A DNA stretch of 64,000 bases, from positions 24,329-88,328 of the forward strand of contig JACRNU010000054.1 of the NCBI GenBank assembly GCA_016234805.1. Reading direction: 5' to 3'. Numbering within the stretch: position 1 is the first letter of the stretch; every line of letters starts with the position of its first letter. Shown piece after piece: positions 1 to 64,000 of the stretch. A model generated the notes under the pieces. That model was not told the origin of the DNA. It ran no database searches and saw only the letters and a list, made by a program, of their open reading frames with translations. The translations under genes and the position numbers were made by a program. This stretch comes from Elusimicrobiota bacterium. GTDB lineage: Bacteria; Elusimicrobiota; Elusimicrobia; UBA1565; UBA9628.

Positions 1-8
1 AGCCGGCG

Positions 9-2132
9 ATGGCCATGGTCATCGTCATCTCGCTGGGAGCTCTGGCAGCCGCGATCTGGCTCGTTCAATGGGTCATGAAGAAGGACATCGGCACGCCGGA
101 GATGCAGAAGATCTCCAACGCCATCAAGACCGGGGCCGAGGCTTTCCTCAGCAGGCAGTACCGGACCATCATCGCCTTGGCCGGGGTTTTCGCCGTGGCC
201 ATCTTCCTCCTTTATGCCTTCGTGCGGGCCCCCAACGCGCACGACCCGGCCGGCCCCATGGTCCTGGCCTTGTGCACGACCCTCTCCTTCATCATGGGAG
301 CGGCGTGTTCCCTGGCCGCGGGCTACGTGGGCATGTGGACCTCCATCCGCACCAACATCAGGACCGCCTCGGCCGCCCGGACCTCGCTCAACGGCGCCCT
401 TCAGGTCGCCCTGCGCGGCGGCGCGGTGAGCGGCATCTTCGTGGTGGCGCTCTCGCTCTTGGGCGTGGGCGGGCTTTTCGCCGCGCTCAAGCTCATGGGC
501 TTCGATTACACCAGGATCCCCTTCATGATCGTGGGCTACGGCTTCGGAGCCTCCTTCGTGGCGCTCTTCGCCCAGCTCGGCGGCGGCATCTACACCAAGG
601 CCGCGGACGTGGGCGCGGACCTCGTGGGCAAGGTCGAGGCCGGCATCCCCGAGGACGATCCGAGGAACCCGGCCGTGATCGCGGACCTGGTCGGCGACAA
701 CGTGGGCGACTGCGCGGGCCGCGGAGCGGACCTCTTCGAGTCCACGGCGGCCGAGAACATCGGCGCCATGATCCTCGGCGTGGGCCTCGCGTCCTACTTC
801 GGCTGGAGGGGCGTGCTGTTCCCTCTCGTGGCGCGCGCCATGGGCATCGTGGCGTCCATCGTCGGGGTCATGGTCGTCCGGACCGATGAGGACGGAGACG
901 CCATGGACGCCTTGAACCGGGGCTACTACGTGGCCTCGTTCCTGGCTGCCGTGGGCTTCGCGATCTCCGCGAAGTGGCTTCTCTCATCGGAGGTCTACCC
1001 GAACGCCTGGATGTACTTCTCCTGCTGCGGACTCATCGGCATCCTCATGGCCCAGGCTTTCGTGTACATCACCCAGTACTACACCGAGTACAAGTACCGG
1101 CCCGTGCTGTCCATCGCCAAGGCCTCGGAGACCGGCCCGGCCACGAACATCATCGCGGGCATCGCGGTCGGGTTCGAGTGCACGGCCGTCCCCATCCTGG
1201 TCATCTCGGCCGCCATCCTCGCCTCCTACAAGCTGGGCGTGGCCGCCATCGGCGCGCATGGCGGGCTCTACGGCACCGCGGTCGCGACCATGGGCATGCT
1301 CGGTACCTGCGCCTACATCCTGGCCATGGACACCTTCGGCCCCATCACGGACAACGCGGGCGGGATCGTCGAGATGTCAAGGCAGCCGGAGGAGATCCGC
1401 AAGAAGACCGACCGCTTGGACGCGGTGGGCAACACCACCAAGGCCCTGACCAAGGGCTACGCCGTGGGCTCGGCGGCCCTGGCCGCCTTCCTGCTGTTCT
1501 CGGCCTACCTCGACGAGATCTACAACTACACCGGCGTGCGCATCGCCGTCGACCTCTCCAAGCCCGAGGTGTTCGTGGCCGCCATGATCGGCGCCATGCT
1601 GGTCTTCCTGTTCTCTGCCCTCTCCATCCGGGCCGTGGGCACCGCGGCCTACGAGGTCATCCGTGAGGTCCGGCGGCAATTCAAGGAGAAGCCGGGCATC
1701 ATGGCCGGCAAGGAAGACCCGGACTACGGTCAGTGCGTGGATATCGTGACCATCGGAGCCCTGAAGGCCATGATCCTTCCCGGCATCCTGGCCGTGGCCG
1801 GTCCCGCCGTGGTGGGCATCGCCTTCAAGGTCTTCATCACCCCGGCGAATCCGACCATCGCGGCCGAGGCCGTGGCCGGCATGCTGATGGTCGGAACCAT
1901 CGCGGGTGTCCTCCTTGGCCTGTTCCTCAATAACGCGGGCGGGGCCTGGGACAATGCCAAGAAGTACATCGAGACGGGCCAGCTCGGCGGCAAGCGCTCG
2001 GACTCGCACAAGGCCGCGGTGGTCGGCGACACCGTGGGCGACCCGTTCAAGGACACCGCGGGACCCTCCCTGCATGTGCTCGTCAAGCTCCTGGCCACCG
2101 TGACCCTGGTCCTGGCTCCCTTGTTCTTATAG
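9..2132 (+). CDS. hppA: Membrane-bound proton-translocating pyrophosphatase (V-type H+-PPase)
   Basis: 707 aa polytopic protein with the H+-PPase motifs GDNVGDCAGRGADLFES, DVGADLVGKVE and KAAVVGDTVGDPFKDTAGPSLHV. The start codon is 9 nt from the window edge, so the N-terminus is probably intact but unverified. Confidence 0.9.
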   Translation: MAMVIVISLGALAAAIWLVQWVMKKDIGTPEMQKISNAIKTGAEAFLSRQYRTIIALAGVFAVAIFLLYAFVRAPNAHDPAGPMVLALCTTLSFIMGAACSLAAGYVGMWTSIRTNIRTASAARTSLNGALQVALRGGAVSGIFVVALSLLGVGGLFAALKLMGFDYTRIPFMIVGYGFGASFVALFAQLGGGIYTKAADVGADLVGKVEAGIPEDDPRNPAVIADLVGDNVGDCAGRGADLFESTAAENIGAMILGVGLASYFGWRGVLFPLVARAMGIVASIVGVMVVRTDEDGDAMDALNRGYYVASFLAAVGFAISAKWLLSSEVYPNAWMYFSCCGLIGILMAQAFVYITQYYTEYKYRPVLSIAKASETGPATNIIAGIAVGFECTAVPILVISAAILASYKLGVAAIGAHGGLYGTAVATMGMLGTCAYILAMDTFGPITDNAGGIVEMSRQPEEIRKKTDRLDAVGNTTKALTKGYAVGSAALAAFLLFSAYLDEIYNYTGVRIAVDLSKPEVFVAAMIGAMLVFLFSALSIRAVGTAAYEVIREVRRQFKEKPGIMAGKEDPDYGQCVDIVTIGALKAMILPGILAVAGPAVVGIAFKVFITPANPTIAAEAVAGMLMVGTIAGVLLGLFLNNAGGAWDNAKKYIETGQLGGKRSDSHKAAVVGDTVGDPFKDTAGPSLHVLVKLLATVTLVLAPLFL

Positions 2133-2138
2133 GAATAT

Positions 2139-2147
2139 TGATATAAT
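2139..2147 (+). promoter_or_regulatory. Extended -10 promoter element TGATATAAT about 9 nt upstream of the yajC ATG
   Basis: Perfect TGnTATAAT in an otherwise GC-rich intergenic region. The predicted transcription start falls at or next to the ATG, implying a leaderless or near-leaderless mRNA. Confidence 0.5.
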
Positions 2148-2156
2148 CGAGGTCCC

Positions 2157-2471
2157 ATGCAAAGCCAAGCCAATCCCATCGTCAGCCTTATCCCCATCAT
2201 CGCGATCTTCCTCATCTTCTACTTCCTGCTCATCCGTCCTCAGCAGAAGGAGGCTGCGACCCACAAAAAGATGCTCGAGGCCTTGAAGAAAGGCGACCGC
2301 GTCCTGACCAACTCCGGCTTCTACGGCGTCATCATGGGGATGAAGGGCGACGACCTCGAGGTGCGCTTCGGGGACTCCGTGAAGCTCCTCATGGCCCGCT
2401 CCGCGGTGACGAGGCTGCTCTCGAGCGAGTCGGGGATGGAGCTTTCGACGGCGAATAAGGAGAAAATCTGA
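2157..2471 (+). CDS. yajC: Preprotein translocase subunit YajC
   Basis: 104 aa with a single N-terminal TM segment and the YajC core LLIRPQQK...GDRVLTNSGFYGVI. It lies immediately upstream of secDF. Confidence 0.85.
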   Translation: MQSQANPIVSLIPIIAIFLIFYFLLIRPQQKEAATHKKMLEALKKGDRVLTNSGFYGVIMGMKGDDLEVRFGDSVKLLMARSAVTRLLSSESGMELSTANKEKI

Positions 2472-2557
2472 TGAAGCTTCGCTTTGCCCCCACAACTACG
2501 CGCCTCCCCGCGGGGGAGGCTTGTGACACCCCCGCGGGGGAGGCTTGTGAATTATGA
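2471..2557 (+). promoter_or_regulatory. Micro-ORF (28 codons, MKLRFAPTTTRLPAGEACDTPAGEACEL) spanning a tandem CCCCGCGGGGGAGGCTTGTGA hairpin; its stop/start codons overlap both neighbours (TGATG with the yajC stop, ATGA with the secD start)
   Basis: The reading frame and overlaps were read directly from the sequence. The palindrome CCTCCCCGCGGGGGAGG places a GGAGG Shine-Dalgarno about 12 nt before the secD ATG, with a complementary CCTCC in the other arm. This is copy 1 of 3 (see findings). Confidence 0.6.
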
Positions 2558-3966
2558 CAAAGCTCCAGATGAAGTGGGGCGGGGTCGGACTCCTGAGCGT
2601 GCTCGCGCTCTTCCTCCTGTACCCGAGCATCAACTGGTACTCGATGGATGCGGCCGAGCGCGAGAAGCTCGAGACCTTCAAGATGAGGCCCAAGTTCCTC
2701 GTCAACTTGGGATTGGACCTCAAGGGCGGGTCCCACCTCCTCATGGAGCTCGACATCGCCAAGCTCGACCCCAAGGCCGACATCCAGGACGCCATGGCGC
2801 GGGCCATCGAGATCATCCGCAACAGGGTGGACCAGTTCGGCGTCTCCGAGCCTCTCATCGCCCGGCAGGGCAAGCGCTGGATCGTGGTCCAGCTCCCCGG
2901 CATCTCGAACGCGGCCGCTGCCAAGGACATCGTGGGCAAGACCGCGCTCCTTGAGTTCCGCATCGTTCAGACGGGAGAGAAGGCCCAGGAGGCCCTGGGC
3001 AAGATCGCGGAGCTCGGCAACCCGTTCGTCGGCGAGTCGGTCTCCACGTCGGCGGCCAAGCTCGTGCCCCAGGGGATGGAGCTCTTCCGCGGCAAGGAGA
3101 GCCAGATCTATCTGCTGAGCTCCACGGTGCCTTTCACGGGCGCGGACCTCGAGACCGCGCGCGTCGAGACCGGCGGCAACTACGGCCTGCCGGTGGTGGC
3201 CTTCAAGTTCAAGCCCGAGAAGGGCAATGAGTTCGCGTCCTTCACCGGCGCCAACGTGCAGAAGAACATGGCCATCGTGCTCGACAGGGTCGTCTTTTCC
3301 GCGCCTGTCATCAAGCAGCGCATCACAGGCGGCTCGGGCATCATCGAAGGCGAGTTCACCATGCAGGACGCGCACGCGCTCTCCATCGTCCTGCGCGCGG
3401 GCGCCCTTCCGGCCCCGGTCAAGATCATCGAGGAGCGCACGATCGGCCCCTCCCTGGGAGAGGACTCCATCAAGGCCGGCCTCATGGCCACCGCCATCGC
3501 AGGCCTCTTCATCTTCGTCTTCATGATCGTCTACTACAAGGGCTCAGGGTTCATCGCGGACATCGCCCTGGTGCTGAACCTCGTCTTCCTCATGGCCGGG
3601 ATGGCCTACTTCGGGGCCACCCTGACCCTGCCCGGCATCGCGGGCATCATCCTGACCATCGGCATGGCCGTGGACGCCAACGTGCTGATCCTCGAGCGCA
3701 TCAAGGAGGAGCTGGCCTTGGGCAAGCCCATCCGCTTGGCCGTGGACGCCGGCTATGAGAAGGCCCTGAGCGCGATCATCGACTCGAACCTGACGACCGT
3801 GTTCACCGCCATCTTCCTGTTCCAGTTCGGCACCGGGCCCATCAAGGGGTTCGCCGTCACCCTGATGATGGGCCTCATGATCAGCATGTTCACCGCCATC
3901 TTCGTGACCAAGCTGATCTACCATACCTATCTCGCCAGCCGCGACGTGGCGGAGTTGAGCATCTGA
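2554..3966 (+). CDS. secD: Protein translocase subunit SecD
   Basis: 470 aa with an N-terminal TM, a periplasmic domain and C-terminal 6-TM bundle motifs (GIAGIILTIGMAVDANVLILERIKEE). Gene order yajC-secD-secF is conserved. Confidence 0.9.
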   Translation: MTKLQMKWGGVGLLSVLALFLLYPSINWYSMDAAEREKLETFKMRPKFLVNLGLDLKGGSHLLMELDIAKLDPKADIQDAMARAIEIIRNRVDQFGVSEPLIARQGKRWIVVQLPGISNAAAAKDIVGKTALLEFRIVQTGEKAQEALGKIAELGNPFVGESVSTSAAKLVPQGMELFRGKESQIYLLSSTVPFTGADLETARVETGGNYGLPVVAFKFKPEKGNEFASFTGANVQKNMAIVLDRVVFSAPVIKQRITGGSGIIEGEFTMQDAHALSIVLRAGALPAPVKIIEERTIGPSLGEDSIKAGLMATAIAGLFIFVFMIVYYKGSGFIADIALVLNLVFLMAGMAYFGATLTLPGIAGIILTIGMAVDANVLILERIKEELALGKPIRLAVDAGYEKALSAIIDSNLTTVFTAIFLFQFGTGPIKGFAVTLMMGLMISMFTAIFVTKLIYHTYLASRDVAELSI

Positions 3967-3968
3967 TC

Positions 3969-4913
3969 ATGCAATTCATCGGCAAGACCACCATCGACTT
4001 CGTCGGCAACCGCTGGAAGCTTTTCCTGCTTTCCGGCTTCCTTGTCGGCGGCTCTATCGTGAGCCTCGCGACCCGGGGGCTCGTGTTCGGCATCGACTTC
4101 ACGGGCGGGACCGTGGTCCAGGTCACCTTCGAAAAGCCCATGAACCTCGGCGACCTGCGCAAGGCCGTAGAGGAGTCCGGCATCCCGGACGCGTCCCTCC
4201 AGAGTTTCCCCAAGACCAACACCTTCTCCATCCGGATGAAGTCCGGGGAGGAGGCGTCCGCGGCGGACATCGAAGTGCAGGTGGCAGCCATCCAGAAGGC
4301 GGTCGGGGAAAACAAGTTCCGCATCGAGAGCCAGGAGTTCGTGGGCCCGGCCGTGGGCAAGCACCTCTACCGGCAGGCCCTGTGGGCCATCGTCCTCTCC
4401 CTGCTCGGCATCATCGTCTACATCGCGTTCCGGTTCGAGAATCCGATCTGGGGCGTGGCCGGCGTGGTCGCCATCGGCCACGATGTGCTCGCCACGCTGG
4501 GCCTGTTCTCCGTCACCGGGTGCGAGGTGGACCTGTTGATCGTCTCCGCCCTGCTGACCATCGCGGGCTACTCCATCAACGACACCATCGTCATCTTCGA
4601 CCGGATGCGCGAGCTCATGAAGCTCTACCGCCACGAGCCGCTCGACGCCACCATCAACCGGGCCGTCAACGAGACCCTGTCGCGCACCATCATCACCAAC
4701 GGCACGGTCTTCACGGTGGTCCTGATCCTGTTCCTCCTCGGCGGCAAGGTCATCCACAACTTCGCCATGGCCATGGTCTTCGGCGCGGTGGTCGGCACCT
4801 ACTCGACCATCGCCATCGCCTCGCCCATGGTATTCGAGTGGTATGTCCGGATGAAGAGGCCGGGGTCTTCACCCCAACCCGCCGGACGTCCTGCGGGCAA
4901 AGCCCGCCGATAG
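3969..4913 (+). CDS. secF: Protein translocase subunit SecF
   Basis: 314 aa with the SecF signature (GIDFTGGT, TLSRTIITNGT) directly after secD. Confidence 0.9.
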   Translation: MQFIGKTTIDFVGNRWKLFLLSGFLVGGSIVSLATRGLVFGIDFTGGTVVQVTFEKPMNLGDLRKAVEESGIPDASLQSFPKTNTFSIRMKSGEEASAADIEVQVAAIQKAVGENKFRIESQEFVGPAVGKHLYRQALWAIVLSLLGIIVYIAFRFENPIWGVAGVVAIGHDVLATLGLFSVTGCEVDLLIVSALLTIAGYSINDTIVIFDRMRELMKLYRHEPLDATINRAVNETLSRTIITNGTVFTVVLILFLLGGKVIHNFAMAMVFGAVVGTYSTIAIASPMVFEWYVRMKRPGSSPQPAGRPAGKARR

Positions 4914-4970
4914 GCAGGTGCCAGGCTTGGACGCAAGTATGGAGCTCCGGTTCAAGCCTGGCACCTGTGC
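4914..4970. repeat. Hairpin repeat GGTGCCAGGCTTGG-N-CCAAGCCTGGCACC (family copy 1)
   Basis: 14-bp near-perfect inverted arms read directly from the sequence. The same stem sequence recurs at 5607-5660 and 61660-61712. Confidence 0.8.
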
Positions 4971-4979
4971 TCCGGCAAT

Positions 4980-5606
4980 ATGAAGAAGATCCGCGGCTTC
5001 AAGCTTTCGGTCCGGCCCAAGGAGGTCCACCGCCTCGCCAGGAAGGCGGGACTCGACCTCGCCCCTTTCGGCGTGGAGCCCCCTCCTGAAGGACGGCCCA
5101 CCGCGGTCTCCGCCGCCGGCGTGGCCGCCCTCTCCAGGGAGATCGACCCGGCTGTCAGGCTCCTGACCCCCGCGGTCCTCTACGAATCCTTCCCGGGCTC
5201 CACCGTCGCCGACGCGTCCATCAAGCTGCTCGCCCCCATCCCGGGCGTGGCCTTCAGCCTGGTCCTGGCCACGCTCGGCGAAAGCATCGGCGCGAAGAAG
5301 CGCGAGCTGGAGGGGAGCGATCCCCCGCGGGCCCGGTTGTGGGCCGTCATCTGCGAGAGCGCCCTGGCTGAGGCGGTGCGGTTCGCGTCCTCCCTCATCG
5401 AGACCGAGGCCGCGCTGGAGAACTGCGAGCTCAGTCCTCTCAACCCTTTGACCGGCAACGAGGCCCTGGCCGCCGCGCTCGACAGGCTGGATTGCTCCAA
5501 GATCGGTGTGAGCCTTGCAGACGACGGGCTGCGGCCCCCGGATTCGACGATCGTGACCCTGAGTTGGCTTTCGAAGTCCCGCGGACGCAACAAGCCGAAG
5601 GCTTGA
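4980..5606 (+). CDS. Hypothetical protein (208 aa), bracketed by two copies of the GGTGCCAGG hairpin
   Basis: An ORF with a plausible start (MKKIRGFKL) that fills the interval between secF and the acyltransferase gene. I recognise no domain; its coding status rests on ORF length and context only. Confidence 0.4.
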   Translation: MKKIRGFKLSVRPKEVHRLARKAGLDLAPFGVEPPPEGRPTAVSAAGVAALSREIDPAVRLLTPAVLYESFPGSTVADASIKLLAPIPGVAFSLVLATLGESIGAKKRELEGSDPPRARLWAVICESALAEAVRFASSLIETEAALENCELSPLNPLTGNEALAAALDRLDCSKIGVSLADDGLRPPDSTIVTLSWLSKSRGRNKPKA

Positions 5607-5660
5607 GGTGCCAGGCCTGGGCGCAGACAGGTCGCACCGGTCCAGACCTGGCACCTGGGC
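5607..5660. repeat. Hairpin repeat GGTGCCAGGCCTGG-N-CCAGACCTGGCACC (family copy 2)
   Basis: Same arm sequence as 4914-4970 with one transition in each arm. It lies immediately 3' of the hypothetical gene. Confidence 0.8.
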
Positions 5661-5678
5661 CTAGTTTCTCCACGCAAG

Positions 5679-7631
5679 ATGCTTAGAGCCATCGCCCCGT
5701 ATCTCGGCTACCTCTACATGACCCTGGTGGGCTGGACCACCCGGTGGCGCGTCCTGGGCGGGGAGCGCAAGGCGGGCTTGAGGCGCTCGGGCCGGCGCTT
5801 CATCTACGCGTTCTGGCACCAGCGGCAGGTCTTTTTCACCTATTCGCACCGGGGCGACAGCGCCAAGGTCCTGGTGAGCCGCAGCAGGGACGGGGAGATC
5901 ATCGCCCGCGTCATGGAGATCTCCCGCATCGGCGCGGCGCGCGGCTCGTCGAGCAGGGGGTTCACGGCCGCCCTCAAGGACATGGCGCGCACCGTGGAGG
6001 AGGGCTTCGACCTCGGCATCACTCCGGACGGGCCCAGGGGGCCGGCCCGAGAGGTCAAATCCGGGGTGGTCTTCCTTGCCCAGAAGCTGGGCATCCCCAT
6101 CCTTCCCATCGCCACTGCGCTCACGAGCAAGCTGGTGTTCAAGAAGAGTTGGGACCTCTTTCAGTTCCCCCTGCCTTTCGGCAGGGGCATCGTGGCCTAC
6201 GGGATGCCCGTCGCGGTGGGCCCGGACGACGATCCCAAGGCCAAGGCCGCGGAGGTCAAGGCGGCCTTGGACCGCGTCACGGACGAGGCGGATGCGGCCG
6301 TGCTCCTGGAGCCGTCTTTCGTCGCGGCGGCCACGGCGCGGTGCGTGGCCCTTCTCTCGACTTTGCTCGCCCCGGTCGTGGCCGCGGGCTTCGCCTTGAA
6401 GATGCTGGCGTCGCCCAGGCGCAAGCTCATGCTTCCGCTGCCCGAGGAATGGAAGGAGCGCACCGGCCGCGTCGACGCGGGCAAGCTCGCGGCCGCTCCA
6501 GCCCGGCCCGTGCTCTGGGTCCACGCGGCCTCGGTCGGCGAGGCGGCCGCGGCCCAGCTCCTCATCGAGCGCGTCCTCGGCCGGAAGGCTCCTCCCTCGG
6601 TGGTCGTCACCTGCAACACCGCGGCGGGCCGCAGCCGGGCCCTCAAGATCCCGGGAATCTCAGCCGCGTGGCTGGCCCCGCTCGACAGCCTTCCCACGGT
6701 GGGCAGGTTCCTCGACGCGGTCAGGCCATACGCACTGCTCCTCATCGAGACCGAGCTCTGGCCAGGGATGCTCGAGGCCGCGTTCCGGCGCGGTCTGAAG
6801 GTCGGCCTGGCCAACGGGCGGCTTTCTCCAAGGAGCTTCGGAGCGTACCGGCTCTTCAAGCCCCTCATCAGCCCGTTCCTCAGGCGTCTGGACCGCGTCG
6901 CGGCCCAGACCCCGTCGGACGCTGAGCGTTTCCTGGCCTTGGGCGCGGACCGGGACAGGGTGGCCGTGTGCGGCAACATGAAGTTCGACCTCATCGCTCC
7001 GCCGGCGGGTCTTGACCGGACCCGGGAGTCCCTGCGCCGGCTCGGATGGGAGGCCAGCCCTCTGCTGGTGGCGGGCAGCACGCATCCCGTGGAGGAGGAG
7101 GCCGTGGTGGCCGCCTTCCAGCAGCTCCGACGCAGCCATCCAGGCCTTCGGCTCGTGCTCGCTCCGAGGCACCCGGAGCGCGGCGCGGACGCGGCAGCCA
7201 TGCTCACTCGCTTGGGCGTGCGCTTCGCGCTCTGGTCGAGGCTGGGAGAGGGACTGGGGGACCGCGAGTGCCTGCTGATCGATGTCATGGGCGTCCTGCC
7301 CGCGTGGTACGCTTTCGCCTCGGTCTGTTTCGTGGGCGGGACCCTGGTCCCGGTCGGAGGCCACAACCTCCTCGAGCCCGCCGCGCACGGCAAGCCTTCC
7401 GTGTTCGGCCCCCACACCTTCCACACCGAGCAGTCAGCCCTGGCCCTTGCCAGGTCGGGCGGCGGAGTGAGGGTGCGGGGCCCAGAAGAACTGGCTGCCG
7501 CGTTCGGCAAGCTCCTTGCCGAGCCCGAATTCAGCAGGAAGGCGGGAGAGAAGGCTCGGGAGACCCTGGCCGGCCTGCAGGGCGGCATCGAGAGGACCCT
7601 CGCCCACCTGGGTCCCTGCCTCGAAGTATAG
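5679..7631 (+). CDS. waaA: Fusion protein: DUF374 lysophospholipid-acyltransferase-like domain + 3-deoxy-D-manno-octulosonic acid (Kdo) transferase
   Basis: The N-terminal ~220 aa (FIYAFWHQRQ...SRDGEI...ITPDGPRGP) resemble DUF374. The C-terminal ~425 aa (VLWVHAASVGEA...SPLLVAGSTHP...RLVLAPRHPER...FVGGTLVPVGGHNLLEPAA) resemble GT30 Kdo transferase. Confidence 0.8.
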   Translation: MLRAIAPYLGYLYMTLVGWTTRWRVLGGERKAGLRRSGRRFIYAFWHQRQVFFTYSHRGDSAKVLVSRSRDGEIIARVMEISRIGAARGSSSRGFTAALKDMARTVEEGFDLGITPDGPRGPAREVKSGVVFLAQKLGIPILPIATALTSKLVFKKSWDLFQFPLPFGRGIVAYGMPVAVGPDDDPKAKAAEVKAALDRVTDEADAAVLLEPSFVAAATARCVALLSTLLAPVVAAGFALKMLASPRRKLMLPLPEEWKERTGRVDAGKLAAAPARPVLWVHAASVGEAAAAQLLIERVLGRKAPPSVVVTCNTAAGRSRALKIPGISAAWLAPLDSLPTVGRFLDAVRPYALLLIETELWPGMLEAAFRRGLKVGLANGRLSPRSFGAYRLFKPLISPFLRRLDRVAAQTPSDAERFLALGADRDRVAVCGNMKFDLIAPPAGLDRTRESLRRLGWEASPLLVAGSTHPVEEEAVVAAFQQLRRSHPGLRLVLAPRHPERGADAAAMLTRLGVRFALWSRLGEGLGDRECLLIDVMGVLPAWYAFASVCFVGGTLVPVGGHNLLEPAAHGKPSVFGPHTFHTEQSALALARSGGGVRVRGPEELAAAFGKLLAEPEFSRKAGEKARETLAGLQGGIERTLAHLGPCLEV

Positions 7632-7705
7632 CCGTTTTAGTACAATCAGCGGATGACCGAGCCTGGCGAGGAAATGGTCGATTCCGAGGTCGTGGGAGAG
7701 AGACC

Positions 7706-8299
7706 ATGACGCTCTCCGCCTCGTCGTTGACTCTCATCATCTGCGCGGCCTCTGCCGCGCTCCCGGCTGTCACGCTGGCTGCCCCGGCCGCGGGTTCGAA
7801 GTCCTCGGCCAGGAAGGAATCCCTTAAGACCATGGAGCTCAAGAGTCCCGCATTCGAGAACAACGGCCCCATCCCCAAGGCGCACACCTGCTCCGGGGAG
7901 GATCTCTCCCCTGCCCTGGCCTGGTCCGGGGTTCCCAAAGGCGCCAAGTCCCTGGCCCTCATCATGGACGATCCCGACGCTCCGGTCGGCACCTGGGTGC
8001 ACTGGGTGCTCTACGACCTCCCTGCGGATTCCACGGGCCTGCCCCAGGGCTTCCCCAGGACCGAGGCTTTCCCCGACGGGTCCAGGCACGGCCTCTGCTG
8101 GGGCGTCGAGGAATTCAGCCGTGTGGGCTACAACGGGCCCTGCCCTCCTCCTGGCAAGCAGCACCGGTACGAGTTCAAGCTGTACGCGCTCAAGGAGCCG
8201 CTCGGCCTGCCCCCCAAGGCGACCAAGGCTGAAGTGCTCAAGGCCATGGAGGGCCGCGTTCTGGGTCAGGCGCGGCTCATCGGCACCTTCAAGCGATAG
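7706..8299 (+). CDS. YbhB/YbcL-family PEBP (Raf-kinase-inhibitor-like) protein, secreted
   Basis: Signal peptide followed by the PEBP core motifs (IMDDPDAP...WVHWVLYDLP...GYNGPCPPPGKQHRYEFKLYAL). The start was taken at the ATG at 7706, in frame with the longer listed ORF. Confidence 0.8.
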   Translation: MTLSASSLTLIICAASAALPAVTLAAPAAGSKSSARKESLKTMELKSPAFENNGPIPKAHTCSGEDLSPALAWSGVPKGAKSLALIMDDPDAPVGTWVHWVLYDLPADSTGLPQGFPRTEAFPDGSRHGLCWGVEEFSRVGYNGPCPPPGKQHRYEFKLYALKEPLGLPPKATKAEVLKAMEGRVLGQARLIGTFKR

Positions 8300-8304
8300 G
8301 CGCC

Positions 8305-10098
8305 GTGAAGAGACTCATCCCCTGGCTCGTCGCGGCCGCGACCTTCCTCACCTTCATCCCGGCCCTGGAAAGCCTGTTCGTGAACTGGGACGACACCGCC
8401 AATTTCCTGGAGAACCCGGACTTCAAGAACGCCGGGTTGGGTGAGCTGCGTTGGATGTTCTCCACCTTCCACCTGGCGCATTACCAGCCCGTGACCTGGC
8501 TGACTTGGGGGTTGGACAAGGCGCTTTGGGGCACGAACCCCTTCGGCTACCACCTGACGAACCTCGTCATCCATTGCGCCACGGCCGCGATCTTCTGCCT
8601 GCTATGCCGCCGCGTCCTCGACCGCGTCATGCCTGAGAGTTCGGATTTCCACCCGTACGCCGCGGCTTGGGCCGCCCTGCTTTTCGCGGTGCACCCATTG
8701 CGGGTCGAGGCCGTGGCATGGGCCACGGAGCGCAGGGAGCTCCTGTCCTCGTTCCTGTTCCTCTCGGCCGCGGCCCTGTATCTGAGGCCTCGCGGCCGAA
8801 GCCATGAGGCCCCGAAGCCTGGGCTGCATTGGGTCCTGGTCCTGGGGGCCTTGGCCATGCTGTCGAACGTCCGCACGGTCTCCCTGCCCCTGGCCCTGCT
8901 TCTGCTCGACTACTATCCCCTCGGCAGGCTCTCGGCAACGAGGCCGGGCGCTGACCCGGGAGTCTGGAAGGAAAAGGCCCCTTTCTTCCTGCTGGCTTTC
9001 GGCGTGGGACTGATCGGCCTCCTGGCCCAGGCCACCACTTCCACCCTCATCCCGGTGGCCAAGGCCGGGTTCGTCTCAAGAGCGGTCCAGTCTTGCTTCG
9101 GGGTGGGCTTCTACCTGTGGAAATCGCTGGCTCCGTTCGGGCTGTCGAATTGGTACGGCGATTCCTATCTCGAAGCGCGCGCTCCTGTGGCCGTGCTCGG
9201 AGCGGCGGCAGCGGTCTTCTTGACCGCCGGGCTCGCTTGGCGGGCGAAGACCGGCCGTGGGAAAGCCCTGCTCGCGTGCTGGCTCTGGTATCTGGTCACC
9301 CTTTTCCCCTCCCTGGGGATCGTCAAGTCCGGCCGTCAGATCGTGGCGGATCGTTACAGCTATCTTCCCTGCATCGCCTTCGCCCTGCTGGCCGCGGCCG
9401 GTCTGTGCAAGCTGAGGACCCTCTCAAGGGAAGGCCATGTCAGGCGCTGGGTCTTCATCGGGGTCGCGGCGGGCGCCGTGGCATGCCTGCCGCTGCTCTC
9501 CGGCCTGACCTGGCAACAGTGCCGCGTATGGAACGACTCGGTCAGCCTGTGGTCAAGGGCTTTTGCCATCGACCCTCGCTCCGTGTTCATCCGCACCAAC
9601 TTCGGCATCGCGCTTCTCCAGGCCAGGAGATTCCAGGAGGCGGTGAAGGCCTTCGAGACCATCACCGAGGACGCGGTGGATGGGATGGACCCGGATTCCG
9701 GCAGGTCGTTCTTCAGCTTCATCCGGTTCCTTTCTGCCATGGCGCACAACAACTGGGGCGTGGATCTCATGACCCGTGGCCGGCCCGTCGAGGCCGTGCC
9801 TCATTTTCAGAAGGCCCTGTTCTACAATCCGGAGTCGGAGAGAGGCCACTTCAGCCTGGGTCTGGCCCTGCTGCGCTCCGGAAGGCTCGATGAAGCCATC
9901 CCGAGGTTCGAGGCCGCGGTGAAGGCCTCTCCGGATCTTCTGGATGGCAGGCTCCATCTCGGCGAGGCATTGGCCCTCAAGGGGAGGAGGAAGGACGCGG
10001 AAGCCCAGTTTCGAGCTGTTCTGCGTCTGGCTCCGGACCCGATGAGAGCCGCCAAAGCCCGGGAAGGACTGCGGCGGCTCGGCCGGGTGGATCGATGA
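8305..10098 (+). CDS. TMTC-like (DUF1736 / GT-C fold) polytopic membrane protein with C-terminal TPR repeats; putative protein O-glycosyl/mannosyltransferase (paralog 1)
   Basis: About 11 TM segments with a DD motif in the first loop (FVNWDDTANFLENP) and a WMFSTFHLAHYQPV motif. The C-terminal third is TPR-like (YNPESERGHFSLGLALLRSGRLDEAI...). Confidence 0.6.
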   Translation: MKRLIPWLVAAATFLTFIPALESLFVNWDDTANFLENPDFKNAGLGELRWMFSTFHLAHYQPVTWLTWGLDKALWGTNPFGYHLTNLVIHCATAAIFCLLCRRVLDRVMPESSDFHPYAAAWAALLFAVHPLRVEAVAWATERRELLSSFLFLSAAALYLRPRGRSHEAPKPGLHWVLVLGALAMLSNVRTVSLPLALLLLDYYPLGRLSATRPGADPGVWKEKAPFFLLAFGVGLIGLLAQATTSTLIPVAKAGFVSRAVQSCFGVGFYLWKSLAPFGLSNWYGDSYLEARAPVAVLGAAAAVFLTAGLAWRAKTGRGKALLACWLWYLVTLFPSLGIVKSGRQIVADRYSYLPCIAFALLAAAGLCKLRTLSREGHVRRWVFIGVAAGAVACLPLLSGLTWQQCRVWNDSVSLWSRAFAIDPRSVFIRTNFGIALLQARRFQEAVKAFETITEDAVDGMDPDSGRSFFSFIRFLSAMAHNNWGVDLMTRGRPVEAVPHFQKALFYNPESERGHFSLGLALLRSGRLDEAIPRFEAAVKASPDLLDGRLHLGEALALKGRRKDAEAQFRAVLRLAPDPMRAAKAREGLRRLGRVDR

Positions 10099-11783
10099 AG
10101 CGTCCGTCCCGCGCGGCCTGGCGGCAAAGGACCACCGTCCCCGAAGGCAGCGGGCAGGGGCCCGCAGTCCCCGCAGGGGGCGCTGGACGTCCTCCTTTCG
10201 CCGGAGGGGGCTGGTGGGCCTGTCTGGTCCTGGGAACCGCGGTCGCGTCCGTCTTCAGCGGGGTCCTTTCGAACGGGTTCTTCGACTTCGACGATTACGA
10301 GTGCTTCGTGGACAACCCCATGGTCCACGGCCTGGGCTGGACGCAGCTCAAGTGGATGTTCACGTCCCTGCACCTGACGGCCTATCAGCCGCTGGCCTGG
10401 CTGGCGGGCGCCCTGCTCTGGACGATCGCGGGCCCGCTGCCCGGCCCATTCCATCTGCTGAGCCTCGTCCTGCACATCGCCAACGCGATCCTGCTCTGCG
10501 TCCTGCTGTCCCGGATCCTGGAGCGGGCCGCGCCCTCGACCGAGGTCCGGGAGAGGCTGCTCGCGGCCGGAGCGGCCTCCCTCCTCTGGTCCATCCACCC
10601 CACGAAAGCCGCGGCCGTGGCCTGGGCCACCAAGGTCTCGGACCTGATGGCGGCGTTCTTCTTCCTCTGCGCATGTCTCTCCTACCTGGGGCGCGGTCAA
10701 GGCCGGAGGCCGAGCGCCCCGACCGCCTCCGAGGATGGCGTTGGCTGGTCGGGGCGCGGGCAGGAACAGGGACGGGCGTGGCGCCCCGGCATCCGGGCTT
10801 CGGCCTGGCTGTTCCTGGCCTCGGGTCTGTCGCATTGGACCGGCATCGCCTTTCCGCTGGTCCTGATCCTCCTGGATTTCTATCCGCTCAAGAGGCTCGG
10901 GGCCGATCCCGTGGGATGGTTCAAGGGGCCTTCGGCCAAGGTGTGGTTCGAGAAATGGCCTTTCCTCGCCATCGCCATAGGCCTCGCTGTCATCAACGGC
11001 CATGGCAAGGCTCAAGTCAAGGGCATCGAGCTTCTCTACGGCCTGACCCATCCCATGGAAGCGTCCCTGGCCGCGGCTTTCTATCTCCGAAAGGTCCTGT
11101 TCCCGACGGATCTCGCGGTCCTCTATGCCATCAACGGCCCCGCAAGCTCCGCGGGCCTCAATCCTGGAGCCGCGGCGCTCCTCATCCTCGTCGCGACCCT
11201 CTATGCCGCCTCGGTCTGGCGGTCCGCTCCCCTGGCCCTCGGAGGCTGGCTGTTCTGGCTCGCAGGGCTTCTTCCATCCTTCGCCTCTTCAGCCGAGGGT
11301 ATCATCTACGGACAGGATATCTATGCCTATATACCATCCATGGGCTTGGCGCTCCTGCTCGCCTGGGCCTTGTCGTCTGTCATGGGGTTCGAAGGGCCGG
11401 CCCCCTCCGGGGACCTGCCGCCCTTGCGGCAGGGCCCGCTGTCCCGGATGAAGAGGCTCCTGCTGCTCACCATGGCGCTGGGCTCGACGGCCGCTGCCTC
11501 GGCGATCTTCGTTCCGATGAGCATGCGGCAGACCGAGCTCTGGCGCGAGCCCGGAGCTGTGTGGAGGCAGACCCTTGCCGCGGACCCCGACCTGTGGATC
11601 GCGCACTACAACCTTGCCGCCCTGCTCGTGCGGCAGGGCCGCTGGGACGAGTCCAGGCCGCACTTCCAGGAGGCGCTGCGTCTGAGGCCCGGCGCAGAGG
11701 GATGGAAGGAAGACATCTCGGCCGCGCTTCGCCAAATGCCGTCTTCCTCGCCGGGGCGGAAACCGGGCGTCCCGGCGAAATGA
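10095..11783 (+). CDS. TMTC-like GT-C/TPR membrane protein (paralog 2)
   Basis: Architecture and motifs are shared with 8305-10098 (FDFDDYECFVDNP, WMFTSLHLTAYQPLAW). It carries the 57-bp repeat family near both its 5' and 3' ends, so the true start may be internal or non-ATG. Confidence 0.55.
   Translation: MKRPSRAAWRQRTTVPEGSGQGPAVPAGGAGRPPFAGGGWWACLVLGTAVASVFSGVLSNGFFDFDDYECFVDNPMVHGLGWTQLKWMFTSLHLTAYQPLAWLAGALLWTIAGPLPGPFHLLSLVLHIANAILLCVLLSRILERAAPSTEVRERLLAAGAASLLWSIHPTKAAAVAWATKVSDLMAAFFFLCACLSYLGRGQGRRPSAPTASEDGVGWSGRGQEQGRAWRPGIRASAWLFLASGLSHWTGIAFPLVLILLDFYPLKRLGADPVGWFKGPSAKVWFEKWPFLAIAIGLAVINGHGKAQVKGIELLYGLTHPMEASLAAAFYLRKVLFPTDLAVLYAINGPASSAGLNPGAAALLILVATLYAASVWRSAPLALGGWLFWLAGLLPSFASSAEGIIYGQDIYAYIPSMGLALLLAWALSSVMGFEGPAPSGDLPPLRQGPLSRMKRLLLLTMALGSTAAASAIFVPMSMRQTELWREPGAVWRQTLAADPDLWIAHYNLAALLVRQGRWDESRPHFQEALRLRPGAEGWKEDISAALRQMPSSSPGRKPGVPAK
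10152..10214. repeat. 57-bp structured repeat family, degenerate copy A (inside the 5' end of the TMTC-like gene)
   Basis: GTCCCCGCAGGGGGCGCTGGACGTCCTCCTTTCGCCGGAGGGGGCTGG aligns to the canonical unit CCTGGCGCAAGGGCGCCAGGTCCCCGGAGGGCAGATGTCCTCCGCTCCCGGAGGGGGC. Confidence 0.6.
11395..11443. repeat. 57-bp repeat family, shortened copy B (reverse orientation, inside the 3' end of the TMTC-like gene)
   Basis: The reverse complement reads CCTGCCGCAAGGGCGGCAGGTCCCCGGAGGGGGCC. It is translated in frame as PSGDLPPLRQGP. Confidence 0.65.
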
Positions 11784-11789
11784 TATAAT
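11781..11789 (+). promoter_or_regulatory. Extended -10 element TGATATAAT overlapping the stop of the TMTC-like gene, upstream of the GT9 gene
   Basis: Perfect TGnTATAAT, the second of three identical copies in the window. Confidence 0.4.
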
Positions 11790-11835
11790 CCCCTCCTCCG
11801 CTCCCGCCGCGGATGCCGCGACGGTCGTCGTCGAC

Positions 11836-13365
11836 ATGCCCAATAAGATCCTGGTCATCCGGCTCTCCTCGCTGGGGGATGTGGTGCTCACCGCTCCCGT
11901 GTTCCGCAGCCTCAAGGCGGCTTGGCCGGACTGCTCCATCTCCGTCCTGGTCAAGCCCCAGTTCGCTGGCGTGCTCAAAGGCAATCCGCACCTCAGCGAG
12001 ATCATCCCGTTCCGCGGCCTGAGGGACGCGGTCTCGACCATACGGTCGCGCGGGTTCACCCATCTCCTGGACCTCCACGCTACGACGCGGTCCTTCCTCA
12101 TCCGTTCCATGTGCGGCGTGCCCGAGGTCTCGGTATATAAGAAGGACGCGCTGGCACGGACGCTCTATGTCAGCTTCGGCTTGCGCTCGCCCGTGCTGGA
12201 GAAGCACACCATCGAGCGCTACCTCGAGGCTCTGTCGCCTTGGGGAGTGCGGTCGAGCGACCTCTCCCTCTCGTTCGGGGACTATGGCGAAGCGGGCCCT
12301 GTCGGGGAGACGGGGACCGAGCCAGGGGCGCGCCCGGCCAGCATCCTCGTCATCCAGACCGCTTTCCTCGGGGACTGCCTCCTGACCCTGCCTCTCCTGC
12401 GCGAGCTCAAGGCCCTCTCCCCCTCCTCCCGCGTCACGGTCCTGACCACGGAGCGCACGGAGGAGGTCTTCTCCGGGAGCGGTTGGGTCGACGAGACCAT
12501 CGTGGACCGCAAGCGGGGCGAGCACTCCGGCCTGTTCGGGACCCTGGTCATGGCGCGCAGGCTCCGTTCCAGGGGATTCGACTGCGCCGTGATACCGCAC
12601 CGCTCCTTCCGCAGCGCCTTCCTGGCGTGGCGCTCCGGGATCCGCGAGCGCATCGGCTTCTCCACCAGCGCGGGAAGCTTCCTCCTCACGCGGCAGGTCC
12701 CGTTCGCCTGGCACATGCACGACTTGGAGCGCAATCTCGCGCTCCTGCTGCCCCTGAAGGCCGGATTGAAGCTGCGGCCTGACGAGTCCCGCTACCTCGA
12801 GCCGGATATCGGCGGAGCCGCGGCAGCGCGGCTTCAGGCCGCCGGGATCGGCCCCCTTGACCGCGTTGTGGCCGTGCATCCCGGGTCGACCTGGCCTACC
12901 AAGAAGTGGTTCGAGCATCGTTTCCGCGACCTCTGCGGCCGCCTGGTGAAAGACGGCTTCAAGGTGGTCATCGTGGGCGGCGCGGCTGACAGGGACTTGT
13001 GCGCCAGGCTCGCTTCAGGCTCAGGGTCCGCGGACTTCTCCGGGGGCGCGCTTTCCGAGCTCAAGAGCCTGATGGGCAGGCTCTCCCTCTTCGTGACCAA
13101 TGACTCCGGCCCCATGCACGTTTCCGCCGCGTCCGGGGTGCCCACCCTGGCGATCTTCGGCCCCACCACGCGTGAGTTGGGTTTCTTCCCCTACGGTCCC
13201 GGCCATCGGGTCCTGGAGGCGGACCTCGCCTGCCGCCCCTGCGCCCTGCACGGCGGCAGGTCGTGTCCCGAGGGCCACTTCCTGTGCATGGGCCTCATCA
13301 CCACGGACCTCGCCCACCGCGCCGCCCGCGAGATGCTAGCGGCTAAGGAGCCGCTGTCCCTGTAG
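11836..13365 (+). CDS. Tandem-domain glycosyltransferase family 9 (two ADP-heptose:LPS heptosyltransferase-like modules in one polypeptide)
   Basis: Two GT9 N-terminal signatures are present (ILVIRLSSLGDVVLTAPVFRSLK and ILVIQTAFLGDCLLTLPLLRELK). A single C-terminal donor-binding motif follows (FVTNDSGPMHVSAASGVPTLAIFGPTT). Confidence 0.75.
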   Translation: MPNKILVIRLSSLGDVVLTAPVFRSLKAAWPDCSISVLVKPQFAGVLKGNPHLSEIIPFRGLRDAVSTIRSRGFTHLLDLHATTRSFLIRSMCGVPEVSVYKKDALARTLYVSFGLRSPVLEKHTIERYLEALSPWGVRSSDLSLSFGDYGEAGPVGETGTEPGARPASILVIQTAFLGDCLLTLPLLRELKALSPSSRVTVLTTERTEEVFSGSGWVDETIVDRKRGEHSGLFGTLVMARRLRSRGFDCAVIPHRSFRSAFLAWRSGIRERIGFSTSAGSFLLTRQVPFAWHMHDLERNLALLLPLKAGLKLRPDESRYLEPDIGGAAAARLQAAGIGPLDRVVAVHPGSTWPTKKWFEHRFRDLCGRLVKDGFKVVIVGGAADRDLCARLASGSGSADFSGGALSELKSLMGRLSLFVTNDSGPMHVSAASGVPTLAIFGPTTRELGFFPYGPGHRVLEADLACRPCALHGGRSCPEGHFLCMGLITTDLAHRAAREMLAAKEPLSL

Positions 13366-13374
13366 GCGAGGCCG

Positions 13375-13455
13375 TTCTCCTCCCGCCGGAGTGGGGCTGG
13401 GTGCAAAGGGGTCCCGCCCCTGAAGCCGAGGTAGGCTTCCTCCCTCCGGAGGGTT
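13375..13455. repeat. 57-bp repeat family, degenerate copy C (~1.3 units) in a convergent intergenic region
   Basis: CTCCCGCCGGAGTGGGG then GGTGCAAAGGGGTCCCGCCCCTGAAGCCGAGGTAGGCTTCCTCCCTCCGGAGGG aligns to the canonical unit. Confidence 0.5.
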
Positions 13456-13472
13456 TGGCGGGGCTGTTGCCA

Positions 13473-13514
13473 AGATATCCACAAACCTATCTTAAGATAT
13501 GTTTGTGGATATCT
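13473..13514. terminator. AT-rich perfect palindrome AGATATCCACAAAC-(CTATCTTAAGATAT)-GTTTGTGGATATCT between convergent genes; candidate bidirectional terminator or protein-binding site
   Basis: 14-bp perfect inverted arms with a spacer that is itself palindromic (ATCTTAAGAT). Local GC is far below the window average. Confidence 0.5.
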
Positions 13515-13562
13515 CGGGGGCCCGTGAAAATTTCTGGTGAAGGACTGCCTGCCGCCGCGGGG

Positions 13563-15221
13563 TTACTTCGCGCCTTTCACCGGGGCCGCGCAGCGTGAGT
13601 CCAGGTAGACCTTGCGCAGGAAGACCCCGAGGAAGAAGGACACGAGCGCGGAGCTGATGAAGTCCAGGTCGCAGGTATGGAAGGTCAGGGTGAACATGAG
13701 TCCCATGACGACCGCGGTCGCGATGTTCACCTTTCGCAGGAAGTCCCTGCCCAGGGCCGCGAAGTGCTCGGGCCCGAGCATGTACTCCGTCACATCCCCG
13801 GTGGCCATGGTCTCGCGTTCCTCGGGCAGCATGTGTGAGCCCATGAAGCTCAGGAAGTAGGCCGCGGTGCCGATGAGGATGAGCATGGCGATGGACATCT
13901 CGGCTCCGGACGCGGCCGGGATGCCGAATATGCCCTGCTGCAGGCTGCGCATGAACCCGTATTCGAGCCCGTGGGTGTAGAGCCAGGAGCCCGAGGAGTA
14001 GGAGAAGGAGTAGGCCAGGTTCGCCACGGACATGAAGCCCGCGAACAGGGCCCCGGCCGCCTTGGCGGGGATGACCGCGCCCACGAGGCTGAAGGTGCTC
14101 ATGCGGGTGAACCCGAGGAACACGGACAGGACGAAGCCGTAGAGGCACATGAATCCGAGCCGCACCTGAAGGGACGATAGGAAAGGCATAGCCGCGTTCA
14201 TGGCTCCGCAGATCTGGGTGAACCAGGGCTCGATCGTGAGGTACTGGGTGAGGTTGGCAAGCATGCTGAGCACGATCACGATCTGGAAGACGCGCTTCAA
14301 GCCCCACCGGTCCTGCCAGCGCGTGCCGTATTTAGCGAAGAGGAGGACGCCGACGAAGTAGCCCGCGTTGCTGAACCCGTCCGAGATGCCGATCTGGGTC
14401 TGGGTGAACTTGAGGGTCTCGATCAAGTAGTTCGTCCAGAGCGCGCCCATGGCGGGCTGGAAGTGGAACATGAAATAGAAGACGATGATCCACATGACCG
14501 GCCCGGTGTTGAGGCCGTTCCAGAAGTTGAGGACCGACTCCTTGAGAGGGATGGTGGCGGCCTTATCCTTGGGCAGGAAGAGGACCACGACCAGGACCAT
14601 GAGAGGCACTACCCCCAGGCCGACCATGAGCCAGTTGAAGGGCGCGTGGTCCGCGATCCACCCGCCTGAGACGGCTGAGAAGATGCCTGTCCCGTAGATG
14701 GCGGCCCAGCAGATGGCCTGGTTCAAGCCCACGGTGGTGGACTTGGACTGCCCGGATTCCTTGGCTTCCGAGTCCCCCTCGACCACGGTGGCCCGATCCA
14801 CGGACACGTCGGTCGCTGCCAGGATCACGGACAGGGCGAACATGTACCAGAAGAACACCATCACGCTGTGGTCCACCAGGGGGGTCAGCAGGAAGAAGGC
14901 GGTCGAGGCCGCGAGCAGGAAGGTGAGGATGACCTTGGTCTTGCCGTAGGCGTCGATGAGGAAGCCCAGGATGGGCTTGAAGCTCCATGCCAGGTAGGAC
15001 TGGGAGAAGAGGTTCTGGGTCGCGGCCTCGGTGAGCTTGTAGTCCACCGTGAAGTGCTTGAAGAATGGCTGGTAGGTGATGCCCTGGAACGGGTTGGCGA
15101 TGCCCTGCAGGACGTACTCGAGGGCGAAGACCACTTTCATGGGGTTCATGCCCAGGAAGGTGCGTCCGCTGTCCGCGGGCTTTTCCGCCTGCGGTTCCTT
15201 GACCGGCGCGCCCTGGTTCAT
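13563..15221 (-). CDS. MFS-type transporter (BT1 / folate-biopterin-transporter-like)
   Basis: 552 aa with about 12 TM segments. The family call rests on overall architecture and weak motif resemblance only. Confidence 0.45.
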   Translation of the reverse strand: MNQGAPVKEPQAEKPADSGRTFLGMNPMKVVFALEYVLQGIANPFQGITYQPFFKHFTVDYKLTEAATQNLFSQSYLAWSFKPILGFLIDAYGKTKVILTFLLAASTAFFLLTPLVDHSVMVFFWYMFALSVILAATDVSVDRATVVEGDSEAKESGQSKSTTVGLNQAICWAAIYGTGIFSAVSGGWIADHAPFNWLMVGLGVVPLMVLVVVLFLPKDKAATIPLKESVLNFWNGLNTGPVMWIIVFYFMFHFQPAMGALWTNYLIETLKFTQTQIGISDGFSNAGYFVGVLLFAKYGTRWQDRWGLKRVFQIVIVLSMLANLTQYLTIEPWFTQICGAMNAAMPFLSSLQVRLGFMCLYGFVLSVFLGFTRMSTFSLVGAVIPAKAAGALFAGFMSVANLAYSFSYSSGSWLYTHGLEYGFMRSLQQGIFGIPAASGAEMSIAMLILIGTAAYFLSFMGSHMLPEERETMATGDVTEYMLGPEHFAALGRDFLRKVNIATAVVMGLMFTLTFHTCDLDFISSALVSFFLGVFLRKVYLDSRCAAPVKGAK

Positions 15222-15293
15222 GTTTCTCCCTGGTCGAAAAAGCTATGGAGAAGCTACCAAATCGTGACAGTGAAGGATATATCTTCCGGTAAA

Positions 15294-15302
15294 TGATAGA
15301 AT
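15294..15302 (+). promoter_or_regulatory. Extended -10-like element TGATAGAAT about 10 nt upstream of the GT4 ATG (15313)
   Basis: TGnTAnAAT with one mismatch to TATAAT, in the divergent intergenic region. It would give a near-leaderless transcript. Confidence 0.35.
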
Positions 15303-15312
15303 CCAAGGGTTG

Positions 15313-16362
15313 ATGCGAATCCTTCACATCGAGGACGAGGTTTGGGATTCCGGGATCGCCCATTATGCCCTCACCCTGGCCGGGGCCTTGAAGTCCAGAG
15401 GGCATGAGGTCCTTTTCTGGGGCAGACCTGGGAGCGTGCCCTGCCGCAAGGCCCGGGAACTGGGCCTGGAAGTCTTCGAGGTCTCCAAGCCGTGGTTGAG
15501 CCTGCCCCGGCTCAGGGCCGCGGTCCGGGAACTCGGGGTGGAGGTCATCAACAGCCACACAGGCTCCGCCCATTCCCTGGCTGCCGCTGCTGCCGCTGGG
15601 CTCAAGGTGCCTGTGGTTCGCACTCGCGGCGATGCCCGGCCGCCTTCCGGCAACGCGTTGGCCAGGGCCTTGGCCAAGCGCACCGCGGCCTTCATCGCCG
15701 CGAACTCCGTCATCAAGGCCCAGCTCGAGCAGGCTTATCCCGGCTCCAGGGTCGAGGTCGTTTTCCAGGGACTGGCATCTTCCGAGCTTTCTCCCCTGCC
15801 CGAAGACCGGTCCGTGGGCATGGTGGGGAGGCTCGATCCGGTGAAGGGGCATGAGACGCTCATCAACGCCGCGCTCAGGGTCTTGGCCGAATTCCCCGCC
15901 ACGCGGTTCCGGGCTGCGGGAGCCGGCACGGCCGAGCGGGACGTGCTCCTGAGGGAAACGGTGAAGAAGGCCGGTCTCGAGGGCACGGTCGAGTTCCTCG
16001 GCTTCGTGCCGTCGGTGGATGGGTTCATCAAAGGCTGCCGGATCGGGGTCGTGGCCTCGCTCGGCTCCGAGGCGGTCTCCCGCGCCGCGCTCGAGTGGAT
16101 GTCCCATGGCCGGCCCCTGGTCGCGACCAGGGTGGGCTGTCTGCCGGACTTGGTGGAAGATGGGGTCACGGGCATCCTCGTTCCTCCCGGGGACTCCGGC
16201 GCCCTGGCCGACGCCGTGACGCTCCTGTTCCGTGAGCCGGGCCGCGCCGCTGCCATGGGGGCCAAGGCGAGAGTGCGTTTCGAGTCCCGCTTCTGCCTGG
16301 ACCGGTTCGCTGACGACACTGAAAGGATCTATCGTGACCTCCTGCACCGTCTACCATCTTGA
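15313..16362 (+). CDS. Glycosyltransferase family 4 (RfaG/WaaG-like)
   Basis: GT4 N-terminal sugar-binding motifs (ILHIEDEVWDSGIAHYALTLAGAL) and C-terminal motifs (E...GRPLVATRVGCLPDLVEDGVTGILVPPGDS). The ATG at 15313 is preferred over the TTG at 15310. Confidence 0.8.
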   Translation: MRILHIEDEVWDSGIAHYALTLAGALKSRGHEVLFWGRPGSVPCRKARELGLEVFEVSKPWLSLPRLRAAVRELGVEVINSHTGSAHSLAAAAAAGLKVPVVRTRGDARPPSGNALARALAKRTAAFIAANSVIKAQLEQAYPGSRVEVVFQGLASSELSPLPEDRSVGMVGRLDPVKGHETLINAALRVLAEFPATRFRAAGAGTAERDVLLRETVKKAGLEGTVEFLGFVPSVDGFIKGCRIGVVASLGSEAVSRAALEWMSHGRPLVATRVGCLPDLVEDGVTGILVPPGDSGALADAVTLLFREPGRAAAMGAKARVRFESRFCLDRFADDTERIYRDLLHRLPS

Positions 16363-17473
16363 CGGCGAGCGCACGCTCCGCGGCGGGGAGCGCCAGCTCC
16401 TCTACCTGGCCGCGACCCTCGACCGCCGCGGCCACCGCGACATCGTGGTCTGCAGGAAGGGCTCGCTCCTGGATGCCGAGGCCGGCCGGGTGGGCTTGGA
16501 GACCGCCCACCTGCCCTTCCTCACGGAATGGGACCCCTTGAGCGCGATGATGCTGCGCCTGATGGTCCGGGGCTCCCGGACCCCGGTCGTTCACAGCCAC
16601 ACGGCTCACACCGCGGCTCTGGCGGCCATTGCTTGCGGCAAGGCCGTGCCCAGGGTCGCTCATCGTCGGGTCGATTTCGATCTCAACGGGACGGCGAGCC
16701 GCTCCATCAAGTATGACCGGGCCTGCGCGGTGGTGGCGGTCTCGCAAGCCATCAAGGGCATCCTCGTGCGGAACGGCATGGACTCCGGCCGCGTCCGCGT
16801 GGTGCCGGACGCGGTGCCCGTAGGCGCGCAGGAGTGCGCCTGGGCGGGCCTGGCAGAGGGCGCCCTGTCCCCGTCCACGCCCGAGTCCCGCGCCCGGGAG
16901 AGGGAGCGGGTCGCCGCCAGATTCGGCGTCGAGCCGGACCTTCCCTGGGTCGGCAACCTCGCGGCCCTGGTACCGCACAAGGACCACGACACCCTGGTCG
17001 CCGCTGCCTTCATCGCCGCCAGGAAGATGCCGGCCCTGCGATTCCTCATCGCCGGAGACGGCCCCCTGCACGGATCCCTCACGGAGCAGATCACACGCAT
17101 GGGCCTTGCGTCCAAGGTGCGCCTCTTGGGCCGGGTGGATGACGGCCCCTCGTTCCTGAGGTCCCTCGACGTGCTCGCGCATTCCTCATGGGGAGAGGGC
17201 ATGGGCAGCGTCCTCCTCGAAGCCGCGATGTGCAGGATCCCCGTGGCCGCGACCACGGCCGGCGGCATCCCGGAGGTGGTGGAGGACGGCAAGACGGGCA
17301 TCCTCGTGCCGCCGAGGGACCCGGAGGCCTTGGCTTGCGCGATCCTCAGGCTCGTGGAGGACCGGGGACTGGCCTCGGCCATGGCCACCGCGGCCTGCTC
17401 CCGCGCCGCCGGGTTCTCCTTGTCCCGCATGGCCGAGCAGATGGAAGAGATCTATGGCGAGATCACCCGATAG
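16334..17473 (+). CDS. Glycosyltransferase family 4 (second copy)
   Basis: Motifs GERQLLYLAATLDRRGHRDIVV and EGMGSVLLEAAMCRIPVAATTAGGIPEVVEDGKTGILVPPRD. The start was placed at the GTG at 16334 because the listed ORF overlaps the preceding gene. Confidence 0.75.
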   Translation: MTSCTVYHLDGERTLRGGERQLLYLAATLDRRGHRDIVVCRKGSLLDAEAGRVGLETAHLPFLTEWDPLSAMMLRLMVRGSRTPVVHSHTAHTAALAAIACGKAVPRVAHRRVDFDLNGTASRSIKYDRACAVVAVSQAIKGILVRNGMDSGRVRVVPDAVPVGAQECAWAGLAEGALSPSTPESRARERERVAARFGVEPDLPWVGNLAALVPHKDHDTLVAAAFIAARKMPALRFLIAGDGPLHGSLTEQITRMGLASKVRLLGRVDDGPSFLRSLDVLAHSSWGEGMGSVLLEAAMCRIPVAATTAGGIPEVVEDGKTGILVPPRDPEALACAILRLVEDRGLASAMATAACSRAAGFSLSRMAEQMEEIYGEITR

Positions 17474-18242
17474 CGTCCCGGGCGGGCTCTCCGCCTTCAT
17501 CATCGCCCGCGACGAGGAGCGCGACCTGCCCGGGGCGCTCGCGAGCCTGGGGGGGCTGGCCGACGAGGTCGTGGTCCTGCTGGCCGAGGACTCCAAGGAC
17601 CTCACCGGAGACCTGGCCCGGCAAGCCGGGGCCCGGGTGGCGGTCCGGAAGTTCGACGACTACGCGCGGCACAAGGGCGCGGCGCTGGCCATGGCGACCC
17701 GGGAGTGGGCCCTGTCCATCGACGCTGACGAGCGGGTGACGCCGGAACTGAGGGATGAGATCCTCCGGGTCCTGAAATCCTCCGGGCCCCTGCCCGCCGG
17801 TTTCGGCATCCCCTTCGCGGTGCACTTCATGGGCCGGCGCCTGCGCTTCGGAGGCTTGGGGAAGGAGCGCCACCTGCGGCTCTTCCGCAGGACCCTCGGC
17901 CGCTTCACTGGAGGCGCCCTGCACGAGGGCATCGTTGTGGACGGTCCCGTGGCCCGGCTGTCCGGGCTCATGGAGCATTATCCGTACCATGACCTTTCGG
18001 ATTATCTCGGGAAGCTCGACCGCTACACGACCCTGGCGGCCCGCAAGCGCTTCGAGGCGGGCCAGAGGTTCCGGTTCTGGCACCACCTCATCCTGCCCGT
18101 GGAGTTCCTTGTCCGGGTCGTGGTCCGGCTGGGGATCCTTGACGGCGGGCCAGGCCTGGTGTGGGCGGGCTTGGCCGCTTTCCACAGCTGGCTGAAGTAT
18201 GTGAAGCTCGGAGGATTGGAGAGGGAGGAAAGACGGACTTGA
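17454..18242 (+). CDS. Glycosyltransferase family 2 (KdtX/WaaE-like LPS core glycosyltransferase)
   Basis: Motifs SAFIIARDEERDLPGALASL and DADERVTPEL (the DxD region). Confidence 0.7.
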   Translation: MARSPDSVPGGLSAFIIARDEERDLPGALASLGGLADEVVVLLAEDSKDLTGDLARQAGARVAVRKFDDYARHKGAALAMATREWALSIDADERVTPELRDEILRVLKSSGPLPAGFGIPFAVHFMGRRLRFGGLGKERHLRLFRRTLGRFTGGALHEGIVVDGPVARLSGLMEHYPYHDLSDYLGKLDRYTTLAARKRFEAGQRFRFWHHLILPVEFLVRVVVRLGILDGGPGLVWAGLAAFHSWLKYVKLGGLEREERRT

Positions 18243-19054
18243 TAGGAACGGCAACGGCGGCCGCCGCGGCGCTCGCCGCCGCGGCGGCGAGCGCGCGCTG
18301 GAATTGGTGGCGGCCCAAGGTCCGGGGGCTGGCCTCCCTGATGTACCACAAGATCGGGGACTTCCCCCCCGGTTCCCGGCTCAAGAAGCTGTGGGTCACG
18401 GTCGAGGACTTCCGGAGGCAGATGGTCTGGCTCAAGGAGCACGGATACACCACTCTTACTTTTACAGAACTGAGAGAAGCGGAAGAGGGAACGTCACCAA
18501 TGCCGGCAAGGCCGGCCTTGGTGACGTTCGATGACGGCTACTCCAACAACTACGAGCTCGCCTTCCCGGTCCTGTCCGAGCTGGGCATGAAGGGCAACAT
18601 CTTTTTGGTCTGCGACACGATCGGCCGGCACAACGCCTGGCACGACCCGGCCTCGGAATCATGGCTGAGGATGGTCACCTGGGCCCAGGTCGAAGAGATG
18701 CAGGGGTCCGGGGTCATCGAGTTCGGCTCCCACACCGTGACCCACCGCAATCTCTCCGAGATCAGCCTCGAGGACGCGGCCTGGGAGGTCCGGGAGAGCA
18801 AGAAGCGGCTCGAGGATAGGCTCGGGCGGCCCATGGTCGGCTTCGCCTATCCGTACGGCGCCGGCGCCTTCGTGCCCGAGGTCCGGGCCCGCGCCCGCGA
18901 AGCCGGATATCGCTACGATTTCTCCATCAAGCAGGGCATCACCCCCCTGCCCTGGCGCCCGGACGCCGGTCCCCTGAAGCGCCTGCTCATCCGGGGCGAC
19001 GACAACATGCTCGACTTCCACCTCAACATGACCCGAGGAAGGGCGAGGTTCTAG
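18239..19054 (+). CDS. Polysaccharide deacetylase (NodB-homology domain)
   Basis: Motifs LVTFDDGYSNNYELAFPVLSELGMKGNIFLV, SHTVTHRNL and GFAYPYG. The start is uncertain; the TTG at 18239 overlaps the upstream stop. Confidence 0.7.
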   Translation: MIGTATAAAAALAAAAASARWNWWRPKVRGLASLMYHKIGDFPPGSRLKKLWVTVEDFRRQMVWLKEHGYTTLTFTELREAEEGTSPMPARPALVTFDDGYSNNYELAFPVLSELGMKGNIFLVCDTIGRHNAWHDPASESWLRMVTWAQVEEMQGSGVIEFGSHTVTHRNLSEISLEDAAWEVRESKKRLEDRLGRPMVGFAYPYGAGAFVPEVRARAREAGYRYDFSIKQGITPLPWRPDAGPLKRLLIRGDDNMLDFHLNMTRGRARF

Positions 19055-20055
19055 TGCCTGGCACCTCCTTGCCGCGCAAGGTCCTCGTCATCCAGCTGCG
19101 CCGCATCGGAGACGTCCTGATGGCGACCCCGGCCGTGGCCGCTCTTAAGAAGCGCTACCCCGCGGCGGCCGTGGATTTCCTGGTGGAGCCTCCGTCGGAC
19201 GAGGTCCTCGCGGGCAACCCCGACATCAGCCGGGTGCTCGTCTATCACTCGAACGGGTGGCGGGATTATCTCGCGTGGCTTCTACGCGTCCGCTCCGAGC
19301 GCTACGATTGGGTCGTGGATTTCATGGGCAACCCGAGGAGCGCCTTCCTGGCCGCGGCCAGCGGCGCTTCCCTGCGCGCCGGGCCGGCCCACGTCGGGCA
19401 CCGCTGGGCCTACAACCTGCGCATGGTGCAGTCCTCCACGACCCACTACGCGGGGCGGGAGAAGATCCGCCTTCTTTCAGGGCTCGGGGTCCCGGACACG
19501 CACACGGACATCCTTCCCAAGGTCTACCTCGGCACGCCGAAAGCCCCGGACCCCGCGGGACCCATCGCCCTGGCCCCCGCTTCCCGCAAGCCCACGCGCC
19601 AGTGGCCCTCCCGGCACTATGTCGCGCTGGGGAGGATGCTCCACGAGCGCTACGGGTGCGGCATCACCGTGCTGTGGGGCCCGGGAGAGAAAGCCCTGGC
19701 CGAGAAGGTCGCCTCCGGCATCGGGAAGGCTGCTTCAGCGCCCGAGACCAGGGACCTGCGGGAGGCCGCCCGCGTCCTGGCCGGCTGCCGATTGTTGGTC
19801 ACGAACTGCAGCGGGACCAAGCATCTCGCGGTCAGCCTCGGCGTGCCCACGGTCACGATCCACGGGTCGAGCGACCCGGCGAGCTGGACCCCTCCGGACC
19901 CCAGGCATCTGGCGGTGCGGCGCCAGGACCTCTCCTGCATGGGCTGCGGGTTCAACGAGTGCCCGCGGACGCCCGACTGTCTCGACGGGCTCTCTCCCGA
20001 GACGGTCTTCGGCGCGGCCCGCGGATTGCTGGACTCTATCTATGGACCTTCCTAA
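19054..20055 (+). CDS. Glycosyltransferase family 9 (LPS heptosyltransferase, WaaC/WaaQ-like)
   Basis: Motifs KVLVIQLRRIGDVLMATPAVAALKKRYP and LLVTNCSGTKHLAVSLGVPTVTIHGSS. Confidence 0.75.
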   Translation: MPGTSLPRKVLVIQLRRIGDVLMATPAVAALKKRYPAAAVDFLVEPPSDEVLAGNPDISRVLVYHSNGWRDYLAWLLRVRSERYDWVVDFMGNPRSAFLAAASGASLRAGPAHVGHRWAYNLRMVQSSTTHYAGREKIRLLSGLGVPDTHTDILPKVYLGTPKAPDPAGPIALAPASRKPTRQWPSRHYVALGRMLHERYGCGITVLWGPGEKALAEKVASGIGKAASAPETRDLREAARVLAGCRLLVTNCSGTKHLAVSLGVPTVTIHGSSDPASWTPPDPRHLAVRRQDLSCMGCGFNECPRTPDCLDGLSPETVFGAARGLLDSIYGPS

Positions 20056-21118
20056 GCTGCGTTCGAAGCTCAAAGAGAAGCTCGCGGGCCGGACCTTTCT
20101 CGGCGCCGCGGCCCTGGCTTACGGCGCGGCCGTGCGTGCCCGCCGCAAGCTCTATGACTGGCGCGTGCTCAAGTCGGCCAGGCTGGGCTGCCGGGTCGTG
20201 TGCTTCGGCAACCTCACGACCGGGGGCACGGGCAAGACCCCGGCCGTGGCTCTGGCCGCGCAGACCTTGCGCGAGCGCAAGTATCGGGTCGTGATCCTGA
20301 GCCGAGGCTACGGGCGGGAGGGCAGCAAGGAGATCTCAGTGCTCAGGGACGGGCGCACGCCTCCGTGGACGGAATGCGGGGACGAGCCCTGGATGCTCCA
20401 CCAGGCCCTGCAGGGGCTCGACATCCCCATCCTCGTGGCCCCGGACCGGGTGGCCGCGGGCGGCCAGGCCATGTCCTTCTATGGTCCAGAAGTCATCCTG
20501 CTCGACGACGGTTTCGGGCACCTGGCCCTGCGCCGCGACCTTGACGTGCTCATGGTCCACGCGGTCCGGCCGTTCGGGGATCGGCGCCTCCTGCCCTACG
20601 GTGACCTGCGCGAACCCCTGGGGTCGTTGTCCCGGGCCAAGCTCGTGGTGCTGACGCACGCGGACCTCGTGACTCCCTCCGAGCTCGACCTTCTTAAAGA
20701 TGAGATCCGGGCACTGAGTCCCGGGGCCGCGGTCGTGGAGTCCTCCCACAAGCCGGACTACCTTCTTGAAGCCTCCTCGGACCGCAGGTTGGAACCGGAG
20801 AGTCTCCGCGGGAAGAAGGCCGTGGCGCTCAGCGGCATCGCGGACCCCTCCCAGTTCGAGGACCTGCTGGCGTCTCTTGGCGTGGAGCTGGTCCAGCGCT
20901 GGCGCTTCCCGGACCACCACCCGTTCTCGGAGGAAGAGCTGCGTTCCATCGACACTGCCCGGCAGGGCCTGCCCGTGATCGCCACCATGAAGGACCTCGT
21001 CCGCCTGCCCCCCGCGTGGCGCGATATCCTGGGCTCCGGGCTGCACGGCTTGGCCATCAAGCTCGAGATCACCAAGGGCAAGGCCACCTGGGCCAAGATG
21101 CTCACGGATGGGCTTTGA
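20042..21118 (+). CDS. lpxK: Tetraacyldisaccharide 4'-kinase
   Basis: Motifs VVCFGNLTTGGTGKTPAVALAAQTL, ILSRGYGR and ILLDDGFGH. The start was taken at the ATG (MDLPKLRSKL) within the longer listed ORF. Confidence 0.85.
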   Translation: MDLPKLRSKLKEKLAGRTFLGAAALAYGAAVRARRKLYDWRVLKSARLGCRVVCFGNLTTGGTGKTPAVALAAQTLRERKYRVVILSRGYGREGSKEISVLRDGRTPPWTECGDEPWMLHQALQGLDIPILVAPDRVAAGGQAMSFYGPEVILLDDGFGHLALRRDLDVLMVHAVRPFGDRRLLPYGDLREPLGSLSRAKLVVLTHADLVTPSELDLLKDEIRALSPGAAVVESSHKPDYLLEASSDRRLEPESLRGKKAVALSGIADPSQFEDLLASLGVELVQRWRFPDHHPFSEEELRSIDTARQGLPVIATMKDLVRLPPAWRDILGSGLHGLAIKLEITKGKATWAKMLTDGL

Positions 21119-21178
21119 CCGCATGATATCCCGCATGGAATCCGACAGTGTTTCCCGGATGTATTTCTGGAGGATTCC

Positions 21179-22045
21179 ATGCGGAAAGGTTTGACGCTGG
21201 TCGTTCTCATGAAGAGCCTCCTGATGTCGTCCCTGGTATCCTTCATGATGTCCCCCTGCCTCGCCGCGGACATCTTCACCGCCTCCTTCACCGACCCGCG
21301 CGAGCTCATCGCGCCGGGGGTGGAGCCTTCGTCCGGCGCGGCCGTGCCGGGGTTCCCGGAGAAGCTGGTCTTCGACGTTTCCTGGGGCCTCATCGGGGTC
21401 GGACAGTCCACGCTGGAGATGAGCCGCATGGTGGATTTCAACGGCCGGCCCGCCTACGAGATCGTCTCCAGGGCCTACTCTAACGGCTTCTGCAACACCT
21501 TCTATAAGGTCCGCGATGAGAACTACGCCTGGCTCGACGCGGCCAGCCTGAGTTCCCTGGGCTACCTGAAGAACCTCCGGGAGGGAAACTTCTACCGGGA
21601 CGAGTGGGTGCTCTTCGACCATGCTTCCAAGCGCTACCTGGCCAAGTGGGCCGGCCGGGATCACAACTACAGCGTGCGGCAGGGCACCATCCCGGTTCCG
21701 GTGCAGGACATCCTTTCGAGCATGTATTACATCAGGACACAGGAGCTCAAGGAGGGCGCTGAGATCATCCTCGACGTCAACACGAAGGAGAATTGGCCGC
21801 TCGTGGTGAAGGTGGTCAAGAGGACCAAGGTGAAGGTCCCGGCCGGCAAGTTCGACACTTTTCTCCTCGAGCCCTTCATGCGCAAGGAGGGCATCTTCGT
21901 GCAGAAGGGCAAGCGCCTGCGGATCTGGGTGACCGCGGACGAGCGCAAGATCCCTGTCCTCATGAAGGTCGAGGTCTTCTTCGGCCACGTCACCGCGGCC
22001 TTGTCCACCATCGGAGACGGGACCCCGGCGCGCGGCAGGGAATGA
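21179..22045 (+). CDS. DUF3108-domain secreted protein
   Basis: Signal peptide plus resemblance to the DUF3108 beta-barrel-like fold. Confidence 0.6.
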   Translation: MRKGLTLVVLMKSLLMSSLVSFMMSPCLAADIFTASFTDPRELIAPGVEPSSGAAVPGFPEKLVFDVSWGLIGVGQSTLEMSRMVDFNGRPAYEIVSRAYSNGFCNTFYKVRDENYAWLDAASLSSLGYLKNLREGNFYRDEWVLFDHASKRYLAKWAGRDHNYSVRQGTIPVPVQDILSSMYYIRTQELKEGAEIILDVNTKENWPLVVKVVKRTKVKVPAGKFDTFLLEPFMRKEGIFVQKGKRLRIWVTADERKIPVLMKVEVFFGHVTAALSTIGDGTPARGRE

Positions 22046-22051
22046 TATAAT
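22043..22051 (+). promoter_or_regulatory. Extended -10 element TGATATAAT overlapping the DUF3108 stop, immediately 5' of the hldE start
   Basis: Third perfect copy of TGATATAATC. The predicted transcription start coincides with the in-frame ATG at 22059, implying a leaderless mRNA. Confidence 0.45.
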
Positions 22052-22052
22052 C

Positions 22053-23072
22053 ATGCCCATGAAGAAGCATCCCGCGGTGCTGACGGCCCGAGAACGCCGC
22101 CGCCTGAAGGGCTATGTCCGGCAGTTCTCCGGCAAGAGGGTCCTGGTGGTCGGGGACCTCATGCTCGATGAGTTCATCCGCGGGGCGGTGCACCGCATCT
22201 CCCCGGAGGCGCCGGTCCCGGTCGTGCAAGTCCGGGCCGAGAGCTACGTCCCGGGCGGGGCGGGCAACGTGGCCCGCAACCTGGCCGCCCTCGGGGCGGG
22301 CGTCGTGGTCGTGGGCGTGGTGGGCGAGGACGCGGCCGCGGAGCGCCTGCGCTCGGATTTCGCGGGCCACGGCATCGACGTGGCCGGCCTGTTGTCGGAC
22401 TCCGGGAGGGTGACCTCCCAGAAGTGCCGGATCATCGCGGAGCACCAGCAAGTCGTCCGGTTCGACCGGGAGACCACGGGCCCGCTGTCCGGCGCCTCGG
22501 AGCGCGAACTCCTGCGCCGCATCCCCGCGGCCGTGGACCGCGCACACGCCGTGGTCCTCTCCGACTACGGCAAGGGCGTTGTGACGCCCGCGGTCGTCAA
22601 AGCCGTCCTCTCCCGGGCCAAAGGCCGGCGATTGCCGGTCACCGTGGACCCCAAGCCGGAGAACTTCAACCTCTACCGCGGCGTCACCTGCCTGACGCCC
22701 AACGTGCACGAGGCTTGGGCCGGGATGCGGCGCCATCCCGAGCCGGGAAGAGGGGCTCTCGACGCGCTGGGACGGAGCATCCTCTCAGGGCTCGGATGCG
22801 CGTCCCTCATCATCACCCGCGGCCCCGAAGGCATGAGCCTCTTCAAGCGGGGCGGGGCCGGAGTCATCCACATCCCCACCGAGGCGCGCGAGGTCTACGA
22901 CGTGACCGGGGCGGGCGATACGGTCATCTCCGTGCTCACCCTGGGCCTGGCCAGCGGAGCCTCCATCGAGGCCGCCGCGGTCGTGGCCAACTGCGCTGCG
23001 GGCATCGTGGTGGGCAAGCTCGGCACCGCCACGGTCTCATCGGAGGAGCTCATCAAGGCCCTGGCCCAATGA
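22053..23072 (+). CDS. hldE: D-glycero-beta-D-manno-heptose-7-phosphate kinase (HldE/RfaE domain I only, PfkB family)
   Basis: Motifs VLVVGDLMLDEFIRGAVHRISPEAPVPVV and DVTGAGDTVISVL. No adenylyltransferase domain is attached. The true start may be the second ATG at 22059. Confidence 0.8.
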   Translation: MPMKKHPAVLTARERRRLKGYVRQFSGKRVLVVGDLMLDEFIRGAVHRISPEAPVPVVQVRAESYVPGGAGNVARNLAALGAGVVVVGVVGEDAAAERLRSDFAGHGIDVAGLLSDSGRVTSQKCRIIAEHQQVVRFDRETTGPLSGASERELLRRIPAAVDRAHAVVLSDYGKGVVTPAVVKAVLSRAKGRRLPVTVDPKPENFNLYRGVTCLTPNVHEAWAGMRRHPEPGRGALDALGRSILSGLGCASLIITRGPEGMSLFKRGGAGVIHIPTEAREVYDVTGAGDTVISVLTLGLASGASIEAAAVVANCAAGIVVGKLGTATVSSEELIKALAQ

Positions 23073-23887
23073 GGAAAAGGGACGCGGTCCAGGTCGGCGG
23101 GACCGCGGTCATCATCCCTGCCCGGTGGGGATCCACGCGCTTCCCCGGCAAGGTCCTCGCCCTTCTCGGAGGCAAGCCCATCGTCCGGTGGTGCCACGAG
23201 GCCGCGGTCGCGTCCCGGATCGGCCCTGTGGCCGTGGCCACGGACGACCTCGAAGTCGTCCGGGCCGTGGAAGCCTTCGGAGGCCGCGCTGTCATGACCC
23301 CGAAAAACCTGGCCTCGGGCACGGACAGGGTCCTTGCGGCCCTCAAGCGGCTGCGGTGGTCCCCCCGCTTCGTGGTCAACCTGCAGGGAGACGAGCCCCT
23401 GATCTCCCCGTCGGGTTTGAGGAGCCTCGATCGCCTCCTGCGCTCCGCGGGCGCCGACGTGGCGACCCTCGTCACCCCCTTGAAGGGCGCGGAACGCCTC
23501 CAGCGGCCCGACGTGGTCAAGGCCGTCCTGGCCAAGGACGGGCGGGCCCTTTACTTCTCCCGTTCCCCTGTCCCGTACCGCCGCCAGCCCCCTCCGGCGA
23601 GAGGAGTACGGCTTTCGCCTTCGGGGACGGCGGTCCCTTGCCGCCAGGAAGAGCCCCGGCGCTGGGAGCACATCGGCATCTACGGGTACAAGGCCGCATC
23701 CCTGCGCCGCTTTGTCTCCCTTCCCCCCTCCCCGCTCGAGCGTGCCGAGTCGCTCGAACAGCTCCGGGCCCTGGAGGATGGGATGAGCATCTACGCCGCG
23801 GTGGTTCCCGCCCGCGGCGTGGCCATCGACACGCCGGCGGACCTGGCGCAAGCAGAACGACTGATACAGAAAAGAAGGAGCCCTTGA
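23069..23887 (+). CDS. kdsB: 3-deoxy-manno-octulosonate cytidylyltransferase (CMP-Kdo synthetase)
   Basis: Motifs [39 protein letters not shown] and HIGIYGY. It carries a 57-bp repeat copy in frame at 23588-23648. Confidence 0.85.
23588..23648. repeat. 57-bp repeat family copy D (reverse orientation), in frame inside kdsB
   Basis: The reverse complement reads CCTGGCGGCAAGGGACCGCCGTCCCCGAAGGCGAAAGCCGTACTCCTCTCGCCGGAGGGGG. It encodes ...[19 protein letters not shown]... in a loop that is enlarged relative to typical KdsB sequences. Confidence 0.75.
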
Positions 23888-23949
23888 TGAAACGACGAAT
23901 CGTCCCCCACGATGCTCGCCTCCCCGCGGGGGAGGCTCGCGGCATATGA
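23887..23949 (+). promoter_or_regulatory. Micro-ORF (20 codons, [20 protein letters not shown]) spanning the CCTCCCCGCGGGGGAGG hairpin; stop/start overlaps on both sides (TGATG with the kdsB stop, ATGA with the pyrG start)
   Basis: Copy 2 of the coupling cassette. It shows both nucleotide-level and peptide-level similarity to 2471-2557. Confidence 0.6.
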
Positions 23950-25598
23950 CCAAATACATTTTCGTCACGGGCGGAGTCGTCAGCTCCCTGGGCAAGGGGA
24001 TCAGCGCGGCCTCGCTCGGCAAGCTCCTCGAGGCCCGGGGCCTGTCGGTGGCCATGCTCAAGTGCGACCCCTACATCAACGTGGACCCGGGCACCATGAA
24101 TCCCTTCCAGCACGGCGAGGTCTACGTCACGGAGGACGGGGCCGAGACCGACCTCGACCTGGGCCACTACGAGCGCTTCCTCAACAAGGAGATGCACCAC
24201 ACCAACAACATCACTGCCGGCAGGATCTACGAGACCGTGATCGCGCGCGAGCGGCGCGGGGACTTCCTCGGGATGACGGTGCAGGTCATCCCCCACATCA
24301 CCGACGAGATCAAGAGCCGCTTTAAGCTCCCGGCCAAGGGCGCCGACATCGTCATCATCGAGATCGGCGGCACCGTGGGCGACATCGAGAGCCTGCCCTT
24401 CCTCGAGGCGGCCCGGCAGATGGGGCTCGAGGCGGGCCGCGAGAACACCCTCTACATCCACGTGACCCTCGTGCCCTTCATCAAGGCCTCGGAGGAGCTC
24501 AAGACCAAGCCCACCCAGCACTCCGTGGCCAAGCTCCGGGAGCTCGGCATCAGCCCGGACATCATCGTGTGCCGCAGCGAGAAGCCCCTCTCCTCGGAGA
24601 TCAAGGCCAAGATCAGCATGTTCTGCAGCGTGCCCAAGGAGTCCGTGGTGGACGCCCCGGACGTGGCCAGCATCTACGAGGTCCCCATGGTCTTCGACAA
24701 GCAGGGCCTTGACGACCAGGTCGTCATGCTCCTGCGCCTGCGCTCGCGGGCCAAGGACCTCGAGAGCTGGAGCACGGTCGTCCACCGCCTCAAGAACCCC
24801 AAGCACGAGGTCCAGATCGCGCTCGCCGGCAAGTACACGGACTACAAGGATGCCTACAAGTCCGTCCACGAGGCCCTGGTGCACGGCGGCATCGCCAATG
24901 ACTGCCGGATCACGGTCCGCTATCTGGACACGAGCTCGCCTTCCATCCTCGAGGACCTGCACGGGGTCCACGGCATCCTTGTTCCCGGCGGGTTCGGCGA
25001 CCGCGGCATCGAGGGCAAGGTCAAGGTGACGGGCCTGGCGCGCGAGGAGCGCATCCCCTTCCTCGGGCTGTGCCTGGGCCTTCAGATCGCGGTGGTGGAG
25101 TTCGGGCGCAGCGTGCTCAAGCTCTCGGGCGCCCACTCCACCGAGTTCGACCCCAAGACCCGCTACCCTGTCATCGATCTCCTGCCCGAGCAGAAGGCCG
25201 TGCAGGCCAAGGGCGCGAGCATGCGCCTGGGGACCTACGAGTGCTGTCTCAAGAAAGGCAGCCTCGCGCACAAGGCGTATGGGACCGCCACGGTTCAGGA
25301 GCGCCACCGCCACCGCTACGAGGTGAACAACAAGTTCCGCAAGCTCTACGAGGACGCCGGGCTCCAGGTGACCGGGACCTACGCGCCCAAGAACCTGGCC
25401 GAGATCGTGGAGCTCCGCGACCACCCCTGGTTCCTGGCGGCCCAGTTCCACCCCGAGTTCAAGAGCCGTCCCGAGAGCCCGCACCCGCTGTTCCGCGACT
25501 TCGTGGCCGCGGCCCTGGCCCGCTCGCGCGGCTTGGACCGGCGCCCGGCCGGCGTCAAGCCCGCGGGCCGGGGCTTCTCCGGCGAGGACCATGGCTAA
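23946..25598 (+). CDS. pyrG: CTP synthase
   Basis: Motifs [19 protein letters not shown], a glutamine-amidotransferase C-domain ([20 protein letters not shown]) and HRHRYEVN. Confidence 0.95.
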
Positions 25599-26451
25599 GA
25601 GCATCACGGTCCGGATCGGCAAGGTCCTGGTCGGCAACGATTCCCCGGCTGTCTTCATCGCGGGCCTCTGCTGCCTCGAGTCCGAGGCCATCCTGCGCGT
25701 GGTGGCCAAGGGCCTCAAGGCGGCCCTCTCCCGCGCCGCGGTTCCTTTCATCTTGAAATGCTCGTTCGACAAAGCCAACCGCACCTCGCTGAAGTCCTTC
25801 CGCGGACCGGGGCCGCGCGAGGGGCTGGCGATCCTCCGGAAGGTCGCCTCGGAGTTCGGCGTTCCCGTCCTGACCGATGTGCACGACCCCGGACAGGCCG
25901 AGCTCGCCGCGGAGTATGTGGACGCTCTCCAGGTGCCGGCATTCCTCTGCAGGCAGACGGACCTCCTGGTCGCCTGCGGCCGCACGGGCCTGCCGGTGAA
26001 CGTCAAGAAGGGCCAGTTCCTCTCTCCCTGGGAGATGGCCCGCGCCGTGGAGAAGATCGAGTCCACGGGCAACCACCGCATCCTCCTAACCGAGCGCGGC
26101 ACCTTCTTCGGCTACGGCAACCTCGTGGTGGACATGCGCTCCCTCGACATCATGAGGGGACTGGGGTACCCCGTGGTCTTCGACGCCACCCACTCGGTCC
26201 AGCTCCCGGCCAGCCGCGGCTCCGAGACCGGGGGCGACCGGGAGCGGATATGGGGGCTCGCTCGGGCCGCCGCTGCCGCGGGCGTGGCCGCGGTCTTCCT
26301 CGAGACGCATCCTCGTCCCGAGAAAGCCCTTTCGGACGGCCCCAACGCGCTGCATCTCAAGGATGTGCCGGAGTTCGTGAGGCAGATTTGCGCCATCGAT
26401 GGGCTGGTGAAGAAGCAGGGATTCATCAAACGAGGGAGGAGGCAGTCATGA
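25591..26451 (+). CDS. kdsA: 2-dehydro-3-deoxyphosphooctonate aldolase (Kdo-8-phosphate synthase)
   Basis: Motifs [44 protein letters not shown] and KKGQF. Confidence 0.9.
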
Positions 26452-26501
26452 AACGGCATTCGCCCCCACACTACTTCCCTCCCCGTGGGGGAGGGAAGTA
26501 G
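26448..26501 (+). promoter_or_regulatory. Micro-ORF (17 codons, [17 protein letters not shown]) spanning the CTTCCCTCCCCGTGGGGGAGGGAAG hairpin; ATGA overlap with the kdsA stop, ending 5 nt before the next ATG
   Basis: Copy 3 of the coupling cassette. It shares the ATGAAAC...CCCCCAC...CCTCCCCGYGGGGGAGG core. Confidence 0.55.
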
Positions 26502-26504
26502 CAC

Positions 26505-26894
26505 ATGAAATGCATGAATTGCGGGCAGGACAACAAGGACACGGCCAAGGCGTGCAGGAAGTGCGGCCGCGACCTTTCCACTCCGCCGGCGTGGTTCCCG
26601 GACGCGAAGTGGCACATGCGCACACTGGGGATCATCTACGCGTGCCTGGTGGTCCTGTACTTCGGAGTCTCCTTCCTCCTGCGAAGATTGCCCAGGCCCT
26701 ACCACATCCGCGACATCGCGCCCGAGATGACGCCCTGGCTCAAGCGGCCGGGTCTGCCCAAGCACCTGCCGGAGGAGCAGCTCAAAGCTCCGGCGAGTCC
26801 CCCGAAGCCTGTCTCGGAAGCGGGAGCCACTGGCGGCAAGGGACCGCCGTCCCCGAAGGCGCCGGACGTTCTCCTCTCGCCGGAGGGGGAGTGA
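26505..26894 (+). CDS. Zinc-ribbon (CxxC...CxxC) membrane protein; its C-terminal tail is encoded by a 57-bp repeat copy
   Basis: MKCMNCGQDNKDTAKACRKCG followed by one TM segment. The last ~25 aa (...[23 protein letters not shown]) derive from repeat copy E. Confidence 0.5.
   Translation: MKCMNCGQDNKDTAKACRKCGRDLSTPPAWFPDAKWHMRTLGIIYACLVVLYFGVSFLLRRLPRPYHIRDIAPEMTPWLKRPGLPKHLPEEQLKAPASPPKPVSEAGATGGKGPPSPKAPDVLLSPEGE
26828..26890. repeat. 57-bp repeat family copy E
   Basis: CACTGGCGGCAAGGGACCGCCGTCCCCGAAGGCGCCGGACGTTCTCCTCTCGCCGGAGGGGGA, the reverse complement of copy D. Confidence 0.75.
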
Positions 26895-27484
26895 GACGGA
26901 TCCTGGCTCTCGCCGGCCTGGTCGCTCTGGCGGCCTCCTGCAAGGAGGTCAAGCCGGACGCCCACGCGCCGCAGCAGAGCCTCGAGGATTTCACCATGAC
27001 CCGGTCGAAGGACGGGGTCCCGGTCTGGCTGCTCCAGTCTCGCGTCGCCTTTCTCCGCGAGGACTCCAAGAAGGCGCTCCTGTCCGAGCCGCGTCTGGAG
27101 GTCCGGGAGCTCGGCAAGCCCATCCTTAGGGCGCAGGCGCGCAGGGGCACGGCCCACATCGAGAACCACGACGTCCTCCTGTCAGGGGCCGCCAAGCTCT
27201 TCTTTGTGCAGGAGGATTCGACCCTGGAAACCGAAGAGCTCATGTTCGTGCCCCAGACCCGCCAGTTCCGCAGCGACCGCGAGGTCGTGCTGCGGCGGCC
27301 GGGCGCGGTGGTCCGGGGCACGGGCTGCGTGGCCGGCTCGGACCTCTCCGAGGTCAAGATCTTCAATCAGAAGTCCGTCATCCAGCCGGGCGCTTCCGCG
27401 CCCATGCGGAGTGTCGCCCCAGCCGCGGTCCGGACCATCCCTGCCGCTGATTCAAGCCGCGCCAAAGGGGGGTCCGGCGGATGA
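26891..27484 (+). CDS. lptC: LPS export system protein LptC-like
   Basis: GTG start with an N-terminal anchor (VRRILALAGLVALAASC), about 190 aa, predicted beta-jellyroll periplasmic protein. It sits immediately upstream of lptA-lptB. The call rests on position and size. Confidence 0.55.
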   Translation: MRRILALAGLVALAASCKEVKPDAHAPQQSLEDFTMTRSKDGVPVWLLQSRVAFLREDSKKALLSEPRLEVRELGKPILRAQARRGTAHIENHDVLLSGAAKLFFVQEDSTLETEELMFVPQTRQFRSDREVVLRRPGAVVRGTGCVAGSDLSEVKIFNQKSVIQPGASAPMRSVAPAAVRTIPAADSSRAKGGSGG

Positions 27485-28293
27485 GGCTCGCCCTGATGAT
27501 CATCTTTCTCGCCGCGCCCCTGGCCGCCAACGCCGCGGACGCCGCCCCCGCTGCCGGTGCCGACTCCCGGAAACCCCTGGCCGCCACCTTCGTGAGCAGC
27601 AAGGAATGGATGATGCGCCGGTCCCCCGTCAAGGAAGAAGAGTTCACCGGAGACGTGCGGTACTGGACCTACTCGCGGTTCGTGCGCGCTGATTGGGCCT
27701 TGTACCGGCATGATGACGAGACCTGGGCCGCCCGCGGCAACATCCGGGCGGAGCACACCCTGCCCAGGGGACGCGGGGTCTGCGAGGTCTTCGGCGAAAA
27801 GGCGGTCTTCGACCAGAAGCGCCGGACCGGTTCCCTGACCGGCAAGAAGGGCTATGTCGACGTCGTCCTCTCCAGCCCCGGCGGGGGCAAGGACTTCGGC
27901 CGGGCCGGGCGCCTGGTATGGGAGTTCGACAAGAACGTCTCCCTGCTCGACGGAGTCCGGCTCTGGGGGGATCGGGTGGAGGCCTGGGCGGACCGGGCGG
28001 ACTACGACCAGGTCTCCGGCGTCATGAGGCTTTCCGGAGGCAGACCCGTCCTGCATAAGAAGATCGGAGATTGGACCGCGGCCATCAAGGCGGACACGAT
28101 CATCGCGCTCGAGCCTGTCCCGGCCGCGCCTGGCGCGATGACCGAGCCGGGGTATCCACGCAGCGGGCCCTTTCCGCAGGGCTCCAAGGACGCCGGCAGG
28201 GCGGAGACCATGCCCAGTCACTTGCTGGCCGAGGGGGCTGTCCGAGGCTGGATCGACTTCAAGAACAAGCCCGTCTCCCCCCTGGAGCCATGA
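27481..28293 (+). CDS. lptA: LPS export periplasmic protein LptA (OstA N-terminal-like)
   Basis: Signal peptide plus an OstA-like beta-jellyroll. It overlaps the lptC stop and the lptB start. Confidence 0.65.
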   Translation: MRLALMIIFLAAPLAANAADAAPAAGADSRKPLAATFVSSKEWMMRRSPVKEEEFTGDVRYWTYSRFVRADWALYRHDDETWAARGNIRAEHTLPRGRGVCEVFGEKAVFDQKRRTGSLTGKKGYVDVVLSSPGGGKDFGRAGRLVWEFDKNVSLLDGVRLWGDRVEAWADRADYDQVSGVMRLSGGRPVLHKKIGDWTAAIKADTIIALEPVPAAPGAMTEPGYPRSGPFPQGSKDAGRAETMPSHLLAEGAVRGWIDFKNKPVSPLEP

Positions 28294-29009
28294 GACTCGC
28301 CGCTGTCGACCTGCGCAAGCGCTACGGCGAGAGGGAGGTCGTCAAGGGTCTCTCTCTGGAGGTCCGTTCCGGGGAGATCGTGGGGCTGCTGGGCCCCAAC
28401 GGGGCCGGCAAGACCACGACCTTCTACAGCATGGTGGGCTTCATCCGGCCCGAGAGCGGGGCCATCATGATCGACGAGGAGAACGTCACGGACCTGCCGA
28501 TGTACGCCCGCGCCAGGCGGGGCATGGGCTACCTCGCCCAGGAGCCCACCGTGTTCGCGGGCCTGACCGTGGAGCAGAACCTGCGGGCCATCCTGGAGAG
28601 GACCATCGACAGCAGGCTCGACCAGATGCGCAAGGTCAAGGAGCTCCTCGAGGAGTTCGGCCTCTGGGAGCTCAGGCGCCAGTACGCGGGCAGCCTTTCC
28701 GGGGGCGAGAAGCGGCGGCTCGTGGTGGCCAGGGCCATGATCCATTCGCCCAAGCTCCTGCTGCTCGACGAGCCCTTCGTGGGCATCGACCCCATCACCG
28801 TGGGAGAGCTCAAGAAGATGATCCTCGACCTCAAGGCCCAGGGCATCGGGTGCCTCATCACGGACCACAACGTGCGGGAGACCTTGCCCATCCTCGACAG
28901 GGCCTACCTCATCTACGACGGCAAGATCCTCTTCGAGGGGGCGTCCAAAAACCTCCTCGAGGACCCCAAGGCGCGCTCCCTCTACCTGGGAGAAGACTTC
29001 AAGATCTGA
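28290..29009 (+). CDS. lptB: LPS export ABC transporter ATP-binding protein LptB
   Basis: Walker A GPNGAGKTTTF, the signature LSGGEKRRLVVARAM, Walker B LLLDEPFVGID and the H-loop. Confidence 0.9.
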   Translation: MRLAAVDLRKRYGEREVVKGLSLEVRSGEIVGLLGPNGAGKTTTFYSMVGFIRPESGAIMIDEENVTDLPMYARARRGMGYLAQEPTVFAGLTVEQNLRAILERTIDSRLDQMRKVKELLEEFGLWELRRQYAGSLSGGEKRRLVVARAMIHSPKLLLLDEPFVGIDPITVGELKKMILDLKAQGIGCLITDHNVRETLPILDRAYLIYDGKILFEGASKNLLEDPKARSLYLGEDFKI

Positions 29010-29017
29010 GGCGGGCG

Positions 29018-29398
29018 ATGACCGACAACCCCAGCCGGAAGAGGATCGTGGTGGTCGATGACGATCCCATCATGAGGGACCTCTACGACGCCATCCTCTC
29101 CGACGATTTCGAGGTCCAGCTCGCCGAAGACGGCGAGGAGGGTCTCGAACTGGCCAGGAAAGCCGTGCCCGATCTGGCCATCATCGACGTCAACATGCCG
29201 AAGATGCACGGCTTCGAGCTCTGCCGCAGGCTGCGTGCCGAGGCCTCCCTGGCCAAGACCAGGATCATGTTCGTCTCGGCCAAGTCCTACGAGGGCGACA
29301 TCAAGACCGCCAAGGAGATCGGCGCAGACGAGTACATGGTCAAGCCCTTCGAGGCGAAGGTCCTGCTGGAGACGGTCCGCAAGCTCTTGGCCTGCTGA
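29018..29398 (+). CDS. Single-domain response regulator receiver (CheY-like)
   Basis: Motifs IVVVDDDPIMRDL...DLAIIDVNMPKMHGFEL...VSAKS...KPF. Confidence 0.8.
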   Translation: MTDNPSRKRIVVVDDDPIMRDLYDAILSDDFEVQLAEDGEEGLELARKAVPDLAIIDVNMPKMHGFELCRRLRAEASLAKTRIMFVSAKSYEGDIKTAKEIGADEYMVKPFEAKVLLETVRKLLAC

Positions 29399-29400
29399 CC

Positions 29401-29477
29401 CTGCTCCCCTTCAGGGGGCCTGGCGCAAGGGCGCCAGGTCCCCGAAGGGCAGGCGTCCTCCGCTCCCGGAGGGGGCC
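29401..29477. repeat. 57-bp repeat family copy F (canonical form) between convergent genes; it encodes the C-terminal tail of the minus-strand metalloprotease
   Basis: CCTGGCGCAAGGGCGCCAGGTCCCCGAAGGGCAGGCGTCCTCCGCTCCCGGAGGGGGCC, preceded by a CCCCTTCAGGGGG mini-hairpin. Confidence 0.8.
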
Positions 29478-31273
29478 ATGCTGCGCCGCTTGAGCAGGAG
29501 GAAGGCGAGCCTGAGGTGCCGGGGAAGGACCGAGCCTGCGAGCGAGCTCATGATGCTGGCTGGGTTCTGGAACTCCACCGAAGCGCGCAGGTCCGGGTCG
29601 TAGCCGTTGCGGTACTCGTCGGCCAGGCCCATGGTGTGGCCGAACTCGTGGGCTGCGGTGGCGTACTGGAGGTCGTGGCCCAGGAGGATGACGTCCGGCC
29701 CGGCCAGGGAGAGCCACTTGTCATTGTCCCGGATGGCCAGGGCTCCCTGGGAGAAAGCGGTCCCAGGGGCGAGCTTGCGGATCTCGATCTCCGTCCTGAA
29801 GGTGTGGGTCTTCTTCTGGAACTCGAAGCTGCCCTGCCAGTACTCCTCGATGGAGGCTTTGACGGACCGGAGCACGGCGTCGTCCTGGATGTCGGTCTCG
29901 AACGAGGCCTTCACCACCCAGCCGCCCTTCTCCGCGGACAGGCGCAAGCCTTTGTTGTCCGGGACCCATACGATGCCGCGGGCCCTGCCCGTGATGGATT
30001 CGGGGTTGAGGAAGCCGTTCACCAGCGAGTAGGACGCGATGCGCTCCACCCCGGTGAAGAGCACGCCCGCCTTGCGCTTGTAATCCTCGAGCACAGCGAT
30101 GAGCTTCTGCGCGGTGAATTCCTTGGCTGAAAGAGAATATCCCTCGATGCGGCGCGAGAACTTGGCGCTGCGCGCAGCGATCTGGTAGCGGGAGAGGTGC
30201 TTCTCCACGAGGAACCGCCACTCCTTGACCATGGCCGCCCAATCAGCCGTCTTGTTGACCAGGGAGACCTCGGTGTCGCGGTCCTGCCCGCGAGATTCCT
30301 TGGGGAGCGGAGGCTTGATCTGCCAGGGGTGCTCGACTTTCTCCTGCGCCTGGCCCGTGGGAGCGCCGGTCTGGGCTGGAGACGGGGCGAGCAGGCTCTG
30401 GACCTTGCCGTCGAGAGTCCGCATGGGCTTGAGATAGGGGTTTTCGCTCAGGGCCTTCACGGTCCCCTTGAGTCGTTCGTTGAGCGCCTGGGCCAGTCGG
30501 CCGCGCTCCATGGCCGGCAGGTCGCTTTCCGCCACGCGGCGCAGACTTCCGATCATGGCGTTGAGCGTCAGAGCCATGGCCTGCCGCTCGTTACGCAGCC
30601 AGGGGAGGACCTCTTCCATGGCTTTCGCGTCCCAAAGGATGAAGGCTTGGAACCCCTGGCTGGTCAGGATGGGATGGGCTCCTGTCACGAACTCGGCTTC
30701 CATCCAGGAGACCTGCTTGCTGTCCAAATCAGTGACAGGCCCGGCAGGAGGCAGGTCTTCCTGGGCTTCGGCCAGGGTCTCCCCGATCAAAGCTTTCTCG
30801 ATCTCCTGTCCGGCCCGGCGGCTTCCGTCCGGGGAGGCCTTGTCATCCCCTGCTGTCTTCAAGGGGGCGGCAATGGTCTCGCTCAACTGAAGGATGCGCG
30901 ATTCAAGGCTGGTTGCGGCTTTCCTTTCAGCCGATGTCTGTGAGGGTCCGGCCGGCGTCAGGACCGGGACCGCGGCGCTGAGAGAGGGGACGACCGAGTC
31001 CTTGATCTCCGGAGCAGGCAGACTGAGCAGCGCGATTGAAACAGGGATGATGCTGCCGGCCGGGGCCGCGAGGCTCAGGGAAAGCTGGTTCTGGAAGGAG
31101 GGCCCTGAGATCGGGCTGACCGGCGCCGCCAAGATCGAGCCCGGGACTGTCCGGATCCGGATGGGAGCGGTCCTGATGGTCTGGCACCAGGATGTGCCGG
31201 TCAGGACCAGGGCCGCGGCAAGGATAGGACTCGGGAACGCCATTGATTGATTATGCTTGCAGGATAAGACCAT
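29411..31273 (-). CDS. Secreted zinc metallopeptidase-like protein (HEXXH)
   Basis: 620 aa with a signal-peptide-like N-terminus and HEFGHTMGLADEY near the C-terminus. The last 19 aa (SGSGGRLPFGDLAPLRQAP) are read from repeat copy F. Confidence 0.5.
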   Translation of the reverse strand: MVLSCKHNQSMAFPSPILAAALVLTGTSWCQTIRTAPIRIRTVPGSILAAPVSPISGPSFQNQLSLSLAAPAGSIIPVSIALLSLPAPEIKDSVVPSLSAAVPVLTPAGPSQTSAERKAATSLESRILQLSETIAAPLKTAGDDKASPDGSRRAGQEIEKALIGETLAEAQEDLPPAGPVTDLDSKQVSWMEAEFVTGAHPILTSQGFQAFILWDAKAMEEVLPWLRNERQAMALTLNAMIGSLRRVAESDLPAMERGRLAQALNERLKGTVKALSENPYLKPMRTLDGKVQSLLAPSPAQTGAPTGQAQEKVEHPWQIKPPLPKESRGQDRDTEVSLVNKTADWAAMVKEWRFLVEKHLSRYQIAARSAKFSRRIEGYSLSAKEFTAQKLIAVLEDYKRKAGVLFTGVERIASYSLVNGFLNPESITGRARGIVWVPDNKGLRLSAEKGGWVVKASFETDIQDDAVLRSVKASIEEYWQGSFEFQKKTHTFRTEIEIRKLAPGTAFSQGALAIRDNDKWLSLAGPDVILLGHDLQYATAAHEFGHTMGLADEYRNGYDPDLRASVEFQNPASIMSSLAGSVLPRHLRLAFLLLKRRSMAPSGSGGRLPFGDLAPLRQAP

Positions 31274-31298
31274 GGAGAGGGTCCTAGGACCCAGAAGG

Positions 31299-31325
31299 GA
31301 TGGATAGAGGGCCTAAACCATAGGG
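31299..31325. repeat. 22-bp direct repeat GGGCCTAAACC(A)TAGGGCCTAT, left copy
   Basis: It recurs at 33553-33580 with one mismatch. The two copies bracket a 2.25-kb pseudopilin and Cys-rich-protein module. Confidence 0.75.
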
Positions 31326-31448
31326 CCTATAAGAGCTGCTCCGATTGGTCACCACGCCTGCCGCCGAGCAGCAACGGGCGCACACGGATTTTGCGAATTA
31401 TGCCGCACTTCCCATCAGATGTCGCTGGACCCCGCGAAGAACTTCAGG

Positions 31449-32033
31449 CTAGGGCACGCACAGGCACTTCACCGCCGACCCGGTCACATCCGCCATGACC
31501 CCTCCCTTGAAGAGGCGCCCTGCGGCGGAGTCCGTGCAATAACGGTTGCAGGCCGCCAGGCAGGCCAGCTCGTTCCAGTCATCGCCGGCTCCGCAGGAGC
31601 CGACGTACTCCTTCAGGGCGGCGAAGCTGACGGTCGCCACCAGGGCGCTCATCGGCCGCCAGCCCTGCCTGAGCCTGAGGTTCAGGTCCTGCGTGTCGGT
31701 GGTGTAGATGAGCGCGCCCTCCGTCGTGATGGCGTCCCTCTGCGTCGTGTTCATGCGGGGCGGGAGGAACCCCGCGGTCGTGGACTCCACGTCGAGCGCT
31801 CCGTTCGGGTTGGTCGTGCCCACGCCCACGCGTCCGCCGTCCCGGGCCAGCAGGGTGACGCCCGTGGTGGTCAGCCGCTGATAGACGCCAGCGGGCGACG
31901 GATAGTAGGTCGTCATGGTGAGCGACTCGGAGCCGAGTTCGGCCGCGCAGAGGCAGACCAGGCAGGCCGCCAGGATGCCGCGCGCCTGCCCGCGGCCGAA
32001 CCGGATGCGGATGACGATCTCCCTTTCTTCCAT
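31449..32033 (-). CDS. Secreted Gly/Thr-rich protein with a Cys-rich C-terminal domain (tail-fibre-like motif pair)
   Basis: Hydrophobic N-terminus, then GVGTTNPNGALDV...PRMNTTQRDAITTEGALIYTTDTQDLNLRLRQGW, then 8 Cys in the last 50 aa (CGAGDDWNELACLAACNRYC...KCLCVP). The start codon is uncertain. Confidence 0.45.
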   Translation of the reverse strand: MEEREIVIRIRFGRGQARGILAACLVCLCAAELGSESLTMTTYYPSPAGVYQRLTTTGVTLLARDGGRVGVGTTNPNGALDVESTTAGFLPPRMNTTQRDAITTEGALIYTTDTQDLNLRLRQGWRPMSALVATVSFAALKEYVGSCGAGDDWNELACLAACNRYCTDSAAGRLFKGGVMADVTGSAVKCLCVP

Positions 32034-32120
32034 AGAGGCCCTCCGTACCTCATCTTAGCACTATCCGAAGGGATTGCGAAAGGCGCGCCACAACGATATA
32101 CTCCGAGGAAGGACCGAACC

Positions 32121-32537
32121 ATGGACTCCCGGGGAACAACCTTCGTCGAGCTGATGGTCGCGACCGTGCTGCTCGCCTCGGCGGCCTCGATGGTGGGCTC
32201 CGTCTTCCTGAGCGGCAGCCAGCAATCAGCGCGGGCGCAGCGGCGGGAGGAGGGCTCCGTTTGCCTTCAGCAGCTCATGGACGAGCTCAGGAACTACGTG
32301 ACGGCGGACACCGGAACGGTCGCGGCCGCTCCCGGCGGGAGCTGGGCGCTCCCGGGCGACGGCTGCGGGTCCTGCTGGGCGCTCCAGCCGGGCAAGCACG
32401 ACGTCACGGCCCGTCTCCCGACCGCCTGGGCCGGCGTCGGCATGGAAGCGGCGATGAGCTACACCGTGGCCGGGGAATCCCGCAACGGGCTCACCGTGCG
32501 GCGCGTGGACGCCCGCATCGACTGGAATGTGCGCTAA
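32121..32537 (+). CDS. Minor pseudopilin (prepilin-type N-terminal cleavage/methylation domain)
   Basis: MDSRGTTFVELMVATVLLASAA gives G|TTFVEL with a Glu at +5, followed by a hydrophobic helix. Confidence 0.6.
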   Translation: MDSRGTTFVELMVATVLLASAASMVGSVFLSGSQQSARAQRREEGSVCLQQLMDELRNYVTADTGTVAAAPGGSWALPGDGCGSCWALQPGKHDVTARLPTAWAGVGMEAAMSYTVAGESRNGLTVRRVDARIDWNVR

Positions 32538-33132
32538 GAGACTCCTTCCGCGCGGCCGAGGCGGCGTCACTCTCGTCGAGCTGCTCCTCTGCATGACCCT
32601 TTTCTCCATGGTCCTCGCGGCCGTCCTCCAGATCGAGTACATGGGACTCAGGGCTCAGATGCGCTCCGCCGCCGCGATGGTCGTGAGCGCCAACGTCGTC
32701 CTGGCCCGCCAAGCCCTGGTCGGCGCGCTCCAGCCTGCGTGCGACGTGCTGAGCCCGGCTCCCGGCTCCCGGGGGCCCTCCCTCACCGTGCTGCATAACT
32801 ACGACGCCGAGTTGCGGCAGCCCCTGATAAGCGGCTTGCCGGCCGAGCTCTCGTACTTCTGCGTGGATGAGGGGAAGCGACGATTGTTCCTCTACCGCGG
32901 GCCCGTCACGGCCGCCTTCGGGGACTGCGGCTCGCTGCCGGGCCTGGGCGTCGAACGGGTCCTCGTCGCGGGAGGCGACAACTTCCGCGTCACGGCGGAT
33001 TTCTCCCGTCCGCCGGCCGCGAACAACCTGGTGGCGGCGGACTTCACCGTGTCCCTCCGGCACGCCTCGCTCACCACGGACACCACGGTGACGCGTCATC
33101 TCGAGGTGGGCTTTCGCCATGCCCTGCGATAG
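32527..33132 (+). CDS. Minor pseudopilin (GspJ-like)
   Basis: ...RGRGGVTLVELLLCMTLFSMVLAAV is a prepilin-like leader plus helix. Its start overlaps the previous gene. Confidence 0.55.
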   Translation: MCAKRLLPRGRGGVTLVELLLCMTLFSMVLAAVLQIEYMGLRAQMRSAAAMVVSANVVLARQALVGALQPACDVLSPAPGSRGPSLTVLHNYDAELRQPLISGLPAELSYFCVDEGKRRLFLYRGPVTAAFGDCGSLPGLGVERVLVAGGDNFRVTADFSRPPAANNLVAADFTVSLRHASLTTDTTVTRHLEVGFRHALR

Positions 33133-33481
33133 AGCCCGGTCCCTGCGCCTCGCGGGCGGCCGCACCGGGTCGGTCCTGATATGGGTCGAGGTGACTCTGG
33201 TCATCCTCGCGATCATGAGCAGCCTGGTGGTCAGGATCGCTATGAACCAGCACACCATGGTCGCCCGGGCCAACGACTCGGCCCAGATGCGGCTGGCGGC
33301 CCTGGCGGCGGAGAGCCAGGCCGCGGCCTGCCTCTACGACGAAGGGGATTTCGGCCGCGCCCACTGCTCGCTGGCCTTGGCGGCCGCCTGCCTGCCGTCC
33401 CGGATCGCGGGCTACGACGTGACATTCACCGCCTCGGGCTCGCCCCCGTCCTGCGAGCTCAAGGTGAACCTCACCCGGTAG
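33119..33481 (+). CDS. Pseudopilin-like small protein
   Basis: Hydrophobic N-terminal helix VLIWVEVTLVILAIMSSLVV with a Glu, 120 aa. This is a weak call. Confidence 0.35.
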   Translation: MPCDRARSLRLAGGRTGSVLIWVEVTLVILAIMSSLVVRIAMNQHTMVARANDSAQMRLAALAAESQAAACLYDEGDFGRAHCSLALAAACLPSRIAGYDVTFTASGSPPSCELKVNLTR

Positions 33482-33552
33482 CCGATCCGTGTCGCATCCG
33501 GCCGCTTATGCCTCCCGCGAATCCAGTCCGGGAACCAGGCCTGTCTTTCGAC

Positions 33553-33580
33553 GAGGGGCCTAAACCCTAGGGCCTATTCG
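33553..33580. repeat. 22-bp direct repeat GGGCCTAAACC(C)TAGGGCCTAT, right copy
   Basis: Pairs with 31299-31325. Confidence 0.75.
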
Positions 33581-33599
33581 AGGAAAACTTATGTTCAGT

Positions 33600-34700
33600 C
33601 TAGGTATAGATTTCCAGATGGGTATGCAGGCCGGTCTTCCTGGCAAGGGCCAGGCCTTGGTCGAAGAGCTTCTCACCTTCAGTCGTGCGGCCTTGAGCGT
33701 GTCGGACCGCTGCCAGGGCCATGAGGGATAGAACGACGCCCCGGTGCTCCTCGAACCTGCCGAACCCTGAGAGAGCTGTCATGAGCCTTCGGCCTGCATC
33801 ATCGAGCCTGCCCTCTGCCATGGCGATCTTGCCCAGGCCCCAATCCACATAGGCCAGGTCCACCGGGTCCTTGATGAGGGTGTAGAGCCGGTGCGAGGCA
33901 GCGTAGCAGCCACGCGCTTCCTTCAGCCTGCCCAACTGCCGCAGGCAGTTGCCTGTCCCGCACTCGGCATAGGCTTGGGCGAAGAGGTCTTGGGTCTTGG
34001 CAAAGGCCTTCCTGCTGCGAAGGTACCAAGCCAGGGCAGCGGATAGGTTTCCCTTGATCCTCTCGATGCCGCCCAGGCCGAGCATGGCATATCCCCGGCC
34101 CATGGGATCCTTGGCCTTGCCTGCCAGAGCCAGGGAGTCCTCGTAGTCCTTGAGAGAGCCGGAGAGGTCGCCGCTGAAGCGTCGCGCTCCGCCCAGGGCC
34201 CAGAGGATGTAGGCCATGGCTGGAAGGTCCTTCCTGCGCCGGAAGAGCGCGAGGAATCCCGAGAGCTCCCGGATGCTCCGAGGGTAACGGCCCTCGGCCC
34301 GGTCGAGCAGGATGCCTTCGAGCCTGCAGCGTTCCGCGTGGGAGGCCAGGCCCTGTTTTTTGGCCAAGGACATCCCCTGGGAGAGGAGTCTCCTGGCCTT
34401 CGCGCATTCCCCGAGGCTGCGCAGCGCTGAGACCAGACCCAGGCAGGAATCGAGCCAGAGCACGGTGTCGCGGGACCGGTCCGTGCCGGCCAGGGCTTTC
34501 TCGTACCAGGGCCGGCATCCGCCCAGGCTGCCCATGGACCTCAGGCACTCTGCGCGCACATGCGCGTGCTCGGCGCGGAACTGCGGCGGCACGCCAAGGC
34601 CGAGAGCGCGCAATCCATCCTGAGGCCTGCCATCTTCGAGGAGCTGTTGGGCTTTCTCGAGGTCCTGCGCCGCGCTGAAAAGGTCCTTCGATGCGCTCAT
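33600..34700 (-). CDS. Tetratricopeptide-repeat protein
   Basis: 366 aa of consecutive TPR-like helical hairpins (AxxYxxxG-type spacing). Confidence 0.7.
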   Translation of the reverse strand: MSASKDLFSAAQDLEKAQQLLEDGRPQDGLRALGLGVPPQFRAEHAHVRAECLRSMGSLGGCRPWYEKALAGTDRSRDTVLWLDSCLGLVSALRSLGECAKARRLLSQGMSLAKKQGLASHAERCRLEGILLDRAEGRYPRSIRELSGFLALFRRRKDLPAMAYILWALGGARRFSGDLSGSLKDYEDSLALAGKAKDPMGRGYAMLGLGGIERIKGNLSAALAWYLRSRKAFAKTQDLFAQAYAECGTGNCLRQLGRLKEARGCYAASHRLYTLIKDPVDLAYVDWGLGKIAMAEGRLDDAGRRLMTALSGFGRFEEHRGVVLSLMALAAVRHAQGRTTEGEKLFDQGLALARKTGLHTHLEIYT

Positions 34701-36154
34701 TTCATCAGCCTCCGGGCTGCGTCGATCACGATGCTGGTCGCGGACCTGCCGATGGAGTTGGTCTCCTCGTAGTGGTGTCCGGGCCTGCGAGGCAGGAGCG
34801 TCAGGCTGTCCTGGACCTTGAAATCGTATTCGGGCACGATGTAGCCGAGCTCGTCATTGGCAAGGTTGACCACGAAGCGGGTCTTGCATGGCAGGAGATC
34901 CTTGAGGTACGGGCCCTTGGGAGCCTTGGACAGGTCCGGCGGGTCAGGATTGGCCGGGTCCAGGAGAGGCTGCCCTCCGCGGAATTCGCCGGCAAAGCCT
35001 CCGATGGCCAGTTCCGGGAAGAGCTCCCCCGGGATGCCGAGCCCGCACGCCGGGCCCAGGGAAAGGAAGCTCACCTCGGTCTCGACCCAGGGCAGTTCGT
35101 CCTTCTTGAGCCTGCGAACAATGTGCCGCGCAGGCAGGGTGTAGGCCTTGGAAGCGGGCAGGGGATCGCCGGCCGCGTCCCGGAGCGTGTGCCCGGAAGC
35201 CAGGGAGCGCAGGGACAGGAGGTAGCGCGAGTTCTCGACCGGCACGCGCACGGTCTCGGCCTTGGAATCCACGGGGAAGCCGGTCATGGGCTTGCAGGCT
35301 TCTGAGGAAAGGGCCTTCATGGCGCGGGCAGCCAGTTCGCCGCCGATGCGAGAAACTTCGCGGAAATCGCGCGGGGCCCGCGTGTCCGGGGTAGCGAGCC
35401 CGCCGATGGAGCCGGGCAGGAACAGGCAGGTCCCTCCTCGCTCCTCATCGAGTTTCGAGCAGAGCGCTCCGGCATAGTCGCCGCTCACGAGCATGTTCGT
35501 CTTGTCGAGGACTTCAGGGTGGCAGGACCAGTTCACGATGGTCGCGACAGGCTTGCCGGCCATGGTCTCCGCGGCCAGGACGGTGAGGTACGGGTCCACC
35601 ACGGCCGGGTCACGCAGGTCCTTGCACAGCCCTTTCGGGTCGAGCTTGGAGGAGGCTGAGCGAAGACGCGCGGGCTTGAGCCTGTCATTGGCGGTGAGGA
35701 CCGCGGCCGCCACCTTCTCCTTGACGCCTTTCATGTATCCGAGGTCCACGCCCGAGACTCCCGGCACCGGGCCCCACATCCCGAGGGTGTCCGGCCCGGA
35801 GTGCGTGTGGCTCGCGGTCACGAAGAGGTAGCGGCCCGGCTTGTCGAAGCGGGTCATCCTGCGCAGGTCGAGCACATCGTTGAGGAACAGGCCGATGAGG
35901 TCCAGGGACACGATCGCCACGGTCTTCCTGCCGTCGGAGAACACCGCGATCCTCGCGTAGAGCCGGTCGTGGATGCCCTGGGCTCTGCGGCCCGTGGCTC
36001 CGTAGCCGGCGAGGAACACGCGGTTCGTGTCGAGCGCCGGAGTGATGTCCACTTTGCTCGCAGAGGCGAAGGAGACCTGTCCTCCCCCTGCCGCGCCGGC
36101 GGACAGCGGCGCGAGGCCAAGGCAGGCTGAAGCGGCGAGAGCAAGGGCCAGCAT
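34697..36154 (-). CDS. Neutral/alkaline ceramidase-family protein (secreted)
   Basis: Signal peptide MLALALAASACLG. N-terminal ceramidase motifs VDITP...GYG...GIHDRLYARIAVFSDG...VSLDLIG...FVTASHTHSGPDT. The start was taken at the ATG at 36154. Confidence 0.6.
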   Translation of the reverse strand: MLALALAASACLGLAPLSAGAAGGGQVSFASASKVDITPALDTNRVFLAGYGATGRRAQGIHDRLYARIAVFSDGRKTVAIVSLDLIGLFLNDVLDLRRMTRFDKPGRYLFVTASHTHSGPDTLGMWGPVPGVSGVDLGYMKGVKEKVAAAVLTANDRLKPARLRSASSKLDPKGLCKDLRDPAVVDPYLTVLAAETMAGKPVATIVNWSCHPEVLDKTNMLVSGDYAGALCSKLDEERGGTCLFLPGSIGGLATPDTRAPRDFREVSRIGGELAARAMKALSSEACKPMTGFPVDSKAETVRVPVENSRYLLSLRSLASGHTLRDAAGDPLPASKAYTLPARHIVRRLKKDELPWVETEVSFLSLGPACGLGIPGELFPELAIGGFAGEFRGGQPLLDPANPDPPDLSKAPKGPYLKDLLPCKTRFVVNLANDELGYIVPEYDFKVQDSLTLLPRRPGHHYEETNSIGRSATSIVIDAARRLMK

Positions 36155-36158
36155 GACG

Positions 36159-36896
36159 CTAGGACGCGCTCCCACGGCGGCATCCCTTCCTGAGAGGACA
36201 CCCCTCGCAGACAGGCTTCTTCCTGCAGTGGCGCTTGGCAAGCTCGACGATGAGGGCGTGGTATTCGGCGTAGAGTTCCGCGGATACGGCCAGGCGCCCG
36301 GTGAAGAACGAGGCTGCCTCGTCATAGGAGGCCCCTTGTCCGAACCAGCCGATCCGGGATCCGATGCGAAGGGTGTAGGCGTCCACCACGAACGAGGGCC
36401 TTCCCCCGGCGTAGAGCAGGATGGAGTCCGCGGTCTCAGGCCCGATGCCGTGGAGGGACCTGAGCTCCTCTCGCAGCAGGGGCAGGGGGCCGGCCAGCCA
36501 GCGGCCGATCCCGGCTTTCGTCAAGGCGTGCTTCGCGAAAGTCTTGAGCTTGATCGCCTTCTGCCTGAAGTAGCCCGAGGACCGGATGAGGTCCTCGAGC
36601 CTGCGGGAAGGCATGCGCACGAGCTTGTCGAGACGCGCGCTGTCCGCCCGGTTCAGGGCTTCGATGGCGCGGGAGGCGTTGGTCCATGCCGTGTTCTGGG
36701 TCAGGAGGGCGCCGAGGCAGACCTCGAGCCGTTGGCGCTCCGTGAGCCTTCCCCGGGACCCGGGCCGGTAGGACGGAGTCGTCCCCCTGCCGCGCGTCAC
36801 AGGCCACCAACCTTGGCGGCCGAAGGAATCCAGGAGCGTTTTGTAGGCCGAGCACGGCGTCCAGGCCGGCCGGGTGGGACTCGCGCGAAAGGCCAC
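36159..36896 (-). CDS. Endonuclease III-related HhH-GPD protein with a C-terminal 4Fe-4S cluster loop
   Basis: Motifs FGRQGWWP...LLTQNTAWTNASRAIEAL...LHGIGPETADSILLYA and C-x6-C-x2-C-x5-C (HCRKKPVCEGCPLRKGC). The start (GTG?) is uncertain. Confidence 0.6.
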   Translation of the reverse strand: MAFRASPTRPAWTPCSAYKTLLDSFGRQGWWPVTRGRGTTPSYRPGSRGRLTERQRLEVCLGALLTQNTAWTNASRAIEALNRADSARLDKLVRMPSRRLEDLIRSSGYFRQKAIKLKTFAKHALTKAGIGRWLAGPLPLLREELRSLHGIGPETADSILLYAGGRPSFVVDAYTLRIGSRIGWFGQGASYDEAASFFTGRLAVSAELYAEYHALIVELAKRHCRKKPVCEGCPLRKGCRRGSAS

Positions 36897-36900
36897 GCCC

Positions 36901-37269
36901 CTATGAGGCAAGCACCTTGTCCAGCTTCTTGTAGAGCTTCTCCTGGTCGAAGGGCTTGGTGAGGTAGTCCGATGCCCCATGCTGGAACGCGGTCTCGATG
37001 TCGCCCATGCGGTCGAGGGCGGTGATCATGAGGATCTTGATGTTCTTGGTGGCCGGGTCGGCCTTGAGGACGCGGCACACGTCGAAGCCCCCCATCCGGG
37101 GCATGAGGATGTCGAGCAGGAGCACGTCCGGACGCTCCTTGCGGCAGACCTCCACGGCCTCGACACCGTCGCCGGCGGAGAAGACCTTGTATCCCCGGGC
37201 GGCCATGAGGGCCTTGATGTTCTCCGCCACGACGAACTCGTCTTCAGCGATGACCACCTTGATGGACAT
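36901..37269 (-). CDS. Single-domain response regulator receiver (CheY-like)
   Basis: Motifs VVIAEDEFVVAE...DVLLLDILMPRMGGFDV...ITALD...KPF. Confidence 0.85.
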   Translation of the reverse strand: MSIKVVIAEDEFVVAENIKALMAARGYKVFSAGDGVEAVEVCRKERPDVLLLDILMPRMGGFDVCRVLKADPATKNIKILMITALDRMGDIETAFQHGASDYLTKPFDQEKLYKKLDKVLAS

Positions 37270-37293
37270 GGCGCTATATTACAATAAAACCCG

Positions 37294-38100
37294 CTAGGAG
37301 GGTCGGAGCGCGGCCACGGCCGGCGGCTTGAGGGTGGTGGGCAGCCGCATGGCCATGCGCGAGACCCCGTCGGCGTCCACGCTGAACCCGAAGTCGCCGC
37401 CCTGGAGCCGGGCCACGAGCTTGAGCATGCCCAGCCCCATGCCGACCGAGCAGAGCTGCTGGTCCTTGCGGCGCTTGGCCGGATAATACAGGTCGAGCGA
37501 GTTCTCCGCGTCTTCAGCCGACATCTTGGCCCCGTGGTAGGTCACCACGGTCTCGACCTCGCCTTGGAGGGCCCGCGCCGTGATGGTGATGTCCCCCGCG
37601 GTGCGGAACTTGCGCGCGTGGAACAGCATGCTCGAGATCGAGCGGAAGAGCCGGTCCGGGTCCGCCATCACCGCCGGGAGTTCCCCGACCTCCGTCTTGA
37701 CCTTGACGTCGGACTCCGCCACCGAGGATCCCACCGCGCGGAGCACGGACTCCACGGCCTCGGCCACGGACGAGGGCTCGACGTAGACCACGAGGTCGCG
37801 CCGCATCACGTGGTGGATGAGGTCGCGCAGCTCTCCCACGATGGAGCCCATGCGGCTCGTCTGAGCCCGCATGAGCTGCATCCACTTGGCTTGGTCCTCG
37901 GGGATGTCGCCGAAGATGCCGCTGAGGAAATTGAGGGCCGTCATGTTCACCGCGGTCAGCGGGGTGTTGATCTCATGCCCCGCGAAAGAGATGAGCCGGC
38001 CGAGCTGGCCGATCTCCCTGCGCCTGAGGTAGAACCCCGCCGCGGCGGCGCCGGCCGCGCCCACGGCCAGTCCCGCGAGGAAGACCGCGGCCCCTCTCAT
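37294..38100 (-). CDS. Small sensor histidine kinase (one TM, HisKA + HATPase_c)
   Basis: H-box FAGHEINTPLTAV and a C-terminal ATP-binding region (GMGLGMLKLVARLQGG). The start was taken at the ATG at 38100 within the longer listed ORF. Confidence 0.7.
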   Translation of the reverse strand: MRGAAVFLAGLAVGAAGAAAAGFYLRRREIGQLGRLISFAGHEINTPLTAVNMTALNFLSGIFGDIPEDQAKWMQLMRAQTSRMGSIVGELRDLIHHVMRRDLVVYVEPSSVAEAVESVLRAVGSSVAESDVKVKTEVGELPAVMADPDRLFRSISSMLFHARKFRTAGDITITARALQGEVETVVTYHGAKMSAEDAENSLDLYYPAKRRKDQQLCSVGMGLGMLKLVARLQGGDFGFSVDADGVSRMAMRLPTTLKPPAVAALRPS

Positions 38101-38621
38101 GGCCGGAACACCACCCTGCTCGCACGCTTCGTCGCGGCCGAGAGGGCCGTATAATCCGCGGCGCTCGCGCGGATCTCCTTGATGGAGTCCTTGTGGAGCT
38201 TCTTGACGACCTTGGCCGGGACGCCCAGCACCAGGCTGCCGGGCGGCACTTTGAGCCCCGCCGGGACCACGGCCCCGGCTCCGATCACGCTGCCGCGGCC
38301 GATGGTCGCTTCCATCACCACCGCGCCCATGCCGATGAGGCAGTCGTCGCCGATGACCGAGCCGTGGATGACCGCGCCGTGGCCGACCGTGATCCGCTTG
38401 CCCAGGATTGCCGGCCTGCCGCGCCTGTTGTGCACGACCGACATGTCCTGGATGTTGGTGTCCGCCCCGACCACGACCTTGTCCACGTCCCCGCGCAGCA
38501 CGCACATGGGCCAGACCGACGCGCCCGGGCCCAGGGAGACCCTTCCGATGACCTCGGCCGAGTCGTGGACAAAGGCTTTCGGGTGGATCTTCGGGCTGTT
38601 GCCGTTGAAGGTGCGTATCAT
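38097..38621 (-). CDS. Gamma-class carbonic anhydrase / hexapeptide-repeat family protein (YrdA/PaaY-like)
   Basis: Left-handed beta-helix hexapeptide repeats with Zn-ligand histidines (VVHNRRG...ITVGHGAVIHGSVIGDDCLIGMGAVV). Confidence 0.85.
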   Translation of the reverse strand: MIRTFNGNSPKIHPKAFVHDSAEVIGRVSLGPGASVWPMCVLRGDVDKVVVGADTNIQDMSVVHNRRGRPAILGKRITVGHGAVIHGSVIGDDCLIGMGAVVMEATIGRGSVIGAGAVVPAGLKVPPGSLVLGVPAKVVKKLHKDSIKEIRASAADYTALSAATKRASRVVFRP

Positions 38622-38693
38622 GTATCCTTGGGATTATAGCATGACCGAGCTTAAGCGAGGAAATGGTAGCGTCAATGGCCGTAGGAGGCAACC

Positions 38694-40316
38694 ATGAACA
38701 AGGATTGCGATTTCCTCGTGCTTGGAAGCGGCATCGCGGGCCTCATGGCCGCGCACAAGCTCTCCACCCTGGGCCGGGTCGTGATCGCCACCAAGAAAGA
38801 CGCCGCCGAGTCCAACACCAACTACGCCCAGGGCGGCATCGCCTCCGTGACCGCGGCGACCGACAGCGTGGAGCGGCACGCGGCCGACACCATGGCCGCG
38901 GGAGCCGGGCTCTGCGACGAGAGGATCGTCCGCCAGGTGGTCACCGAGGGGCCTGAGCGCATCAAGGAGCTCATCAGCCTCGGGGTCAAGTTCAGCCACG
39001 CCAAGGCCGCTGCCAAGGCGCGCGGCTCGCGGCGGGGTCCGCGTCCCGCGGACCGCTCAGGCACGGCCCTGGACCTGGGCCTCGAAGCCGGCCACTCCCA
39101 CCGCCGGGTCCTCCACGCGGGCGACATCACCGGCCGCGAGATGGAGCGGGCCCTGCTCCAGCGCTGCCGCGAGAACCCCCGCATCCGCATCCTCGAGGAT
39201 TCCCTCGCCGTCGACCTCATCTGCCGTCCCGACTGCCAGGGCGCTTACATCATGGACGTCCGGAGCAGGAAGATCCACTCCTGGAGCGCCAAGGCCGTGG
39301 TCCTGGCCACGGGCGGGGCCGGCAAGGTCTACCTCTACACCTCCAATCCCGACATCGCCTCCGGCGACGGCATGGCCATGGCCTACCGCGCCGGAGCCGC
39401 CATGGCCAACATGGAGTTCGTCCAGTTCCACCCCACCTGCCTCTACCACCCGCAGGCCAAGTCCTTCCTCCTCTCCGAGGCCCTGCGCGGGGAGGGAGGC
39501 AGGCTCGTGCGCAAGGACGGCGCGGCCTTCATGGCAAAGTACACGCCCATGAAGGAGCTCGCGCCCCGCGACATCGTGGCCCGGGCCATCGACTCGGAGC
39601 TCAAGCGCACCGGCGACGACTGCGTCTACCTCGACATGACGCACCAGTCCCGCGGCTTCCTGCAAGGCCGCTTTCCCAACATCTACGAGAAGCTCATGAG
39701 CTTCGGCATCGACATGGCGGTCGAGCCCATCCCGGCCGTGCCCGCGGCCCACTACTTCTGCGGCGGGGTCAAGACCGACGCCTGGGGCTCGACCACCATC
39801 CCCGGCCTCTATGCCTCGGGCGAGGTGGCCTGCACCGGCCTGCACGGCGCCAACCGCCTGGCTTCCAACTCCTTGCTCGAAGGCTGCGTGTTCAGCCACC
39901 GCATCTTCCTCAAGCTCAGCGAGCTCTGGCCCACGCTCAAGCGCTCGCGCCCGGCCCCTCCGCGCGACTGGAACCCAGGCAAGGCCGTGCCCATCGACGA
40001 GGCCGTGGTCATCACCCAGAACTGGGACGAGATCCGCCGCCTCATGTGGAACTACGTGGCCATCGTGCGCTCCGACCGCAGGCTCGAGCGAGCGCTCCAC
40101 CGCATGTGGCTCTTGAACGCGGAGATCGACCAGTACTACTGGAACTACATCCTCACTCCGGACCTCGTGGAGCTCCGCAACCTCGCCGTGGTCGCGACCC
40201 TAGTCATCAGCTCGGCGCGCAAGCGCAAGGAGAGCCGCGGCCTGCACTACAACCTCGACCACCCCAAGCTTCGGGCCCGCGAGCTCCACGACACCGTCAT
40301 CCAGAGGAAGAAGTAG
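38694..40316 (+). CDS. nadB: L-aspartate oxidase
   Basis: FAD-binding motif DFLVLGSGIAGL, AQGGIA and RVLHAGDITGRE, plus the succinate dehydrogenase / fumarate reductase flavoprotein fold. Confidence 0.9.
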   Translation: MNKDCDFLVLGSGIAGLMAAHKLSTLGRVVIATKKDAAESNTNYAQGGIASVTAATDSVERHAADTMAAGAGLCDERIVRQVVTEGPERIKELISLGVKFSHAKAAAKARGSRRGPRPADRSGTALDLGLEAGHSHRRVLHAGDITGREMERALLQRCRENPRIRILEDSLAVDLICRPDCQGAYIMDVRSRKIHSWSAKAVVLATGGAGKVYLYTSNPDIASGDGMAMAYRAGAAMANMEFVQFHPTCLYHPQAKSFLLSEALRGEGGRLVRKDGAAFMAKYTPMKELAPRDIVARAIDSELKRTGDDCVYLDMTHQSRGFLQGRFPNIYEKLMSFGIDMAVEPIPAVPAAHYFCGGVKTDAWGSTTIPGLYASGEVACTGLHGANRLASNSLLEGCVFSHRIFLKLSELWPTLKRSRPAPPRDWNPGKAVPIDEAVVITQNWDEIRRLMWNYVAIVRSDRRLERALHRMWLLNAEIDQYYWNYILTPDLVELRNLAVVATLVISSARKRKESRGLHYNLDHPKLRARELHDTVIQRKK

Positions 40317-40347
40317 GCCTGGAGGCGGCCGGTGGAGCCGTCGCGCG

Positions 40348-41151
40348 TCAGGCCGTCTTCCAGACCTCGTCGAGCGATTCGCGGAAGACGGCGTCCAGCG
40401 TCTCCCAATCCACGGGATGCCGGGCGGCCTTGGGAGGCATTTCATTGTTCAGCCGGGAGATCTCCCGCTCCACGAACCCATTGATATCCGGTATTCTGGG
40501 ACCGTCAGCGAGCTCTTCTCCCGCTCGCTTGCGGCGGAGGAGATCGGACACGATGGGTCGGAGCCGCTCGGGCAGCCGGTCGTCCACGAGTTTGGCGAAC
40601 TCCATCGGCGGCATGGACCGGTGCGCTTCGATCCAGCGGCACGCCAGGATCGGACGGAGCACATAGAAGTACTTCTTGGTGCGGACGCGCGGGCCCTGGA
40701 GATACTCGCGGAAGTTGCCCTGCGCCATGTGAAGATAGTGGTGGAGGCACGACCGGGAGGAAAAGAACGCCGCTGACATGCGGCGCAAGCTCGCCATCGT
40801 CGAATACGCCTCCCGATAGACCATCGGAGAACGGAGCCACTCGAAGAGCGGCGGATTCGATTTGGCGAAGAGCCCGAGAGCCTTCCGCAGGTCCCAACCG
40901 CTGACATCGAGAGATTCGGAAAGCGGGAATTCGAGGACATCCCTTCTCCGCTGGATCGACAGATACCATTCGGGCCGCCTCAAGTAGATGAAGCGGACGT
41001 CCCAATCGGAATCGGTCGAGGCGAAGCCCCATGCCCTGCTGCCCGATTCGACCGCGAGCAGGACTTTGACCCCTTCGTTCCTTTCAATCCGCCCGAGCGC
41101 GGCGCGGATGGTATTTTTCATGGCGTCTCTGTGCCCTTCCATCCGTATCAT
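40348..41151 (-). CDS. Pol-beta-superfamily nucleotidyltransferase (PF10127/RlaP-like 'predicted nucleotidyltransferase')
   Basis: GS...D.D core LLAVESGSRAWGFASTDSDWDVRFIY with a C-terminal helical domain. The start was taken at the ATG at 41151, a 4-nt overlap with the upstream gene. Confidence 0.55.
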   Translation of the reverse strand: MIRMEGHRDAMKNTIRAALGRIERNEGVKVLLAVESGSRAWGFASTDSDWDVRFIYLRRPEWYLSIQRRRDVLEFPLSESLDVSGWDLRKALGLFAKSNPPLFEWLRSPMVYREAYSTMASLRRMSAAFFSSRSCLHHYLHMAQGNFREYLQGPRVRTKKYFYVLRPILACRWIEAHRSMPPMEFAKLVDDRLPERLRPIVSDLLRRKRAGEELADGPRIPDINGFVEREISRLNNEMPPKAARHPVDWETLDAVFRESLDEVWKTA

Positions 41152-42326
41152 GATGCGTTGCCGCCGATCCCTCCGGCGCTCGATCGCGGATAACCCCGCT
41201 CGATTTCCGCGAATATCTGCCAATCCCTTGCAATAAACGGCTGAATGGTTCGGCCTGTCATTTCCCCCATAGCCTGAATCAGCGAGAGATCGTCCGGGTT
41301 GGCCATGGCTATTGCAAGGATGCCCTCGTCCAGGAAGAGAGGCACCACGGCGTGTTCTTTGGCAAAGGACCGCGGGATGAGTTTCTCTAGACCCTGCGCA
41401 TGTTCCATTTTTAGAATCTTGTTCTCGAATGAGGCATAGGGAATCCCCATCTGTCGCGAGATGGCTGTCACCATCGTCTCGTCATCGGTGCCGCCCACTC
41501 TACGCAGAAGATCCATGAAATCGTGGAAATCGATGCTCATGTCCACCCGTAATGCCTCGGCGATTCCCGCAGTGAGATCATATGCCGGCAGACGGCGAAC
41601 CTGGTTGGTGTGTTGGGGGAGGACCTGACGCAAGGCTTCTGTTCCAGCCTTCCATGGCTCGTCAGCCCGTTGCTTGTGATTGAACACGGTGCTGAACGAG
41701 CTGGGCAATCGGGATTGAACGAATTCCCGCGCAAGCGCGTTCAGGGCTGGGATGTTCCGTTCAGCGATATTGTCCTCGTGGGGATCGACAACCCAAAAGC
41801 CATGTTCGATCTCCATCAGGAGGGATCGGCCGAAATGGCTGGATGGCCGGTGGATATCCCCGATTTCTGGTCCGAAGTCCAGGACCACATTGTAATGGCT
41901 CTTTAGGTCGTCCAGCAAACCCTTCAAGAATTCGGGCGATAAAGCCTTAAGGGCGGACTCATTCTTCCCCAGCGGGAGGATGCCAAGTCCTGTGGTTGAG
42001 AACGGAACAGATGTAGTTGTCGCTTGGAGGTCCAGCACGCTTTGGGTACCGGCAATTCCAAGCTGTCCTTGGAATCGATTCGCGCTCTCGAAATCGAGTG
42101 TGAGCAGCACGGTCTTGCATCTGGACCAATCTGCCCACGCCAACGCGACATGGAATGCCAGAGTTGAAACTCCGACTCCCGGAACACCGGCGAAACCCAC
42201 CGCCTTCTTCGTGGCGATGGGGGTTGGACTGCTCCCGCCCGCCATGTCGGTCCCCACTCGTGTTGGCGGCCAACGGGGCGGTCTGTCTCGGGAGGCTTTG
42301 GGTTTCTTGTCTGGGTCGGATGTCAT
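41148..42326 (-). CDS. Fusion protein: degenerate ParA/MinD-like P-loop domain (Walker A Lys replaced by Val: GVPGVGVST) + GspE-N1 / MshEN-like domain
   Basis: The C-terminal 95 aa (ISRQMGIPYASFENKILKMEHAQGLEKLIPRSFAKEHAVVPLFLDEG...) is ~50% identical to residues ~50-145 of the GspE encoded at 59835-61583. The N-terminal half has a MinD/ParA-like layout with an inactivated P-loop. Local GC (~52%) is lower than the window average. Confidence 0.5.
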   Translation of the reverse strand: MTSDPDKKPKASRDRPPRWPPTRVGTDMAGGSSPTPIATKKAVGFAGVPGVGVSTLAFHVALAWADWSRCKTVLLTLDFESANRFQGQLGIAGTQSVLDLQATTTSVPFSTTGLGILPLGKNESALKALSPEFLKGLLDDLKSHYNVVLDFGPEIGDIHRPSSHFGRSLLMEIEHGFWVVDPHEDNIAERNIPALNALAREFVQSRLPSSFSTVFNHKQRADEPWKAGTEALRQVLPQHTNQVRRLPAYDLTAGIAEALRVDMSIDFHDFMDLLRRVGGTDDETMVTAISRQMGIPYASFENKILKMEHAQGLEKLIPRSFAKEHAVVPLFLDEGILAIAMANPDDLSLIQAMGEMTGRTIQPFIARDWQIFAEIERGYPRSSAGGIGGNAS

Positions 42327-42473
42327 CCTATTGTAGTCACGCCGACATTGGACTGCCTCCTAATGAGTAGATAGGCCAGTATAACACGGCTGACGAGAAT
42401 CGCTCAACAGATAAGCGCCCTGAAGGCCGTCGAAATCGGCAAGGGTGGTGCGTGTGGGTGGCATGCGGCGGGC

Positions 42474-42881
42474 CTATCGTCGTGCCTTGGATCTCCGATT
42501 GCCGCGGGAGGAGAGGGTTCCATAGCGACGACGGCGATCCGCCACGGCGGACTCTGTCCAGTGATAAGCGTGTCCTTTCCCGTTGATCGGGAAGAAGCCG
42601 ATCCTCAGGCCGTAGACGTTGAGGATCGCGTCCAGGGTGTTGAATTCGGGGTTGCCTCTTGAGGAAAGGGTCTTGTATAGGGTAGTCCTGCTCAAGCGGG
42701 TCTTCTTGGCCAGGGCGCCGACGCCGCCTTGGGCCTCCACGACATCGCGCAGGGCCTCCAGGAGGAAATCGAGTTCGTTGTCTTCGGCGATTGCGTTGAG
42801 GTAGGCAGCGGCCTCTATTGGATCGGCAAGATACTTCTTGAGGAACTCTTCATGCGGCCTAGTCGTGATGATGGGTTTCAT
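42474..42881 (-). CDS. Addiction-module antidote protein (HigA-like, TIGR02684-type HTH antitoxin)
   Basis: ...TRPHEEFLKKYLADPIEAAAYLNAIAEDNELDFLLEALRDVVEAQGG...LSRTTLYKTLSSRGNPEFNTLDAILNVYGL. It sits downstream of and overlaps the toxin gene. Confidence 0.7.
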   Translation of the reverse strand: MKPIITTRPHEEFLKKYLADPIEAAAYLNAIAEDNELDFLLEALRDVVEAQGGVGALAKKTRLSRTTLYKTLSSRGNPEFNTLDAILNVYGLRIGFFPINGKGHAYHWTESAVADRRRRYGTLSSRGNRRSKARR

Positions 42882-43222
42882 GGAAGCCTCCTGTGCTGTA
42901 GCCACATCTGGTGGGCTCTATGGATGTCCTTTGTCTGGGTATCCTTGGGGCCAGCGCAGAGCAGCAGCACGATGACTGGCCCGTCCTCGCCGTAGTAGAC
43001 ACGGTAGCCTGGGCCGGTATGGATGCGCAGTTCCCAGACTCCGCACCCCACGGAACGATGGTCTCCAAATTGGCCTTTGCGTACCCGGGCAATGCGCTTG
43101 AGGATCGCGATGCGACCGGACATGTCGCGAAGGCCGAATAGCCAGTCCTCAAAGATGTTCTTTCCATTGGCGAGATAGTGCTGAATCTGTCGTCTTCGGG
43201 GTTCCAAGTCTTCCTCCTTCAA
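42878..43222 (-). CDS. Addiction-module killer protein (RelE/HigB-like, TIGR02683-type)
   Basis: ...FEDWLFGLRD...GNFGDHRSVGCGVWELRIHTGPGYRVYYGEDGPVIVLLLCAGPKDTQTKDI. It is toxin-first, the HigBA-type arrangement. Confidence 0.7.
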   Translation of the reverse strand: MKEEDLEPRRRQIQHYLANGKNIFEDWLFGLRDMSGRIAILKRIARVRKGQFGDHRSVGCGVWELRIHTGPGYRVYYGEDGPVIVLLLCAGPKDTQTKDIHRAHQMWLQHRRLP

Positions 43223-43339
43223 GTGTAGTCTATAAAAGACAATCGGTCAAGGGCCCGGATCTCGACCTCACCCAGTGTTCGGGCGGGCGGATTGATCCCT
43301 GGGCCAGTGGAGCACCCAAGGCCGTTCATCGGCCGGCAA

Positions 43340-43440
43340 GAATTGCGTTTCCATTCATTTCGCTGTTTCCGGGATCGCGGAAATGGCGTTTCTATGAATT
43401 TCTCTTTCAGCGCTGGAAGAGAACTGCAGGGAAACGCAAT
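43340..43440. promoter_or_regulatory. Cluster of GCGTTTCC / GGAAACGC inverted and direct repeats upstream of the toxin-antitoxin operon
   Basis: AATTGCGTTTCC...CTGTTTCCGGG...CGGAAATGGCGTTTC...GGGAAACGCAAT within about 100 bp. This is a candidate operator array. Confidence 0.4.
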
Positions 43441-43802
43441 CATGCATCCGTGAGGGCGGCCGCGATACTCCGCTTCGTATCGAGCCAATCGTTGTCGAGC
43501 TGGGCTTGGCGCCGGTCAAGTTCGTAGAGCGCGCCTGCCGGCAGAGCCACGAGACGGCACCCGAGAGCTGCGTATAGACTTTTGAGCGTGCTGAGCCGGA
43601 TGTCCGAACCCTTCTCGGCCCGGCCGACCAACGAGGCGGAGACCCCTGCCTGGGCCGCGAGCTGCTTTCGATTCAAGCCGAAGCGGATGCGCAGCCGGCG
43701 CAGACATTCACCGACGTCCCACGACGCGAAGTCAACGGGAGCCGACTCCCCATGCGCGAGAGCATCGCGCACCGGATCGGAGACGTCCCGAAGTTCCCCC
43801 AT
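43440..43802 (-). CDS. XRE-family helix-turn-helix transcriptional regulator, divergent from uvrA
   Basis: HTH_XRE signature [48 protein letters not shown]. The start was chosen at MGELRD; the listed ORF extends further upstream. Confidence 0.55.
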
Positions 43803-43931
43803 ACAGAGTATACGACTGACCCCGGCAAAAAGTTCCCTTGGGGGCTTGAATCTCTGAAGGGAAATCGGAATCTCAATGGAATGGAGCTCGCGTTCGCGGA
43901 TAGGGGCCGAAAGGCCGGGCAGGAAGGCAAA

Positions 43932-46772
43932 ATGGTAGAATCGTCTCCGGTGGACAAGATACGCATCGTCGGCGCGCGCCAGCATAACCTCAAGAACATC
44001 ACACTGGAGCTTCCCAGGGGCAAGATGATCGTGCTGACAGGGCTTTCGGGGTCAGGGAAATCCTCCCTGGCCTTTGACACGCTCTATGCCGAGGGCCAGC
44101 GCAGGTATGTGGAGAGCCTCTCGGCTTATGCGCGGCAGTTCCTCGAGATGATGGACAAGCCGGACGTGGACCTCATCGAGGGGCTTTCGCCTGCCATCTC
44201 CATCGAGCAGAAGAACCCCTCTCACAACCCGCGCTCGACCGTGGCCACGGTCACGGAGATCTACGACTACATGCGCCTGCTCTACGCCAGGGTGGGCCTG
44301 CCGCACTGCCCGCAGTGCGGCAGGCCGATCAAGGCGCAGTCAGCGCAAGCCATCGTCAACGAGATACTGCGCAAGCACGACGGCCGATCCGTGACCTTTT
44401 ACTCCCCCCTGGTGCGGGGCAGGCAGGGCACTTACGAAGAGTTGTTCAAGCGGTTGAAGCGCTCCGGGTTCCAGGCAGTGCGTGTGGACGGCAAGCCGCG
44501 CGACCTGGACACGGTGCCGTCTTTGACGCGGTACGGGAAGCATACCATCGACCTTTTCGTGGACAAGCTGAAGGTGTCCGGGGATGACAAGGCCAGGCTG
44601 ACGGACTCGGTGGAGATCGCTCTCAAGGAGTCGAAGGGGCTGGTGTTGGTCGAGCCTGGGGGCTCGGCCAAGGACGCGGCTGTCTTGAGCGAGCACCACG
44701 CCTGCCCTGAGTGCGGGGTGAGCCTGCCGGAACTGGAGCCGAGGCTGTTCTCCTTCAACTCACCCTACGGCGCCTGTCCCACCTGCGACGGGCTGGGAGT
44801 CAAGACCGAGGTGGATGGTTCCTTGGTGGTCCCGGATCCCGGGCTCTCGGTCAATGACGGGGCCTTGGTGGCTTGGTCGGACCCGATCACGACCCGCACG
44901 AACAGGTGGAAGAAGTCCTGGTCAGGGTATTACACGGAGATCCTCCAGCAGGTCTGCCGGCAGCACGACATCAACATGGACAAGCCGTGGAAGGACCTTC
45001 CAGCCAAGCAGAAGCAGATCCTGTTCTACGGAGGCGGGACTTACAAGCCGTCCTGGGCGAAGAACGAGCAGGAGTTCGAGGGCGTCATCCGGAACCTGGA
45101 GCGCAGGCTCTCGGAGTCCGAGTCGGATTTCGTCAAAGGCGCGGTCGTGGACCGGTTCATGCGCAAGCGGACCTGCCCTTCCTGCAAGGGGGCCCGCCTC
45201 AAGCCCGAGGCCCTGGCGGTCAAGGTGGGCGGGCAGGGCATCGATCGGACCACGGGGTTGTCCGTGGCCAAGGCCTCGGAGTTCTTCAAGGGGCTGGACC
45301 TGAACGCGAGCGAGCTCTCGATCTCCAAGCCCATCCTCAAGGAGATCAACTCGCGCCTGGAATTCCTCATGAGCGTGGGGCTGGATTACCTCACCCTGGA
45401 CCGCGCCTCGGAGACCCTGGCCGGCGGGGAGTCCCAGCGCATCCACCTGGCCACGCAGATCGGGTCAGGCCTGACCGGGGTCCTGTATGTGCTCGATGAG
45501 CCCACCATCGGCCTGCATCCGCGCGACAACACGCGCCTGCTGGCCACTTTGAAGCGGCTTCGGGACATCGGCAACACCCTGGTGGTGGTGGAGCATGACG
45601 AGGAGACGATCCGCGCCGCGGATTGGATCGTGGACCTGGGCCCTGGAGCGGGCAAGCACGGCGGAGAGGTCGTGGCTCAAGGCACGGTGGACGACATCGT
45701 CAATGAGCCGCGGTCCCTGACAGGGGCCTATCTTTCGGGCAAGCTCAAGCCTCTCCAGCGGCTGGAACGGAGGAAGGCCAAGGGCTCCCTGCGGGTCCTG
45801 GGCGCCAAGCAGTTCAACCTCAAGGACATCGACGTGGAGATCCCCCTGGGCATGTTCGTGTGCGTCACCGGGGTCTCGGGGTCGGGCAAGTCCACCCTGG
45901 TGCACGAGGTCATCTGCAAGGCCCTGGCCGCGGACCTGCACGGCGCCAAGGAAGCGGCGGGACAGCACCGCGCCATCAAGGGCATCGAACAGTTGGACAA
46001 GGTCGTGGTGGTCGACCAGAGCCCCATCGGCCGGACCCCGCGCTCCAACCCCGCCACTTACACGGGCCTATGGGCCCCTATCCGCGAGCTCTTCGCCATG
46101 ATGCCGGAGTCCAAGGCCCGCGGTTACAAGCCGGGCAGGTTCTCCTTCAACGTCAAGGGCGGCAGGTGCGAGAACTGCCAGGGAGACGGCACCCTGCGCA
46201 TCTCCATGCAGTTCCTGCCGGACGTGTACGTGCAGTGCGACGAGTGCCACGGCCACCGGTTCAATGACGAGACCCTGACGGTCCGGTACAAGGGCAGGAG
46301 CATCGCCGAGGTCCTGGCCATGAGCGTGGAAGCGGCCTCGGAGTTCTTCCAGGTCCACACCCCCATCAAGCGGGTCCTGACTACCCTGCAGGACGTGGGC
46401 TTGGGCTATATCGCCCTGGGCCAGAGCGCGACCACGCTCTCAGGCGGCGAGGCCCAGAGGGTCAAGCTTGCCACGGAACTCTCGCGCAGGGGCACGGGCC
46501 GGACCCTCTACATCCTGGACGAGCCCACCACGGGCCTGCACTTCGCGGACACGGCCAAGCTCCTCGAGGTCCTCCACCGGCTGGTGGATTCGGGCAACAC
46601 GGTGCTCGTCATCGAGCACAACCTGGACGTGGTCTCGACCGCGGACTGGGTCGTGGACCTGGGCCCTGAAGGAGGCGACCGCGGGGGTCATGTCGTGGCT
46701 GTGGGCCACCCCAAGGACATCGCCAACCACCCATCTTCCCACACCGGCCGCTACCTAGCTGCCCTCAAGTAG
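43932..46772 (+). CDS. uvrA: Excinuclease ABC subunit A
   Basis: Two ABC ATPase modules ([14 protein letters not shown]..., [11 protein letters not shown]...), zinc fingers (CPECG..., CENCQGDG...CDEC) and LSGGE signatures, 946 aa from the ATG at 43932. Confidence 0.95.
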
Positions 46773-46793
46773 CCCCAGATGGGGCCATACAAT

Positions 46794-46842
46794 GGTGTCA
46801 GACGTTAAGCTGTGAAGTGTTCGTTTCTTAACGTCTGACACC
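46794..46842. terminator. Perfect 16-bp-stem hairpin GGTGTCAGACGTTAAG-(17 nt)-CTTAACGTCTGACACC between convergent uvrA and the peptidase gene
   Basis: Read directly from the sequence. It has relatively low GC and is followed by CACCAGCA repeats. It is a likely bidirectional terminator. Confidence 0.6.
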
Positions 46843-46874
46843 AGCAGGGGACACCAGCAAAGCACCAGCAACGC

Positions 46875-47813
46875 CTATCGGCGGAAGGAGTCGAAGCCCT
46901 TGGCTTCGATGGGGGTGGCCAGGCCTCCGGGCGCGGTGGCCGAGGCTGAGACGCGCTCGACCTTGCGCTGGTGCTTGGGGTCCGCCAGCCAGGCGCGCCA
47001 GGACTTTTCGAGCTTGTCGAGGGTCTTGTAGCGGTAGCCGGTCCAGAGGGCGTCCTCGAGCGGGGAGCCGTCCCTGAGCTTGGCGCAGAAGATCTTGAAC
47101 TGCATGGGCGACTGGTGTCCCCGGTGCAGGAAGAAGACCAGGGAGTAGGCCTGCACGTACCAGCCTGCCACGGACTTGTCGTCCTTGCCCTTGTCCTTCA
47201 TATCCACGGTGGGCGCGGTCTCGAGGAAGCCTGGCAGGGACATGAAGGTCTTGTGGTCCCAATAGGCCATGGTCTGGTACCAGTCCGACTTCTCGGGCTG
47301 GGTCGCGTAGGCGCCCTCCTCCATCATGGCCAGGCCCTCGTTGAGCCAGGTCGGAGGCTGCTTGTTGACCTCGCTCCAGTAGCCTTCGAAGAGCAGGTGG
47401 GTGGTCTCGTGGCCGATGACCTCGAGGAGCTTCTTGCGGTCCTCCTTCTGGTCGTAGACGATCACGGCCTTGCGGTCGTACATGGCCAGGCCGTTGGACC
47501 ACTCCGGGGGCTGGAACTCTCCTTTGACGTAGGAATCGCGGCCCTTGTAGAGATAGAGGGTCAGGCGCTCCTTGGCCATCCATGGGGAGAACATGGACAG
47601 GTCCATGCGCAGCCTGGAGTGGATCTTCTCGAGGCTGAGGGTGAAGCCGGGCGGCATCCATGGAGACTCGTGCTTGATGACGAAGTGCGGGGCCACGCTC
47701 TCGTTCCAGGAGTCGATGGCCGGGCAGCTGGAAGGGGCGAGCAGGGCTCCCAGGCACAGGAGAGGGCCGAGGATGCCTGTCTTCGAGGAGGGAAGGCCGG
47801 CCCGGATGCTCAT
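46875..47813 (-). CDS. Secreted MA-clan zinc peptidase-like protein (Peptidase_MA_2/DUF1570-like)
   Basis: Signal peptide, HETTHLLF (HExxH) and a downstream NEGLAMMEE third-ligand motif. Confidence 0.55.
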   Translation of the reverse strand: MSIRAGLPSSKTGILGPLLCLGALLAPSSCPAIDSWNESVAPHFVIKHESPWMPPGFTLSLEKIHSRLRMDLSMFSPWMAKERLTLYLYKGRDSYVKGEFQPPEWSNGLAMYDRKAVIVYDQKEDRKKLLEVIGHETTHLLFEGYWSEVNKQPPTWLNEGLAMMEEGAYATQPEKSDWYQTMAYWDHKTFMSLPGFLETAPTVDMKDKGKDDKSVAGWYVQAYSLVFFLHRGHQSPMQFKIFCAKLRDGSPLEDALWTGYRYKTLDKLEKSWRAWLADPKHQRKVERVSASATAPGGLATPIEAKGFDSFRR

Positions 47814-47857
47814 TCAGGAAGATTAACAGATAATTTAATTGTTCGCCAGGGGCCTTT

Positions 47858-49399
47858 TTGGTAAAATCTCCCTTCCAACCAACGATGAAGACCCTTTTCC
47901 TCAACCCCCCCTCATTCTCGGGATTCGATGGCGGAGCAGGGTCGAGGTTCCAGGCCCGGCGCGAAGTCCGGTCTTTCTGGTATCCGACCTGGCTGGCCCA
48001 GCCCGCGGCCCTTATCCCGGACTCCAAGCTCGTGGACGCCCCGGCTGACGGCCTGACCGTGGAGGACGCAGCCCGGATGGCGGCAGGCTACGAGCTGTGC
48101 GTCATGCACACCTCCACGCCTTCCTTCGACAACGACGTGAAGGTCGCGGAGCTCCTCAAGCAGCGCTACCCGGGCATCATGGTCGGGTTGGTGGGCGCTC
48201 ACGTGGCGGTCCTGCCCGAGGAGTCCCTCAAGGCCTCGTCCGCGGTGGATTTCGTGGCCCGCGAGGAGTTCGACTATTCCCTGCGCGAGGTGGCCCTGGG
48301 CGAGCCCCTGGACAAGGTCCGGGGCTTAAGCTGGCAGAAAGACGGCCGCATCCGCCACAACCCGGACCGCGAGCTCATCGCGGACATGGACGAGCTTCCG
48401 AGCGTGCTCGATGTCTACAAGCGCGACCTCACCGTCGAGAACTACTACATCGGCTACCTCAAGCACCCCTATCTCTCGCTCTACACGGGCCGCGGGTGCC
48501 CGAGCCGGTGCACCTTCTGCCTCTGGCCGCAGACCGTGGGCGGGCACGTCTACCGCACCCGCTCTCCTGAGAGCGTCATCGGGGAGATGGCTCGGGCCAA
48601 GACCCTCTTCCCGCAGGTCAAGGAGTTCTTTTTCGACGACGACACCTTCACCGCGGACCTCGAGCGCGCGGCCGCCATCGCCCGGGGCCTCGGGCGGCTG
48701 GGGATCATGTGGTCCTGCAACGCCCGGGCGAACGTCCCCTTCGAGTACCTCAAGATCTTCAAGGAAGGCGGGCTGAGGCTCGTGGTCGTGGGCTACGAGT
48801 CGGGCAACCAGGCCATCCTCAACAACATCAAGAAGGGCATCCGCGTGGACATCGCCCGCCGGTTCACCAAGGACTGCCGCAAAGTGGGCGTCGCGGTGCA
48901 CGGGACCTTCATCTTGGGCCTGCCCGGCGAGACCCCTGAGACCATGGATGAGTCCCTGCGCTTCGCCTGCGACCTGGACATGGACACCATCCAGGTCTCC
49001 CTGGCCGCACCCTACCCAGGGACCGAGCTCTACCGCCAGGCCATGAAGAACAAGTGGTTCGACGAGAACTCCCTGGTGCGCAACGACGGCACCCAGGGCT
49101 GCACCCTGCAGTACCCGCACCTTCCTTCCGCGGCCATCACCGCGGGCGTGAAGCGCTTCTACAGCCGGTTCTACGGCAGGCCCAAGCCCATCCTGCGCAT
49201 GCTCGTGAAGATGGCGCTCGACCCCGAGGAGCGGCGCCGCAGGCTCCGCGAGGGCAAGGAATTCCTGAGCTACCTGCGCGGCCGCGACGGGTGCGAGTGC
49301 CTGGCGCAAGGGCGCCAGGTCCCCGGAGGGCAGACGTCCTCCGCTCCCGGAGGGGGCGAGGCTCAAAGACGCGTCGAGAAAGAGGGCGTCGATGCTTGA
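47858..49399 (+). CDS. hpnJ: B12-binding radical SAM protein, HpnJ-like (hopanoid side-chain cyclitol ether formation)
   Basis: MKTLFLNPPSFSGFDGGAGSRFQARREVRSFWYPTWLAQPAA N-terminus. B12-binding and radical SAM core with an unusual CxxxxCxxC spacing (CPSRCTFC). The C-terminal ~30 aa are encoded by 57-bp repeat copy G. Confidence 0.65.
   Translation: MVKSPFQPTMKTLFLNPPSFSGFDGGAGSRFQARREVRSFWYPTWLAQPAALIPDSKLVDAPADGLTVEDAARMAAGYELCVMHTSTPSFDNDVKVAELLKQRYPGIMVGLVGAHVAVLPEESLKASSAVDFVAREEFDYSLREVALGEPLDKVRGLSWQKDGRIRHNPDRELIADMDELPSVLDVYKRDLTVENYYIGYLKHPYLSLYTGRGCPSRCTFCLWPQTVGGHVYRTRSPESVIGEMARAKTLFPQVKEFFFDDDTFTADLERAAAIARGLGRLGIMWSCNARANVPFEYLKIFKEGGLRLVVVGYESGNQAILNNIKKGIRVDIARRFTKDCRKVGVAVHGTFILGLPGETPETMDESLRFACDLDMDTIQVSLAAPYPGTELYRQAMKNKWFDENSLVRNDGTQGCTLQYPHLPSAAITAGVKRFYSRFYGRPKPILRMLVKMALDPEERRRRLREGKEFLSYLRGRDGCECLAQGRQVPGGQTSSAPGGGEAQRRVEKEGVDA
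49300..49357. repeat. 57-bp repeat family copy G (canonical), in frame at the 3' end of hpnJ
   Basis: CCTGGCGCAAGGGCGCCAGGTCCCCGGAGGGCAGACGTCCTCCGCTCCCGGAGGGGGC encodes ...LAQGRQVPGGQTSSAPGGGEA... Confidence 0.8.
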
Positions 49400-50681
49400 G
49401 GCCTTCCTCGCGGACCCGCCCTCGCTGACCGAGCTCATCAAGAGCGTTTTCAGCGTGGCCGCGGGGTTCGCGGGGGTCTTCTCCGCGGGATTCTGCCTCT
49501 CCTCCGCGGTATGCGGGAGCTTCGTTCTGCGGCCCAAGCGCCGCGCCGAGGTCCCTGACGCGGACCTGCCGCCGGTCACGATGCTCAAGCCTCTCAAGGG
49601 CCGCGACCGGGGGCTCTACCAGAACCTGGCGAGCTTCTGCAGCCAGGACTACCCCCGCTTCCAGATCGTCTTTGCGCTCGACGACACGAACGACCCGGCC
49701 GCGGAGGTCATCGAAGAGCTCAAGAAGGACTTCCCCGAGACGGACATGGAGGTCGTGGTCTCCTCCACGCGCATCGGCTGCAACCCCAAGATCAACAACC
49801 TCGCCAACGCCTACCACCGGGTCAAGCACGATACCCTCGTGATCGCGGACTCGGACATCAGGGTGAGGCCGGACTTCCTGCGCGTTGCGGTGCGGCCCCT
49901 GAGGGATCCCCGCGTCGGCATCGTGACCTGCTTCTACAGGGCGTGCGGGGCCAAGGGCGTCTGGGGCATGATGGACGAGCTCGCCATCAACGCGCACTTC
50001 CTCCCTCAAGCCCTGACCGCGGCCTTCATGGGCGTCAAGTTCGCCATGGGCGCGGCCATCGTCCTGCGCCGGTCGGCCTTCGACAAGACCGGCGGGTTCA
50101 AGAACCTGGCGGACCACATCGCGGACGATTTCTTCCTGGGCCGGTCCATCCAGGCCGCGGGCTTCCGGCTGGCTTTCGCCGAGACCGTGGTGGACGTCAT
50201 CCCGGACGTGCACAGCTACGAGGAGCACATCCGGCACCAGATCCGGGAGCACCGGGTCATCCGCCTGTGCAAGCCCTCCGAATACGGGGGCATCCTCCTG
50301 CTCCACGGGTTCTCCCTGCTGACCCTGAGGATGGCTTTCGTGGGCCCCGACGCCCTGGGCGTGGGGCTCCTCGCCCTGCTCTGGGCCGTCAAGGCCGCCT
50401 CGGTGGCCTGGATCCAGGAGCGGCTCCTGGATGGCCGGGTCAACCTGCGCTCCCTGTGGCTCCTGCCGCTCAGCGAGTGGACGGCCTTCGCCTCCTGGAT
50501 CTGCGGCTTCGGGTACAACCGCGTGGTCTGGCGCGGCGTCTTCTACGCCATCCATCCCAACGGCAAGCTCACCCCGCTGACGCCTCCCCTGGCCGCCCGC
50601 GCGGGCGCGGGCGGTCTCCCATCGCCCTGTGCCGGCGGACGCTCGGTCCCGGCCGCCGGCGCGGGGGCGCCGACCGGATGA
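49392..50681 (+). CDS. hpnI: Glycosyltransferase family 2/21 (ceramide-glucosyltransferase-like), HpnI-like
   Basis: Motifs LKPLKGRDRGLYQNLASFCSQDYPRFQIVFALDD...IADSD...RVIRLC, adjacent to the hpnJ-like gene. Confidence 0.65.
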   Translation: MLEAFLADPPSLTELIKSVFSVAAGFAGVFSAGFCLSSAVCGSFVLRPKRRAEVPDADLPPVTMLKPLKGRDRGLYQNLASFCSQDYPRFQIVFALDDTNDPAAEVIEELKKDFPETDMEVVVSSTRIGCNPKINNLANAYHRVKHDTLVIADSDIRVRPDFLRVAVRPLRDPRVGIVTCFYRACGAKGVWGMMDELAINAHFLPQALTAAFMGVKFAMGAAIVLRRSAFDKTGGFKNLADHIADDFFLGRSIQAAGFRLAFAETVVDVIPDVHSYEEHIRHQIREHRVIRLCKPSEYGGILLLHGFSLLTLRMAFVGPDALGVGLLALLWAVKAASVAWIQERLLDGRVNLRSLWLLPLSEWTAFASWICGFGYNRVVWRGVFYAIHPNGKLTPLTPPLAARAGAGGLPSPCAGGRSVPAAGAGAPTG

Positions 50682-51726
50682 AGCTGGCGCCCAGGCCGTG
50701 AAGACCTTCGAGCGCGTCATCCTCGTCGTCGGCGCGCTCATGATGGCGGGCCTGCTGGTCAAGCTCGACCCTGCCGCGGTCTGGGCCAACATCGCGCAGG
50801 TGGGCTGGGGGTTCGCGGTCCTGGTCCTGATCCACCTCGCGGACCACCTCATCAATGCCCAGGCCTGGAGGCTCTCCTTCAACCCTTCGGAGGGCGCGGC
50901 CGTGCCCTTCTGGCGCCTGGTGACGGTCCGGATCGCGGGGGACGGGGTCAACTACCTCACCCCGAGCGCGACCATCGCGGGCGAAGTGGTGCGGCCCGCC
51001 ATGCTCGGCAGCGGAGTCCCGGTCGAGGCCAGGGTGGCCAGCGTGGTGGTGGCGAAGTTCACCCAGTCCCTGGGCCAGGCCCTCTTCATCCTCACCGGCA
51101 TCGTGTTCATCGCCGCGGCCCGCATCCCGGTGGCGGACGAGTTCAAGGGCTGGTTCTACGCCGCGGTGGCGTGCCTGACCACGGTCTTCACCGCTCTCAT
51201 CCTGTACGCGGTCCTGGTCCGCAAGGGGAGCGGGACTCCCGAGGGCCCGGGCGCGGAGCTCGGGCGGGACAGCCTGGGGTCCGGCTGGAGCCTCAAGTCC
51301 TTCAAGAAGCAGATGGGGTTCTACTTCCGCAGGCATCCGGGCAGGTTCGTCGGATCCATCCTCCTGTTCGCCCTCGGATATGTCTGGGGCACGATCGAAG
51401 CCTTCCTCATCTGCCGTTTCCTGGGCCTCTCCATCACCGTGACCATGGCCTACGCCATCGAGGTCCTTTCCTCGGCGTTCGACGGAGCCTTCTTCATGGT
51501 GCCGGCCAAGATGGGGACCGCGGAGGCGGGCAAGACCGCCATCTTCGCGGGCCTGGGCTACCCGGCCGCGACAGGGTTCGCGTTCGGGGTCGTGCGGCAC
51601 CTGCGCGAACTGGTCTGGGCGGCCTTCGGCTTCGCCCTGTTCTCCCTCCATCGCAGGGCTTCGGAGCGCCGCAGCGCGGGCCGCAAGGCGGGCCGGCCCG
51701 TCCCTGAGACCGCAGCTGTTCCCTGA
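50629..51726 (+). CDS. Flippase-like / lysylphosphatidylglycerol-synthase-TM-region family membrane protein (UPF0104; HpnL-like)
   Basis: 8 TM segments with VILVVGALMMAGLLVKLDPAAVWANIAQVGWGF...LINAQAWRL. The start is ambiguous: the ATG at 50629 overlaps hpnI by 53 nt, and a GTG at 50698 is the alternative. Confidence 0.55.
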   Translation: MPADARSRPPARGRRPDEAGAQAVKTFERVILVVGALMMAGLLVKLDPAAVWANIAQVGWGFAVLVLIHLADHLINAQAWRLSFNPSEGAAVPFWRLVTVRIAGDGVNYLTPSATIAGEVVRPAMLGSGVPVEARVASVVVAKFTQSLGQALFILTGIVFIAAARIPVADEFKGWFYAAVACLTTVFTALILYAVLVRKGSGTPEGPGAELGRDSLGSGWSLKSFKKQMGFYFRRHPGRFVGSILLFALGYVWGTIEAFLICRFLGLSITVTMAYAIEVLSSAFDGAFFMVPAKMGTAEAGKTAIFAGLGYPAATGFAFGVVRHLRELVWAAFGFALFSLHRRASERRSAGRKAGRPVPETAAVP

Positions 51727-51733
51727 GCCTTCC

Positions 51734-53164
51734 GTGACGGCATCCAGCCCTGGGTCCCAACTAGGGGCCTGGACTCTCTACGGGTTCTCCGTCCTGGTAT
51801 TCCTCCCAAGCCTTTTCAACGGTTTCGTTCTCGACGACCTGTTCTATATCGCGCACAACCCGGTGCTCCAAGAGCCTGGGCAGTGGCCCAGGTTCCTCTA
51901 CGACCATTCGAGCCTGCTCTCCGAGAGCTCCCTTTCGAGGCTCATCTGGAGGCCCCTGCTGGGCTTGAGCTATGCCGTGAACCGGTCGGTCCTCGGTCCT
52001 GCCCCATTCTGGTTCCACTTGCACGACAGCCTCCTTCACGGAGCCAATACCCTGTTGGTTCTGGCCCTCCTGCGCCGCCTGGCCGGGCCTGGACCGCACT
52101 CCTGGGCCGGAGCCCTGCTTTTTTGCTGCCATCCGGTCCAGGCGCAGTCCGTGGCTTACGCGGGCGCCAGACCCGGCCTCCTGTCCCTTTTCTTCTGTCT
52201 GGTCTCGTTCCTGCTCTATGCCGGCGCTTCCGGGGGAACCGGGCCCGGAAGGGCGCGCTTGGCCCTGTCTGCGGGAGCATTCTGCCTGGGACTGTTGTCC
52301 AAGGAATCCACCCTGTTCCTCCTGCCTGTCCTGGCTGCTTTCGAGTGGGTCGAGCGGCCTGGTGCCGGAGACCGCGCTGCCTGGGGCCGACGGCTGATGG
52401 TCTTCGCCGCGGCAGGGACCCTCTATCTCTCGGCAAGGGCCTTGGTCCTGGGCATCGGGGCTCAGCGCGGTCCATGGGGCGGCGACTGGATGATGCATTT
52501 CCAACTCGCGTCGCACGGCCTGTTCAAGACAGTATCCCTGGCATTCTGGCCCAAGGGCTTGCGCGAGCCCTATGGCTTCATCCTCTCTCCCGGCTTCATG
52601 GCTGAATCCGTGCTCATGGCCTCTTGCCTGAGCCTGGCAGCAGGGCTTGCGGTCTGGGGGGTGTGGAAGCGCCGGTCCTGGGGCTTCGCCCTGTTCTGGG
52701 CTTTCGCGGGCCTGCTGCCGGTCTCCAACATCGTGCCTTTCGGCGCTCTGGCCGCTGACCGCTACCTCTACGGGCCCATGGCCGGGGTCAGCCTTCTTGT
52801 CGCCCTGGCATTGAAGGGCCGGCTCTTCGGATGGGTCAAGGGGAGCTGCCTGGTCCTGGCCGGCGTCATGGCTTTTGCCTGCGTGGAGGCTCAATTGCAA
52901 TGGCGCAGCGGGTTCGTCCTGGACCTTTCAGCGTGCGCCGCGGCTCCCAAGGACCCGTATCCGCCCCTGCGTCTGGCCACCCACTACCTGGAATGGAGGA
53001 TGTTCTCCAGGGCTGAGGAGCTTTCGGTCCGTGGTCTGGAGCCTCAAGCGCCCCCGGATGTGCGCAGGCTCGCGCTCAAGAGGCTGGCCGTGATCCGCAT
53101 GAGCGCCGCCGACCGCGCCAAGGCCGGCCAGGACCATCTTCTCAAAGCCTCGCTCCTCCAGTGA
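51734..53164 (+). CDS. TMTC-like GT-C/TPR membrane protein (paralog 3)
   Basis: N-terminus FNGFVLDDLFYIAHNPVLQEP...LIWRPLLGLSYAVN matches the other two paralogs. The C-terminal TPR region is shorter. Confidence 0.55.
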   Translation: MTASSPGSQLGAWTLYGFSVLVFLPSLFNGFVLDDLFYIAHNPVLQEPGQWPRFLYDHSSLLSESSLSRLIWRPLLGLSYAVNRSVLGPAPFWFHLHDSLLHGANTLLVLALLRRLAGPGPHSWAGALLFCCHPVQAQSVAYAGARPGLLSLFFCLVSFLLYAGASGGTGPGRARLALSAGAFCLGLLSKESTLFLLPVLAAFEWVERPGAGDRAAWGRRLMVFAAAGTLYLSARALVLGIGAQRGPWGGDWMMHFQLASHGLFKTVSLAFWPKGLREPYGFILSPGFMAESVLMASCLSLAAGLAVWGVWKRRSWGFALFWAFAGLLPVSNIVPFGALAADRYLYGPMAGVSLLVALALKGRLFGWVKGSCLVLAGVMAFACVEAQLQWRSGFVLDLSACAAAPKDPYPPLRLATHYLEWRMFSRAEELSVRGLEPQAPPDVRRLALKRLAVIRMSAADRAKAGQDHLLKASLLQ

Positions 53165-53226
53165 GCTCCTTCGGCGCCAGCGCCTATCTTGATTTTCAGA
53201 TTCGGCTCTGGATAAAGGGTGGATTG

Positions 53227-53270
53227 TTTGTGTGCAACTTGTGAATTCCATATAATGACTGTGAACTTGG
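53227..53270 (+). promoter_or_regulatory. Promoter region of the two-component operon: TTGTGT-17 bp-TATAAT, with direct repeats TGTGCAACTTG / TGTGAACTTG
   Basis: The -35-like and -10 hexamers with 17-bp spacing were read directly. The 18-mer TGTGTGCAACTTGTGAAT recurs (17/18) at 58584-58609, upstream of the pilin gene. Confidence 0.5.
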
Positions 53271-53302
53271 GTACCCGTCGAAGGCGGGCTGGCGAGGAAA
53301 TC

Positions 53303-53995
53303 ATGCCGAAGATCCTGATGGTCGAAGACGAGGCGTGCATCATAGAAGCCGTGGAGAAGACCCTCGCCTCGGCCGGGGGTTTCTGCCTGGTCGCGGTGAA
53401 GGATCCCGACAGGGCCGTGTCCGCGGCCATCAGCGAGAAGCCCGACCTCATCCTCCTCGACATCCGGCTGCCCGGATCCGACGGCAGGCACATCCTGAAA
53501 GCCCTCAAGGAGAACGCCGCCACGAGGGTGGTCCCGGTCATCTTCCTGACCGGCATGTCCGGCGAGGGCGACAAGGTCATCGGCCTCAACATGGGCGCGG
53601 ACGACTATGTGGTCAAGCCCTTCGGGGCCATGGAGCTCATGGCCCGGATCCACGCGGTCCTGCGGCGCGTCCGGCCGCACTCCAGCCTCGATTCCGTCGA
53701 TATCGGGGGGCTCAAGCTCGACGCCGGAAGCCGCGGAGCGAGCTTCAAAGGCAAGCCTTTGCGGCTTCAGCCCAAGGAGTTCGAGATCCTTTTCCTGCTG
53801 GCCTCCGAGCCCGGACGGGCCCATACCCGCGGCTGGCTCATCGACAACACCTCCTCCTACGGCATGCCCGTGAACACCAGGAGCCTGGACACGCACATCA
53901 AGAACATCCGCAGGAAACTCGGGACAGGCGCCTGCCTCATCGAGACCGTTCCGAAAGTCGGCTACCGGTTCGTCTCGCCCCATGAGCGTCTTTAG
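53303..53995 (+). CDS. OmpR-family response regulator (receiver + winged-helix DNA-binding domain)
   Basis: Motifs ILMVEDEACI...DLILLDIRLPGSDG...IFLTGMS...KPF and a C-terminal trans_reg_C domain (LRLQPKEFEILFLLASEPGRAHTRGWLI...VGYRF). Confidence 0.85.
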   Translation: MPKILMVEDEACIIEAVEKTLASAGGFCLVAVKDPDRAVSAAISEKPDLILLDIRLPGSDGRHILKALKENAATRVVPVIFLTGMSGEGDKVIGLNMGADDYVVKPFGAMELMARIHAVLRRVRPHSSLDSVDIGGLKLDAGSRGASFKGKPLRLQPKEFEILFLLASEPGRAHTRGWLIDNTSSYGMPVNTRSLDTHIKNIRRKLGTGACLIETVPKVGYRFVSPHERL

Positions 53996-55289
53996 GGCTT
54001 CGGCCGCTTCCAAGACCTTGGAGGCGGCACTAGGCCGGTTCATCCGGCCGTCGGCCGGCTCCGCCCTGGACGAGCGGCGCACCACCTATTTCGCGTTCCA
54101 GGGCCTGCTCATGGCGGTCCTGCTGCTCATCTTCCTCACCCATCGTCCTGACGCGTCCTCCTGGCTTCCCCGATTCGCTTTCCTGATGACCTTCCTGAGC
54201 GGGTCGCTCGTGGCCCTGCGCCTGACCCCTGCTCCACTGCTGGCGACCTGGAGGTTCCAGGTCGGGCTCTTCCTGGGGGACGCGGTCCTGGCCACCGTGG
54301 CCCTGGCCTGGGCCAAGCCCCTCGCTGAGCTCTACCTGATCTTCCTCCTCATCATCTTCGGGGCAGCCCTGACCCGAAGCCTCGGCCAGAGCCTGATCAT
54401 CGCCACGGTGGTTTCCTTCCTCTACCTGGCCGCGGGCTGGAGGCCGAACCGCGGCCTGCCGCACGACGCCGGGTTCTGGGTCCAGTTCATGTTCCTGTGG
54501 GTGCTCTCCGCGCTCCTGGCCGTGCTTTCGCGCGACGTGGCGCGGGCCCAGGCCTTCCGGGAGCGCAAGCTGCGCGACCAGGTCGTGGAGGCTGAGCGCC
54601 TATCGAGCCTGGGCCGCCTCTCCGCCGAGGTGGCCCATCGCATCAAGGGGCCTCTGACCACCATCATGGTCAACGCGGACCTGCTGGCCGCGGAGCTCTC
54701 GGGCTCGAAGAAGGTGGTCGCGGACCTCCGCCAGATCCAGGAATCGGCGCGCCACTGCAAGGAGATCCTCAAGTCCCTGCTGGACCTCGGCCGCATCGAG
54801 GAGATGGACCGCATTCCCATGGACCTGGGCAGGGCCGCTGCCTCGGCCGTGGAGTCCATCGAGGCCCAGGCCCGGAAAAAGGGCGTCCGCCTCCGAACAG
54901 AGGGCCTCGAAGGCGAATTCCCCATGCTGGGGGACCCGGCGCTCCTCCGCGAGGCTGTCTGCGCCGTGCTCCAGAACGCGCTGGAGTCCGCGGCCAAGGG
55001 CGGCCGGGTCGCGCTCGCGCTCAAGCGGCGGCTCGGCGCGCTGGAGTGGGTGGCCATGGCCGCTGGAGGGTGCTATGTCCTGGAGGTTTCGGATGACGGG
55101 CACGGCATCGCTTCCGATATCATGAGCCGCATCTTCCAGCCCTTCTTCACCACCCGCAAGGGGGGCTCCGGCCTCGGCCTCTCCTCTGCCCTGCGCATCC
55201 TGCAGAAGCACGGCGGGAGCATCGAGGTCGAGAGCGACGGCCCGGGCAGGGGAGCGGTCTTCAGCCTGATCCTGCCCCGGCCGACCTAA
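53982..55289 (+). CDS. Membrane sensor histidine kinase
   Basis: About 6 N-terminal TM segments, an H-box LSAEVAHRIKGPLTTI and HATPase_c (GHGIASDIMSRIFQPFFTTRKGGSGLGLS). Confidence 0.8.
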   Translation: MSVFRASAASKTLEAALGRFIRPSAGSALDERRTTYFAFQGLLMAVLLLIFLTHRPDASSWLPRFAFLMTFLSGSLVALRLTPAPLLATWRFQVGLFLGDAVLATVALAWAKPLAELYLIFLLIIFGAALTRSLGQSLIIATVVSFLYLAAGWRPNRGLPHDAGFWVQFMFLWVLSALLAVLSRDVARAQAFRERKLRDQVVEAERLSSLGRLSAEVAHRIKGPLTTIMVNADLLAAELSGSKKVVADLRQIQESARHCKEILKSLLDLGRIEEMDRIPMDLGRAAASAVESIEAQARKKGVRLRTEGLEGEFPMLGDPALLREAVCAVLQNALESAAKGGRVALALKRRLGALEWVAMAAGGCYVLEVSDDGHGIASDIMSRIFQPFFTTRKGGSGLGLSSALRILQKHGGSIEVESDGPGRGAVFSLILPRPT

Positions 55290-55400
55290 CGACCATAGGG
55301 CCGGCCGGGACCGTCGGCCTCCGGCCTGGACCCGGCCCCGGCCGGCCTGACGGCCCCTATGGCCGGCCGGGACGGTCGGCCTCCGGCCTGGACCCCGCCC
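55290..55400. repeat. Tandem ~54-bp direct repeat (2 copies), GC-rich, between convergent genes
   Basis: GGCCGGCCGGGACCGTCGGCCTCCGGCCTGGACCCGGCCCCGGCCGGCCTGACGGCC repeated with 4 mismatches. Confidence 0.7.
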
Positions 55401-56184
55401 CGGCCAGCCTGACCCCGCTCCGGGCCAGGCACTCGCGGACCCGCGGGCTGGTCAGGGCCAGGAACTCGGCGTAGGAATGATGGGTCGAAGTCGGGCCGTG
55501 TTCGGCCTTGGCTTCCGGGTCCGCGGTGGGGTGCAGGTAGATCTCCGTCAACCCGCCTGGAAGGCGGGGGATGAGCCAGAGCAGGTAGTCCTCGGTCATC
55601 ATGCCGGACCGCAGAAGGCCCAGGGTCCGGTCCGGCACGGTGAGCCCGGCTTGGGCGGCCGAGCGTCTCATCCAGGCCCCGAGAGCCCCGAAGACGCAGC
55701 CGAGAGCGAGCGCGGCCGCGGCGCCGCGGCCGCCGAACCCGGCCCTGAGAAGGACCTCCCCCCCGGTCAAGCGCACCCGCGGGATGCCGTGCCGCAGGGC
55801 CGCCCGGACGACCATGGGGAAAACAGTGGGGTGGACGTGCGCGTTGAGGTGGCTGTCGAGGTGCGTGGGCTTGATGCCGAAGGAGAGGCACAGCCGCACC
55901 TGGCTCTCGATCTCGCTTTCGATCCCCCGGCCCCTGTTCAGGAAGGAGGCCAGGCCCCAGGCCGGCGCCGACCCGGAGCAGAGCTCGAGGTGCACCCCGA
56001 CCCCGAGCCCAGGATTGGCGCGTGCGACGCGGACCGCGTCGCGGACCGCGCTCCCGCGGACCATGAGGCTTGCGAATCCGAGGACCCCGTCCCGGTGGGC
56101 CCGCTCGACCGCGTCATTGAGTCCCGGGGAGCCCCCGAAGTCGTCCGCGCTGACGATGAGCGTGGCCGCGCCGGCCTGGCTCAA
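55357..56184 (-). CDS. hpnK: YdjC/ChbG-family carbohydrate deacetylase (HpnK-like)
   Basis: Motifs LIVSADDFGGSPGLNDAVERAHRDGVLGFASLMV and VGVHLEL. It overlaps (ATGA) the pseudopilin-like gene upstream. Confidence 0.55.
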   Translation of the reverse strand: MSQAGAATLIVSADDFGGSPGLNDAVERAHRDGVLGFASLMVRGSAVRDAVRVARANPGLGVGVHLELCSGSAPAWGLASFLNRGRGIESEIESQVRLCLSFGIKPTHLDSHLNAHVHPTVFPMVVRAALRHGIPRVRLTGGEVLLRAGFGGRGAAAALALGCVFGALGAWMRRSAAQAGLTVPDRTLGLLRSGMMTEDYLLWLIPRLPGGLTEIYLHPTADPEAKAEHGPTSTHHSYAEFLALTSPRVRECLARSGVRLAGAGSRPEADRPGRP

Positions 56185-56570
56185 GGGGTCGTTCCAGGGA
56201 GGGGCTGGGTGAACGAAGCCGTCACCAGGCAGGGGCCTAACGTATCGTCGGCGGTGACGGTCGGGTAAAAGGTATCGGCGGGGGTGGCGCTGCAGGTGCA
56301 GGAGCAGACGCCGGGCGTGCCCGTGCAGTCGTAGGAGATCGCGCCGGTCCCCGTCAGGTTCGCGTCCGAGCAGACCGCCTGCTGTTCGCTCCAGAAGGAG
56401 AGCAGGAGGGAGAAGGCCATTTCGTCGTATTTCTCCCCCTTGTTCCCGTAAGCCGTCCGGTGGATGAGCTGGTACTGCATGAGCACGATGCTCATCATGC
56501 CCGCGGCCAGCATGGCCATGATCGCGCCCGTGATCAGGACGTGGACCATCACCGACCCTCGCTGGTTCAT
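56181..56570 (-). CDS. GspK-like / minor pseudopilin-like Cys-rich small protein
   Basis: Hydrophobic N-terminal helix RGSVMVHVLITGAIMAMLAAGMMSIVLM with 8 Cys in the C-terminal half. It is the last gene of the pilin operon. Confidence 0.35.
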   Translation of the reverse strand: MNQRGSVMVHVLITGAIMAMLAAGMMSIVLMQYQLIHRTAYGNKGEKYDEMAFSLLLSFWSEQQAVCSDANLTGTGAISYDCTGTPGVCSCTCSATPADTFYPTVTADDTLGPCLVTASFTQPLPGTTP

Positions 56571-56577
56571 GTGGTTC

Positions 56578-57234
56578 TCAATCCGACCCGAAGTACTGCC
56601 TGTTCGACCGGAGGAAGGTGTCGACCTTGAGGCTGACGGGGACCGGGATGGTGGCCGCGGCGCCCGTGGCCGGGCGGGTGCCGCTGCCGACCGCGAAATG
56701 CATCTCGATGCCGTCCCCGCGGTTCCTGAAGATGGGCGGCGACGAGGTGAGGTCCTCGTCGCGATAGTGGAAATTCCTGACCAGCACCGTGGTGTTCCCC
56801 CCGAGGATGCAGCCGCCCCCGTTAGGGATGCTGGCCGGGCAATTGAGGCCCGGTCCGACGACCGCGATGCGCAGAAGGGCGGGCATGCCCCCGCCGATGT
56901 CGGGGCTCCGGCAGTAGTAGAACGCGGTGACGTTCAAGCTCGTGTTGAGGCGGCCCTCACCCAGGCTGGTGAATTGCAGGGGCGAGAAATTGACGCACCC
57001 GCCGAGGCCGTCTCCCGTGGCGCCGTGGGCGGGGACGTTGATGAACGAGGCTTCCTCGATCTCCTGGCTCATCTGCTCAAGGGCCATGATGGTCCATCCG
57101 CTCACCTCCCCCTTGAGGCTCGTGTCCACGTGGCTCCTCAGGAGGGAGGCGAACACGGTCATGAGGGCGACGAGGACCGCGGAGCTCAGGCTCAGGGCAA
57201 GGAGCAGCTCGATGAGGGTGAACCCCTGGCGCAA
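56578..57234 (-). CDS. Minor pseudopilin with a G|FTLIELLLAL prepilin cleavage site; its 5' end and leader lie inside the 57-bp tandem repeat array
   Basis: ...LAPLRQG|FTLIELLLALSLSSAVLVALMTV. There is no ATG. The candidate start is TTG at 57234 (MRQG|FTLIE) or an upstream CTG. The same frame stays open through all four repeat units. Confidence 0.55.
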   Translation of the reverse strand: MRQGFTLIELLLALSLSSAVLVALMTVFASLLRSHVDTSLKGEVSGWTIMALEQMSQEIEEASFINVPAHGATGDGLGGCVNFSPLQFTSLGEGRLNTSLNVTAFYYCRSPDIGGGMPALLRIAVVGPGLNCPASIPNGGGCILGGNTTVLVRNFHYRDEDLTSSPPIFRNRGDGIEMHFAVGSGTRPATGAAATIPVPVSLKVDTFLRSNRQYFGSD

Positions 57235-57472
57235 GGGCGCCAGGTCCCCGGAGGGCAGATGTCCTCCGCTCCCGGAGGGGGCCCGGCGCAAGGGCGCCAG
57301 GTCCCCGGAGGGCAGATGTCCTCCGCTCCCGGAGGGGGCCCGGCGCAAGGGCGCCAGGTCCCCGGAGGGCAGATGTCCTCCGCTCCCGGAGGGGGCCCGG
57401 CGCGGGGGCCCGGCGCAAGGGCGCCAGGTCCCCGGAGGGCAGATGTCCTCCGCTCCCGGAGGGGGCCCGGCG
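57225..57472. repeat. Tandem array of four 57-bp repeat units (canonical family sequence), the fourth with an 11-bp insertion
   Basis: CCTGGCGCAAGGGCGCCAGGTCCCCGGAGGGCAGATGTCCTCCGCTCCCGGAGGGGGC x4. The unit is 19 codons, so every frame repeats (e.g. RRAPSGSGGHLPSGDLAPL on the minus strand). There are no spacers, so this is not a CRISPR array. Confidence 0.85.
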
Positions 57473-57473
57473 T

Positions 57474-57986
57474 TTACGGTTCGGTCCAGTCGACATAGAC
57501 CTCCACTCGAGGGATCTGCGCGCCGGAAAGGCCTCCTGCTCCGAAAGGGTGCATCTGGGTGACGACGTAGCGCATGGTGGCGTTGTAGGGCGGGCCGCTG
57601 AACCAGATGGGGAGCATCCCGGTGATGGTGTGCGTGCCCAGCGCGAGGGCGTTGGCGGCGCCCATGCTGTCGGTGATGGTCGCGGCGTCGTACCCGTCGT
57701 TCGGGGCTTTGGCGCCGTTGATGGACCAGTTGGTGGAGGCGGAGGTCCCGCTGGACGGCCCGCGGAAGCCGATGTCGATGGGGGCCTGCGTGGTATCGCC
57801 GGAGACGTAGCCCTTGAGCTTCTCCGACAGCTGGCGCGAAACCTGGTTCGCGACGAGGCGGCGCATGGAGCGTCCCGAGCCCTGGCGGGCGGTGATGGCC
57901 ACGCTGAAGACAGAAGACGTGATGACCGCCACGAGCATCATGGCGATGGTGACCTCGAGGAAAGTCGAACCGCGTTCCTTGTCCAT
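57474..57986 (-). CDS. Minor pseudopilin (GspI/J-like)
   Basis: MDKERG|STFLEVTIAMMLVAVITS has a prepilin-type leader with Glu at +5. Its stop abuts the repeat array. Confidence 0.6.
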   Translation of the reverse strand: MDKERGSTFLEVTIAMMLVAVITSSVFSVAITARQGSGRSMRRLVANQVSRQLSEKLKGYVSGDTTQAPIDIGFRGPSSGTSASTNWSINGAKAPNDGYDAATITDSMGAANALALGTHTITGMLPIWFSGPPYNATMRYVVTQMHPFGAGGLSGAQIPRVEVYVDWTEP

Positions 57987-58001
57987 GGTCCGGCTCCCGG
58001 C

Positions 58002-58517
58002 TTATAATCCCGTCACCGAGGGCGGGTTCGTTCCGATCGCTTCGATCCCGCCGTTGGTGTCCACCGCGAAGCCCCAGGTGTTGTAATCCCCGGACGTGCT
58101 TTTTCGCGTCGCGCAGGCCACCCAATTCCGGCTGGAAAAGGTCTTGCCGCCGCAGGATGACGTCACGCTCCCGTTGGCCGCGTCGAACCGGTACTTCTCG
58201 CCGTCCCAATTCTGCGAGGATATGTATTTGCACTTGACCAGGTCGCAGCCGTCGGCCGCCCCGCCCGTGGGACAGGCGGTCCCGTTGCAGGAGCTCGTCA
58301 GCTGGCCCGCCCGCAAGGTGGTCTGGTTGAGGTCCATGCTCGCCATGCGGTTGGCGGCGGCGAGCGTGCGCACCGTGGCGATGGCATTGTCGGCCCTGGT
58401 CGATTCCATGGCCCTCAGGTATTGGGGGATGCCGTACGCCGCGAGGATGCCGATGAGAGTGACCACGACCACGAGCTCGATGAGGGTGAATCCGGCGGGC
58501 GAGGGTCTTCGCGCCAT
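58002..58517 (-). CDS. Major type IV pilin / GspG-like pseudopilin
   Basis: MARRPSPAG|FTLIELVVVVTLIGILAAYGIPQY is a classic class-III signal. C-terminal Cys pairs (CNGTACPTGGAADGCDLVKC...SSCGGKTFSSRNWVAC) resemble type IVa pilin disulfide loops. The start was taken at the ATG at 58517. Confidence 0.8.
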   Translation of the reverse strand: MARRPSPAGFTLIELVVVVTLIGILAAYGIPQYLRAMESTRADNAIATVRTLAAANRMASMDLNQTTLRAGQLTSSCNGTACPTGGAADGCDLVKCKYISSQNWDGEKYRFDAANGSVTSSCGGKTFSSRNWVACATRKSTSGDYNTWGFAVDTNGGIEAIGTNPPSVTGL

Positions 58518-58583
58518 GTTCCTATTCCTCCGGCCGTCCCCTTCATAGTATGCCTCCGGCATCTGTGCGACATGAGGGCGGCC

Positions 58584-58609
58584 TGTGTGCAAGTTGTGAA
58601 TCATTTCGC
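58584..58609. promoter_or_regulatory. 18-mer TGTGTGCAAGTTGTGAAT in the pilin upstream region (shared with the two-component operon promoter)
   Basis: 17/18 identity to 53229-53246. It lies between the gspF stop and the pilin start. Confidence 0.45.
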
Positions 58610-59827
58610 CCCCAGGGAGGACATCTTGAAGATGGGCAGGAACACGGCCAGCACGATGGTGCCGACGATGAGGCCGATGCCGACGACCATGATGGGCTCG
58701 ATGATGGCCGTGAACCTCCGGGTGAACTGCTCGATCTGCTCGCGGTAGAAGCCCGAGAGGGTCACGAGCATCTCGGGGAGCTTGCCGGACTCTTCTCCCA
58801 TGAACATCATCTCGGTCACCAGCGGAGGGAGGACGCCGGTCTTCTTGAACGCTCCGGAGATGGATTTGCCGCTCGCCACGTCGTTGCGAACCATGCGCAG
58901 GAAGCGCTGGAACATGACGTTGGTGGCGAAGACCCCCTCGAGCACGGTGATGGTGTTGAGGATGCTCACGCCGCTCTCGATGAGGGCCGACATGGTCGTG
59001 AGCAGGCGCTCGACGAGGATGTTCATGATGAACTGGCCGAAGAAGGGGACCTTGAAGGTGAGGGACCATTTCGTCACGTTGCCGGCTTCCGTCGAGGTGT
59101 AGGCCCTCCAGACGAACCCCGAGCCGACGAGGACGAACACGAGGGCCGCGAAGTGGTGCACCATGATGTCCGAGATCAGGACGATGGCCTTGGTCAGGGG
59201 CGGGAGCTGGACTCCGAACTGCTTGAAGATGTCGGAGAAGACCGGCACGATCTTCACGATGAAGAAGGTGAGCACGCCCATGGAGATGAAGAACAGGATG
59301 CCCGGGTACGCCAGGGCGGTGATGACCTTGGCCTTGAGTTCCGACTGGGCCGCGAGGTAGGCGCCGATCTGCTTGAGGGATTTCGGGAGCTGGCCGCCCA
59401 TCTCTCCGGCCTGCACCAGGGAGACCCAGAGGGTGTCGAAGGCCTTGGGGTGCTTCTCGAGCGCCTTGTACAGGGCGGTCCCGCTGGCCACGTCCTTCGT
59501 GACCTGGCCGACCGCGATCTGCAGGCCCTTGGAGCTCGAGTGCTCGCCCAGGAGCGAGAGGGCGCGCACCAGGGGCACGCCGCCGTTGAGGAGGGTGGCC
59601 AGCTGCTCCGCGAAGAAGACGAGGTCGCGCTCGGCGACCCCGGCGGAGCTGACCGCCGCGCCCTTGCCCGACAGCGAGGAGCGGGCGCTCTTGTCGGACG
59701 AGATCGACAGGATGAAGTAGCCCTTGCCCTGGAGGACGCCGATCGCGTCGTTCTCGTCGTTGGCCTCGAGCGAGCCGGAGATGGTCTCTCCCTTGCTGTC
59801 CTGGACCGTGTACGCGAAGCGTGCCAT
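58601..59827 (-). CDS. gspF: Type II secretion / type IV pilus inner-membrane platform protein (GspF/PilC family)
   Basis: 408 aa with two T2SSF repeats (LATLLNGGVPLVRALSLL..., LTTMSALIESGVSILNTITVL...) and 3 TM segments. Confidence 0.9.
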   Translation of the reverse strand: MARFAYTVQDSKGETISGSLEANDENDAIGVLQGKGYFILSISSDKSARSSLSGKGAAVSSAGVAERDLVFFAEQLATLLNGGVPLVRALSLLGEHSSSKGLQIAVGQVTKDVASGTALYKALEKHPKAFDTLWVSLVQAGEMGGQLPKSLKQIGAYLAAQSELKAKVITALAYPGILFFISMGVLTFFIVKIVPVFSDIFKQFGVQLPPLTKAIVLISDIMVHHFAALVFVLVGSGFVWRAYTSTEAGNVTKWSLTFKVPFFGQFIMNILVERLLTTMSALIESGVSILNTITVLEGVFATNVMFQRFLRMVRNDVASGKSISGAFKKTGVLPPLVTEMMFMGEESGKLPEMLVTLSGFYREQIEQFTRRFTAIIEPIMVVGIGLIVGTIVLAVFLPIFKMSSLGAK

Positions 59828-59834
59828 GGTTCTC

Positions 59835-61583
59835 CTAGTCCGCCAACGTGATGGACATGATCTCTTCGACCGTGGTGAGGCCCCGGATGACTTTGCGCCA
59901 GCCGCTCGCGCGCAGGCTCAGCTTGCCGAGCTTGTCCGCCACGGAGCGCAGGCGGGTGAGGTCGCCGCCGTACTTGTAGATGATATCCTTCATCTCCCGC
60001 TCCATGGGGTAGACCTCGAGGATGGCTTTGCGGCCTCCGTAGCCGGTGCGCGCGCACTTGTCGCAGCCCTTCTCTTTGTAGAACATGAGCGTGTCGAGGT
60101 CGGGCTGGTCCTCGGGCTTGAGCATCGCCTGCTCGACGACCATCTTGGCCTCGTCGGCCTCGGGCTTGTAGGGCTTCTTGCAGAGGGGGCAGAGCACGCG
60201 CACGAGGCGCTGCGCCGCGGCGAGTATGAGGCTGCCCGAGAGGAGGAACGGCTCGATGCCGAGGTCGATGAGGCGCACCACGGTCGAGAGGGCGTCGTTG
60301 GTGTGCAGGGTGGAGAGCACGAGGTGGCCGGTGAGGGCCGCGCGCAGGCAGGTCTGGGCGGTCTCCTGGTCGCGCACCTCTCCGACCAGGATGACGTCCG
60401 GGTCCTGCCGCAGGAAGGAGCGCAGAGCGGCCGCGAAGGTGAGCCCGATGGCGGCGCGCACCTGGACCTGGTTGATGCCCTCGAGCTTGATTTCGACGGG
60501 GTCTTCGATGGTCATGAAGTTGAGCTCGGGGGTCTTGATGGTGTTGAGGACCGTGTTGAGGGTGGTGGTCTTGCCCGATCCGGTCGGGCCGGTCAGGAAG
60601 ATGAGCCCGTGCGGCATCGCCGCGCACTTGAGGAAGTCCTCCTTCTGCTCGGGCTCGAGGCCGATCTTGTCGATGTTGAGCTCGACCGCCCCCTTGTCGA
60701 GCAGGCGCATGACCAGCTTCTCGCCGTAGACGGTGGGGCAGATGCTGACGCGCAGGTCGATGATCCTGTTCTGGATCTTCATCGAGAAGGTGCCGTCCTG
60801 GGGCAGGCGCCGCTCCGCGATGTCGAGCTTGGAGAGGATCTTGAACCTGGACACGACCGGGCTGAAGAGGGACTTCGGCGGCGGCATGCGCTCGTAGAGA
60901 CAGCCGTCGATGCGGAAGCGCAGCATGACGCGCTCGTCGTAGCACTCGAGGTGGATGTCCGAGCACCTCTCGGCCACGGCCTGCTTGAGGATGGCGTTGA
61001 CGAGCGCGACCGGGTGCGCGTCCTGGCCGCCGCCGGAGGTGTCCTTGTCGAGGTCGAGCTTCACGTCGGCGTCCGGCATCTCCTCGGCCGCCTCGGTCGT
61101 GGCCGACTGCTTGTCCATCGTCTTCTCGATGATCTCGCGTCCCCCGGCCTGGTAGAACTCGTCGATGGCCTTGATGATCTGGGTCTTCGTCGCGACGAAG
61201 GGCTGGACCTCCCGGCTGGTGAGGAGCTTGAGGTTGTCCATCATGACCATGTTGTCGGGGTTGACCACGGCCACGGCGATGACCCCTTCGTCGAGGAACA
61301 GGGGGAGGACCAGGTTGTCCCGGGCGAAGGACTCGGTGATGAGCTTCTCGAGGCCCTGGCCCTTCTCGGCCTTGAGGATCTTGTTCTCCTTGGAGGCGTA
61401 GGGGACCCCGATCTGCTTGGACATCGCGACCGCGATGTCCTCTTCGGTCGCGAACCCCAGCTTGATGACCGCTTCGGCGAACTGACACCGCGCCTGCTGC
61501 GCGGTCTTGAGGGCTCTCGAGTGCTGCTCCTCGTTGAGGACATTGCCCTGAAGCAGTATCTGGTCCAAGGTCAGCTTCTGCAT
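59835..61583 (-). CDS. gspE: Type II secretion / type IV pilus assembly ATPase (GspE/PilB family) with an N-terminal N1E/MshEN-like domain
   Basis: Walker A LIFLTGPTGSGKTTTL, Asp box, Walker B, His box and a tetracysteine motif (CPLCKKPY...CDKCARTGY). The N-terminal domain is paralogous to the C-terminus of the 41148-42326 protein. Confidence 0.9.
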   Translation of the reverse strand: MQKLTLDQILLQGNVLNEEQHSRALKTAQQARCQFAEAVIKLGFATEEDIAVAMSKQIGVPYASKENKILKAEKGQGLEKLITESFARDNLVLPLFLDEGVIAVAVVNPDNMVMMDNLKLLTSREVQPFVATKTQIIKAIDEFYQAGGREIIEKTMDKQSATTEAAEEMPDADVKLDLDKDTSGGGQDAHPVALVNAILKQAVAERCSDIHLECYDERVMLRFRIDGCLYERMPPPKSLFSPVVSRFKILSKLDIAERRLPQDGTFSMKIQNRIIDLRVSICPTVYGEKLVMRLLDKGAVELNIDKIGLEPEQKEDFLKCAAMPHGLIFLTGPTGSGKTTTLNTVLNTIKTPELNFMTIEDPVEIKLEGINQVQVRAAIGLTFAAALRSFLRQDPDVILVGEVRDQETAQTCLRAALTGHLVLSTLHTNDALSTVVRLIDLGIEPFLLSGSLILAAAQRLVRVLCPLCKKPYKPEADEAKMVVEQAMLKPEDQPDLDTLMFYKEKGCDKCARTGYGGRKAILEVYPMEREMKDIIYKYGGDLTRLRSVADKLGKLSLRASGWRKVIRGLTTVEEIMSITLAD

Positions 61584-61659
61584 ACTTGAAGTATAACTCC
61601 ATGGCGGGGAATGTTCAAGAGGAAATGTAACATATCATCGGCGGCTAGCCGCCGATGGG

Positions 61660-61712
61660 GGTGCCTGGCTTGGGCCTGACCAAGTCACCCCGGTTCAAGC
61701 CTGGCACCCGGG
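61660..61712. repeat. Hairpin repeat GGTGCCTGGCTTGG-N-CAAGCCTGGCACC (family copy 3) between gspD and gspE
   Basis: Same arms as 4914-4970 and 5607-5660. Confidence 0.75.
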
Positions 61713-61723
61713 ACATCGTACGG

Positions 61724-63412
61724 CTAGTCGCCGACGATCGTAGGCGTGATGAAGATGACCAGGTCGGAGTTCTTCCTGCGGGTGCTGCTCGAGGTGAACA
61801 GCCACCCGATGAGAGGGATGTAGCCGAGGAACGGGACCTTGCGTACCACCTTGTTCTCGGTGGATTGCAGAAGTCCGCCGAGCACCAGGGTCTGCCCGTT
61901 CTTGACCCGGACCAGGGTGGAGGCCCCCCTGGTGATCGGGTCGAAGATGCGCTTGGCCGAGGAGGAGATGGCGGACTCCTGAGCGTCCGTGAAGGAGGGT
62001 TGGACGAGCATGGTGATGTAGCCCTCCTTGTTGATCTGGGGAGTGACCTTCAGGATAAGCCCGGTCGTGACGCGCTCCACCGTGACGGAGGCCGTGCCCA
62101 GGCCGGAGCCCGAGGACGCGCTCTGCTGTTGGGTGGCCACGGCCGCGTTCCGAGCAATCTGGATGATGGCCGGCTTGTTGTTGAGGGTGAGCACCTTGGG
62201 CTTGCCGAGGAAGCGTGCCTCGGAACGGCTGACCAGGGCCCTAAGCACGACCTTGAGCATGGTGAGGTCGAAGATGCCGTTGGTCAGGGCTCCAGTGCCC
62301 GGGACCGTGACCGGGAAGGGAGAGGAGGTCTCAGCGGCGGCTTGGGACGTCCCTGTGGCTTCGCCATCGGCTCTCGCGACGCTCCCGGTGGTGAACGGGT
62401 CGAAGAAATGCGTGTTGCCCATCTTATTTGGGAGGTTGAGAGGGAACGAGACGTCGCGCTTTCCCGCGGTGAAGCTCGCGAGCTCGCCTCCCGCGCCGCC
62501 CCACTCGAAGCCCAGCTCCCGGGCGCGGTCCGAGTTGATCTCCACGATCTGCGCCTCGATCATGACCTGCGGGGTCTTCTTGTCGAGCTCGGCGATGATC
62601 TGCTCGACCTGGGGGAAGGACTCCGGGATGTCCGTGACGATGATCGAGTTGGTCCGAGGCTCGATCGCGATCGAGCCATTGGTCTTGCTGAGCACGCTCT
62701 GGATGACCTTGACGATCGCGACCTCTCCCCCGCCGCCGGTCGAGCCTCCGCCCGCAAGACTGGCGACGCTCGACACCGGCGTGATGGAGGCTTGCTCGGA
62801 CTCGGCGCTGCCCAGGGCGATGAGAGGGACATAGGCCAGGGTGTAGATGCGGGTGATCACGGGCTCGGCGGCCTTGGAGCGCGGGGCGATGACGAAGGTG
62901 TTGCTCTTGCCGATCTGCTGGTAGGTCAGGCCCTTGATCTCGAGCAGGATCTGCAGGGCCTCGCGCACGGTGACGTTCTGCAGGAAGGCCGTGATCTGCT
63001 TGGTCTCCAGCCCTTCGGTGATGATGAAGTTGACCTTGGACTGGGCGGAGATGGTGTCGAGGAAGGTCGCCAAAGGCGCCCCTTTCACGCGGACCGTGAC
63101 GCGCGTCTCGAGCGGATTGAGCGGCGAGGCCGGGGCGGCCTTCGACGGCGCGGCCGCTCCGATCTGGATGCCGCCGACCGCGGGACGGGCGACGGCTTCG
63201 GGCTCGGCGCCCGGCGGCGGTCCCTCGTCGGTGGGGACGCCCAGGGGGCCGGCCTCCGACGCCGGGGAAGCCTGCGTCCCCTTGAACTCGGGGTTGGCCA
63301 CGGGCTCCTCGCGCCGCCTCTGCGCGAACCCCGGGCCGGCCGAGGAAAGGATGATCTGGACAGCGATGGTGATCGCGCTGATGCGTTTCGCGATGCTCTT
63401 GATTGTCATCAT
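61724..63412 (-). CDS. gspD: Secretin (GspD/PilQ family outer-membrane channel)
   Basis: Signal peptide MMTIKSIAKRISAITIAVQII, N-domains and the C-terminal secretin domain (...VRVKNGQTLVLGGLLQSTENKVVRKVPFLGYIPLIGWLF...VIFITPTIV). The start was taken at the ATG at 63412. Confidence 0.85.
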   Translation of the reverse strand: MMTIKSIAKRISAITIAVQIILSSAGPGFAQRRREEPVANPEFKGTQASPASEAGPLGVPTDEGPPPGAEPEAVARPAVGGIQIGAAAPSKAAPASPLNPLETRVTVRVKGAPLATFLDTISAQSKVNFIITEGLETKQITAFLQNVTVREALQILLEIKGLTYQQIGKSNTFVIAPRSKAAEPVITRIYTLAYVPLIALGSAESEQASITPVSSVASLAGGGSTGGGGEVAIVKVIQSVLSKTNGSIAIEPRTNSIIVTDIPESFPQVEQIIAELDKKTPQVMIEAQIVEINSDRARELGFEWGGAGGELASFTAGKRDVSFPLNLPNKMGNTHFFDPFTTGSVARADGEATGTSQAAAETSSPFPVTVPGTGALTNGIFDLTMLKVVLRALVSRSEARFLGKPKVLTLNNKPAIIQIARNAAVATQQQSASSGSGLGTASVTVERVTTGLILKVTPQINKEGYITMLVQPSFTDAQESAISSSAKRIFDPITRGASTLVRVKNGQTLVLGGLLQSTENKVVRKVPFLGYIPLIGWLFTSSSTRRKNSDLVIFITPTIVGD

Positions 63413-63438
63413 GATGTCTCCCTTGGTGCCGCCGTCCG

Positions 63439-63990
63439 TCACTGCATGCGCTTCAAGAATGCCTTGCCCTTGTGCGTGAAAGTCACTCCTGTCTGGGAGA
63501 TCTTCAGGACCTTGATCCCCGAGTTCCCGATCCACTCGCCTTCGCTGTACATGTCGTTGTTGATGATGGCTTTGTTGCCTTCCGGCGTGGTCACGATGCC
63601 CTGCAGGCTGAGGGTCTGCTCGACGGGCTTGTCTCGCTGGACCTTGGCCCGGAGCGCCTGCTCTTCGACCTCTTTGCGTTTGATGAGCTTCTCGAGCTCC
63701 TCCTGTTCGAGGAGGAACTGGTCGTAGGGGGAAAGCAGGGGATCGCGCCAATCCACGGCCACGAGGTCCGCGGTGCTCACCGCGATTTCCGGGGCCTGCG
63801 GCGGGGCCGGCGTCGCCAGGGACGCGGTCGAGGCCGGAGGCCGAGCGTCCCCGCCGCCCTCAGGCATGGCGTTGGCGGACGGGGGCGCGGGGGTCACGGC
63901 GCCGGAGGCGTCGACCGGGGCCGGGTCGGACGGGGCGGCCGCGTCCACCACGGCGGCCGCTGTCTGGGAGGCGGTCTCCGTGCTGACCAC
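63439..63990 (-). CDS. Ala/Pro-rich protein with a PilP/GspC-like C-terminal beta domain; possibly 5'-truncated by the window edge
   Basis: The C-terminal ~70 aa (LQGIVTTPEGNKAIINNDMYSEGEWIGNSGIKVLKISQTGVTFTHKGKAF) resemble secretin-binding pilot domains. The listed ORF reaches to within 10 nt of the window end. Confidence 0.35.
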   Translation of the reverse strand: MVSTETASQTAAAVVDAAAPSDPAPVDASGAVTPAPPSANAMPEGGGDARPPASTASLATPAPPQAPEIAVSTADLVAVDWRDPLLSPYDQFLLEQEELEKLIKRKEVEEQALRAKVQRDKPVEQTLSLQGIVTTPEGNKAIINNDMYSEGEWIGNSGIKVLKISQTGVTFTHKGKAFLKRMQ

Positions 63991-64000
63991 GGCGCCGGAT

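Follow-up and report, generated by a model that had tools for sequence, protein, structure and literature searches.

The gene and its surroundings

The gene described here lies on the minus strand of the window, which is the whole 64-kb stretch of DNA that was analysed. The features that bear on its interpretation are the following:

40348..41121, minus strand: RlaP-family (pol-beta) nucleotidyltransferase gene (Pfam RlaP, E 8e-94; PHROG nucleotidyltransferase)
41148..42326, minus strand: ORF encoding the TadZ-like/N1 fusion, 392 aa (ORF list)
41178..41447, minus strand: alpha/beta MshEN_C (N1E) subdomain, residues 294-383 (Pfam MshEN, AF2, Foldseek)
41448..41528, minus strand: helical hairpin homologous to MshEN motif II, residues 267-293 (PilB alignment, motif scoring)
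41592..42209, minus strand: MinD/ParA-fold domain, Elusimicrobia TadZ/CpaE-like clade, residues about 40-245 (exhaustive phmmer, profile, PDB profile, AF2 and Foldseek)
42162..42188, minus strand: degenerate Walker A, G47-V-P-G-V-G-V-S-T55 (direct reading of the sequence)
42249..42284, minus strand: Pro-rich N-terminal motif RPPRWPPTRVGT, residues 15-26 (alignment A1)
42337..42361, minus strand: strong AGGAGG (42356-42361), then a mini-ORF (read from the sequence)
42378..42407, minus strand: candidate sigma-70-like promoter upstream of the gene, TTGAGC-18-TATACT with an extended -10 TG (consensus scan, pattern match only)
42474..43222, minus strand: toxin-antitoxin pair directly upstream of the ORF, in the same islet, GC3 0.69-0.72
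42474-42905, minus strand: HI1420-type HTH antitoxin of this pair
42878-43222, minus strand: Gp49-like/HigB-type toxin of this pair
59835..61583, minus strand: local PilB/GspE-type ATPase (P0002), 582 aa, in a secretin / PilB / PilC / pseudopilin operon

The ORF is present at exactly 41148-42326 with its 392 aa, and from N- to C-terminus it consists of the Pro-rich motif, an inactive TadZ/MinD-like domain and a PilB-type N1 (MshEN) domain, without N2 or ATPase domain; this agrees with the original prediction, which had described an inactive ParA/MinD-type domain joined to the N1 domain of PilB/GspE without the motor. The identical protein at NCBI has only 365 aa (HZB91_08285, Elusimicrobia MAG). 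We consider the ATG at 42326, 27 codons upstream of NCBI's M28, to be the probable true start because the N-terminal motif is conserved: alignment A1 places RPPRWPPTRVGT of the ORF against KPPRYPPTAIGT in the related protein P0029 and KPPRRPPTAVGT in P0034, and the related locus L006 has the version KPPRYPPTAVGT. The mini-ORF that follows the AGGAGG has three codons (ATG TCG GCG TGA, 42348-42337), is in another frame and ends 10 nt before the ATG of the gene. On the other side, the Pfam RlaP match begins at residue 35 of the long ORF at 40348..41121, and the probable start of the RlaP gene is 27 nt downstream of the stop codon of the fusion gene, so that the two genes may be co-transcribed.

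The ORF has a GC content of 0.568 with a coding-type distribution over the three codon positions (GC1/2/3 of 0.61/0.46/0.64); its two halves are essentially alike in GC, GC1 and GC3 (0.64 in both) and differ by 0.01 in GC2. This GC3 value is the lowest among the ORFs screened in the window (those of about 90 codons or more whose GC by position is coding-like), while core genes such as those for PilB, PilC and NadB reach 0.94-0.96, and the marked difference in GC and codon usage that had been noted between the ORF and the local PilB is thus real (GC3 0.64 vs 0.96). Together with the toxin-antitoxin pair and the nucleotidyltransferase gene, the ORF forms a 3.5-kb islet of low GC3, and the gene is horizontally acquired. 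Flanking direct repeats, an integrase and a tRNA were looked for at the islet borders and none was found. As PHROGs, PADLOC and BFVD gave no match for the ORF, a phage or known-defence origin is unsupported. A recent local duplication of pilB was ruled out by the GC3 difference (0.64 vs 0.96) together with a protein identity of only 46%; the original argument against such a duplication is strengthened by the foreign codon usage and by the position of the gene in the islet.

An inactive MinD/ParA-type domain

Against Pfam the ORF gave no match to CbiA, AAA_31 or ParA at E<=1 and none to Response_reg. The relatives retrieved with its N-terminal domain match CbiA/AAA_31, and a profile of the family compared with the PDB found ParA-family, FleN and MinD structures at E 6e-10 to 6e-08. 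Structure prediction from the single sequence of the 365-aa form was unusable (pLDDT 35). For the AlphaFold2 model built from the MSA (pLDDT 77, pTM 0.65) the best Foldseek matches were 3ea0 (ParA family), FlhG 4rz2/4rz3, MinD 1hyq and FleN 5j1j, the best of them at E about 2e-08 with a probability of 1.0, the group within 5e-07 and TMt at 0.59-0.66. Judged from the Pfam matches of the relatives, the profile search and the model, the N-terminal two-thirds of the protein has a MinD/ParA fold. In this model the stretch before the P-loop, only about 40 residues long, is disordered at residues 11-35 (pLDDT below 50), and residues 200-280 reach a pLDDT of only 51-67; about 20 residues that are present in the relatives P0026 and P0029 are missing from the end of the domain.

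The nucleotide site of this domain is degenerate. Val48 and Val53 stand in place of the signature Lys/Arg and of the P-loop Lys, so that V48-P-G-V-G-V53-S-T departs from the deviant Walker A motif KGGxxGK[ST] of ParA/MinD proteins, whereas relatives have GPKEGVGK[ST]T, SAHSGVGKST or SARRGVGKST at this place. The Walker A, originally reported as GVPGVGVST without the catalytic Lys, was found on re-inspection not to be intact, and with both lysines gone and the fold matched, the description of an inactive ParA/MinD-type domain stands. D78 and D150 are invariant in family alignments A1, A2 and A5, which we read as placing them at the aspartate positions of switch I and Walker B.

The best PDB match, 3ea0, itself lacks the P-loop lysine (KGGDGGS at Walker A), and the two-domain structure 3fkq was also matched. 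We take 3ea0 and 3fkq to be the TadZ structures of Chlorobium and Eubacterium rectale, respectively. Among the relatives, P0042 stands where TadZ would be in a Tad locus (TadE, RcpC, secretin, P0042, TadA-type ATPase, two T2SSF and TPR), and P0036, P0037, P0040 and P0043 have the TadZ-like domain joined to the N-terminus of TadA. The N-terminal domain of the ORF thus belongs to an Elusimicrobia TadZ/CpaE-like clade that is normally found in Tad pilus loci, often fused to TadA/CpaF. The 64-kb window holds no Tad ATPase and no other TadZ-like gene, and the ORF is not part of a tad/cpa locus there.

Membership of this clade brings with it the possibility that the protein promotes the assembly of a machine at a defined site instead of inhibiting it, its N1 domain binding the platform while the TadZ-like domain and the Pro-rich motif bind a cellular landmark. 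The Tad machine and TadA owe their localisation to TadZ/CpaE (PMC11407121), and in the TadZA fusion of Bdellovibrio, where the ARD domain is absent, the TadZ region with its linker binds the polar hub RomR (bioRxiv 10.64898/2026.07.08.737194). The P-loop lysine is also missing from 3ea0, and the TadZ Walker A-like consensus K/RGGxGxS/T already tolerates its loss (bioRxiv 10.64898/2026.07.08.737194). Compared with this consensus, VPGVGVST keeps the GxGxST core but has lost the K/R and the first Gly, and does not match it. That signature Lys/Arg is kept by TadZ proteins; moreover, the gene lies neither in nor beside a pilus or secretion locus, its codon usage is foreign, and it is sporadic and rare where a positioning or assembly factor should be conserved together with its machine. 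On balance we regard such a positive role as unlikely.

The C-terminal N1 domain

Pfam MshEN (PF05157) matches residues 313-381 at E 1.5e-16 and 60.6 bits (cut-off 23.1), which provides the significant T2SSE_N/MshEN profile match on which the assignment of this domain had been made to depend. The best-scoring database relative of the C-terminal domain is the N1 domain of the local PilB: by BLASTP, ORF residues 270-386 align with PilB 35-148 at 46% identity and 69% positives (E 4e-32), with a single 3-residue gap at the very end. The homology originally proposed is therefore correct, while the range and the identity were slightly off, since without gaps ORF 295-390 aligns best with PilB 60-155, at 45/96 (47%), instead of with about 50-145 at about 52%. 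In the AF2 model residues 290-380 have a pLDDT of 91-98, with strands E327-333, E336-341 and E360-365 flanked by helices, and the MshEN_C subdomain matches the PilF GSPII-A domain 9g1w (Foldseek, E 2e-06); the hairpin that precedes it has predicted helices H267-277 and H282-293. PF00437 (T2SSE ATPase) gave no match in the ORF, the protein ending 9 residues past N1, and with neither N2 nor a catalytic domain it cannot power anything.

In this C-terminal third of the protein the N1 domain is well preserved, and conserved positions are kept selectively. The ORF retains 20/25 columns that are invariant in Elusimicrobia PilBs and 35/53 highly conserved ones, against 18/61 variable columns; of the same invariant columns, no more than 10-11/25 are found in genuine PilBs from another clade. 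The Elusimicrobia PilBs are all about equally distant from the N1 domain of the ORF, at 38-46% identity, and since the local PilB (46%) does not stand out among them, there is no visible co-adaptation to the local machine. That N1D contacts PilM/GspL has been deduced from crystal structures of EpsE with EpsL (2BH1 and 4PHT; review PMC11656802), and a related Elusimicrobia operon has PilM_2-like and GspM genes upstream of those for the secretin and PilB.

It had also been suggested that the MshEN domain binds c-di-GMP and that the protein is a second-messenger-dependent regulator, an idea encouraged by the name of the Pfam family and by some Elusimicrobia PilBs (P0010, P0011, P0013 and P0020), which have good tandem motifs with the 5-residue spacer. 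Binding resides, however, in the MshEN_N four-helix subdomain, in two 24-residue motifs of the form RLGxx(L/V/I)(L/V/I)xxG(L/V/I)(L/V/I)xxxxLxxxLxxQ separated by a 5-residue spacer, to which MshEN_C adds a single, dispensable contact (PMC5013675). In the ORF this four-helix subdomain is reduced to one degenerate hairpin. A scan of the ORF found no recognisable motif I and no tandem arrangement; the relaxed motif reached 8/11 at best anywhere in the ORF, the modal value in 200 shuffled sequences, its score in the counterpart of motif II, where DFM replaces RLG, was no higher than 7/11, and NF053729 gave no match at E<=1. Even the local PilB is degenerate in this respect, only motif II being found, at 5/11 on the strict pattern. 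With motif I missing and motif II degenerate, c-di-GMP binding is not expected, and the suggestion, now very improbable, was abandoned.

A small family of motor-less fusions

The ORF is not unique but belongs to a tiny Elusimicrobia family of proteins in which a TadZ-like domain is followed by N-terminal pieces of PilB without the motor. We defined the family by a TadZ-like N-terminal domain with an AWADW.SC signature, by one or more N-terminal segments of PilB after it and by the absence of an ATPase domain, all of which are seen in the ORF (alignments A1 and A5). The genes for P0026 (484 aa) and P0029 (421 aa) are complete and end in stop codons; P0026 has N1 and N2 (its residues 256-482 are 49% identical to local PilB 35-295), P0029 has lost most of N1, and the ORF has lost N2. 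Both relatives end C-terminally at the same position, the N2/CTD boundary, and as their identity is only 51% over the N-domain and 45% over N2, the motor-less form has persisted through substantial divergence. In L006 a deletion and a frameshift have disrupted the gene, N1 being absent altogether along with half of the MinD-like domain, so that the family seems dispensable in some lineages. These proteins are rare: an exhaustive phmmer search with the N-domain found 10 matches among 1.84 billion cluster representatives, a search with subfamily alignment A5 found one locus in 185,579 species genomes, and the same alignment found no locus in JGI metagenome contigs or viral contigs. In total, four loci of the motor-less family are known, all from metagenomes or MAGs.

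The second member bears on whether the fusion is genuine. A metagenome-assembled genome could in principle supply a chimeric contig, or a read-through in gene calling could join two halves that do not belong together, but the base composition is near-uniform over both halves of the ORF, and the same junction from TadZ-like domain to MshEN is found in P0026, which was sequenced in an independent run and matches ORF residues 35-379 at 32% identity (E 3e-50). An artefact of this kind is scarcely credible.

A weightier objection is that the gene may be decaying, that is, a recently transferred, inert fragment of an ancestral TadZ-like/PilB fusion that has had too little time to acquire stop codons. 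Motor, N2 and nucleotide site are gone, each family member shows a different internal loss, both Walker A lysines have been lost only in the ORF, the gene sits in a low-GC3 islet of accessory genes, and the family is extremely rare. Against this, the frame is open over 392 codons, for which we estimate a chance of about 1e-6 (taking about 3.5% stops per codon at 57% GC); PilB-invariant positions are selectively retained over variable ones; the N-terminal motif is conserved among members that are only 25-30% identical; the shared C-terminal end of P0026 and P0029 at 45-51% identity implies long maintenance without a motor; and the C-terminal domain is modelled with a pLDDT above 90. We therefore consider a decaying remnant somewhat unlikely, this being nevertheless the alternative to be taken most seriously.

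Possible role of the protein

The reading that we tentatively favour, as plausible though far from assured, is that the ORF encodes a real, non-catalytic two-domain protein which docks on the PilB site of the platform and acts as a competitor or as a positioning factor. The roles originally suggested, those of a decoy, a localisation factor or a regulator of the local PilB, are likewise plausible. Its N1 domain would occupy the cytoplasmic docking site of a GspL/PilM-like platform that is normally used by the N1 domain of the PilB/GspE motor, and the TadZ-like domain with the N-terminal motif could let the protein self-associate, or attach to a positional partner, independently of ATP. Lacking a motor, the protein would most likely compete with PilB for the platform and thereby lower pilus or secretion activity; pre-marking or positioning of the platform would be a less likely effect. 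The intact 392-codon frame and the preference for invariant (20/25) over variable (18/61) PilB columns speak for selection on the N1 domain and so for this reading. Several observations speak against it: no gene for a GspL/PilM-like partner lies in the window, the codon usage is foreign and the N1 domain is 46% identical to that of the local PilB vs 38-46% to others; the protein is degenerate (Walker A lysines, the deletion of about 20 residues, loss of N2, pLDDT 51-67 at residues 200-280); and L006 is broken, with only four loci known, all in metagenomes or MAGs. This very rare fusion family probably modulates a pilus or secretion machine.

A bolder proposal, made by analogy and in our opinion quite improbable, is that the family constitutes an unrecognised class of island-borne T4P/T2SS inhibitors made of the machine's own parts, in which a motor-less N1 (or N1+N2) mimic is carried on a TadZ-like oligomerisation or positioning module. 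By sitting in the GspL/PilM socket, or by capping PilB protomers, such a mimic would bring the machine to a halt. Known inhibitors of T4P, encoded by the host or by mobile elements, include the Tip/Aqs1/Zip/CpiA peptides (PMC11656802) and the prophage FimU mimics (PMC12952977), the latter demonstrating that a machine part copied on a mobile element can block the pilus (PMC12952977). If such a class exists, its possible benefit would be, as with Tip/Aqs1 and the prophage FimU mimics, a block of pilus-dependent phage adsorption or of DNA uptake.

The role of the N1 domain in the motor ATPases of pili and secretion systems is poorly understood (PMC11656802). A natural motor-less N1 domain carried by a TadZ-type scaffold would offer a ready tool for studying motor-platform docking, and also the coupling of positioning ATPases to type IV filament machines; should the protein prove inhibitory, it would represent a new design among pilus-blocking accessory genes.

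Comparison with known systems

With the T4P inhibitors the ORF shares a functional analogy only, both being accessory genes encoded away from the pilus operon whose products would target the extension motor or machine; there is no sequence or fold relation, the ORF has no PHROG or PADLOC match and no relative on viral contigs, and inhibition by it is hypothetical. With TadZ/CpaE the likeness is structural, the MinD/ParA fold being shared, with 3ea0 as best match, and relatives of the domain filling the TadZ slot of an Elusimicrobia Tad locus; the ORF differs in having no receiver-like ARD and no signature Lys/Arg, in lying outside a tad locus and in carrying a C-terminal PilB-type N1 domain. 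The MshEN domains of MshE, PilB and GspE (PMC5013675; PMC11656802) are matched by way of PF05157, an MshEN_C fold modelled at a pLDDT above 90 and 46% identity to the local PilB. The domain of the ORF differs from them in being C-terminal and detached from the T2SSE ATPase, with motif I gone and motif II degenerate.

A non-T2SSE partner for MshEN is also found in EpsG, whose ATPase is a MinD-related BY-kinase. This EpsG BY-kinase (TIGR03029; PMC5013675 supplement) likewise has an MshEN part together with a P-loop ATPase domain other than T2SSE. The domain order is however opposite, and EpsG combines an N-terminal MshEN_N, the subdomain that binds c-di-GMP, with an active kinase where the ORF combines MshEN_C with an inactive TadZ-like domain.

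The TadZA protein of Bdellovibrio bacteriovorus and the TadZ-like/TadA fusions of Elusimicrobia have the same general plan as the ORF, an ARD-less TadZ-like domain placed N-terminally to domains of a type IV filament ATPase; there, however, the complete TadA/CpaF motor is present, whereas the ORF has only N1, and this from the other ATPase subfamily (PilB/GspE). TadZ-to-ATPase fusions, only just described in Bdellovibrio, are thus common in the Tad loci of Elusimicrobia, and the TadZ-like scaffold has also been recombined with a different ATPase subfamily, that of PilB/GspE.

The C-terminal domain of the ORF

The ORF at 41148-42326 (-) appears in the ORF list with a product of 392 aa, and the original prediction of a GspE-type N1 domain at its C-terminus was borne out by both pairwise and profile alignment. 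Residues 270-386 align with residues 35-148 of the local PilB (P0002, the PilB/GspE-type ATPase) with 46% identity, 69% positives, an E-value of 4e-32 and no gap other than one of 3 residues at the far end of the alignment, while Pfam assigns residues 313-381 to an MshEN (T2SSE_N) domain (E 1.5e-16, 60.6 bits, the cut-off being 23.1 bits). The best ungapped register sets ORF residues 295-390 against PilB residues 60-155 with 47% identity; the 52% and PilB residues 50-145 proposed earlier were right in substance and slightly off in detail. In a search of a 5.8-billion-protein set, matches to this domain were confined to PilBs from Elusimicrobia and from a few neighbouring candidate phyla, with the local PilB ranking first.

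In the domain alignment the N1 of the ORF shows 38-46% identity to every Elusimicrobia PilB, which places it on a long branch, and 45% to the domain of P0026, a relative whose own N1 is 63-68% identical to one PilB subclade. Even so, the N1 of the ORF is well preserved: measured against 18 Elusimicrobia PilBs, it retains 20 of the 25 invariant columns, 35 of the 53 columns that are at least 80% conserved and only 18 of the 61 variable ones, and of those 25 no more than 10-11 are shared by true PilBs from a neighbouring clade. Non-conservative losses cluster at residues 346-378, which match the PilB segment leading into the linker to N2.

The binding site for c-di-GMP is the four-helix MshEN_N subdomain, which uses two 24-residue motifs with five residues between them (Wang et al. 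2016, PMC5013675), and MshEN_C provides one dispensable contact (PMC5013675). When the relaxed motif of that study was scored along the ORF, the best score was 8/11, equal to the mode of 200 shuffles; in the hairpin that corresponds by homology to motif II, the opening RLG is replaced by DFM, and no motif I is recognisable in the ORF. Several Elusimicrobia PilBs, serving as positive controls, reached 11/11 and 10/11, the two motifs being spaced by the correct 5 residues. The shuffle-level score and absent motif I thus give no support to the ORF as a c-di-GMP receptor, nor to the second-messenger-dependent regulator that had been proposed. The local PilB has also lost the canonical MshEN motifs: its residues 1-57 hold a degraded motif II only, RLG is found in neither motif, and NF053729 scores it at 21 bits, short of the cut-off of 38. 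Near-perfect tandem motifs are retained in four other Elusimicrobia PilBs (P0010, P0011, P0013 and P0020), so c-di-GMP control of this motor seems to vary between lineages of the phylum.

The N-terminal domain

The ORF itself matched no Pfam ParA/MinD model. With residues 28-270 as the phmmer query, an exhaustive scan of 1.84 billion cluster representatives returned only 10 proteins at E≤1e-3, while a profile search of the 5.8-billion-protein set gave about 35 relatives, mostly from Elusimicrobia where named. The predicted MinD/ParA fold can be regarded as established, because most of these relatives match CbiA, AAA_31 or ParA in Pfam, the family profile matches the solved structures of the ParA-family protein 3ea0, FleN/FlhG and MinD at E-values of 6e-10 to 6e-08 (and 3fkq at 3e-4), and an AlphaFold2 model of the ORF built from a curated 38-row alignment (mean pLDDT 77, pTM 0.65) has 3ea0, FlhG, MinD, FleN, NifH-type proteins and BcsQ as its best PDB matches in Foldseek. 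The C-terminal domain of the same model matches the GSPII-A domain of PilF.

At residues 47-55 the ORF carries the Walker A string GVPGVGVST (AGVPGVGVST with the preceding residue), where its closest relatives have SAHSGVGKST or SARRGVGKST; the signature Lys/Arg and the P-loop Lys have both become Val in the ORF only. D78 and D150, interpreted as the aspartates of switch I and Walker B, are invariant across the family alignments. The earlier description of this domain as catalytically dead is reasonable, although TadZ-type proteins can do without the P-loop Lys: the TadZ Walker A-like consensus is K/RGGxGxS/T (bioRxiv 10.64898/2026.07.08.737194), and 3ea0 has KGGDGGS at this position.

The family is TadZ/CpaE-like. 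One relative, P0042, belongs to a Tad pilus locus, where the secretin and a TadA-family ATPase flank it (gene order TadE, RcpC, secretin, P0042, ATPase, two T2SSF genes, TPR), and P0036, P0037, P0040 and P0043 extend without a change of frame into the N-terminal part of a TadA-family ATPase; P0042 and the TadA-fused relatives have the Walker A GPKEG[VA]GK[ST]T. A TadZ-type domain is likewise fused to a TadA ATPase in the recently described TadZA of Bdellovibrio, where the TadZ part lacks an ARD and binds to a hub protein at the pole (bioRxiv 10.64898/2026.07.08.737194).

In-frame fusion of the TadZ-like protein to the TadA/CpaF ATPase is frequent in the Tad loci of Elusimicrobia. In the P0042 locus (L003, 8688-10955) gene calling gives two genes with 25 nt between them, and P0042 stops within the N-terminal region of TadA; either a genuine split or an error in sequencing could explain this. 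A further relative, P0027 (822 aa), consists of N-terminal TPR repeats and two tandem TadZ-like domains, the first with the P-loop GPKEGVGKST and the second with the degenerate GPKEGAGTTT, another case of P-loop decay in this clade.

Translation start

The NCBI model (HZB91_08285, 365 aa) starts at Met28. The codons upstream of it (42245-42326 (-)) hold the motif RPPRWPPTRVGT, conserved in the relative P0029, in L006 (a locus in another Elusimicrobia MAG) and in the TadZ-like P0034, the common form being [KR]PPR.PPT.[VI]GT. On account of this motif, the ATG at 42326, 27 codons upstream of the NCBI start, is probably the true start and the 392-aa form probably real.

At 42337-42361 (-) there is a strong Shine-Dalgarno, AGGAGG, and 7 nt further on a mini-ORF of three codons (ATG TCG GCG TGA), whose stop lies 10 nt before the ATG of the ORF in another frame; that ATG has only a poorly spaced AGG of its own. 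The arrangement may represent translational coupling, reinitiation or a leader.

Genomic context and origin

A low-GC3 islet of about 3.5 kb, flanked by nadB on one side and uvrA (ending at 46772) on the other, holds the ORF; the local secretion/pilus operon is 16-21 kb away.

38694-40316, nadB
40348-43985, low-GC3 islet (GC3 0.64-0.79 vs about 0.9 in the flanking genes)
probable start 27 nt after the stop of the ORF, RlaP-family nucleotidyltransferase (islet)
41148-42326 (-), the ORF
directly upstream of the ORF, Gp49/HigB-like toxin and HI1420-type antitoxin (islet)
43440-43985 (-), XRE-type regulator (islet)
58601-59827, PilC (operon)
59835-61583 (-), PilB (operon)
61724-63751, secretin (operon)
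with secretin, PilB and PilC, N-methyl pilins (operon)

No tRNA, integrase or flanking repeats were found in the islet, and the ORF had no match in PADLOC or PHROG. The region upstream of the secretin falls beyond the window; in a related MAG, the genes there include a PilM_2-like protein and GspM. The longest UvrA ORF (43752-46772 (+), 1006 aa) shares about 230 nt with the XRE gene, and because its UvrA Pfam matches begin only near residue 70, the true start is probably further downstream.

Both halves of the ORF have a GC3 of 0.64, the lowest of the coding-like ORFs screened in the window, against 0.94-0.96 in PilB, PilC and NadB, which confirms the marked difference in GC and codon usage originally noted between the ORF and the local PilB. 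This foreign GC3 and the long branch argue against a recent copy of the local pilB, of which the domain alignment has no sign; the original argument against a recent local duplication is therefore supported. Both features fit transfer from another, lower-GC member of the phylum.

Motor-less relatives

P0026 (484 aa), from an independent sequencing run, aligns with ORF residues 35-379 (32% identity, E 3e-50) and has the same TadZ-like domain followed by PilB-like N1 and N2, its residues 256-482 being 49% identical to residues 35-295 of the local PilB. P0029 (421 aa) comprises a TadZ-like domain, an N1 stump and N2. Both are complete genes with stop codons and share an end point at the N2/CTD boundary (...VVLRLITA and ...VVLRLKPA), yet their identity is only 51% in the N-domain and 45% in N2, so the motor-less architecture has been kept through considerable divergence. 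At the third such locus, L006, a P0029-like gene is broken by an internal deletion and a frameshift into a 190-aa N-terminal and a 108-aa N2 piece in different frames. Among family members the ORF alone keeps N1 without N2, and the family is very rare in current data.

The P0029-type gene occupies a variable spot upstream of ETF genes (L001 1099-3702, L006 1138-3431), with BrnT/BrnA on its 3' side in L001, AbiEi/AbiEii in L006 and a tRNA-Tyr upstream in L001 only. P0029 (in L001) and L006, like the ORF, thus adjoin toxin-antitoxin modules and lie apart from pilus genes.

The broken L006 copy and the lineage-specific losses among family members make it conceivable that the ORF is itself a decaying remnant; against this, its frame is intact over 392 codons, PilB-invariant residues are selectively kept in its N1, and both the N-terminal motif and the P0026/P0029 end point are conserved.

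Possible function and known systems

The docking partner of the motor's N1 in T2SS and T4P is the cytoplasmic domain of GspL/PilM (structures 2BH1 and 4PHT; reviewed in PMC11656802). An N1 without a motor, carried on a TadZ-like module without a nucleotide site, points most readily to an ATP-independent adaptor that would bind the platform. TadZ-type domains act in positioning and partner binding (PMC11407121; bioRxiv 10.64898/2026.07.08.737194), and the chief alternative function would be a positive one in positioning; as the gene is accessory, foreign in codon usage, sporadic and in no machine operon, competition with PilB for the platform, as a decoy, is considered the most likely role. Relatives that keep N2 could also cap PilB protomers.

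If the reading as an inhibitory mimic is true, the ORF gains interest. We found no description in the literature of a TadZ-like domain fused to the N-terminal domains of PilB/GspE without the motor, although both domain families, TadZ-like and PilB N1, are already known and fusions of TadZ to TadA have lately been reported. An MshEN_N and kinase architecture is known in EpsG (supplement of PMC5013675); there MshEN_N is joined to a kinase, whereas in the ORF it is a TadZ-like domain that is joined to a PilB-type N1.

Follow-up and report, generated by a model that had tools for sequence, protein, structure and literature searches.

Regulators of the OmpR/PhoB family bind DNA head-to-tail as winged-helix dimers, and direct repeats with an 11-bp period are the hallmark of their sites. 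The pho box recognized by E. coli PhoB is built of such direct repeats, with TGTCA as half-site, and the phoBR operon is autoregulated. A classical pho box points in the direction of transcription, takes the place of the -35 box and is located some 10 bp ahead of the -10 box. AlgR, the regulator of the Pseudomonas FimS-AlgR pair, is a LytTR-family protein and its binding sites are different. The Elusimicrobia, the subject of this work, are almost entirely uncultured. Two-component control of the major pilin gene pilA has been described for PilS-PilR in Pseudomonas, Geobacter, Kingella and others; PilS spans the membrane six times and lacks a periplasmic domain (PMC6058289), and PilR is an NtrC-type sigma-54 activator. 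FimS-AlgR controls the fimU-pilVWXY1E minor-pilin operon (PMC5979040).

The DNA analysed here, referred to as the window, is a 64-kb stretch from an Elusimicrobiota bacterium. An 18-bp motif had been noticed in it upstream of a two-component operon and of a pilin gene, and the original prediction was that the response regulator autoregulates and also controls pilin expression. The genes surrounding both sites are those that had been named: an OmpR-type regulator, a kinase, gspF, a pilin and, between the last two, an 83-bp spacer (58518-58600). The features of the locus are the following:

53218-53228, + strand: degenerate third (distal) repeat GGTGGATTGTT, read from the sequence in a presumed 11-bp register
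53228-53233, + strand: -35 box TTGTGT, inside the predicted operator, with a 17-nt spacer to TATAAT
53229-53246, + strand: copy 1 of the 18-mer, TGTGTGCAACTTGTGAAT, core of the predicted operator at the regulator promoter
53251-53256, + strand: -10 box TATAAT of the regulator/kinase operon (TATA.T invariant in 14 orthologs)
53260-53269, + strand: TGTGAACTTG, formerly proposed as third half-site, part of a 46-nt leader that follows the -10 box and is specific to the window
53303-53995, + strand: OmpR/PhoB-family response regulator (Pfam Response_reg and Trans_reg_C)
53982-55289, + strand: histidine kinase (HisKA, HATPase_c)
58002-58517, - strand: first prepilin/pseudopilin gene of the type IV filament operon, 'type B' (Pfam N_methyl)
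58547-58552, - strand: pilin -10 box CATACT (TATACT or TATGCT in relatives)
58562-58583, - strand: TCTGTGCGACA (58562-72) and TGAGGGCGGCC (58573-83), two more in-register 11-bp units that span the pilin -35 region
58584-58601: copy 2 of the 18-mer, + strand reading TGTGTGCAAGTTGTGAAT, predicted operator of the pilin promoter on the - strand
58601-61583, - strand: gspF (58601-59827) and gspE (59835-61583), upstream of the pilin gene
61724-63751: PilQ/GspD-like secretin

The regulator combines a receiver domain (PF00072, E = 1e-21, with Asp53) and a winged-helix domain (PF00486, E = 5e-18), the combination that defines the OmpR/PhoB family. BaeR, MtrA, RegX3 and PrrA are its closest relatives with solved structures, and it stays under the cut-off of every named NCBIfam equivalog. 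Its recognition helix, RSLDTHIKNIRRKL, carries the signature DTHIKN. An exact-sequence look-up of the window regulator gave no match, and homologues were used instead. Public annotation labels these regulators 'PhoP / alkaline phosphatase synthesis regulator', a label that is probably wrong for them. The kinase gene overlaps the regulator gene by 14 nt, forming one operon with it; the kinase has six hydrophobic segments between residues 37 and 183, no periplasmic domain, and HisKA from residue 210 on.

On the other side of the locus, T2SSE with MshEN, T2SSF, three N_methyl domains and the secretin identify a type IV filament (T2SS/T4P-like) cluster. Its first prepilin, with the N-terminus AGFTLIELVVVV, is matched by the NCBIfam GspG and PilA models at the N-terminus only, and the gene is probably that of the major pilin. 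The gspF and gspE genes have a promoter-like site of their own, TTGAAC-17-TATACT, which lacks the motif. A terminator scan found none behind gspF and none at either 18-mer site.

Copy 1 lies exactly where it had been reported. Copy 2, previously assigned to 58588-58605, is 4 nt further left; its proximal end touches the gspF stop codon, position 58601 being already part of it. Read in the direction of the pilin gene, copy 2 is ATTCACAACTTGCACACA, at about -61 to -44. The two copies agree at 17 of 18 positions and differ, as had been said, at a single one, the central base (C/G). No third copy exists in the 64-kb window, even when 4 mismatches are permitted.

The match had been called very unlikely by chance. 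As a raw statistic this is overstated: in this GC-rich window there are 133 clusters of 17/18 pairs, Markov-shuffled intergenic segments give a mean of 0.43 such pairs, and a chance expectation of 0.02 for the 18-mer pair is post hoc. Taken on its own, the 17/18 match is weak evidence for a shared site. That it is nevertheless non-random follows from its conservation in orthologous loci and from a matrix trained without the window. This matrix was built from 30 sites of related Elusimicrobia, leaving the window sites out. Applied to the window, it scores copy 1 at 31.7 bits and copy 2 at 25.3 bits, the third-ranked match reaching 2.9 bits. The top score in 20 random windows is 17.7 bits, and the best in 1.06 Mb of control DNA 19.3 bits. 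In 296 kb of Elusimicrobia loci, all matches of at least 14 bits fall at regulator or pilin promoters; a single match of 12.4 bits, in locus L012, lies away from them. In the source genome, the scan covered the 64-kb window, and a larger or unrelated regulon may exist. A chance match of two 18-mers, suggested by the abundance of near-identical pairs, is refuted by the comparative data, and we regard its probability as negligible.

Conservation is evident at both sites. The motif is kept upstream of the regulator gene in orthologous loci, whose regulators are 60-88% identical, and in 14 of 17 orthologs it covers part of the promoter of the regulator itself. In an alignment of 14 orthologous regions (A1), the only invariant intergenic blocks are TATA.T, GTGAATT and, 11 bp upstream of the latter, a TT.T. 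Two further loci (L001 and L002) have a copy at the same place between gspF and the pilin gene, so that it is kept in three genomes while the flanking intergenic bases vary. On these comparisons, the 18-mers are genuine copies of a predicted regulatory DNA site conserved across Elusimicrobia. Other identities for the motif were discarded. A generic dispersed repeat does not agree with the lack of an extra copy in the window, nor with the confinement of the relatives' matches, in the DNA available, to regulator and pilin promoters. A CRP/FNR-type palindrome is likewise rejected: TGTGA is present, its inverted partner TCACA is absent, and CAA-N-TTG alone is symmetric. No Rfam family was found in the window, and the 18-mer therefore belongs to no known RNA element.

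The site consists of two or three, sometimes four, direct repeats, TTGTG-N6-TTGTGAAT, with an 11-bp period. In the TGTG register, copy 1 corresponds to two of them, TGTGTGCAACT (53229-39) and TGTGAATTCCA (53240-50). A direct-repeat array of OmpR/PhoB type had been proposed, and the tandem arrangement found here, with a period inside the 10-11 bp typical of such operators, bears this out. The third half-site that had been assigned to it, TGTGAACTTG, is indeed present at 53260-69 and occurs in none of the 13 remaining regions of alignment A1. The real third repeat is predicted to be the upstream GGTGGATTGTT, degenerate in the window, at whose position relatives have TGTGGGCGATT or TGTGTTCGGTT; three 11-bp repeats are found in L001, L002 and L004. 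At the pilin promoter, TCTGTGCGACA and TGAGGGCGGCC are possible weaker repeats; L001 keeps part of their CTGTGCRAC.

At the regulator promoter, the element TTGTGT-17-TATAAT that had been described is present and overlaps copy 1. Of the 6 bases of its -35 box, only 3 agree with TTGACA, and a standard sigma-70 scan called no promoter at either 18-mer site. Between the best-conserved repeat pair and the -10 box there are 1-3 bp, where a classical pho box would leave about 10 bp; the orientation fits such a box. In most relatives only 5-9 nt lie between the TATA.T box and the start codon, so that their regulator mRNA would be leaderless.

The window pilin promoter has no good -35 box (TCATGT); the T-A..CT of its -10 box is invariant in the alignment of pilin promoters (A2). 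In 12 of 13 promoters this box starts 49 bp from the motif start, and in the thirteenth the distance is 50 bp; the 49-bp spacing is common to divergent and gspF-adjacent pilins. The motif is inverted relative to the pilin gene, its repeats pointing away from the promoter. A sigma-54 promoter was considered and rejected: the strand opposite the motif has TGA or GAA ahead of TTGCA where GG would be needed, and 58518-58600 read on the - strand holds no TGGCAC-N5-TTGC and a conserved TATACT-type -10 box instead.

In several loci (L001, L002, L004, L005, L006, L007, L011 and L013-L015), a pilin gene is divergent from the regulator gene, and the motif region is common to both. The ancestral unit, as reconstructed from these arrangements, is a back-to-back pair in which a putative operator separates the pilin gene from the divergently transcribed regulator-kinase operon. 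According to the same reconstruction, the divergent pilin was deleted in the window's lineage, and the first pilin, adjacent to gspF, carries a presumed copy of operator plus promoter. Over about 60 nt, the divergent-pilin promoters are similar to those of the gspF-adjacent pilins in the window, L001 and L002, and the two groups may therefore have a common origin. This resemblance, along with the overlap of copy 1 and TTGTGT-17-TATAAT, could also be explained if copy 1 were mere core promoter (-35 box plus spacer) and copy 2 a remnant, without function, of a promoter fragment that had been duplicated or recombined. We judge this very improbable, given the poor -35 box, the almost fixed distance to the pilin -10 box and the occurrence of the motif at pilin genes with no downstream regulator gene; furthermore, no -10 box accompanies copy 2 on the + strand, and yet this copy is conserved amid variable bases.

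The association between motif and regulator was analysed in 79 metagenome loci chosen by pilin similarity alone. Of the 93 regions upstream of pilin genes (13.9 kb), 26 contain the core CACA-N7-CACA, compared with 10 matches in 771 kb of background. With an OmpR-type regulator gene adjacent, the core is present in 21 of 29 cases, versus 5 of 62 (Fisher p = 7e-10 for these pilin-selected loci, a test that overstates independence because the loci are phylogenetically related). The core is lacking from four regulator-adjacent promoters (L112, L115, L117 and L146), and three motif-bearing pilin genes (L093, L096 and L129) have no regulator gene nearby. A second clade of regulators, 35-37% identical, shows the order kinase-regulator-pilin on one strand, and is followed by three (T)TCACA repeats, again one every 11 bp (L128, L143, L150, L153, L162 and L163). 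DTHIKN is common to both clades, being present in 17/17, 16/17 and 8/9 regulators of three sets versus 0/70 control OmpR-family regulators.

Loci with motif and no regulator gene are expected for a trans-acting factor, and they fit any pilin-specific factor equally well. The motif might hence be a genuine pilin-promoter element bound by an unlinked factor (another transcription factor, an alternative sigma, or a UP-like contact), the regulator being merely co-located and the kinase-regulator pair serving other targets. We consider this unlikely: motif presence follows regulator adjacency, the repeats have the period typical of OmpR/PhoB winged-helix dimers, the motif covers the regulator's own promoter, and two clades of about 36% identity with different gene orders share the same half-site and the rare DTHIKN helix. 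Most likely, the adjacent two-component regulator binds the conserved site. Conservation, the 49-bp geometry, genetic linkage and DTHIKN thus lend comparative support to the proposal that this regulator would control both its own operon and the pilin gene, and we hold the complete explanation, i.e., binding of the operator by the neighbouring OmpR/PhoB-type regulator, control of both transcription units and an ancestral divergent layout, to be likely.

Mechanistically, the phosphorylated regulator encoded next to the site would bind the 11-bp repeats head-to-tail. At pilin promoters it would probably recruit RNA polymerase and activate transcription, since no usable -35 box is available there. 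At the regulator promoter, the operator would fill -35 box and spacer against a perfect TATAAT, and binding would feed back on regulator and kinase expression. Repression or promoter competition is the favoured form of this feedback; by analogy with phoBR, it may instead be positive.

A further-reaching interpretation, which we put forward tentatively and hold to be rather doubtful, is that the pair acts as a functional analogue of PilS-PilR on an OmpR-type chassis, with pilin-pool sensing and a two-promoter toggle. The six-transmembrane kinase would sense the pilin pool in the membrane. With the regulator unbound, RNA polymerase would act at TATAAT and yield a mostly leaderless regulator-kinase mRNA; with the regulator bound, this promoter would be occluded and polymerase recruited to the -35-less pilin promoter 49 bp away. 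If true, this would be a phylum-wide homeostasis switch for pilin with its own recognition code (DTHIKN helix plus TGTGA half-site).

A literature search on the regulation of the numerous pilin genes of Elusimicrobia found nothing relevant. The gene switch is of an ordinary type, for which no description in Elusimicrobia was found in the literature searched, and its mechanism, a regulator beside its target and an autoregulated divergent promoter, is conventional. The results define a testable module, comprising an operator consensus, a rigid promoter geometry, a candidate regulator with a diagnostic recognition helix and a candidate intramembrane sensor kinase, which can be used for better annotation and regulon prediction in metagenome-assembled genomes.

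Among known systems, PhoB is the best NCBIfam match of the window regulator. Like PhoB, it is a two-domain OmpR/PhoB-family protein with 11-bp repeats and a TGT half-site (TGTGA here, TGTCA for PhoB), the promoters it is predicted to act on combine a good -10 box with the lack of a -35 box, and the box is also present at its own operon. Its score of 186.3 bits is, however, too low for a PhoB equivalog (TIGR02154 cut-off 296.2), nor does the kinase reach PhoR (77 bits versus 334 for phoR_proteo). No pst/pho genes occur among the annotated window genes, i.e., those around the two sites, and the targets here would be pilin genes. Unlike a pho box, the site runs opposite to the pilin gene, with its centre near -52, and at the regulator promoter it abuts the -10 box.

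FimS-AlgR resembles the system described here in being a two-component system dedicated to a pilin operon; only the receiver domain of AlgR is related in sequence to the window regulator. The likeness to PilS-PilR consists of two-component genes located beside type IV pilus genes, with pilin genes in divergent promoter regions. The six-segment kinase without periplasmic sensor domain matches PilS in topology only, Pfam detecting no homology to the PilS membrane domain. Unlike PilR, the window regulator has only Response_reg and Trans_reg_C, without the sigma-54 interaction (AAA+) domain, and the pilin promoter shows a -10 box of sigma-70 type (TATACT) and lacks GG-N10-GC. The sigma-54-based control of pilin by PilS-PilR is a natural comparison for this module.

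Two near-identical 18-mers are present in the window, one (copy 1, TGTGTGCAACTTGTGAAT) at the promoter of an OmpR-type regulator/kinase operon and the other (copy 2, TGTGTGCAAGTTGTGAAT) at a pilin promoter after gspF. The central base is the single difference between them, and no third copy was found in the window with up to four mismatches permitted. This confirms the shared motif and single mismatch of the original prediction, and annotation of the surrounding genes agrees with the context it described; copy 2 lies 4 nt further left than had been indicated (58588-58605). Sites and genes are as follows:

53229-53246, copy 1
53303-53995, + strand, OmpR-type response regulator
53982-55289, + strand, histidine kinase
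58002-58517, - strand, first of three prepilin-type genes after the spacer
83-bp spacer, - strand, between gspF and the first prepilin gene
58584-58601, copy 2
58601-59827, - strand, gspF
between secretin and gspF, - strand, gspE
61724-63751, - strand, secretin

The match had been considered very unlikely by chance. For the raw match this goes too far: pairs identical at 17 of 18 positions form 133 clusters in the window, shuffled intergenic DNA contains a mean of 0.43 such pairs per shuffle, and the raw 18-mer match is weaker evidence than had been claimed. An Elusimicrobia metagenome-assembled genome encodes a protein 100% identical to the regulator, which has hundreds of Elusimicrobia homologues at 60-88% identity. 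Orthologous loci were obtained by exact-protein look-up (L001-L006) and by genome scan (L007-L017), and the other 69 loci of the scan, unrelated OmpR-family regulators, served as control DNA. With a matrix built from 30 sites of relatives only, and no window sites, copies 1 and 2 score 31.7 and 25.3 bits; the next window match scores 2.9, and the best across 20 random windows 17.7 bits.

When the regions upstream of the regulator gene are aligned for 14 orthologous loci, three blocks alone are invariant, GTGAATT, TT.T 11 bp upstream and TATA.T, and the operator consensus reads TTGTG-N6-TTGTGAATTC-N1-3-TATAAT. A third in-register repeat occurs in L001, L002 and L004 (e.g., TGTGGGCGATT TGTGTGCGAGT TGTGAATTCC) and is degenerate in the window (GGTGGATTGTT). 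The comparisons show a putative operator of 11-bp direct repeats, conserved across the phylum, that overlaps the -35 box and spacer of the regulator's own promoter and is linked in cis to this OmpR/PhoB-type gene. Of the TTGTGT-17-TATAAT promoter proposed at copy 1, the -10 box is a perfect consensus; the -35 box keeps 3/6 consensus positions and fails a standard scan. The third half-site originally proposed, TGTGAACTTG, falls in a window-specific leader and is absent from the other orthologous regions. That leader (53257-53302, 46 nt, with a GAGGAA Shine-Dalgarno sequence) is unique; in most relatives 5-9 nt separate TATAAT from the start codon, which implies a leaderless regulator mRNA there.

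Copy 2 is kept in the gspF-pilin intergenic region of L001 (TGTGTTCAAGTTGTGAAT) and L002 (CGTGTTCAAGTTGTGAAT). On the pilin-coding strand the motif reads ATTCACAA-N4-CNCACA; the distance from its start to a TATACT/TACACT -10 box is 49 bp in 12 of 13 pilin promoters (50 bp in the other). The 49-bp spacing is common to this gspF-adjacent pilin (type B) of the window, L001 and L002 and to the type A pilins, encoded divergently from the regulator gene in relatives; it corresponds to motif coordinates of about -61 to -44. Where a -35 box would be expected, the sequence is TCATGT, ACACAT or similar, so these promoters have no usable -35 box. The candidate operator is thereby shown to be fixedly phased to a pilin promoter that lacks this element. 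gspE-gspF has its own TTGAAC-17-TATACT site in the window, without the motif.

Ten orthologous loci (L001, L002, L004-L007, L011, L013-L015) carry the type A pilin gene (135-161 aa), which has a common intergenic region with the regulator gene. It is absent next to the regulator in the window, where a TPR-like gene extends to 53164 and nothing of the former pilin promoter beyond its operator-proximal part, TCTGGATAAAGGGTGG, is left (53165-53228). This suggests that the type A pilin was deleted and that one end of the deletion lies close to the former -10 box. In the more distant L011 and L015 the type B pilin has a TTGACA-17-TATCAT consensus promoter without the motif, and in L004 it begins 3 bp after gspF; on these comparisons the type B operator copy is a lineage-specific acquisition. 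Separately, the type A pilin gene is tandemly duplicated together with its operator in L006 (9290-9470) and L014 (about 916-1010), the duplicate keeping a vestigial regulator -10 box (CTAAATTAC) with no regulator gene after it.

For an independent sample, 79 metagenome loci were chosen with resemblance to the type A pilin as the sole criterion. Of 93 distinct regions upstream of pilin genes in this sample (13.9 kb), 26 contain the exact core CACA-N7-CACA, compared with 10 matches in 771 kb of background. The core is found in 21/29 regions with an adjacent OmpR-type regulator gene and in 5/62 without (Fisher p = 7e-10); with one mismatch allowed the counts are 25/29 and 10/62, the loci being kin in both comparisons, so that independence is overstated. 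Seven loci (L128, L143, L147, L150, L153, L162, L163) have the order kinase-regulator-pilin on one strand, with a regulator 35-37% identical to that of the window and three (T)TCACA repeats, with an 11-bp period, ahead of the -10 box of the pilin gene. The recognition-helix signature DTHIKN is present in 17/17, 16/17 and 8/9 regulators of three sets, covering both regulator clades, and in none of 70 control regulators, where the majority have DVH(V/I)RS and 14, all from Acinetobacter, have DSHIKN. A common half-site and a common helix under differing gene orders form the strongest indirect argument that the regulator would read the motif. The Acinetobacter DSHIKN regulators (L051, L053, L056, L060 and others) are 35-38% identical to the window regulator.

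In a separate metagenome group (L124, L131-L133, L136, L137, L139, L140, L142, L144, L145, L149, L151, L152, L154, L156, L159) a tRNA gene precedes the type A pilin gene by 40-130 nt; it was confirmed by ARAGORN as tRNA-Lys(UUU) in L131, L136 and L149 and assigned by sequence similarity alone in the others. Motif and adjacent regulator gene are both absent from these loci, and read-through transcription from the tRNA promoter may serve the pilin gene.

Conservation, repeat period, promoter geometry and regulator linkage support the predicted OmpR-type operator, with autoregulation and pilin control, once copy 2 coordinates, third half-site, orientation and the ancestral divergent pilin are corrected. 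The phosphorylated regulator would bind head-to-tail and activate pilin transcription, and binding would also modulate its own operon. As the promoters are back to back and polymerase footprints necessarily overlap, the regulator promoter is most simply explained by competition or autorepression; the distal repeat pair, which stands at a pho-box-like distance from TATAAT, might also conceivably mediate positive feedback.

Other features were observed in the window. The third pseudopilin gene carries perfect, 100% identical tandem repeats (3.1 units of 57 bp and 2 of 70 bp) at its 5' end, at 57228-57472. In the assembly the ATG at 57496 is in the wrong frame; with one 70-bp copy removed, a 282-aa ORF is recovered that has three 19-aa repeats (APSGSGGHLPSGDLAPLRR) in its leader. 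Either the gene is truly frameshifted (perhaps through phase variation) or the assembly is at fault. Two intergenic regions share the 19-mer CCGGTTCAAGCCTGGCACC on the + strand: one precedes the gene at 4980 (4945-4963), the other separates the secretin gene from gspE (61688-61706). No sigma-54 -12 element stands after the TGGCAC within this 19-mer. A second intergenic pair (31309-31335 and 33556-33582; GGGCCTAAACC(A/C)TAGGGCCTAT, 27 nt at 89% identity) contains GGGCCTA as a direct repeat and could be a further regulator site. The GC-rich palindrome CCTCCCCGCGGGGGAGG resembles a terminator or a hairpin of REP type; it recurs in intergenic regions at 2499-2550 and 23915-23940 and, outside the window, in L004 (9070-9130) and in L015 ahead of the pilin gene at 2052. 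Finally, 40317-43751 (3.4 kb) has a G+C of 0.57-0.59 against about 0.67, contains no ORF with genome-typical high third-position G+C and no Rfam match, and may be foreign or non-coding DNA.

We found no paper on pilin regulation in Elusimicrobia. The regulator scores below every NCBIfam equivalog cut-off (186 vs 296 bits for the PhoB model), its nearest relatives of solved structure being BaeR, MtrA and RegX3; by these scores it is a generic OmpR/PhoB-family member, and the public label of its homologues, 'PhoP, alkaline phosphatase synthesis', is probably misleading. Its mode of action would resemble that of PhoB at pho boxes, although it is not itself PhoB. Its role would resemble that of PilR, whose sigma-54 AAA+ domain it lacks; unlike in the PilR system, the pilin promoter is of sigma-70 type. 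The kinase, with six hydrophobic segments and no periplasmic domain, has the topology of PilS, which senses pilin inside the membrane (PMC6058289), and by analogy only might be a pilin sensor. The system is another case of an already known kind of regulation.

Follow-up and report, generated by a model that had tools for sequence, protein, structure and literature searches.

The window, the whole 64-kb stretch of DNA analysed here, carries a type-4-filament/T2SS-like operon on its minus strand. Profile matches and ORFs place most of the operon at 58002-63751, with a secretin (61724-63751), a GspE-like ATPase (59835-61583), a GspF-like platform protein (58601-59827) and a major pseudopilin, MARRPSPAG|FTLIE (58002-58517), in the company of two more prepilin-like ORFs. 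Among the genes of the operon are a 170-aa pseudopilin-like gene, MDKERG|STFLE (57474-57986, minus strand, with its TAA stop at 57476-57474), and the minor pseudopilin that is our subject, the mature part of which runs with an intact body from FTLIELLLAL... to a TGA stop at 56580-56578 (56578-57222, minus strand). Operon synteny is identical in the related loci L001, L003 and L005. Only four homologues of the minor pseudopilin were found among 5.8e9 proteins; three orthologues carry leaders of 7-11 aa, and the mature part is 58-64% identical to them. The stretch RQG|FTLIELLLAL is encoded at 57231-57190 on the minus strand, with the Phe+1 codon at 57222-57220, and has the makings of a class III signal peptide, RQG|FTLIELLLALSLSSAVLVALMTVFA, with Gly at -1, Phe at +1, Glu at +5 and a stretch of about 20 hydrophobic residues past the cleavage site. 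Both Pfam N_methyl (23.8 bits, cut-off 21.2) and TIGR02532 (22.6, cut-off 16.3) recognize it. The pseudopilin frame is open back to 58233 and has no ATG upstream of the mature part, which confirms what had been noticed from the sequence alone.

The region between the upstream-gene stop at 57474 and the Phe+1 codon at 57222 is filled by a tandem array on the minus strand. Tandem Repeats Finder (TRF) reported it at 57228-57472 as period 57 in 3.1 copies and period 70 in 2.0 copies, both 100% identical. It is composed of four 57-nt units, mutually 100% identical, and one 13-nt partial unit, making up a segment of 241 bp (4x57+13; 57228-57468) that begins 5 nt after the upstream TAA. Each unit contains one invariant core, CCCCCTCCGGGAGCGGAGGACATCTGCCCTCCGGGGAC (57428-57465, 57358-57395, 57301-57338 and 57244-57281, minus strand), and 3' of every core is a hairpin, C-CTGGCGC-CCTT-GCGCC(G/A)G-G. 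The partial unit creates a tandem duplication of 13 nt, with GCGCCGGGCCCCC present twice at 57391-57416 (minus strand) directly after unit 1, and the junction between the two copies reads ...GGGCCCCCGCGCCGGGCCCCCTCC.... Unit 1 therefore lies in a different frame from units 2-4. The sequence-only reading had counted the four copies correctly and had overlooked these extra 13 nt, such that the array is not a clean 4x57. We considered the junction as a local chimera duplicated through microhomology and dropped this idea, the context of the 13-mer, GCGCCAGGCCCCC, recurring at an unrelated copy at 29414.

A 57-nt unit has no stop codon in any of the six frames, a property expected in 8% of random 57-mers of equal composition. 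The open frame through all four units, on which the earlier interpretation had relied, does exist and carries no information for this reason. Moreover, as 57 is 3x19 nt, a change in the number of units cannot switch the reading frame. Neither an intrinsic terminator nor an internal promoter was predicted in or beside the array, the hairpins being without a trailing T-run, and an Rfam search of the array returned only noise (E >=2, far under gathering scores). The source sequence is a short-read metagenome-assembled genome (MAG) consensus in which the unit number and the 13-nt junction are products of assembly that only reads could verify, and thus the frameshift may not reflect the living population.

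Upstream of the array we found the ancestral translation start of the gene, consisting of GGAGG (57504-57500), TCT and ATG (57496-57494) at 57494-57504 on the minus strand, in a position that is conserved in L001, L003 and L005. The GGAGG stands 3 nt 5' of ATG 57496, which overlaps the 3' end of the upstream gene (final codons ...VEVYVDWTEP*) by 23 nt, just as the orthologue ATG does in L001. In-silico excision of 57228-57468 restored a 225-aa protein that begins MSTGPNRKRQG|FTLIE... and is colinear with MWIGRNRSRGG|FTLVE of the orthologue, and the distance from ATG to GAG after excision is 48 nt, equal to that in L001. Only after removal of the 241 bp is there a short leader (within 6-26 aa) with its own start codon, the 11-aa MSTGPNRKRQG; none is present as assembled. 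L001 and L005 lack the array at this site, the single empty site examined, and the window carries it. This comparison of sequences shows that the array was inserted after the conserved ancestral SD+ATG at 57496 and before the Gly-1 codon.

Since 241 is not divisible by 3 (241 mod 3 = 1), ATG 57496 and the pseudopilin are now in separate frames. Unit 1, when read from ATG 57496, has the amino-acid frame of units 2-4, and it is only the 13 nt that break the frame. The product of this start in the ORF list is an out-of-frame 139-aa ORF, MSTGPNRKRRAPSGSGGHLPSGDLAPLRRAP|APGPLRERR... (57077-57496, minus strand). In L003 the conserved ATG is in frame across a different insertion of 60 nt at the same place; we rejected this insertion as a decayed member of the same family, as its alignment scores equal those of shuffles (z about 0). 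Programmed +1 frameshifting that would rejoin the two frames was also considered and set aside, with no slippery or stall site apparent at or past the 13-nt junction.

As assembled, the pseudopilin can be made only from a non-ATG codon, as had been proposed, and the NCBI annotation indeed starts it at a TTG (57346-57348, minus strand; P0001, 256 aa). In-frame TTG codons are found at 57234 (giving M-R-Q-G|F), 57291 (57291-57289) and 57348, the latter two sharing the sequence context of the first, and in-frame CTG codons at 57243 and 57258. The resulting leaders would be of 4 aa (TTG 57234), 7 aa (CTG 57243) or 23 and 42 aa (the other TTGs). In the last unit, hairpin 2 (CCTGGCGC-CCTT-GCGCCAGG; 57225-57244, minus strand, about -17 kcal/mol) encodes L-A-P-L-R-Q-G, so this unit does supply the leader codons directly before the cleavage site; the same hairpin holds the candidates CTG 57243-57241 and TTG 57234-57232. 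The folding energy per 60 nt is -25 to -35 kcal/mol around the candidate TTG and CTG codons, compared to -16.1 +/- 5.2 for 30 reference ATG starts, with the window of TTG 57234 (-25 kcal/mol) at the edge of, not beyond, the range of real starts. Both GGAGG and TTG are invariant parts of the element, belonging to its hairpins 1 and 2. Thus the plausible starts exist in frame and are element parts rather than evolved initiation signals, and an equivalent start is offered by three of the units and not, as had been suggested, by each one, unit 1 being in the other frame. An element that can be read through in every one of the six frames yields both the open frame and the annotated TTG start as side effects. 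The appearance of a leader encoded by the repeat and begun without an ATG is most simply explained as an annotation effect of a stop-free repeat that parts the gene from its real start, and the N-terminus of the deposited 256-aa model, MBI5883101.1, is probably wrong.

The unit is not confined to the pseudopilin gene. We found the element at seven loci in the window, the array and six more places. Matches with 1-4 mismatches at 29414-29477 and 49295-49358 had no counterpart in shuffles, and overall 6-8 matches were obtained in the window versus 0 in 100 shuffles; nhmmer added 11399-11439, 23587-23648, 26836-26889 and 10165-10211 to these exact-like copies, and a scan with a degenerate core pattern gave 8 window matches. 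The copy at 29414-29477 (minus strand, 94% identical) supplies the 3'-terminal 21 codons (APSGSGGRLPFGDLAPLRQAP*) of a metalloprotease-like ORF of 620 aa. The copy at 49295-49358 (minus strand, 98% identical) is antisense in the C-terminal tail of HpnJ (47858-49399, plus strand), beyond where the HpnJ profile ends; L022, with an HpnJ that is 91% identical, carries the orthologous copy in the tail, so the site is filled in both genomes. At 11399-11439 (plus strand) a copy shortened by a 24-nt deletion between CCCTCCGGG direct repeats is in frame in a 562-aa membrane protein (...APSGDLPPLRQGP...) and has a compensatory stem change, CCTGCCGC/GCGGCAGG. The remaining copies are diverged: two, found by nhmmer, belong to subfamily 2 (23587-23648, plus strand, and 26836-26889, minus strand, the latter at the 3' end of ORF 26505-26894, plus strand), and one lies at 10165-10211 (minus strand) at the 5' end of ORF 10095-11783 (plus strand).

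The element is 57-61 nt long with a G+C content of about 75%, and consists of a nearly invariant core of 38-41 nt (CCCCCTCCGG-GAG-GGAG-AC...CGGGGAC), whose conserved motif CGGGGAC lies 5' of a GC-rich hairpin that varies from copy to copy. Of the 42 distinct copies, 40 form a perfect stem of 5 bp or more, there being 26 different stem sequences, with double compensatory changes at seven of the eight hairpin pairs. Paired cells amounted to 85.9% versus 58.2% in shuffles (0/500), and the covariation score was 0.599 compared to 0.205 for shuffles and at most 0.155 for slid controls. Terminal inverted repeats, a hallmark of MITEs along with target-site duplications, were absent from the aligned copies. 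In 10 of 39 loci the core is flanked by a locus-specific direct repeat of the 3' arm of the hairpin, versus 3.4% in cross-locus controls. Since the whole hairpin is repeated at L014, the flanking repeat may not be a target-site duplication but part of a further tandem unit. We identified neither a transposase nor any other function that could mobilise the element, RAYT having been sought within the window. From the distribution of the copies and the one empty site we infer that the element is mobile.

Outside the window, the degenerate core pattern gave 35 matches at 33 loci in nine other MAGs, nearly all of them Elusimicrobia groundwater MAGs. On these matches the family appears to span at least nine Elusimicrobia MAGs. 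Exact look-ups of the window proteins, and exact and degenerate DNA scans for the unit and the conserved upstream junction, gave no match in the collections searched. About 26 of the 35 copies are within ORFs backed by third-codon-position GC content (GC3), the gene calls in these related loci being our own and GC3-based. The host proteins with Pfam domains flanking or spanning the element include PBP1C, GAF-PAS, TMEM260-like, caspase and S1 proteins, and in a carbamate kinase the element is within an insertion relative to PDB 1e19. The sites are loops, linkers and termini of unrelated proteins, and both orientations occur. With a length that is a multiple of 3 and no stop codons, the unit can reside inside genes without breaking their frame, and every sense-oriented intragenic copy seen reads in the APSGSGG...PSGD frame. 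The predicted element-encoded peptides include APSGSGGHLPSGDLAPLR and AQGRQVPGGQ...SSAPGGG. At L031 there is a second tandem array, of period 57 and 2.1 units, and 12 nt separate its end from the ATG of the next gene. A cis-acting regulatory motif at the RNA level is disfavoured by the occurrence of copies in both orientations relative to host genes, which argues for a DNA-level element or for orientation-independent persistence.

We compared the family to known systems. Rickettsia palindromic elements (RPEs) are short dispersed hairpin repeats that often sit in frame in unrelated genes and are translated (PMC10969869). Our element is likewise short, dispersed (seven window loci and 35 copies elsewhere), hairpin-forming and in frame in unrelated protein-coding genes. 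However, RPEs are about 100-150 bp long, AT-rich and found in obligate intracellular Alphaproteobacteria, whereas the element is 57-61 nt long, has about 75% G+C and is found in groundwater Elusimicrobia. It further differs from RPEs in being stop-free in six frames and used in both orientations, in its copy-specific terminal hairpin and in its ability to form tandem arrays. Sequence kinship with RPEs is not expected. MIRUs, units of 40-100 bp in a GC-rich genome, occur in tandem at operon gene junctions and start codons, where an open frame passes ribosomes along (PMC12548453). Similar to MIRU/VNTR loci, the element forms direct tandem arrays at co-oriented gene junctions, in the window and at L031. 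Yet MIRUs are essentially intercistronic and carry a small ORF coupled by a -4 overlap, whereas most copies of the element are inside coding sequences and fuse in frame with the host ORF instead of bringing a separate coupled one; a stop overlapping a downstream start (-4) is absent from the unit, which has no stop codon. Furthermore, the array with its 13-nt extra cuts the link to the start that a MIRU keeps.

Some resemblance extends to REP/BIME sequences, which also place a short GC-rich hairpin repeat behind a conserved motif in many, sometimes clustered, copies. However, REPs, which RAYT (Y1/HUH) transposases mobilise, are extragenic, with a 5' GTAG-type tetranucleotide and family-specific stems, whereas the element is mostly intragenic, lacks GTAG and shows 26 stems among 42 copies; location and motif therefore do not place it among REP/RAYT systems, for which a RAYT gene was sought in the window. 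Contingency loci, in which repeats mediate phase variation of pilus and surface genes, resemble the array in that a perfect repeat tract occupies the 5' part of a surface-filament gene. Their units, however, are of 1-7 nt or non-multiples of 3 and alter frame or promoter spacing, whereas here the unit has 57 nt (19 codons) and belongs to a genome-wide repeat family, there is no promoter-like site in or near the array, and only the 13-nt partial unit shifts the frame. Finally, type IVb prepilins tolerate leaders of different lengths, 6-26 aa (PMC4471445). Their hydrophilic cytoplasmic leader, ending in Gly-1 and removed by prepilin peptidase, resembles that of the pseudopilin, but a single unit would extend the leader to 30 aa and four units to 87 aa, longer than any described.

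Our combined findings make it probable that the array arose when a short, selfish, interspersed repeat, RPE/MIRU-like and specific to one Elusimicrobia lineage, inserted in a cleavable leader and was amplified in tandem, leaving the gene, as assembled, frameshifted or poorly initiated. An insertion accident with no demonstrated regulatory switch is the best reading of the locus. Such a repeat would persist wherever read-through is possible. One copy landed in the leader codons, between SD+ATG 57496 and the Arg-Gln-Gly|Phe cleavage site, a permissive landing place because the leader stays cytoplasmic and is cut off, and local amplification of this copy would have produced the four identical units. 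The original insertion was presumably in frame with ATG 57496, as this ATG reads unit 1 in the APSGSGG...PSGD frame of the sense copies. The extra 13 nt would then be a lesion acquired later, which shifted the frame, or else a minority or assembly variant. As assembled, ribosomes at the ancestral start would make the 139-aa out-of-frame product, and the pseudopilin would be made poorly or not at all, because the in-frame TTG and CTG candidates are without a proper SD and inside a stable hairpin. As the gene has an intact body with a frame that is open from three TTGs, low-level initiation at these codons is possible.

The nature of the 13 nt is what bears on the most credible, if still unlikely, alternative. 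If they are an assembly error or a minority variant, the real array would be n x 57 with ATG 57496 in frame, and a functional gene would produce an 87-aa leader (11 + 4x19) that prepilin peptidase removes. Deletion of either 13-nt copy indeed yields a single 301-aa ORF from ATG 57496, MSTGPNRKR(RAPSGSGGHLPSGDLAPLR)x4 QG|FTLIE, with the ancestral SD+ATG intact and in the frame common to all sense-oriented intragenic copies. In addition, the element is in frame in functional-looking genes elsewhere, and L003 has kept its ATG in frame through the other 60-nt insertion at the same place. Identical 57-nt repeats that exceed read length are also hard to assemble. Nonetheless, junctions are not normally invented by De Bruijn assemblers, so some reads should hold the a-a junction, and a leader of 87 aa is unprecedented among described leaders of 6-26 aa (PMC4471445). 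The perfect 13-nt tandem duplication at 57391-57416 could instead be an ON/OFF frameshift switch, in which gain or loss of one copy reversibly joins and parts the pseudopilin and the ancestral start. Removal of one copy does bring back the ATG-initiated ORF, and short tandem duplications revert at high frequency. We regard this as very improbable, since it is seen at one locus in one assembly, the other 39 loci have no comparable 13-nt partial unit, and the ON state would bear the 87-aa leader.

The sequence-only reading had gone further, proposing that translation starts at a TTG or CTG inside the array and that unit number tunes initiation or leader length in a manner resembling phase variation. 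The in-frame codons for this are there (TTG 57234, 57291 and 57348, the last being the NCBI start, and CTG 57243 and 57258), with CTG codons of the 57258 type each following GGAGG-ACAT; the perfect identity of the units implies recent, possibly ongoing, copy-number change, and another genome has a second array of the family. However, TTG, CTG and GGAGG are conserved parts of the element and are found in both orientations in unrelated genes, the candidates are sequestered in hairpins (-25 to -35 versus -16 +/- 5 kcal/mol at real starts), the 3x19-nt unit does not allow the frame to be switched by unit number, and orthologues use the conserved upstream ATG and SD that are still present at this locus. 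A lineage-wide repeat that resides in unrelated genes and was inserted here after the ancestral SD+ATG speaks against a tuning device, which we consider improbable, though less so than the 13-nt switch; the sequence lends no support to phase variation at the pseudopilin locus. A broader proposal, about as improbable as tuning, is that of an undescribed mobile in-frame repeat whose terminal hairpin is rebuilt from the target at each insertion and which survives by settling in protein segments that are flexible or can be spared, such as tails, linkers and cleaved leaders, with the 57-nt steps and the 13-nt unit serving as a reversible leader-length and ON/OFF switch of a minor type-4 filament subunit. 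A hairpin rebuilt from the target would explain both why the copy-specific stems are perfectly complementary and why the 3' arm recurs on the left flank.

With no Rfam match and nothing specific in the literature searched, the repeat family appears to be undescribed. It lives in coding sequences as Rickettsia RPEs do, but in a free-living, GC-rich, uncultivated lineage, and, besides being amplified in tandem on occasion, it displays unusually clear hairpin covariation. Protein predictions from MAGs are inflated and distorted by such elements, which can also create or destroy starts and C-termini. At the same time, the family constitutes a natural data set on the protein segments that tolerate insertions of 19 residues, of which the cleavable leader of the prepilin is a good illustration.

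The pseudopilin gene lies on the minus strand (mature part, 56578-57222) in an operon that also encodes a secretin, a GspE-like ATPase, a GspF-like platform protein, a major pseudopilin and two minor pseudopilin-like proteins, and its prepilin motif exceeds both the Pfam and TIGRFAM thresholds. The sequence-only reading had reported that the gene lacks an in-frame ATG. This was borne out, with no ATG found 5' of the mature part when the frame was followed back to its open limit at 58233. The frame does contain TTG codons at 57234, 57291 and 57348 and CTG codons at 57243 and 57258 (minus strand), and the deposited NCBI model (P0001, MBI5883101.1, 256 aa) places the start at TTG 57348. Two small neighboring ORFs have atypical prepilin-like N-termini (cleavage sites marked by a slash), namely MNQRG/SVMVHV, without Glu5 (56181-56570), and MDKERG/STFLEV, with Ser at +1 and under the Pfam threshold (57474-57986); neither gave a further family match.

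Tandem Repeats Finder (TRF) detected a perfect array at 57228-57472 (period 57, 3.1 copies, 100%; period 70, 2.0 copies, 100%), with a 13-nt tandem pair at 57391-57416 within it. On the minus strand the array begins 5 nt past the stop codon of the upstream gene for a 170-aa pseudopilin-like protein (TAA, 57476-57474) and abuts CGC CAG GGG / TTC ACC CTC ATC GAG (R-Q-G/F-T-L-I-E) with no gap. Its order is a'-b-a-a-b-a-b-a-b-a'', with b standing for a 44-nt segment and a for GCGCCGGGCCCCC, amounting to four identical 57-nt units and one extra 13-nt partial unit placed after unit 1. The earlier description of array and gene was thus essentially correct, but it missed the extra 13 nt, which put unit 1 in another frame. 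Because all units are identical, we read the array as a recent amplification.

We found only three orthologues besides the protein itself in a search of 5.8 billion proteins, all from Elusimicrobia MAGs and 58-64% identical to it. Their leaders are short (MWIGRNRSRGG/FTLVE, MGEASRHG/FTLIE and MSPKRRG/FTLVE). Gene order at the orthologous loci (L001, L003 and L005) is the same as in the window, and in all four the upstream protein ends in ...V(E/D)VYVDW(T/D)EP* and its gene holds an ATG, within the codons GTC T-ATG-T.., preceded by a GGAGG/GAGGTGGA motif. This ATG is the annotated start in L001, overlapping the upstream gene by 23 nt, and in L005 and L003 it is likewise in the pseudopilin frame. 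The corresponding, ancestral ATG in the window is at 57496 (minus strand), with GGAGG 3 nt upstream. In-silico removal of exactly 57228-57468 (241 bp) yields ATG TCG ACT GGA CCG AAC CGT AAA CGC CAG GGG TTC..., encoding a 225-aa product that begins MSTGPNRKRQG/FTLIE, with an ATG-to-GAG distance of 48 nt, equal to that of L001. The array is thus an insertion into leader codons, the empty-site comparison covering this one locus. The insertion has thrown ATG 57496 out of frame, because 241 = 4x57+13 and 241 mod 3 = 1; this ATG opens a 139-aa ORF in which unit 1 is read as RRAPSGSGGHLPSGDLAPLRRAP before the frame shifts at the 13-nt junction.

In the closest orthologue (L003, 3932-4024) the same leader spot holds a 60-nt insertion of another kind, between MSTGRNRSRG and G/FTLIE. 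This insert contains the hairpin CACCTCCCC-GTG-GGGGAGG(C)G and has no significant similarity to the 57-nt repeat family. From the conserved ATG at 3932, which remains in frame, the leader would be 31 aa long, although the annotation begins at GTG 4001. Insertions may recur at this leader-coding position.

The 57-nt unit belongs to a dispersed family. Near-identical single copies were found in the window at 29414-29477 and 49295-49358 (0 expected by chance), and nhmmer added a truncated copy at 11399-11439 and a diverged subfamily at 23587-23648, 26836-26889 and 10165-10211. Stretches without a GC3-supported ORF lie at 23073-23945, which holds a subfamily-2 copy, and at 26895-27480, which begins right after the subfamily-2 copy at the 3' end of ORF 26505-26894. 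The core pattern CCCCCTCCGG(N)GARNGGAGNAC-N6-14-CGGGGAC has 8 matches in the window and 35, at 33 loci, in a collection of species-representative genomes. These loci are nearly all from Elusimicrobia groundwater MAGs, including the genomes carrying L003 (13 loci) and L005. One of them, L031, has a second tandem array (2.1 units, period 57) that ends just 5' of the next gene's ATG. A single match falls on a contig binned as Gemmatimonadaceae (L024, 3941-4001), where the usual hairpin after CGGGGAC is absent and only a 4-bp stem is present; the contig may be mis-binned, the match may be decayed or due to chance, or the sequence may have passed between lineages.

The unit folds into two hairpins, CCUCCG-GGAG-CGGAGG, which includes an SD-like GGAGG, and C-CUGGCGC-CCUU-GCGCCAG-G, immediately 3' of the invariant CGGGGAC. 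In 40 of 42 distinct copies the second hairpin has a perfectly paired stem of 5 bp or more, with 26 different stem sequences. When 32 distinct copies were aligned without gaps, 7 of 8 pairs showed double compensatory changes. Paired cells reached 85.9% versus 58.2% in shuffles (0/500), and the covariation score was 0.599, compared with 0.205 in shuffles and no more than 0.155 when partners were slid. Rfam contained no match to the element. Directly left of the core, at least 7 nt of the locus's own hairpin 3' arm are repeated in 10 of 39 loci, versus 3.4% in cross-locus controls, and in L014 the entire hairpin is repeated. Such repeats may mark a duplicated target site, or they may be remnants of a partial tandem unit.

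Some 26 of the 35 copies fall within long ORFs (our own GC3-based gene calls at the related loci), in either orientation and often hundreds of codons from both ends. The host proteins are real and mutually unrelated. They include PBP1C (between the transglycosylase and transpeptidase domains), a GAF-PAS protein (within the GAF match), a TMEM260-like mannosyltransferase (within the domain match), a carbamate kinase (in an inserted stretch absent from the solved enzyme 1e19), a caspase-domain protein and an S1-domain protein. Copies in the window occupy the last 21 codons of a 620-aa ORF, the HpnJ C-terminal tail (antisense, past the end of the HpnJ profile) and the interior of a 562-aa membrane protein. 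The ORF of this membrane/TPR protein (10095-11783) has two copies, the truncated one in sense and in frame at 11399-11439 and the diverged one antisense at its 5' end (10165-10211), so that its annotated N-terminus may be spurious. The sense intragenic copies examined use one common frame, APSG-x-GG-x-x-PSGD..., which is also that of unit 1 as read from ATG 57496.

L022, whose HpnJ is 91% identical, has the HpnJ-tail copy at the orthologous site as well, which shows that some insertions are old. Between these two species (49295-49358; L022, 7169-7226) the 38-nt core is 100% identical, and the L022 copy has two pair-breaking changes in the hairpin 5' arm. Their pseudopilins are only 58% identical, and the core thus shows far stronger conservation than would be expected of neutral DNA.

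A second tandem repeat in the window, unrelated to this family, lies at 55274-55413 (period 62, 2.3 copies, 88% identical) and fills the gap between convergent histidine-kinase and YdjC genes, which overlap without a spacer in L001. Its core recurs as 29-31-nt copies, about 90% identical, in L019, L023 and L009; two of the three in L019 form a perfect 63-bp tandem (L019, 1-133). Interspersed repeats that build tandem arrays thus belong to at least two families in this lineage. Another Elusimicrobia MAG has a 54-bp tandem repeat (L036, 1495-1761; 4.9 copies, 97% identical), also unrelated in sequence to the 57-nt family.

Our combined findings suggest that a selfish repeat, similar to Rickettsia palindromic elements and mycobacterial MIRUs, entered a permissive site in the pseudopilin leader and then amplified recently. 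Leader codons are permissive because the prepilin leader, a hydrophilic segment located in the cytoplasm, is cleaved off by prepilin peptidase (PMC4471445). We infer that the element is mobile. As the array in this assembly bears the frameshifting 13-nt extra, ribosomes loaded at the intact ancestral SD and ATG would enter the wrong frame. The gene may be dead, or it may be in frame in the real population, the 13 nt being an assembly or minority variant in this short-read MAG; dropping one 13-nt copy alone gives, in silico, a 301-aa precursor with an 87-aa leader.

Weak expression from an internal TTG is also possible. TTG 57234 and CTG 57243 are located within hairpin 2 of the last unit (about -17 kcal/mol), which encodes the entire L-A-P-L-R-Q-G, and 60-nt windows around the candidate non-ATG starts fold at -25 to -35 kcal/mol; for 30 reference ATG starts in the window the value is -16.1 +/- 5.2 (range, -4 to -28). 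Neither a promoter nor a terminator was predicted in the array. None of the six frames of the unit contains a stop codon, as is true of 8% of random 57-mers of the same composition, so that an open frame across the array cannot be taken as evidence of coding. The candidate starts are conserved parts of the repeat element. The proposal that the array tunes initiation or leader length in a phase-variation-like manner is unlikely and found no positive support, as the unit is 19 codons and the initiation signals in the array are incidental; the repeat lacks the frame switching of contingency loci.

The behavior of the element has parallels in known systems. Like Rickettsia palindromic elements, which insert in frame in unrelated genes (PMC10969869), the element is found in frame within unrelated genes, and at the pseudopilin locus it resembles MIRUs, whose units stand in tandem at operon junctions or start codons and have a reading frame that continues through them (PMC12548453). 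It differs from both in sequence, size and host, and in being open in six frames, used in both orientations and equipped with copy-specific hairpin stems. It also lacks the defining features of REP/RAYT (extragenic, GTAG) and the terminal inverted repeats of classical MITEs. The repeat family is of more interest than the pseudopilin itself.
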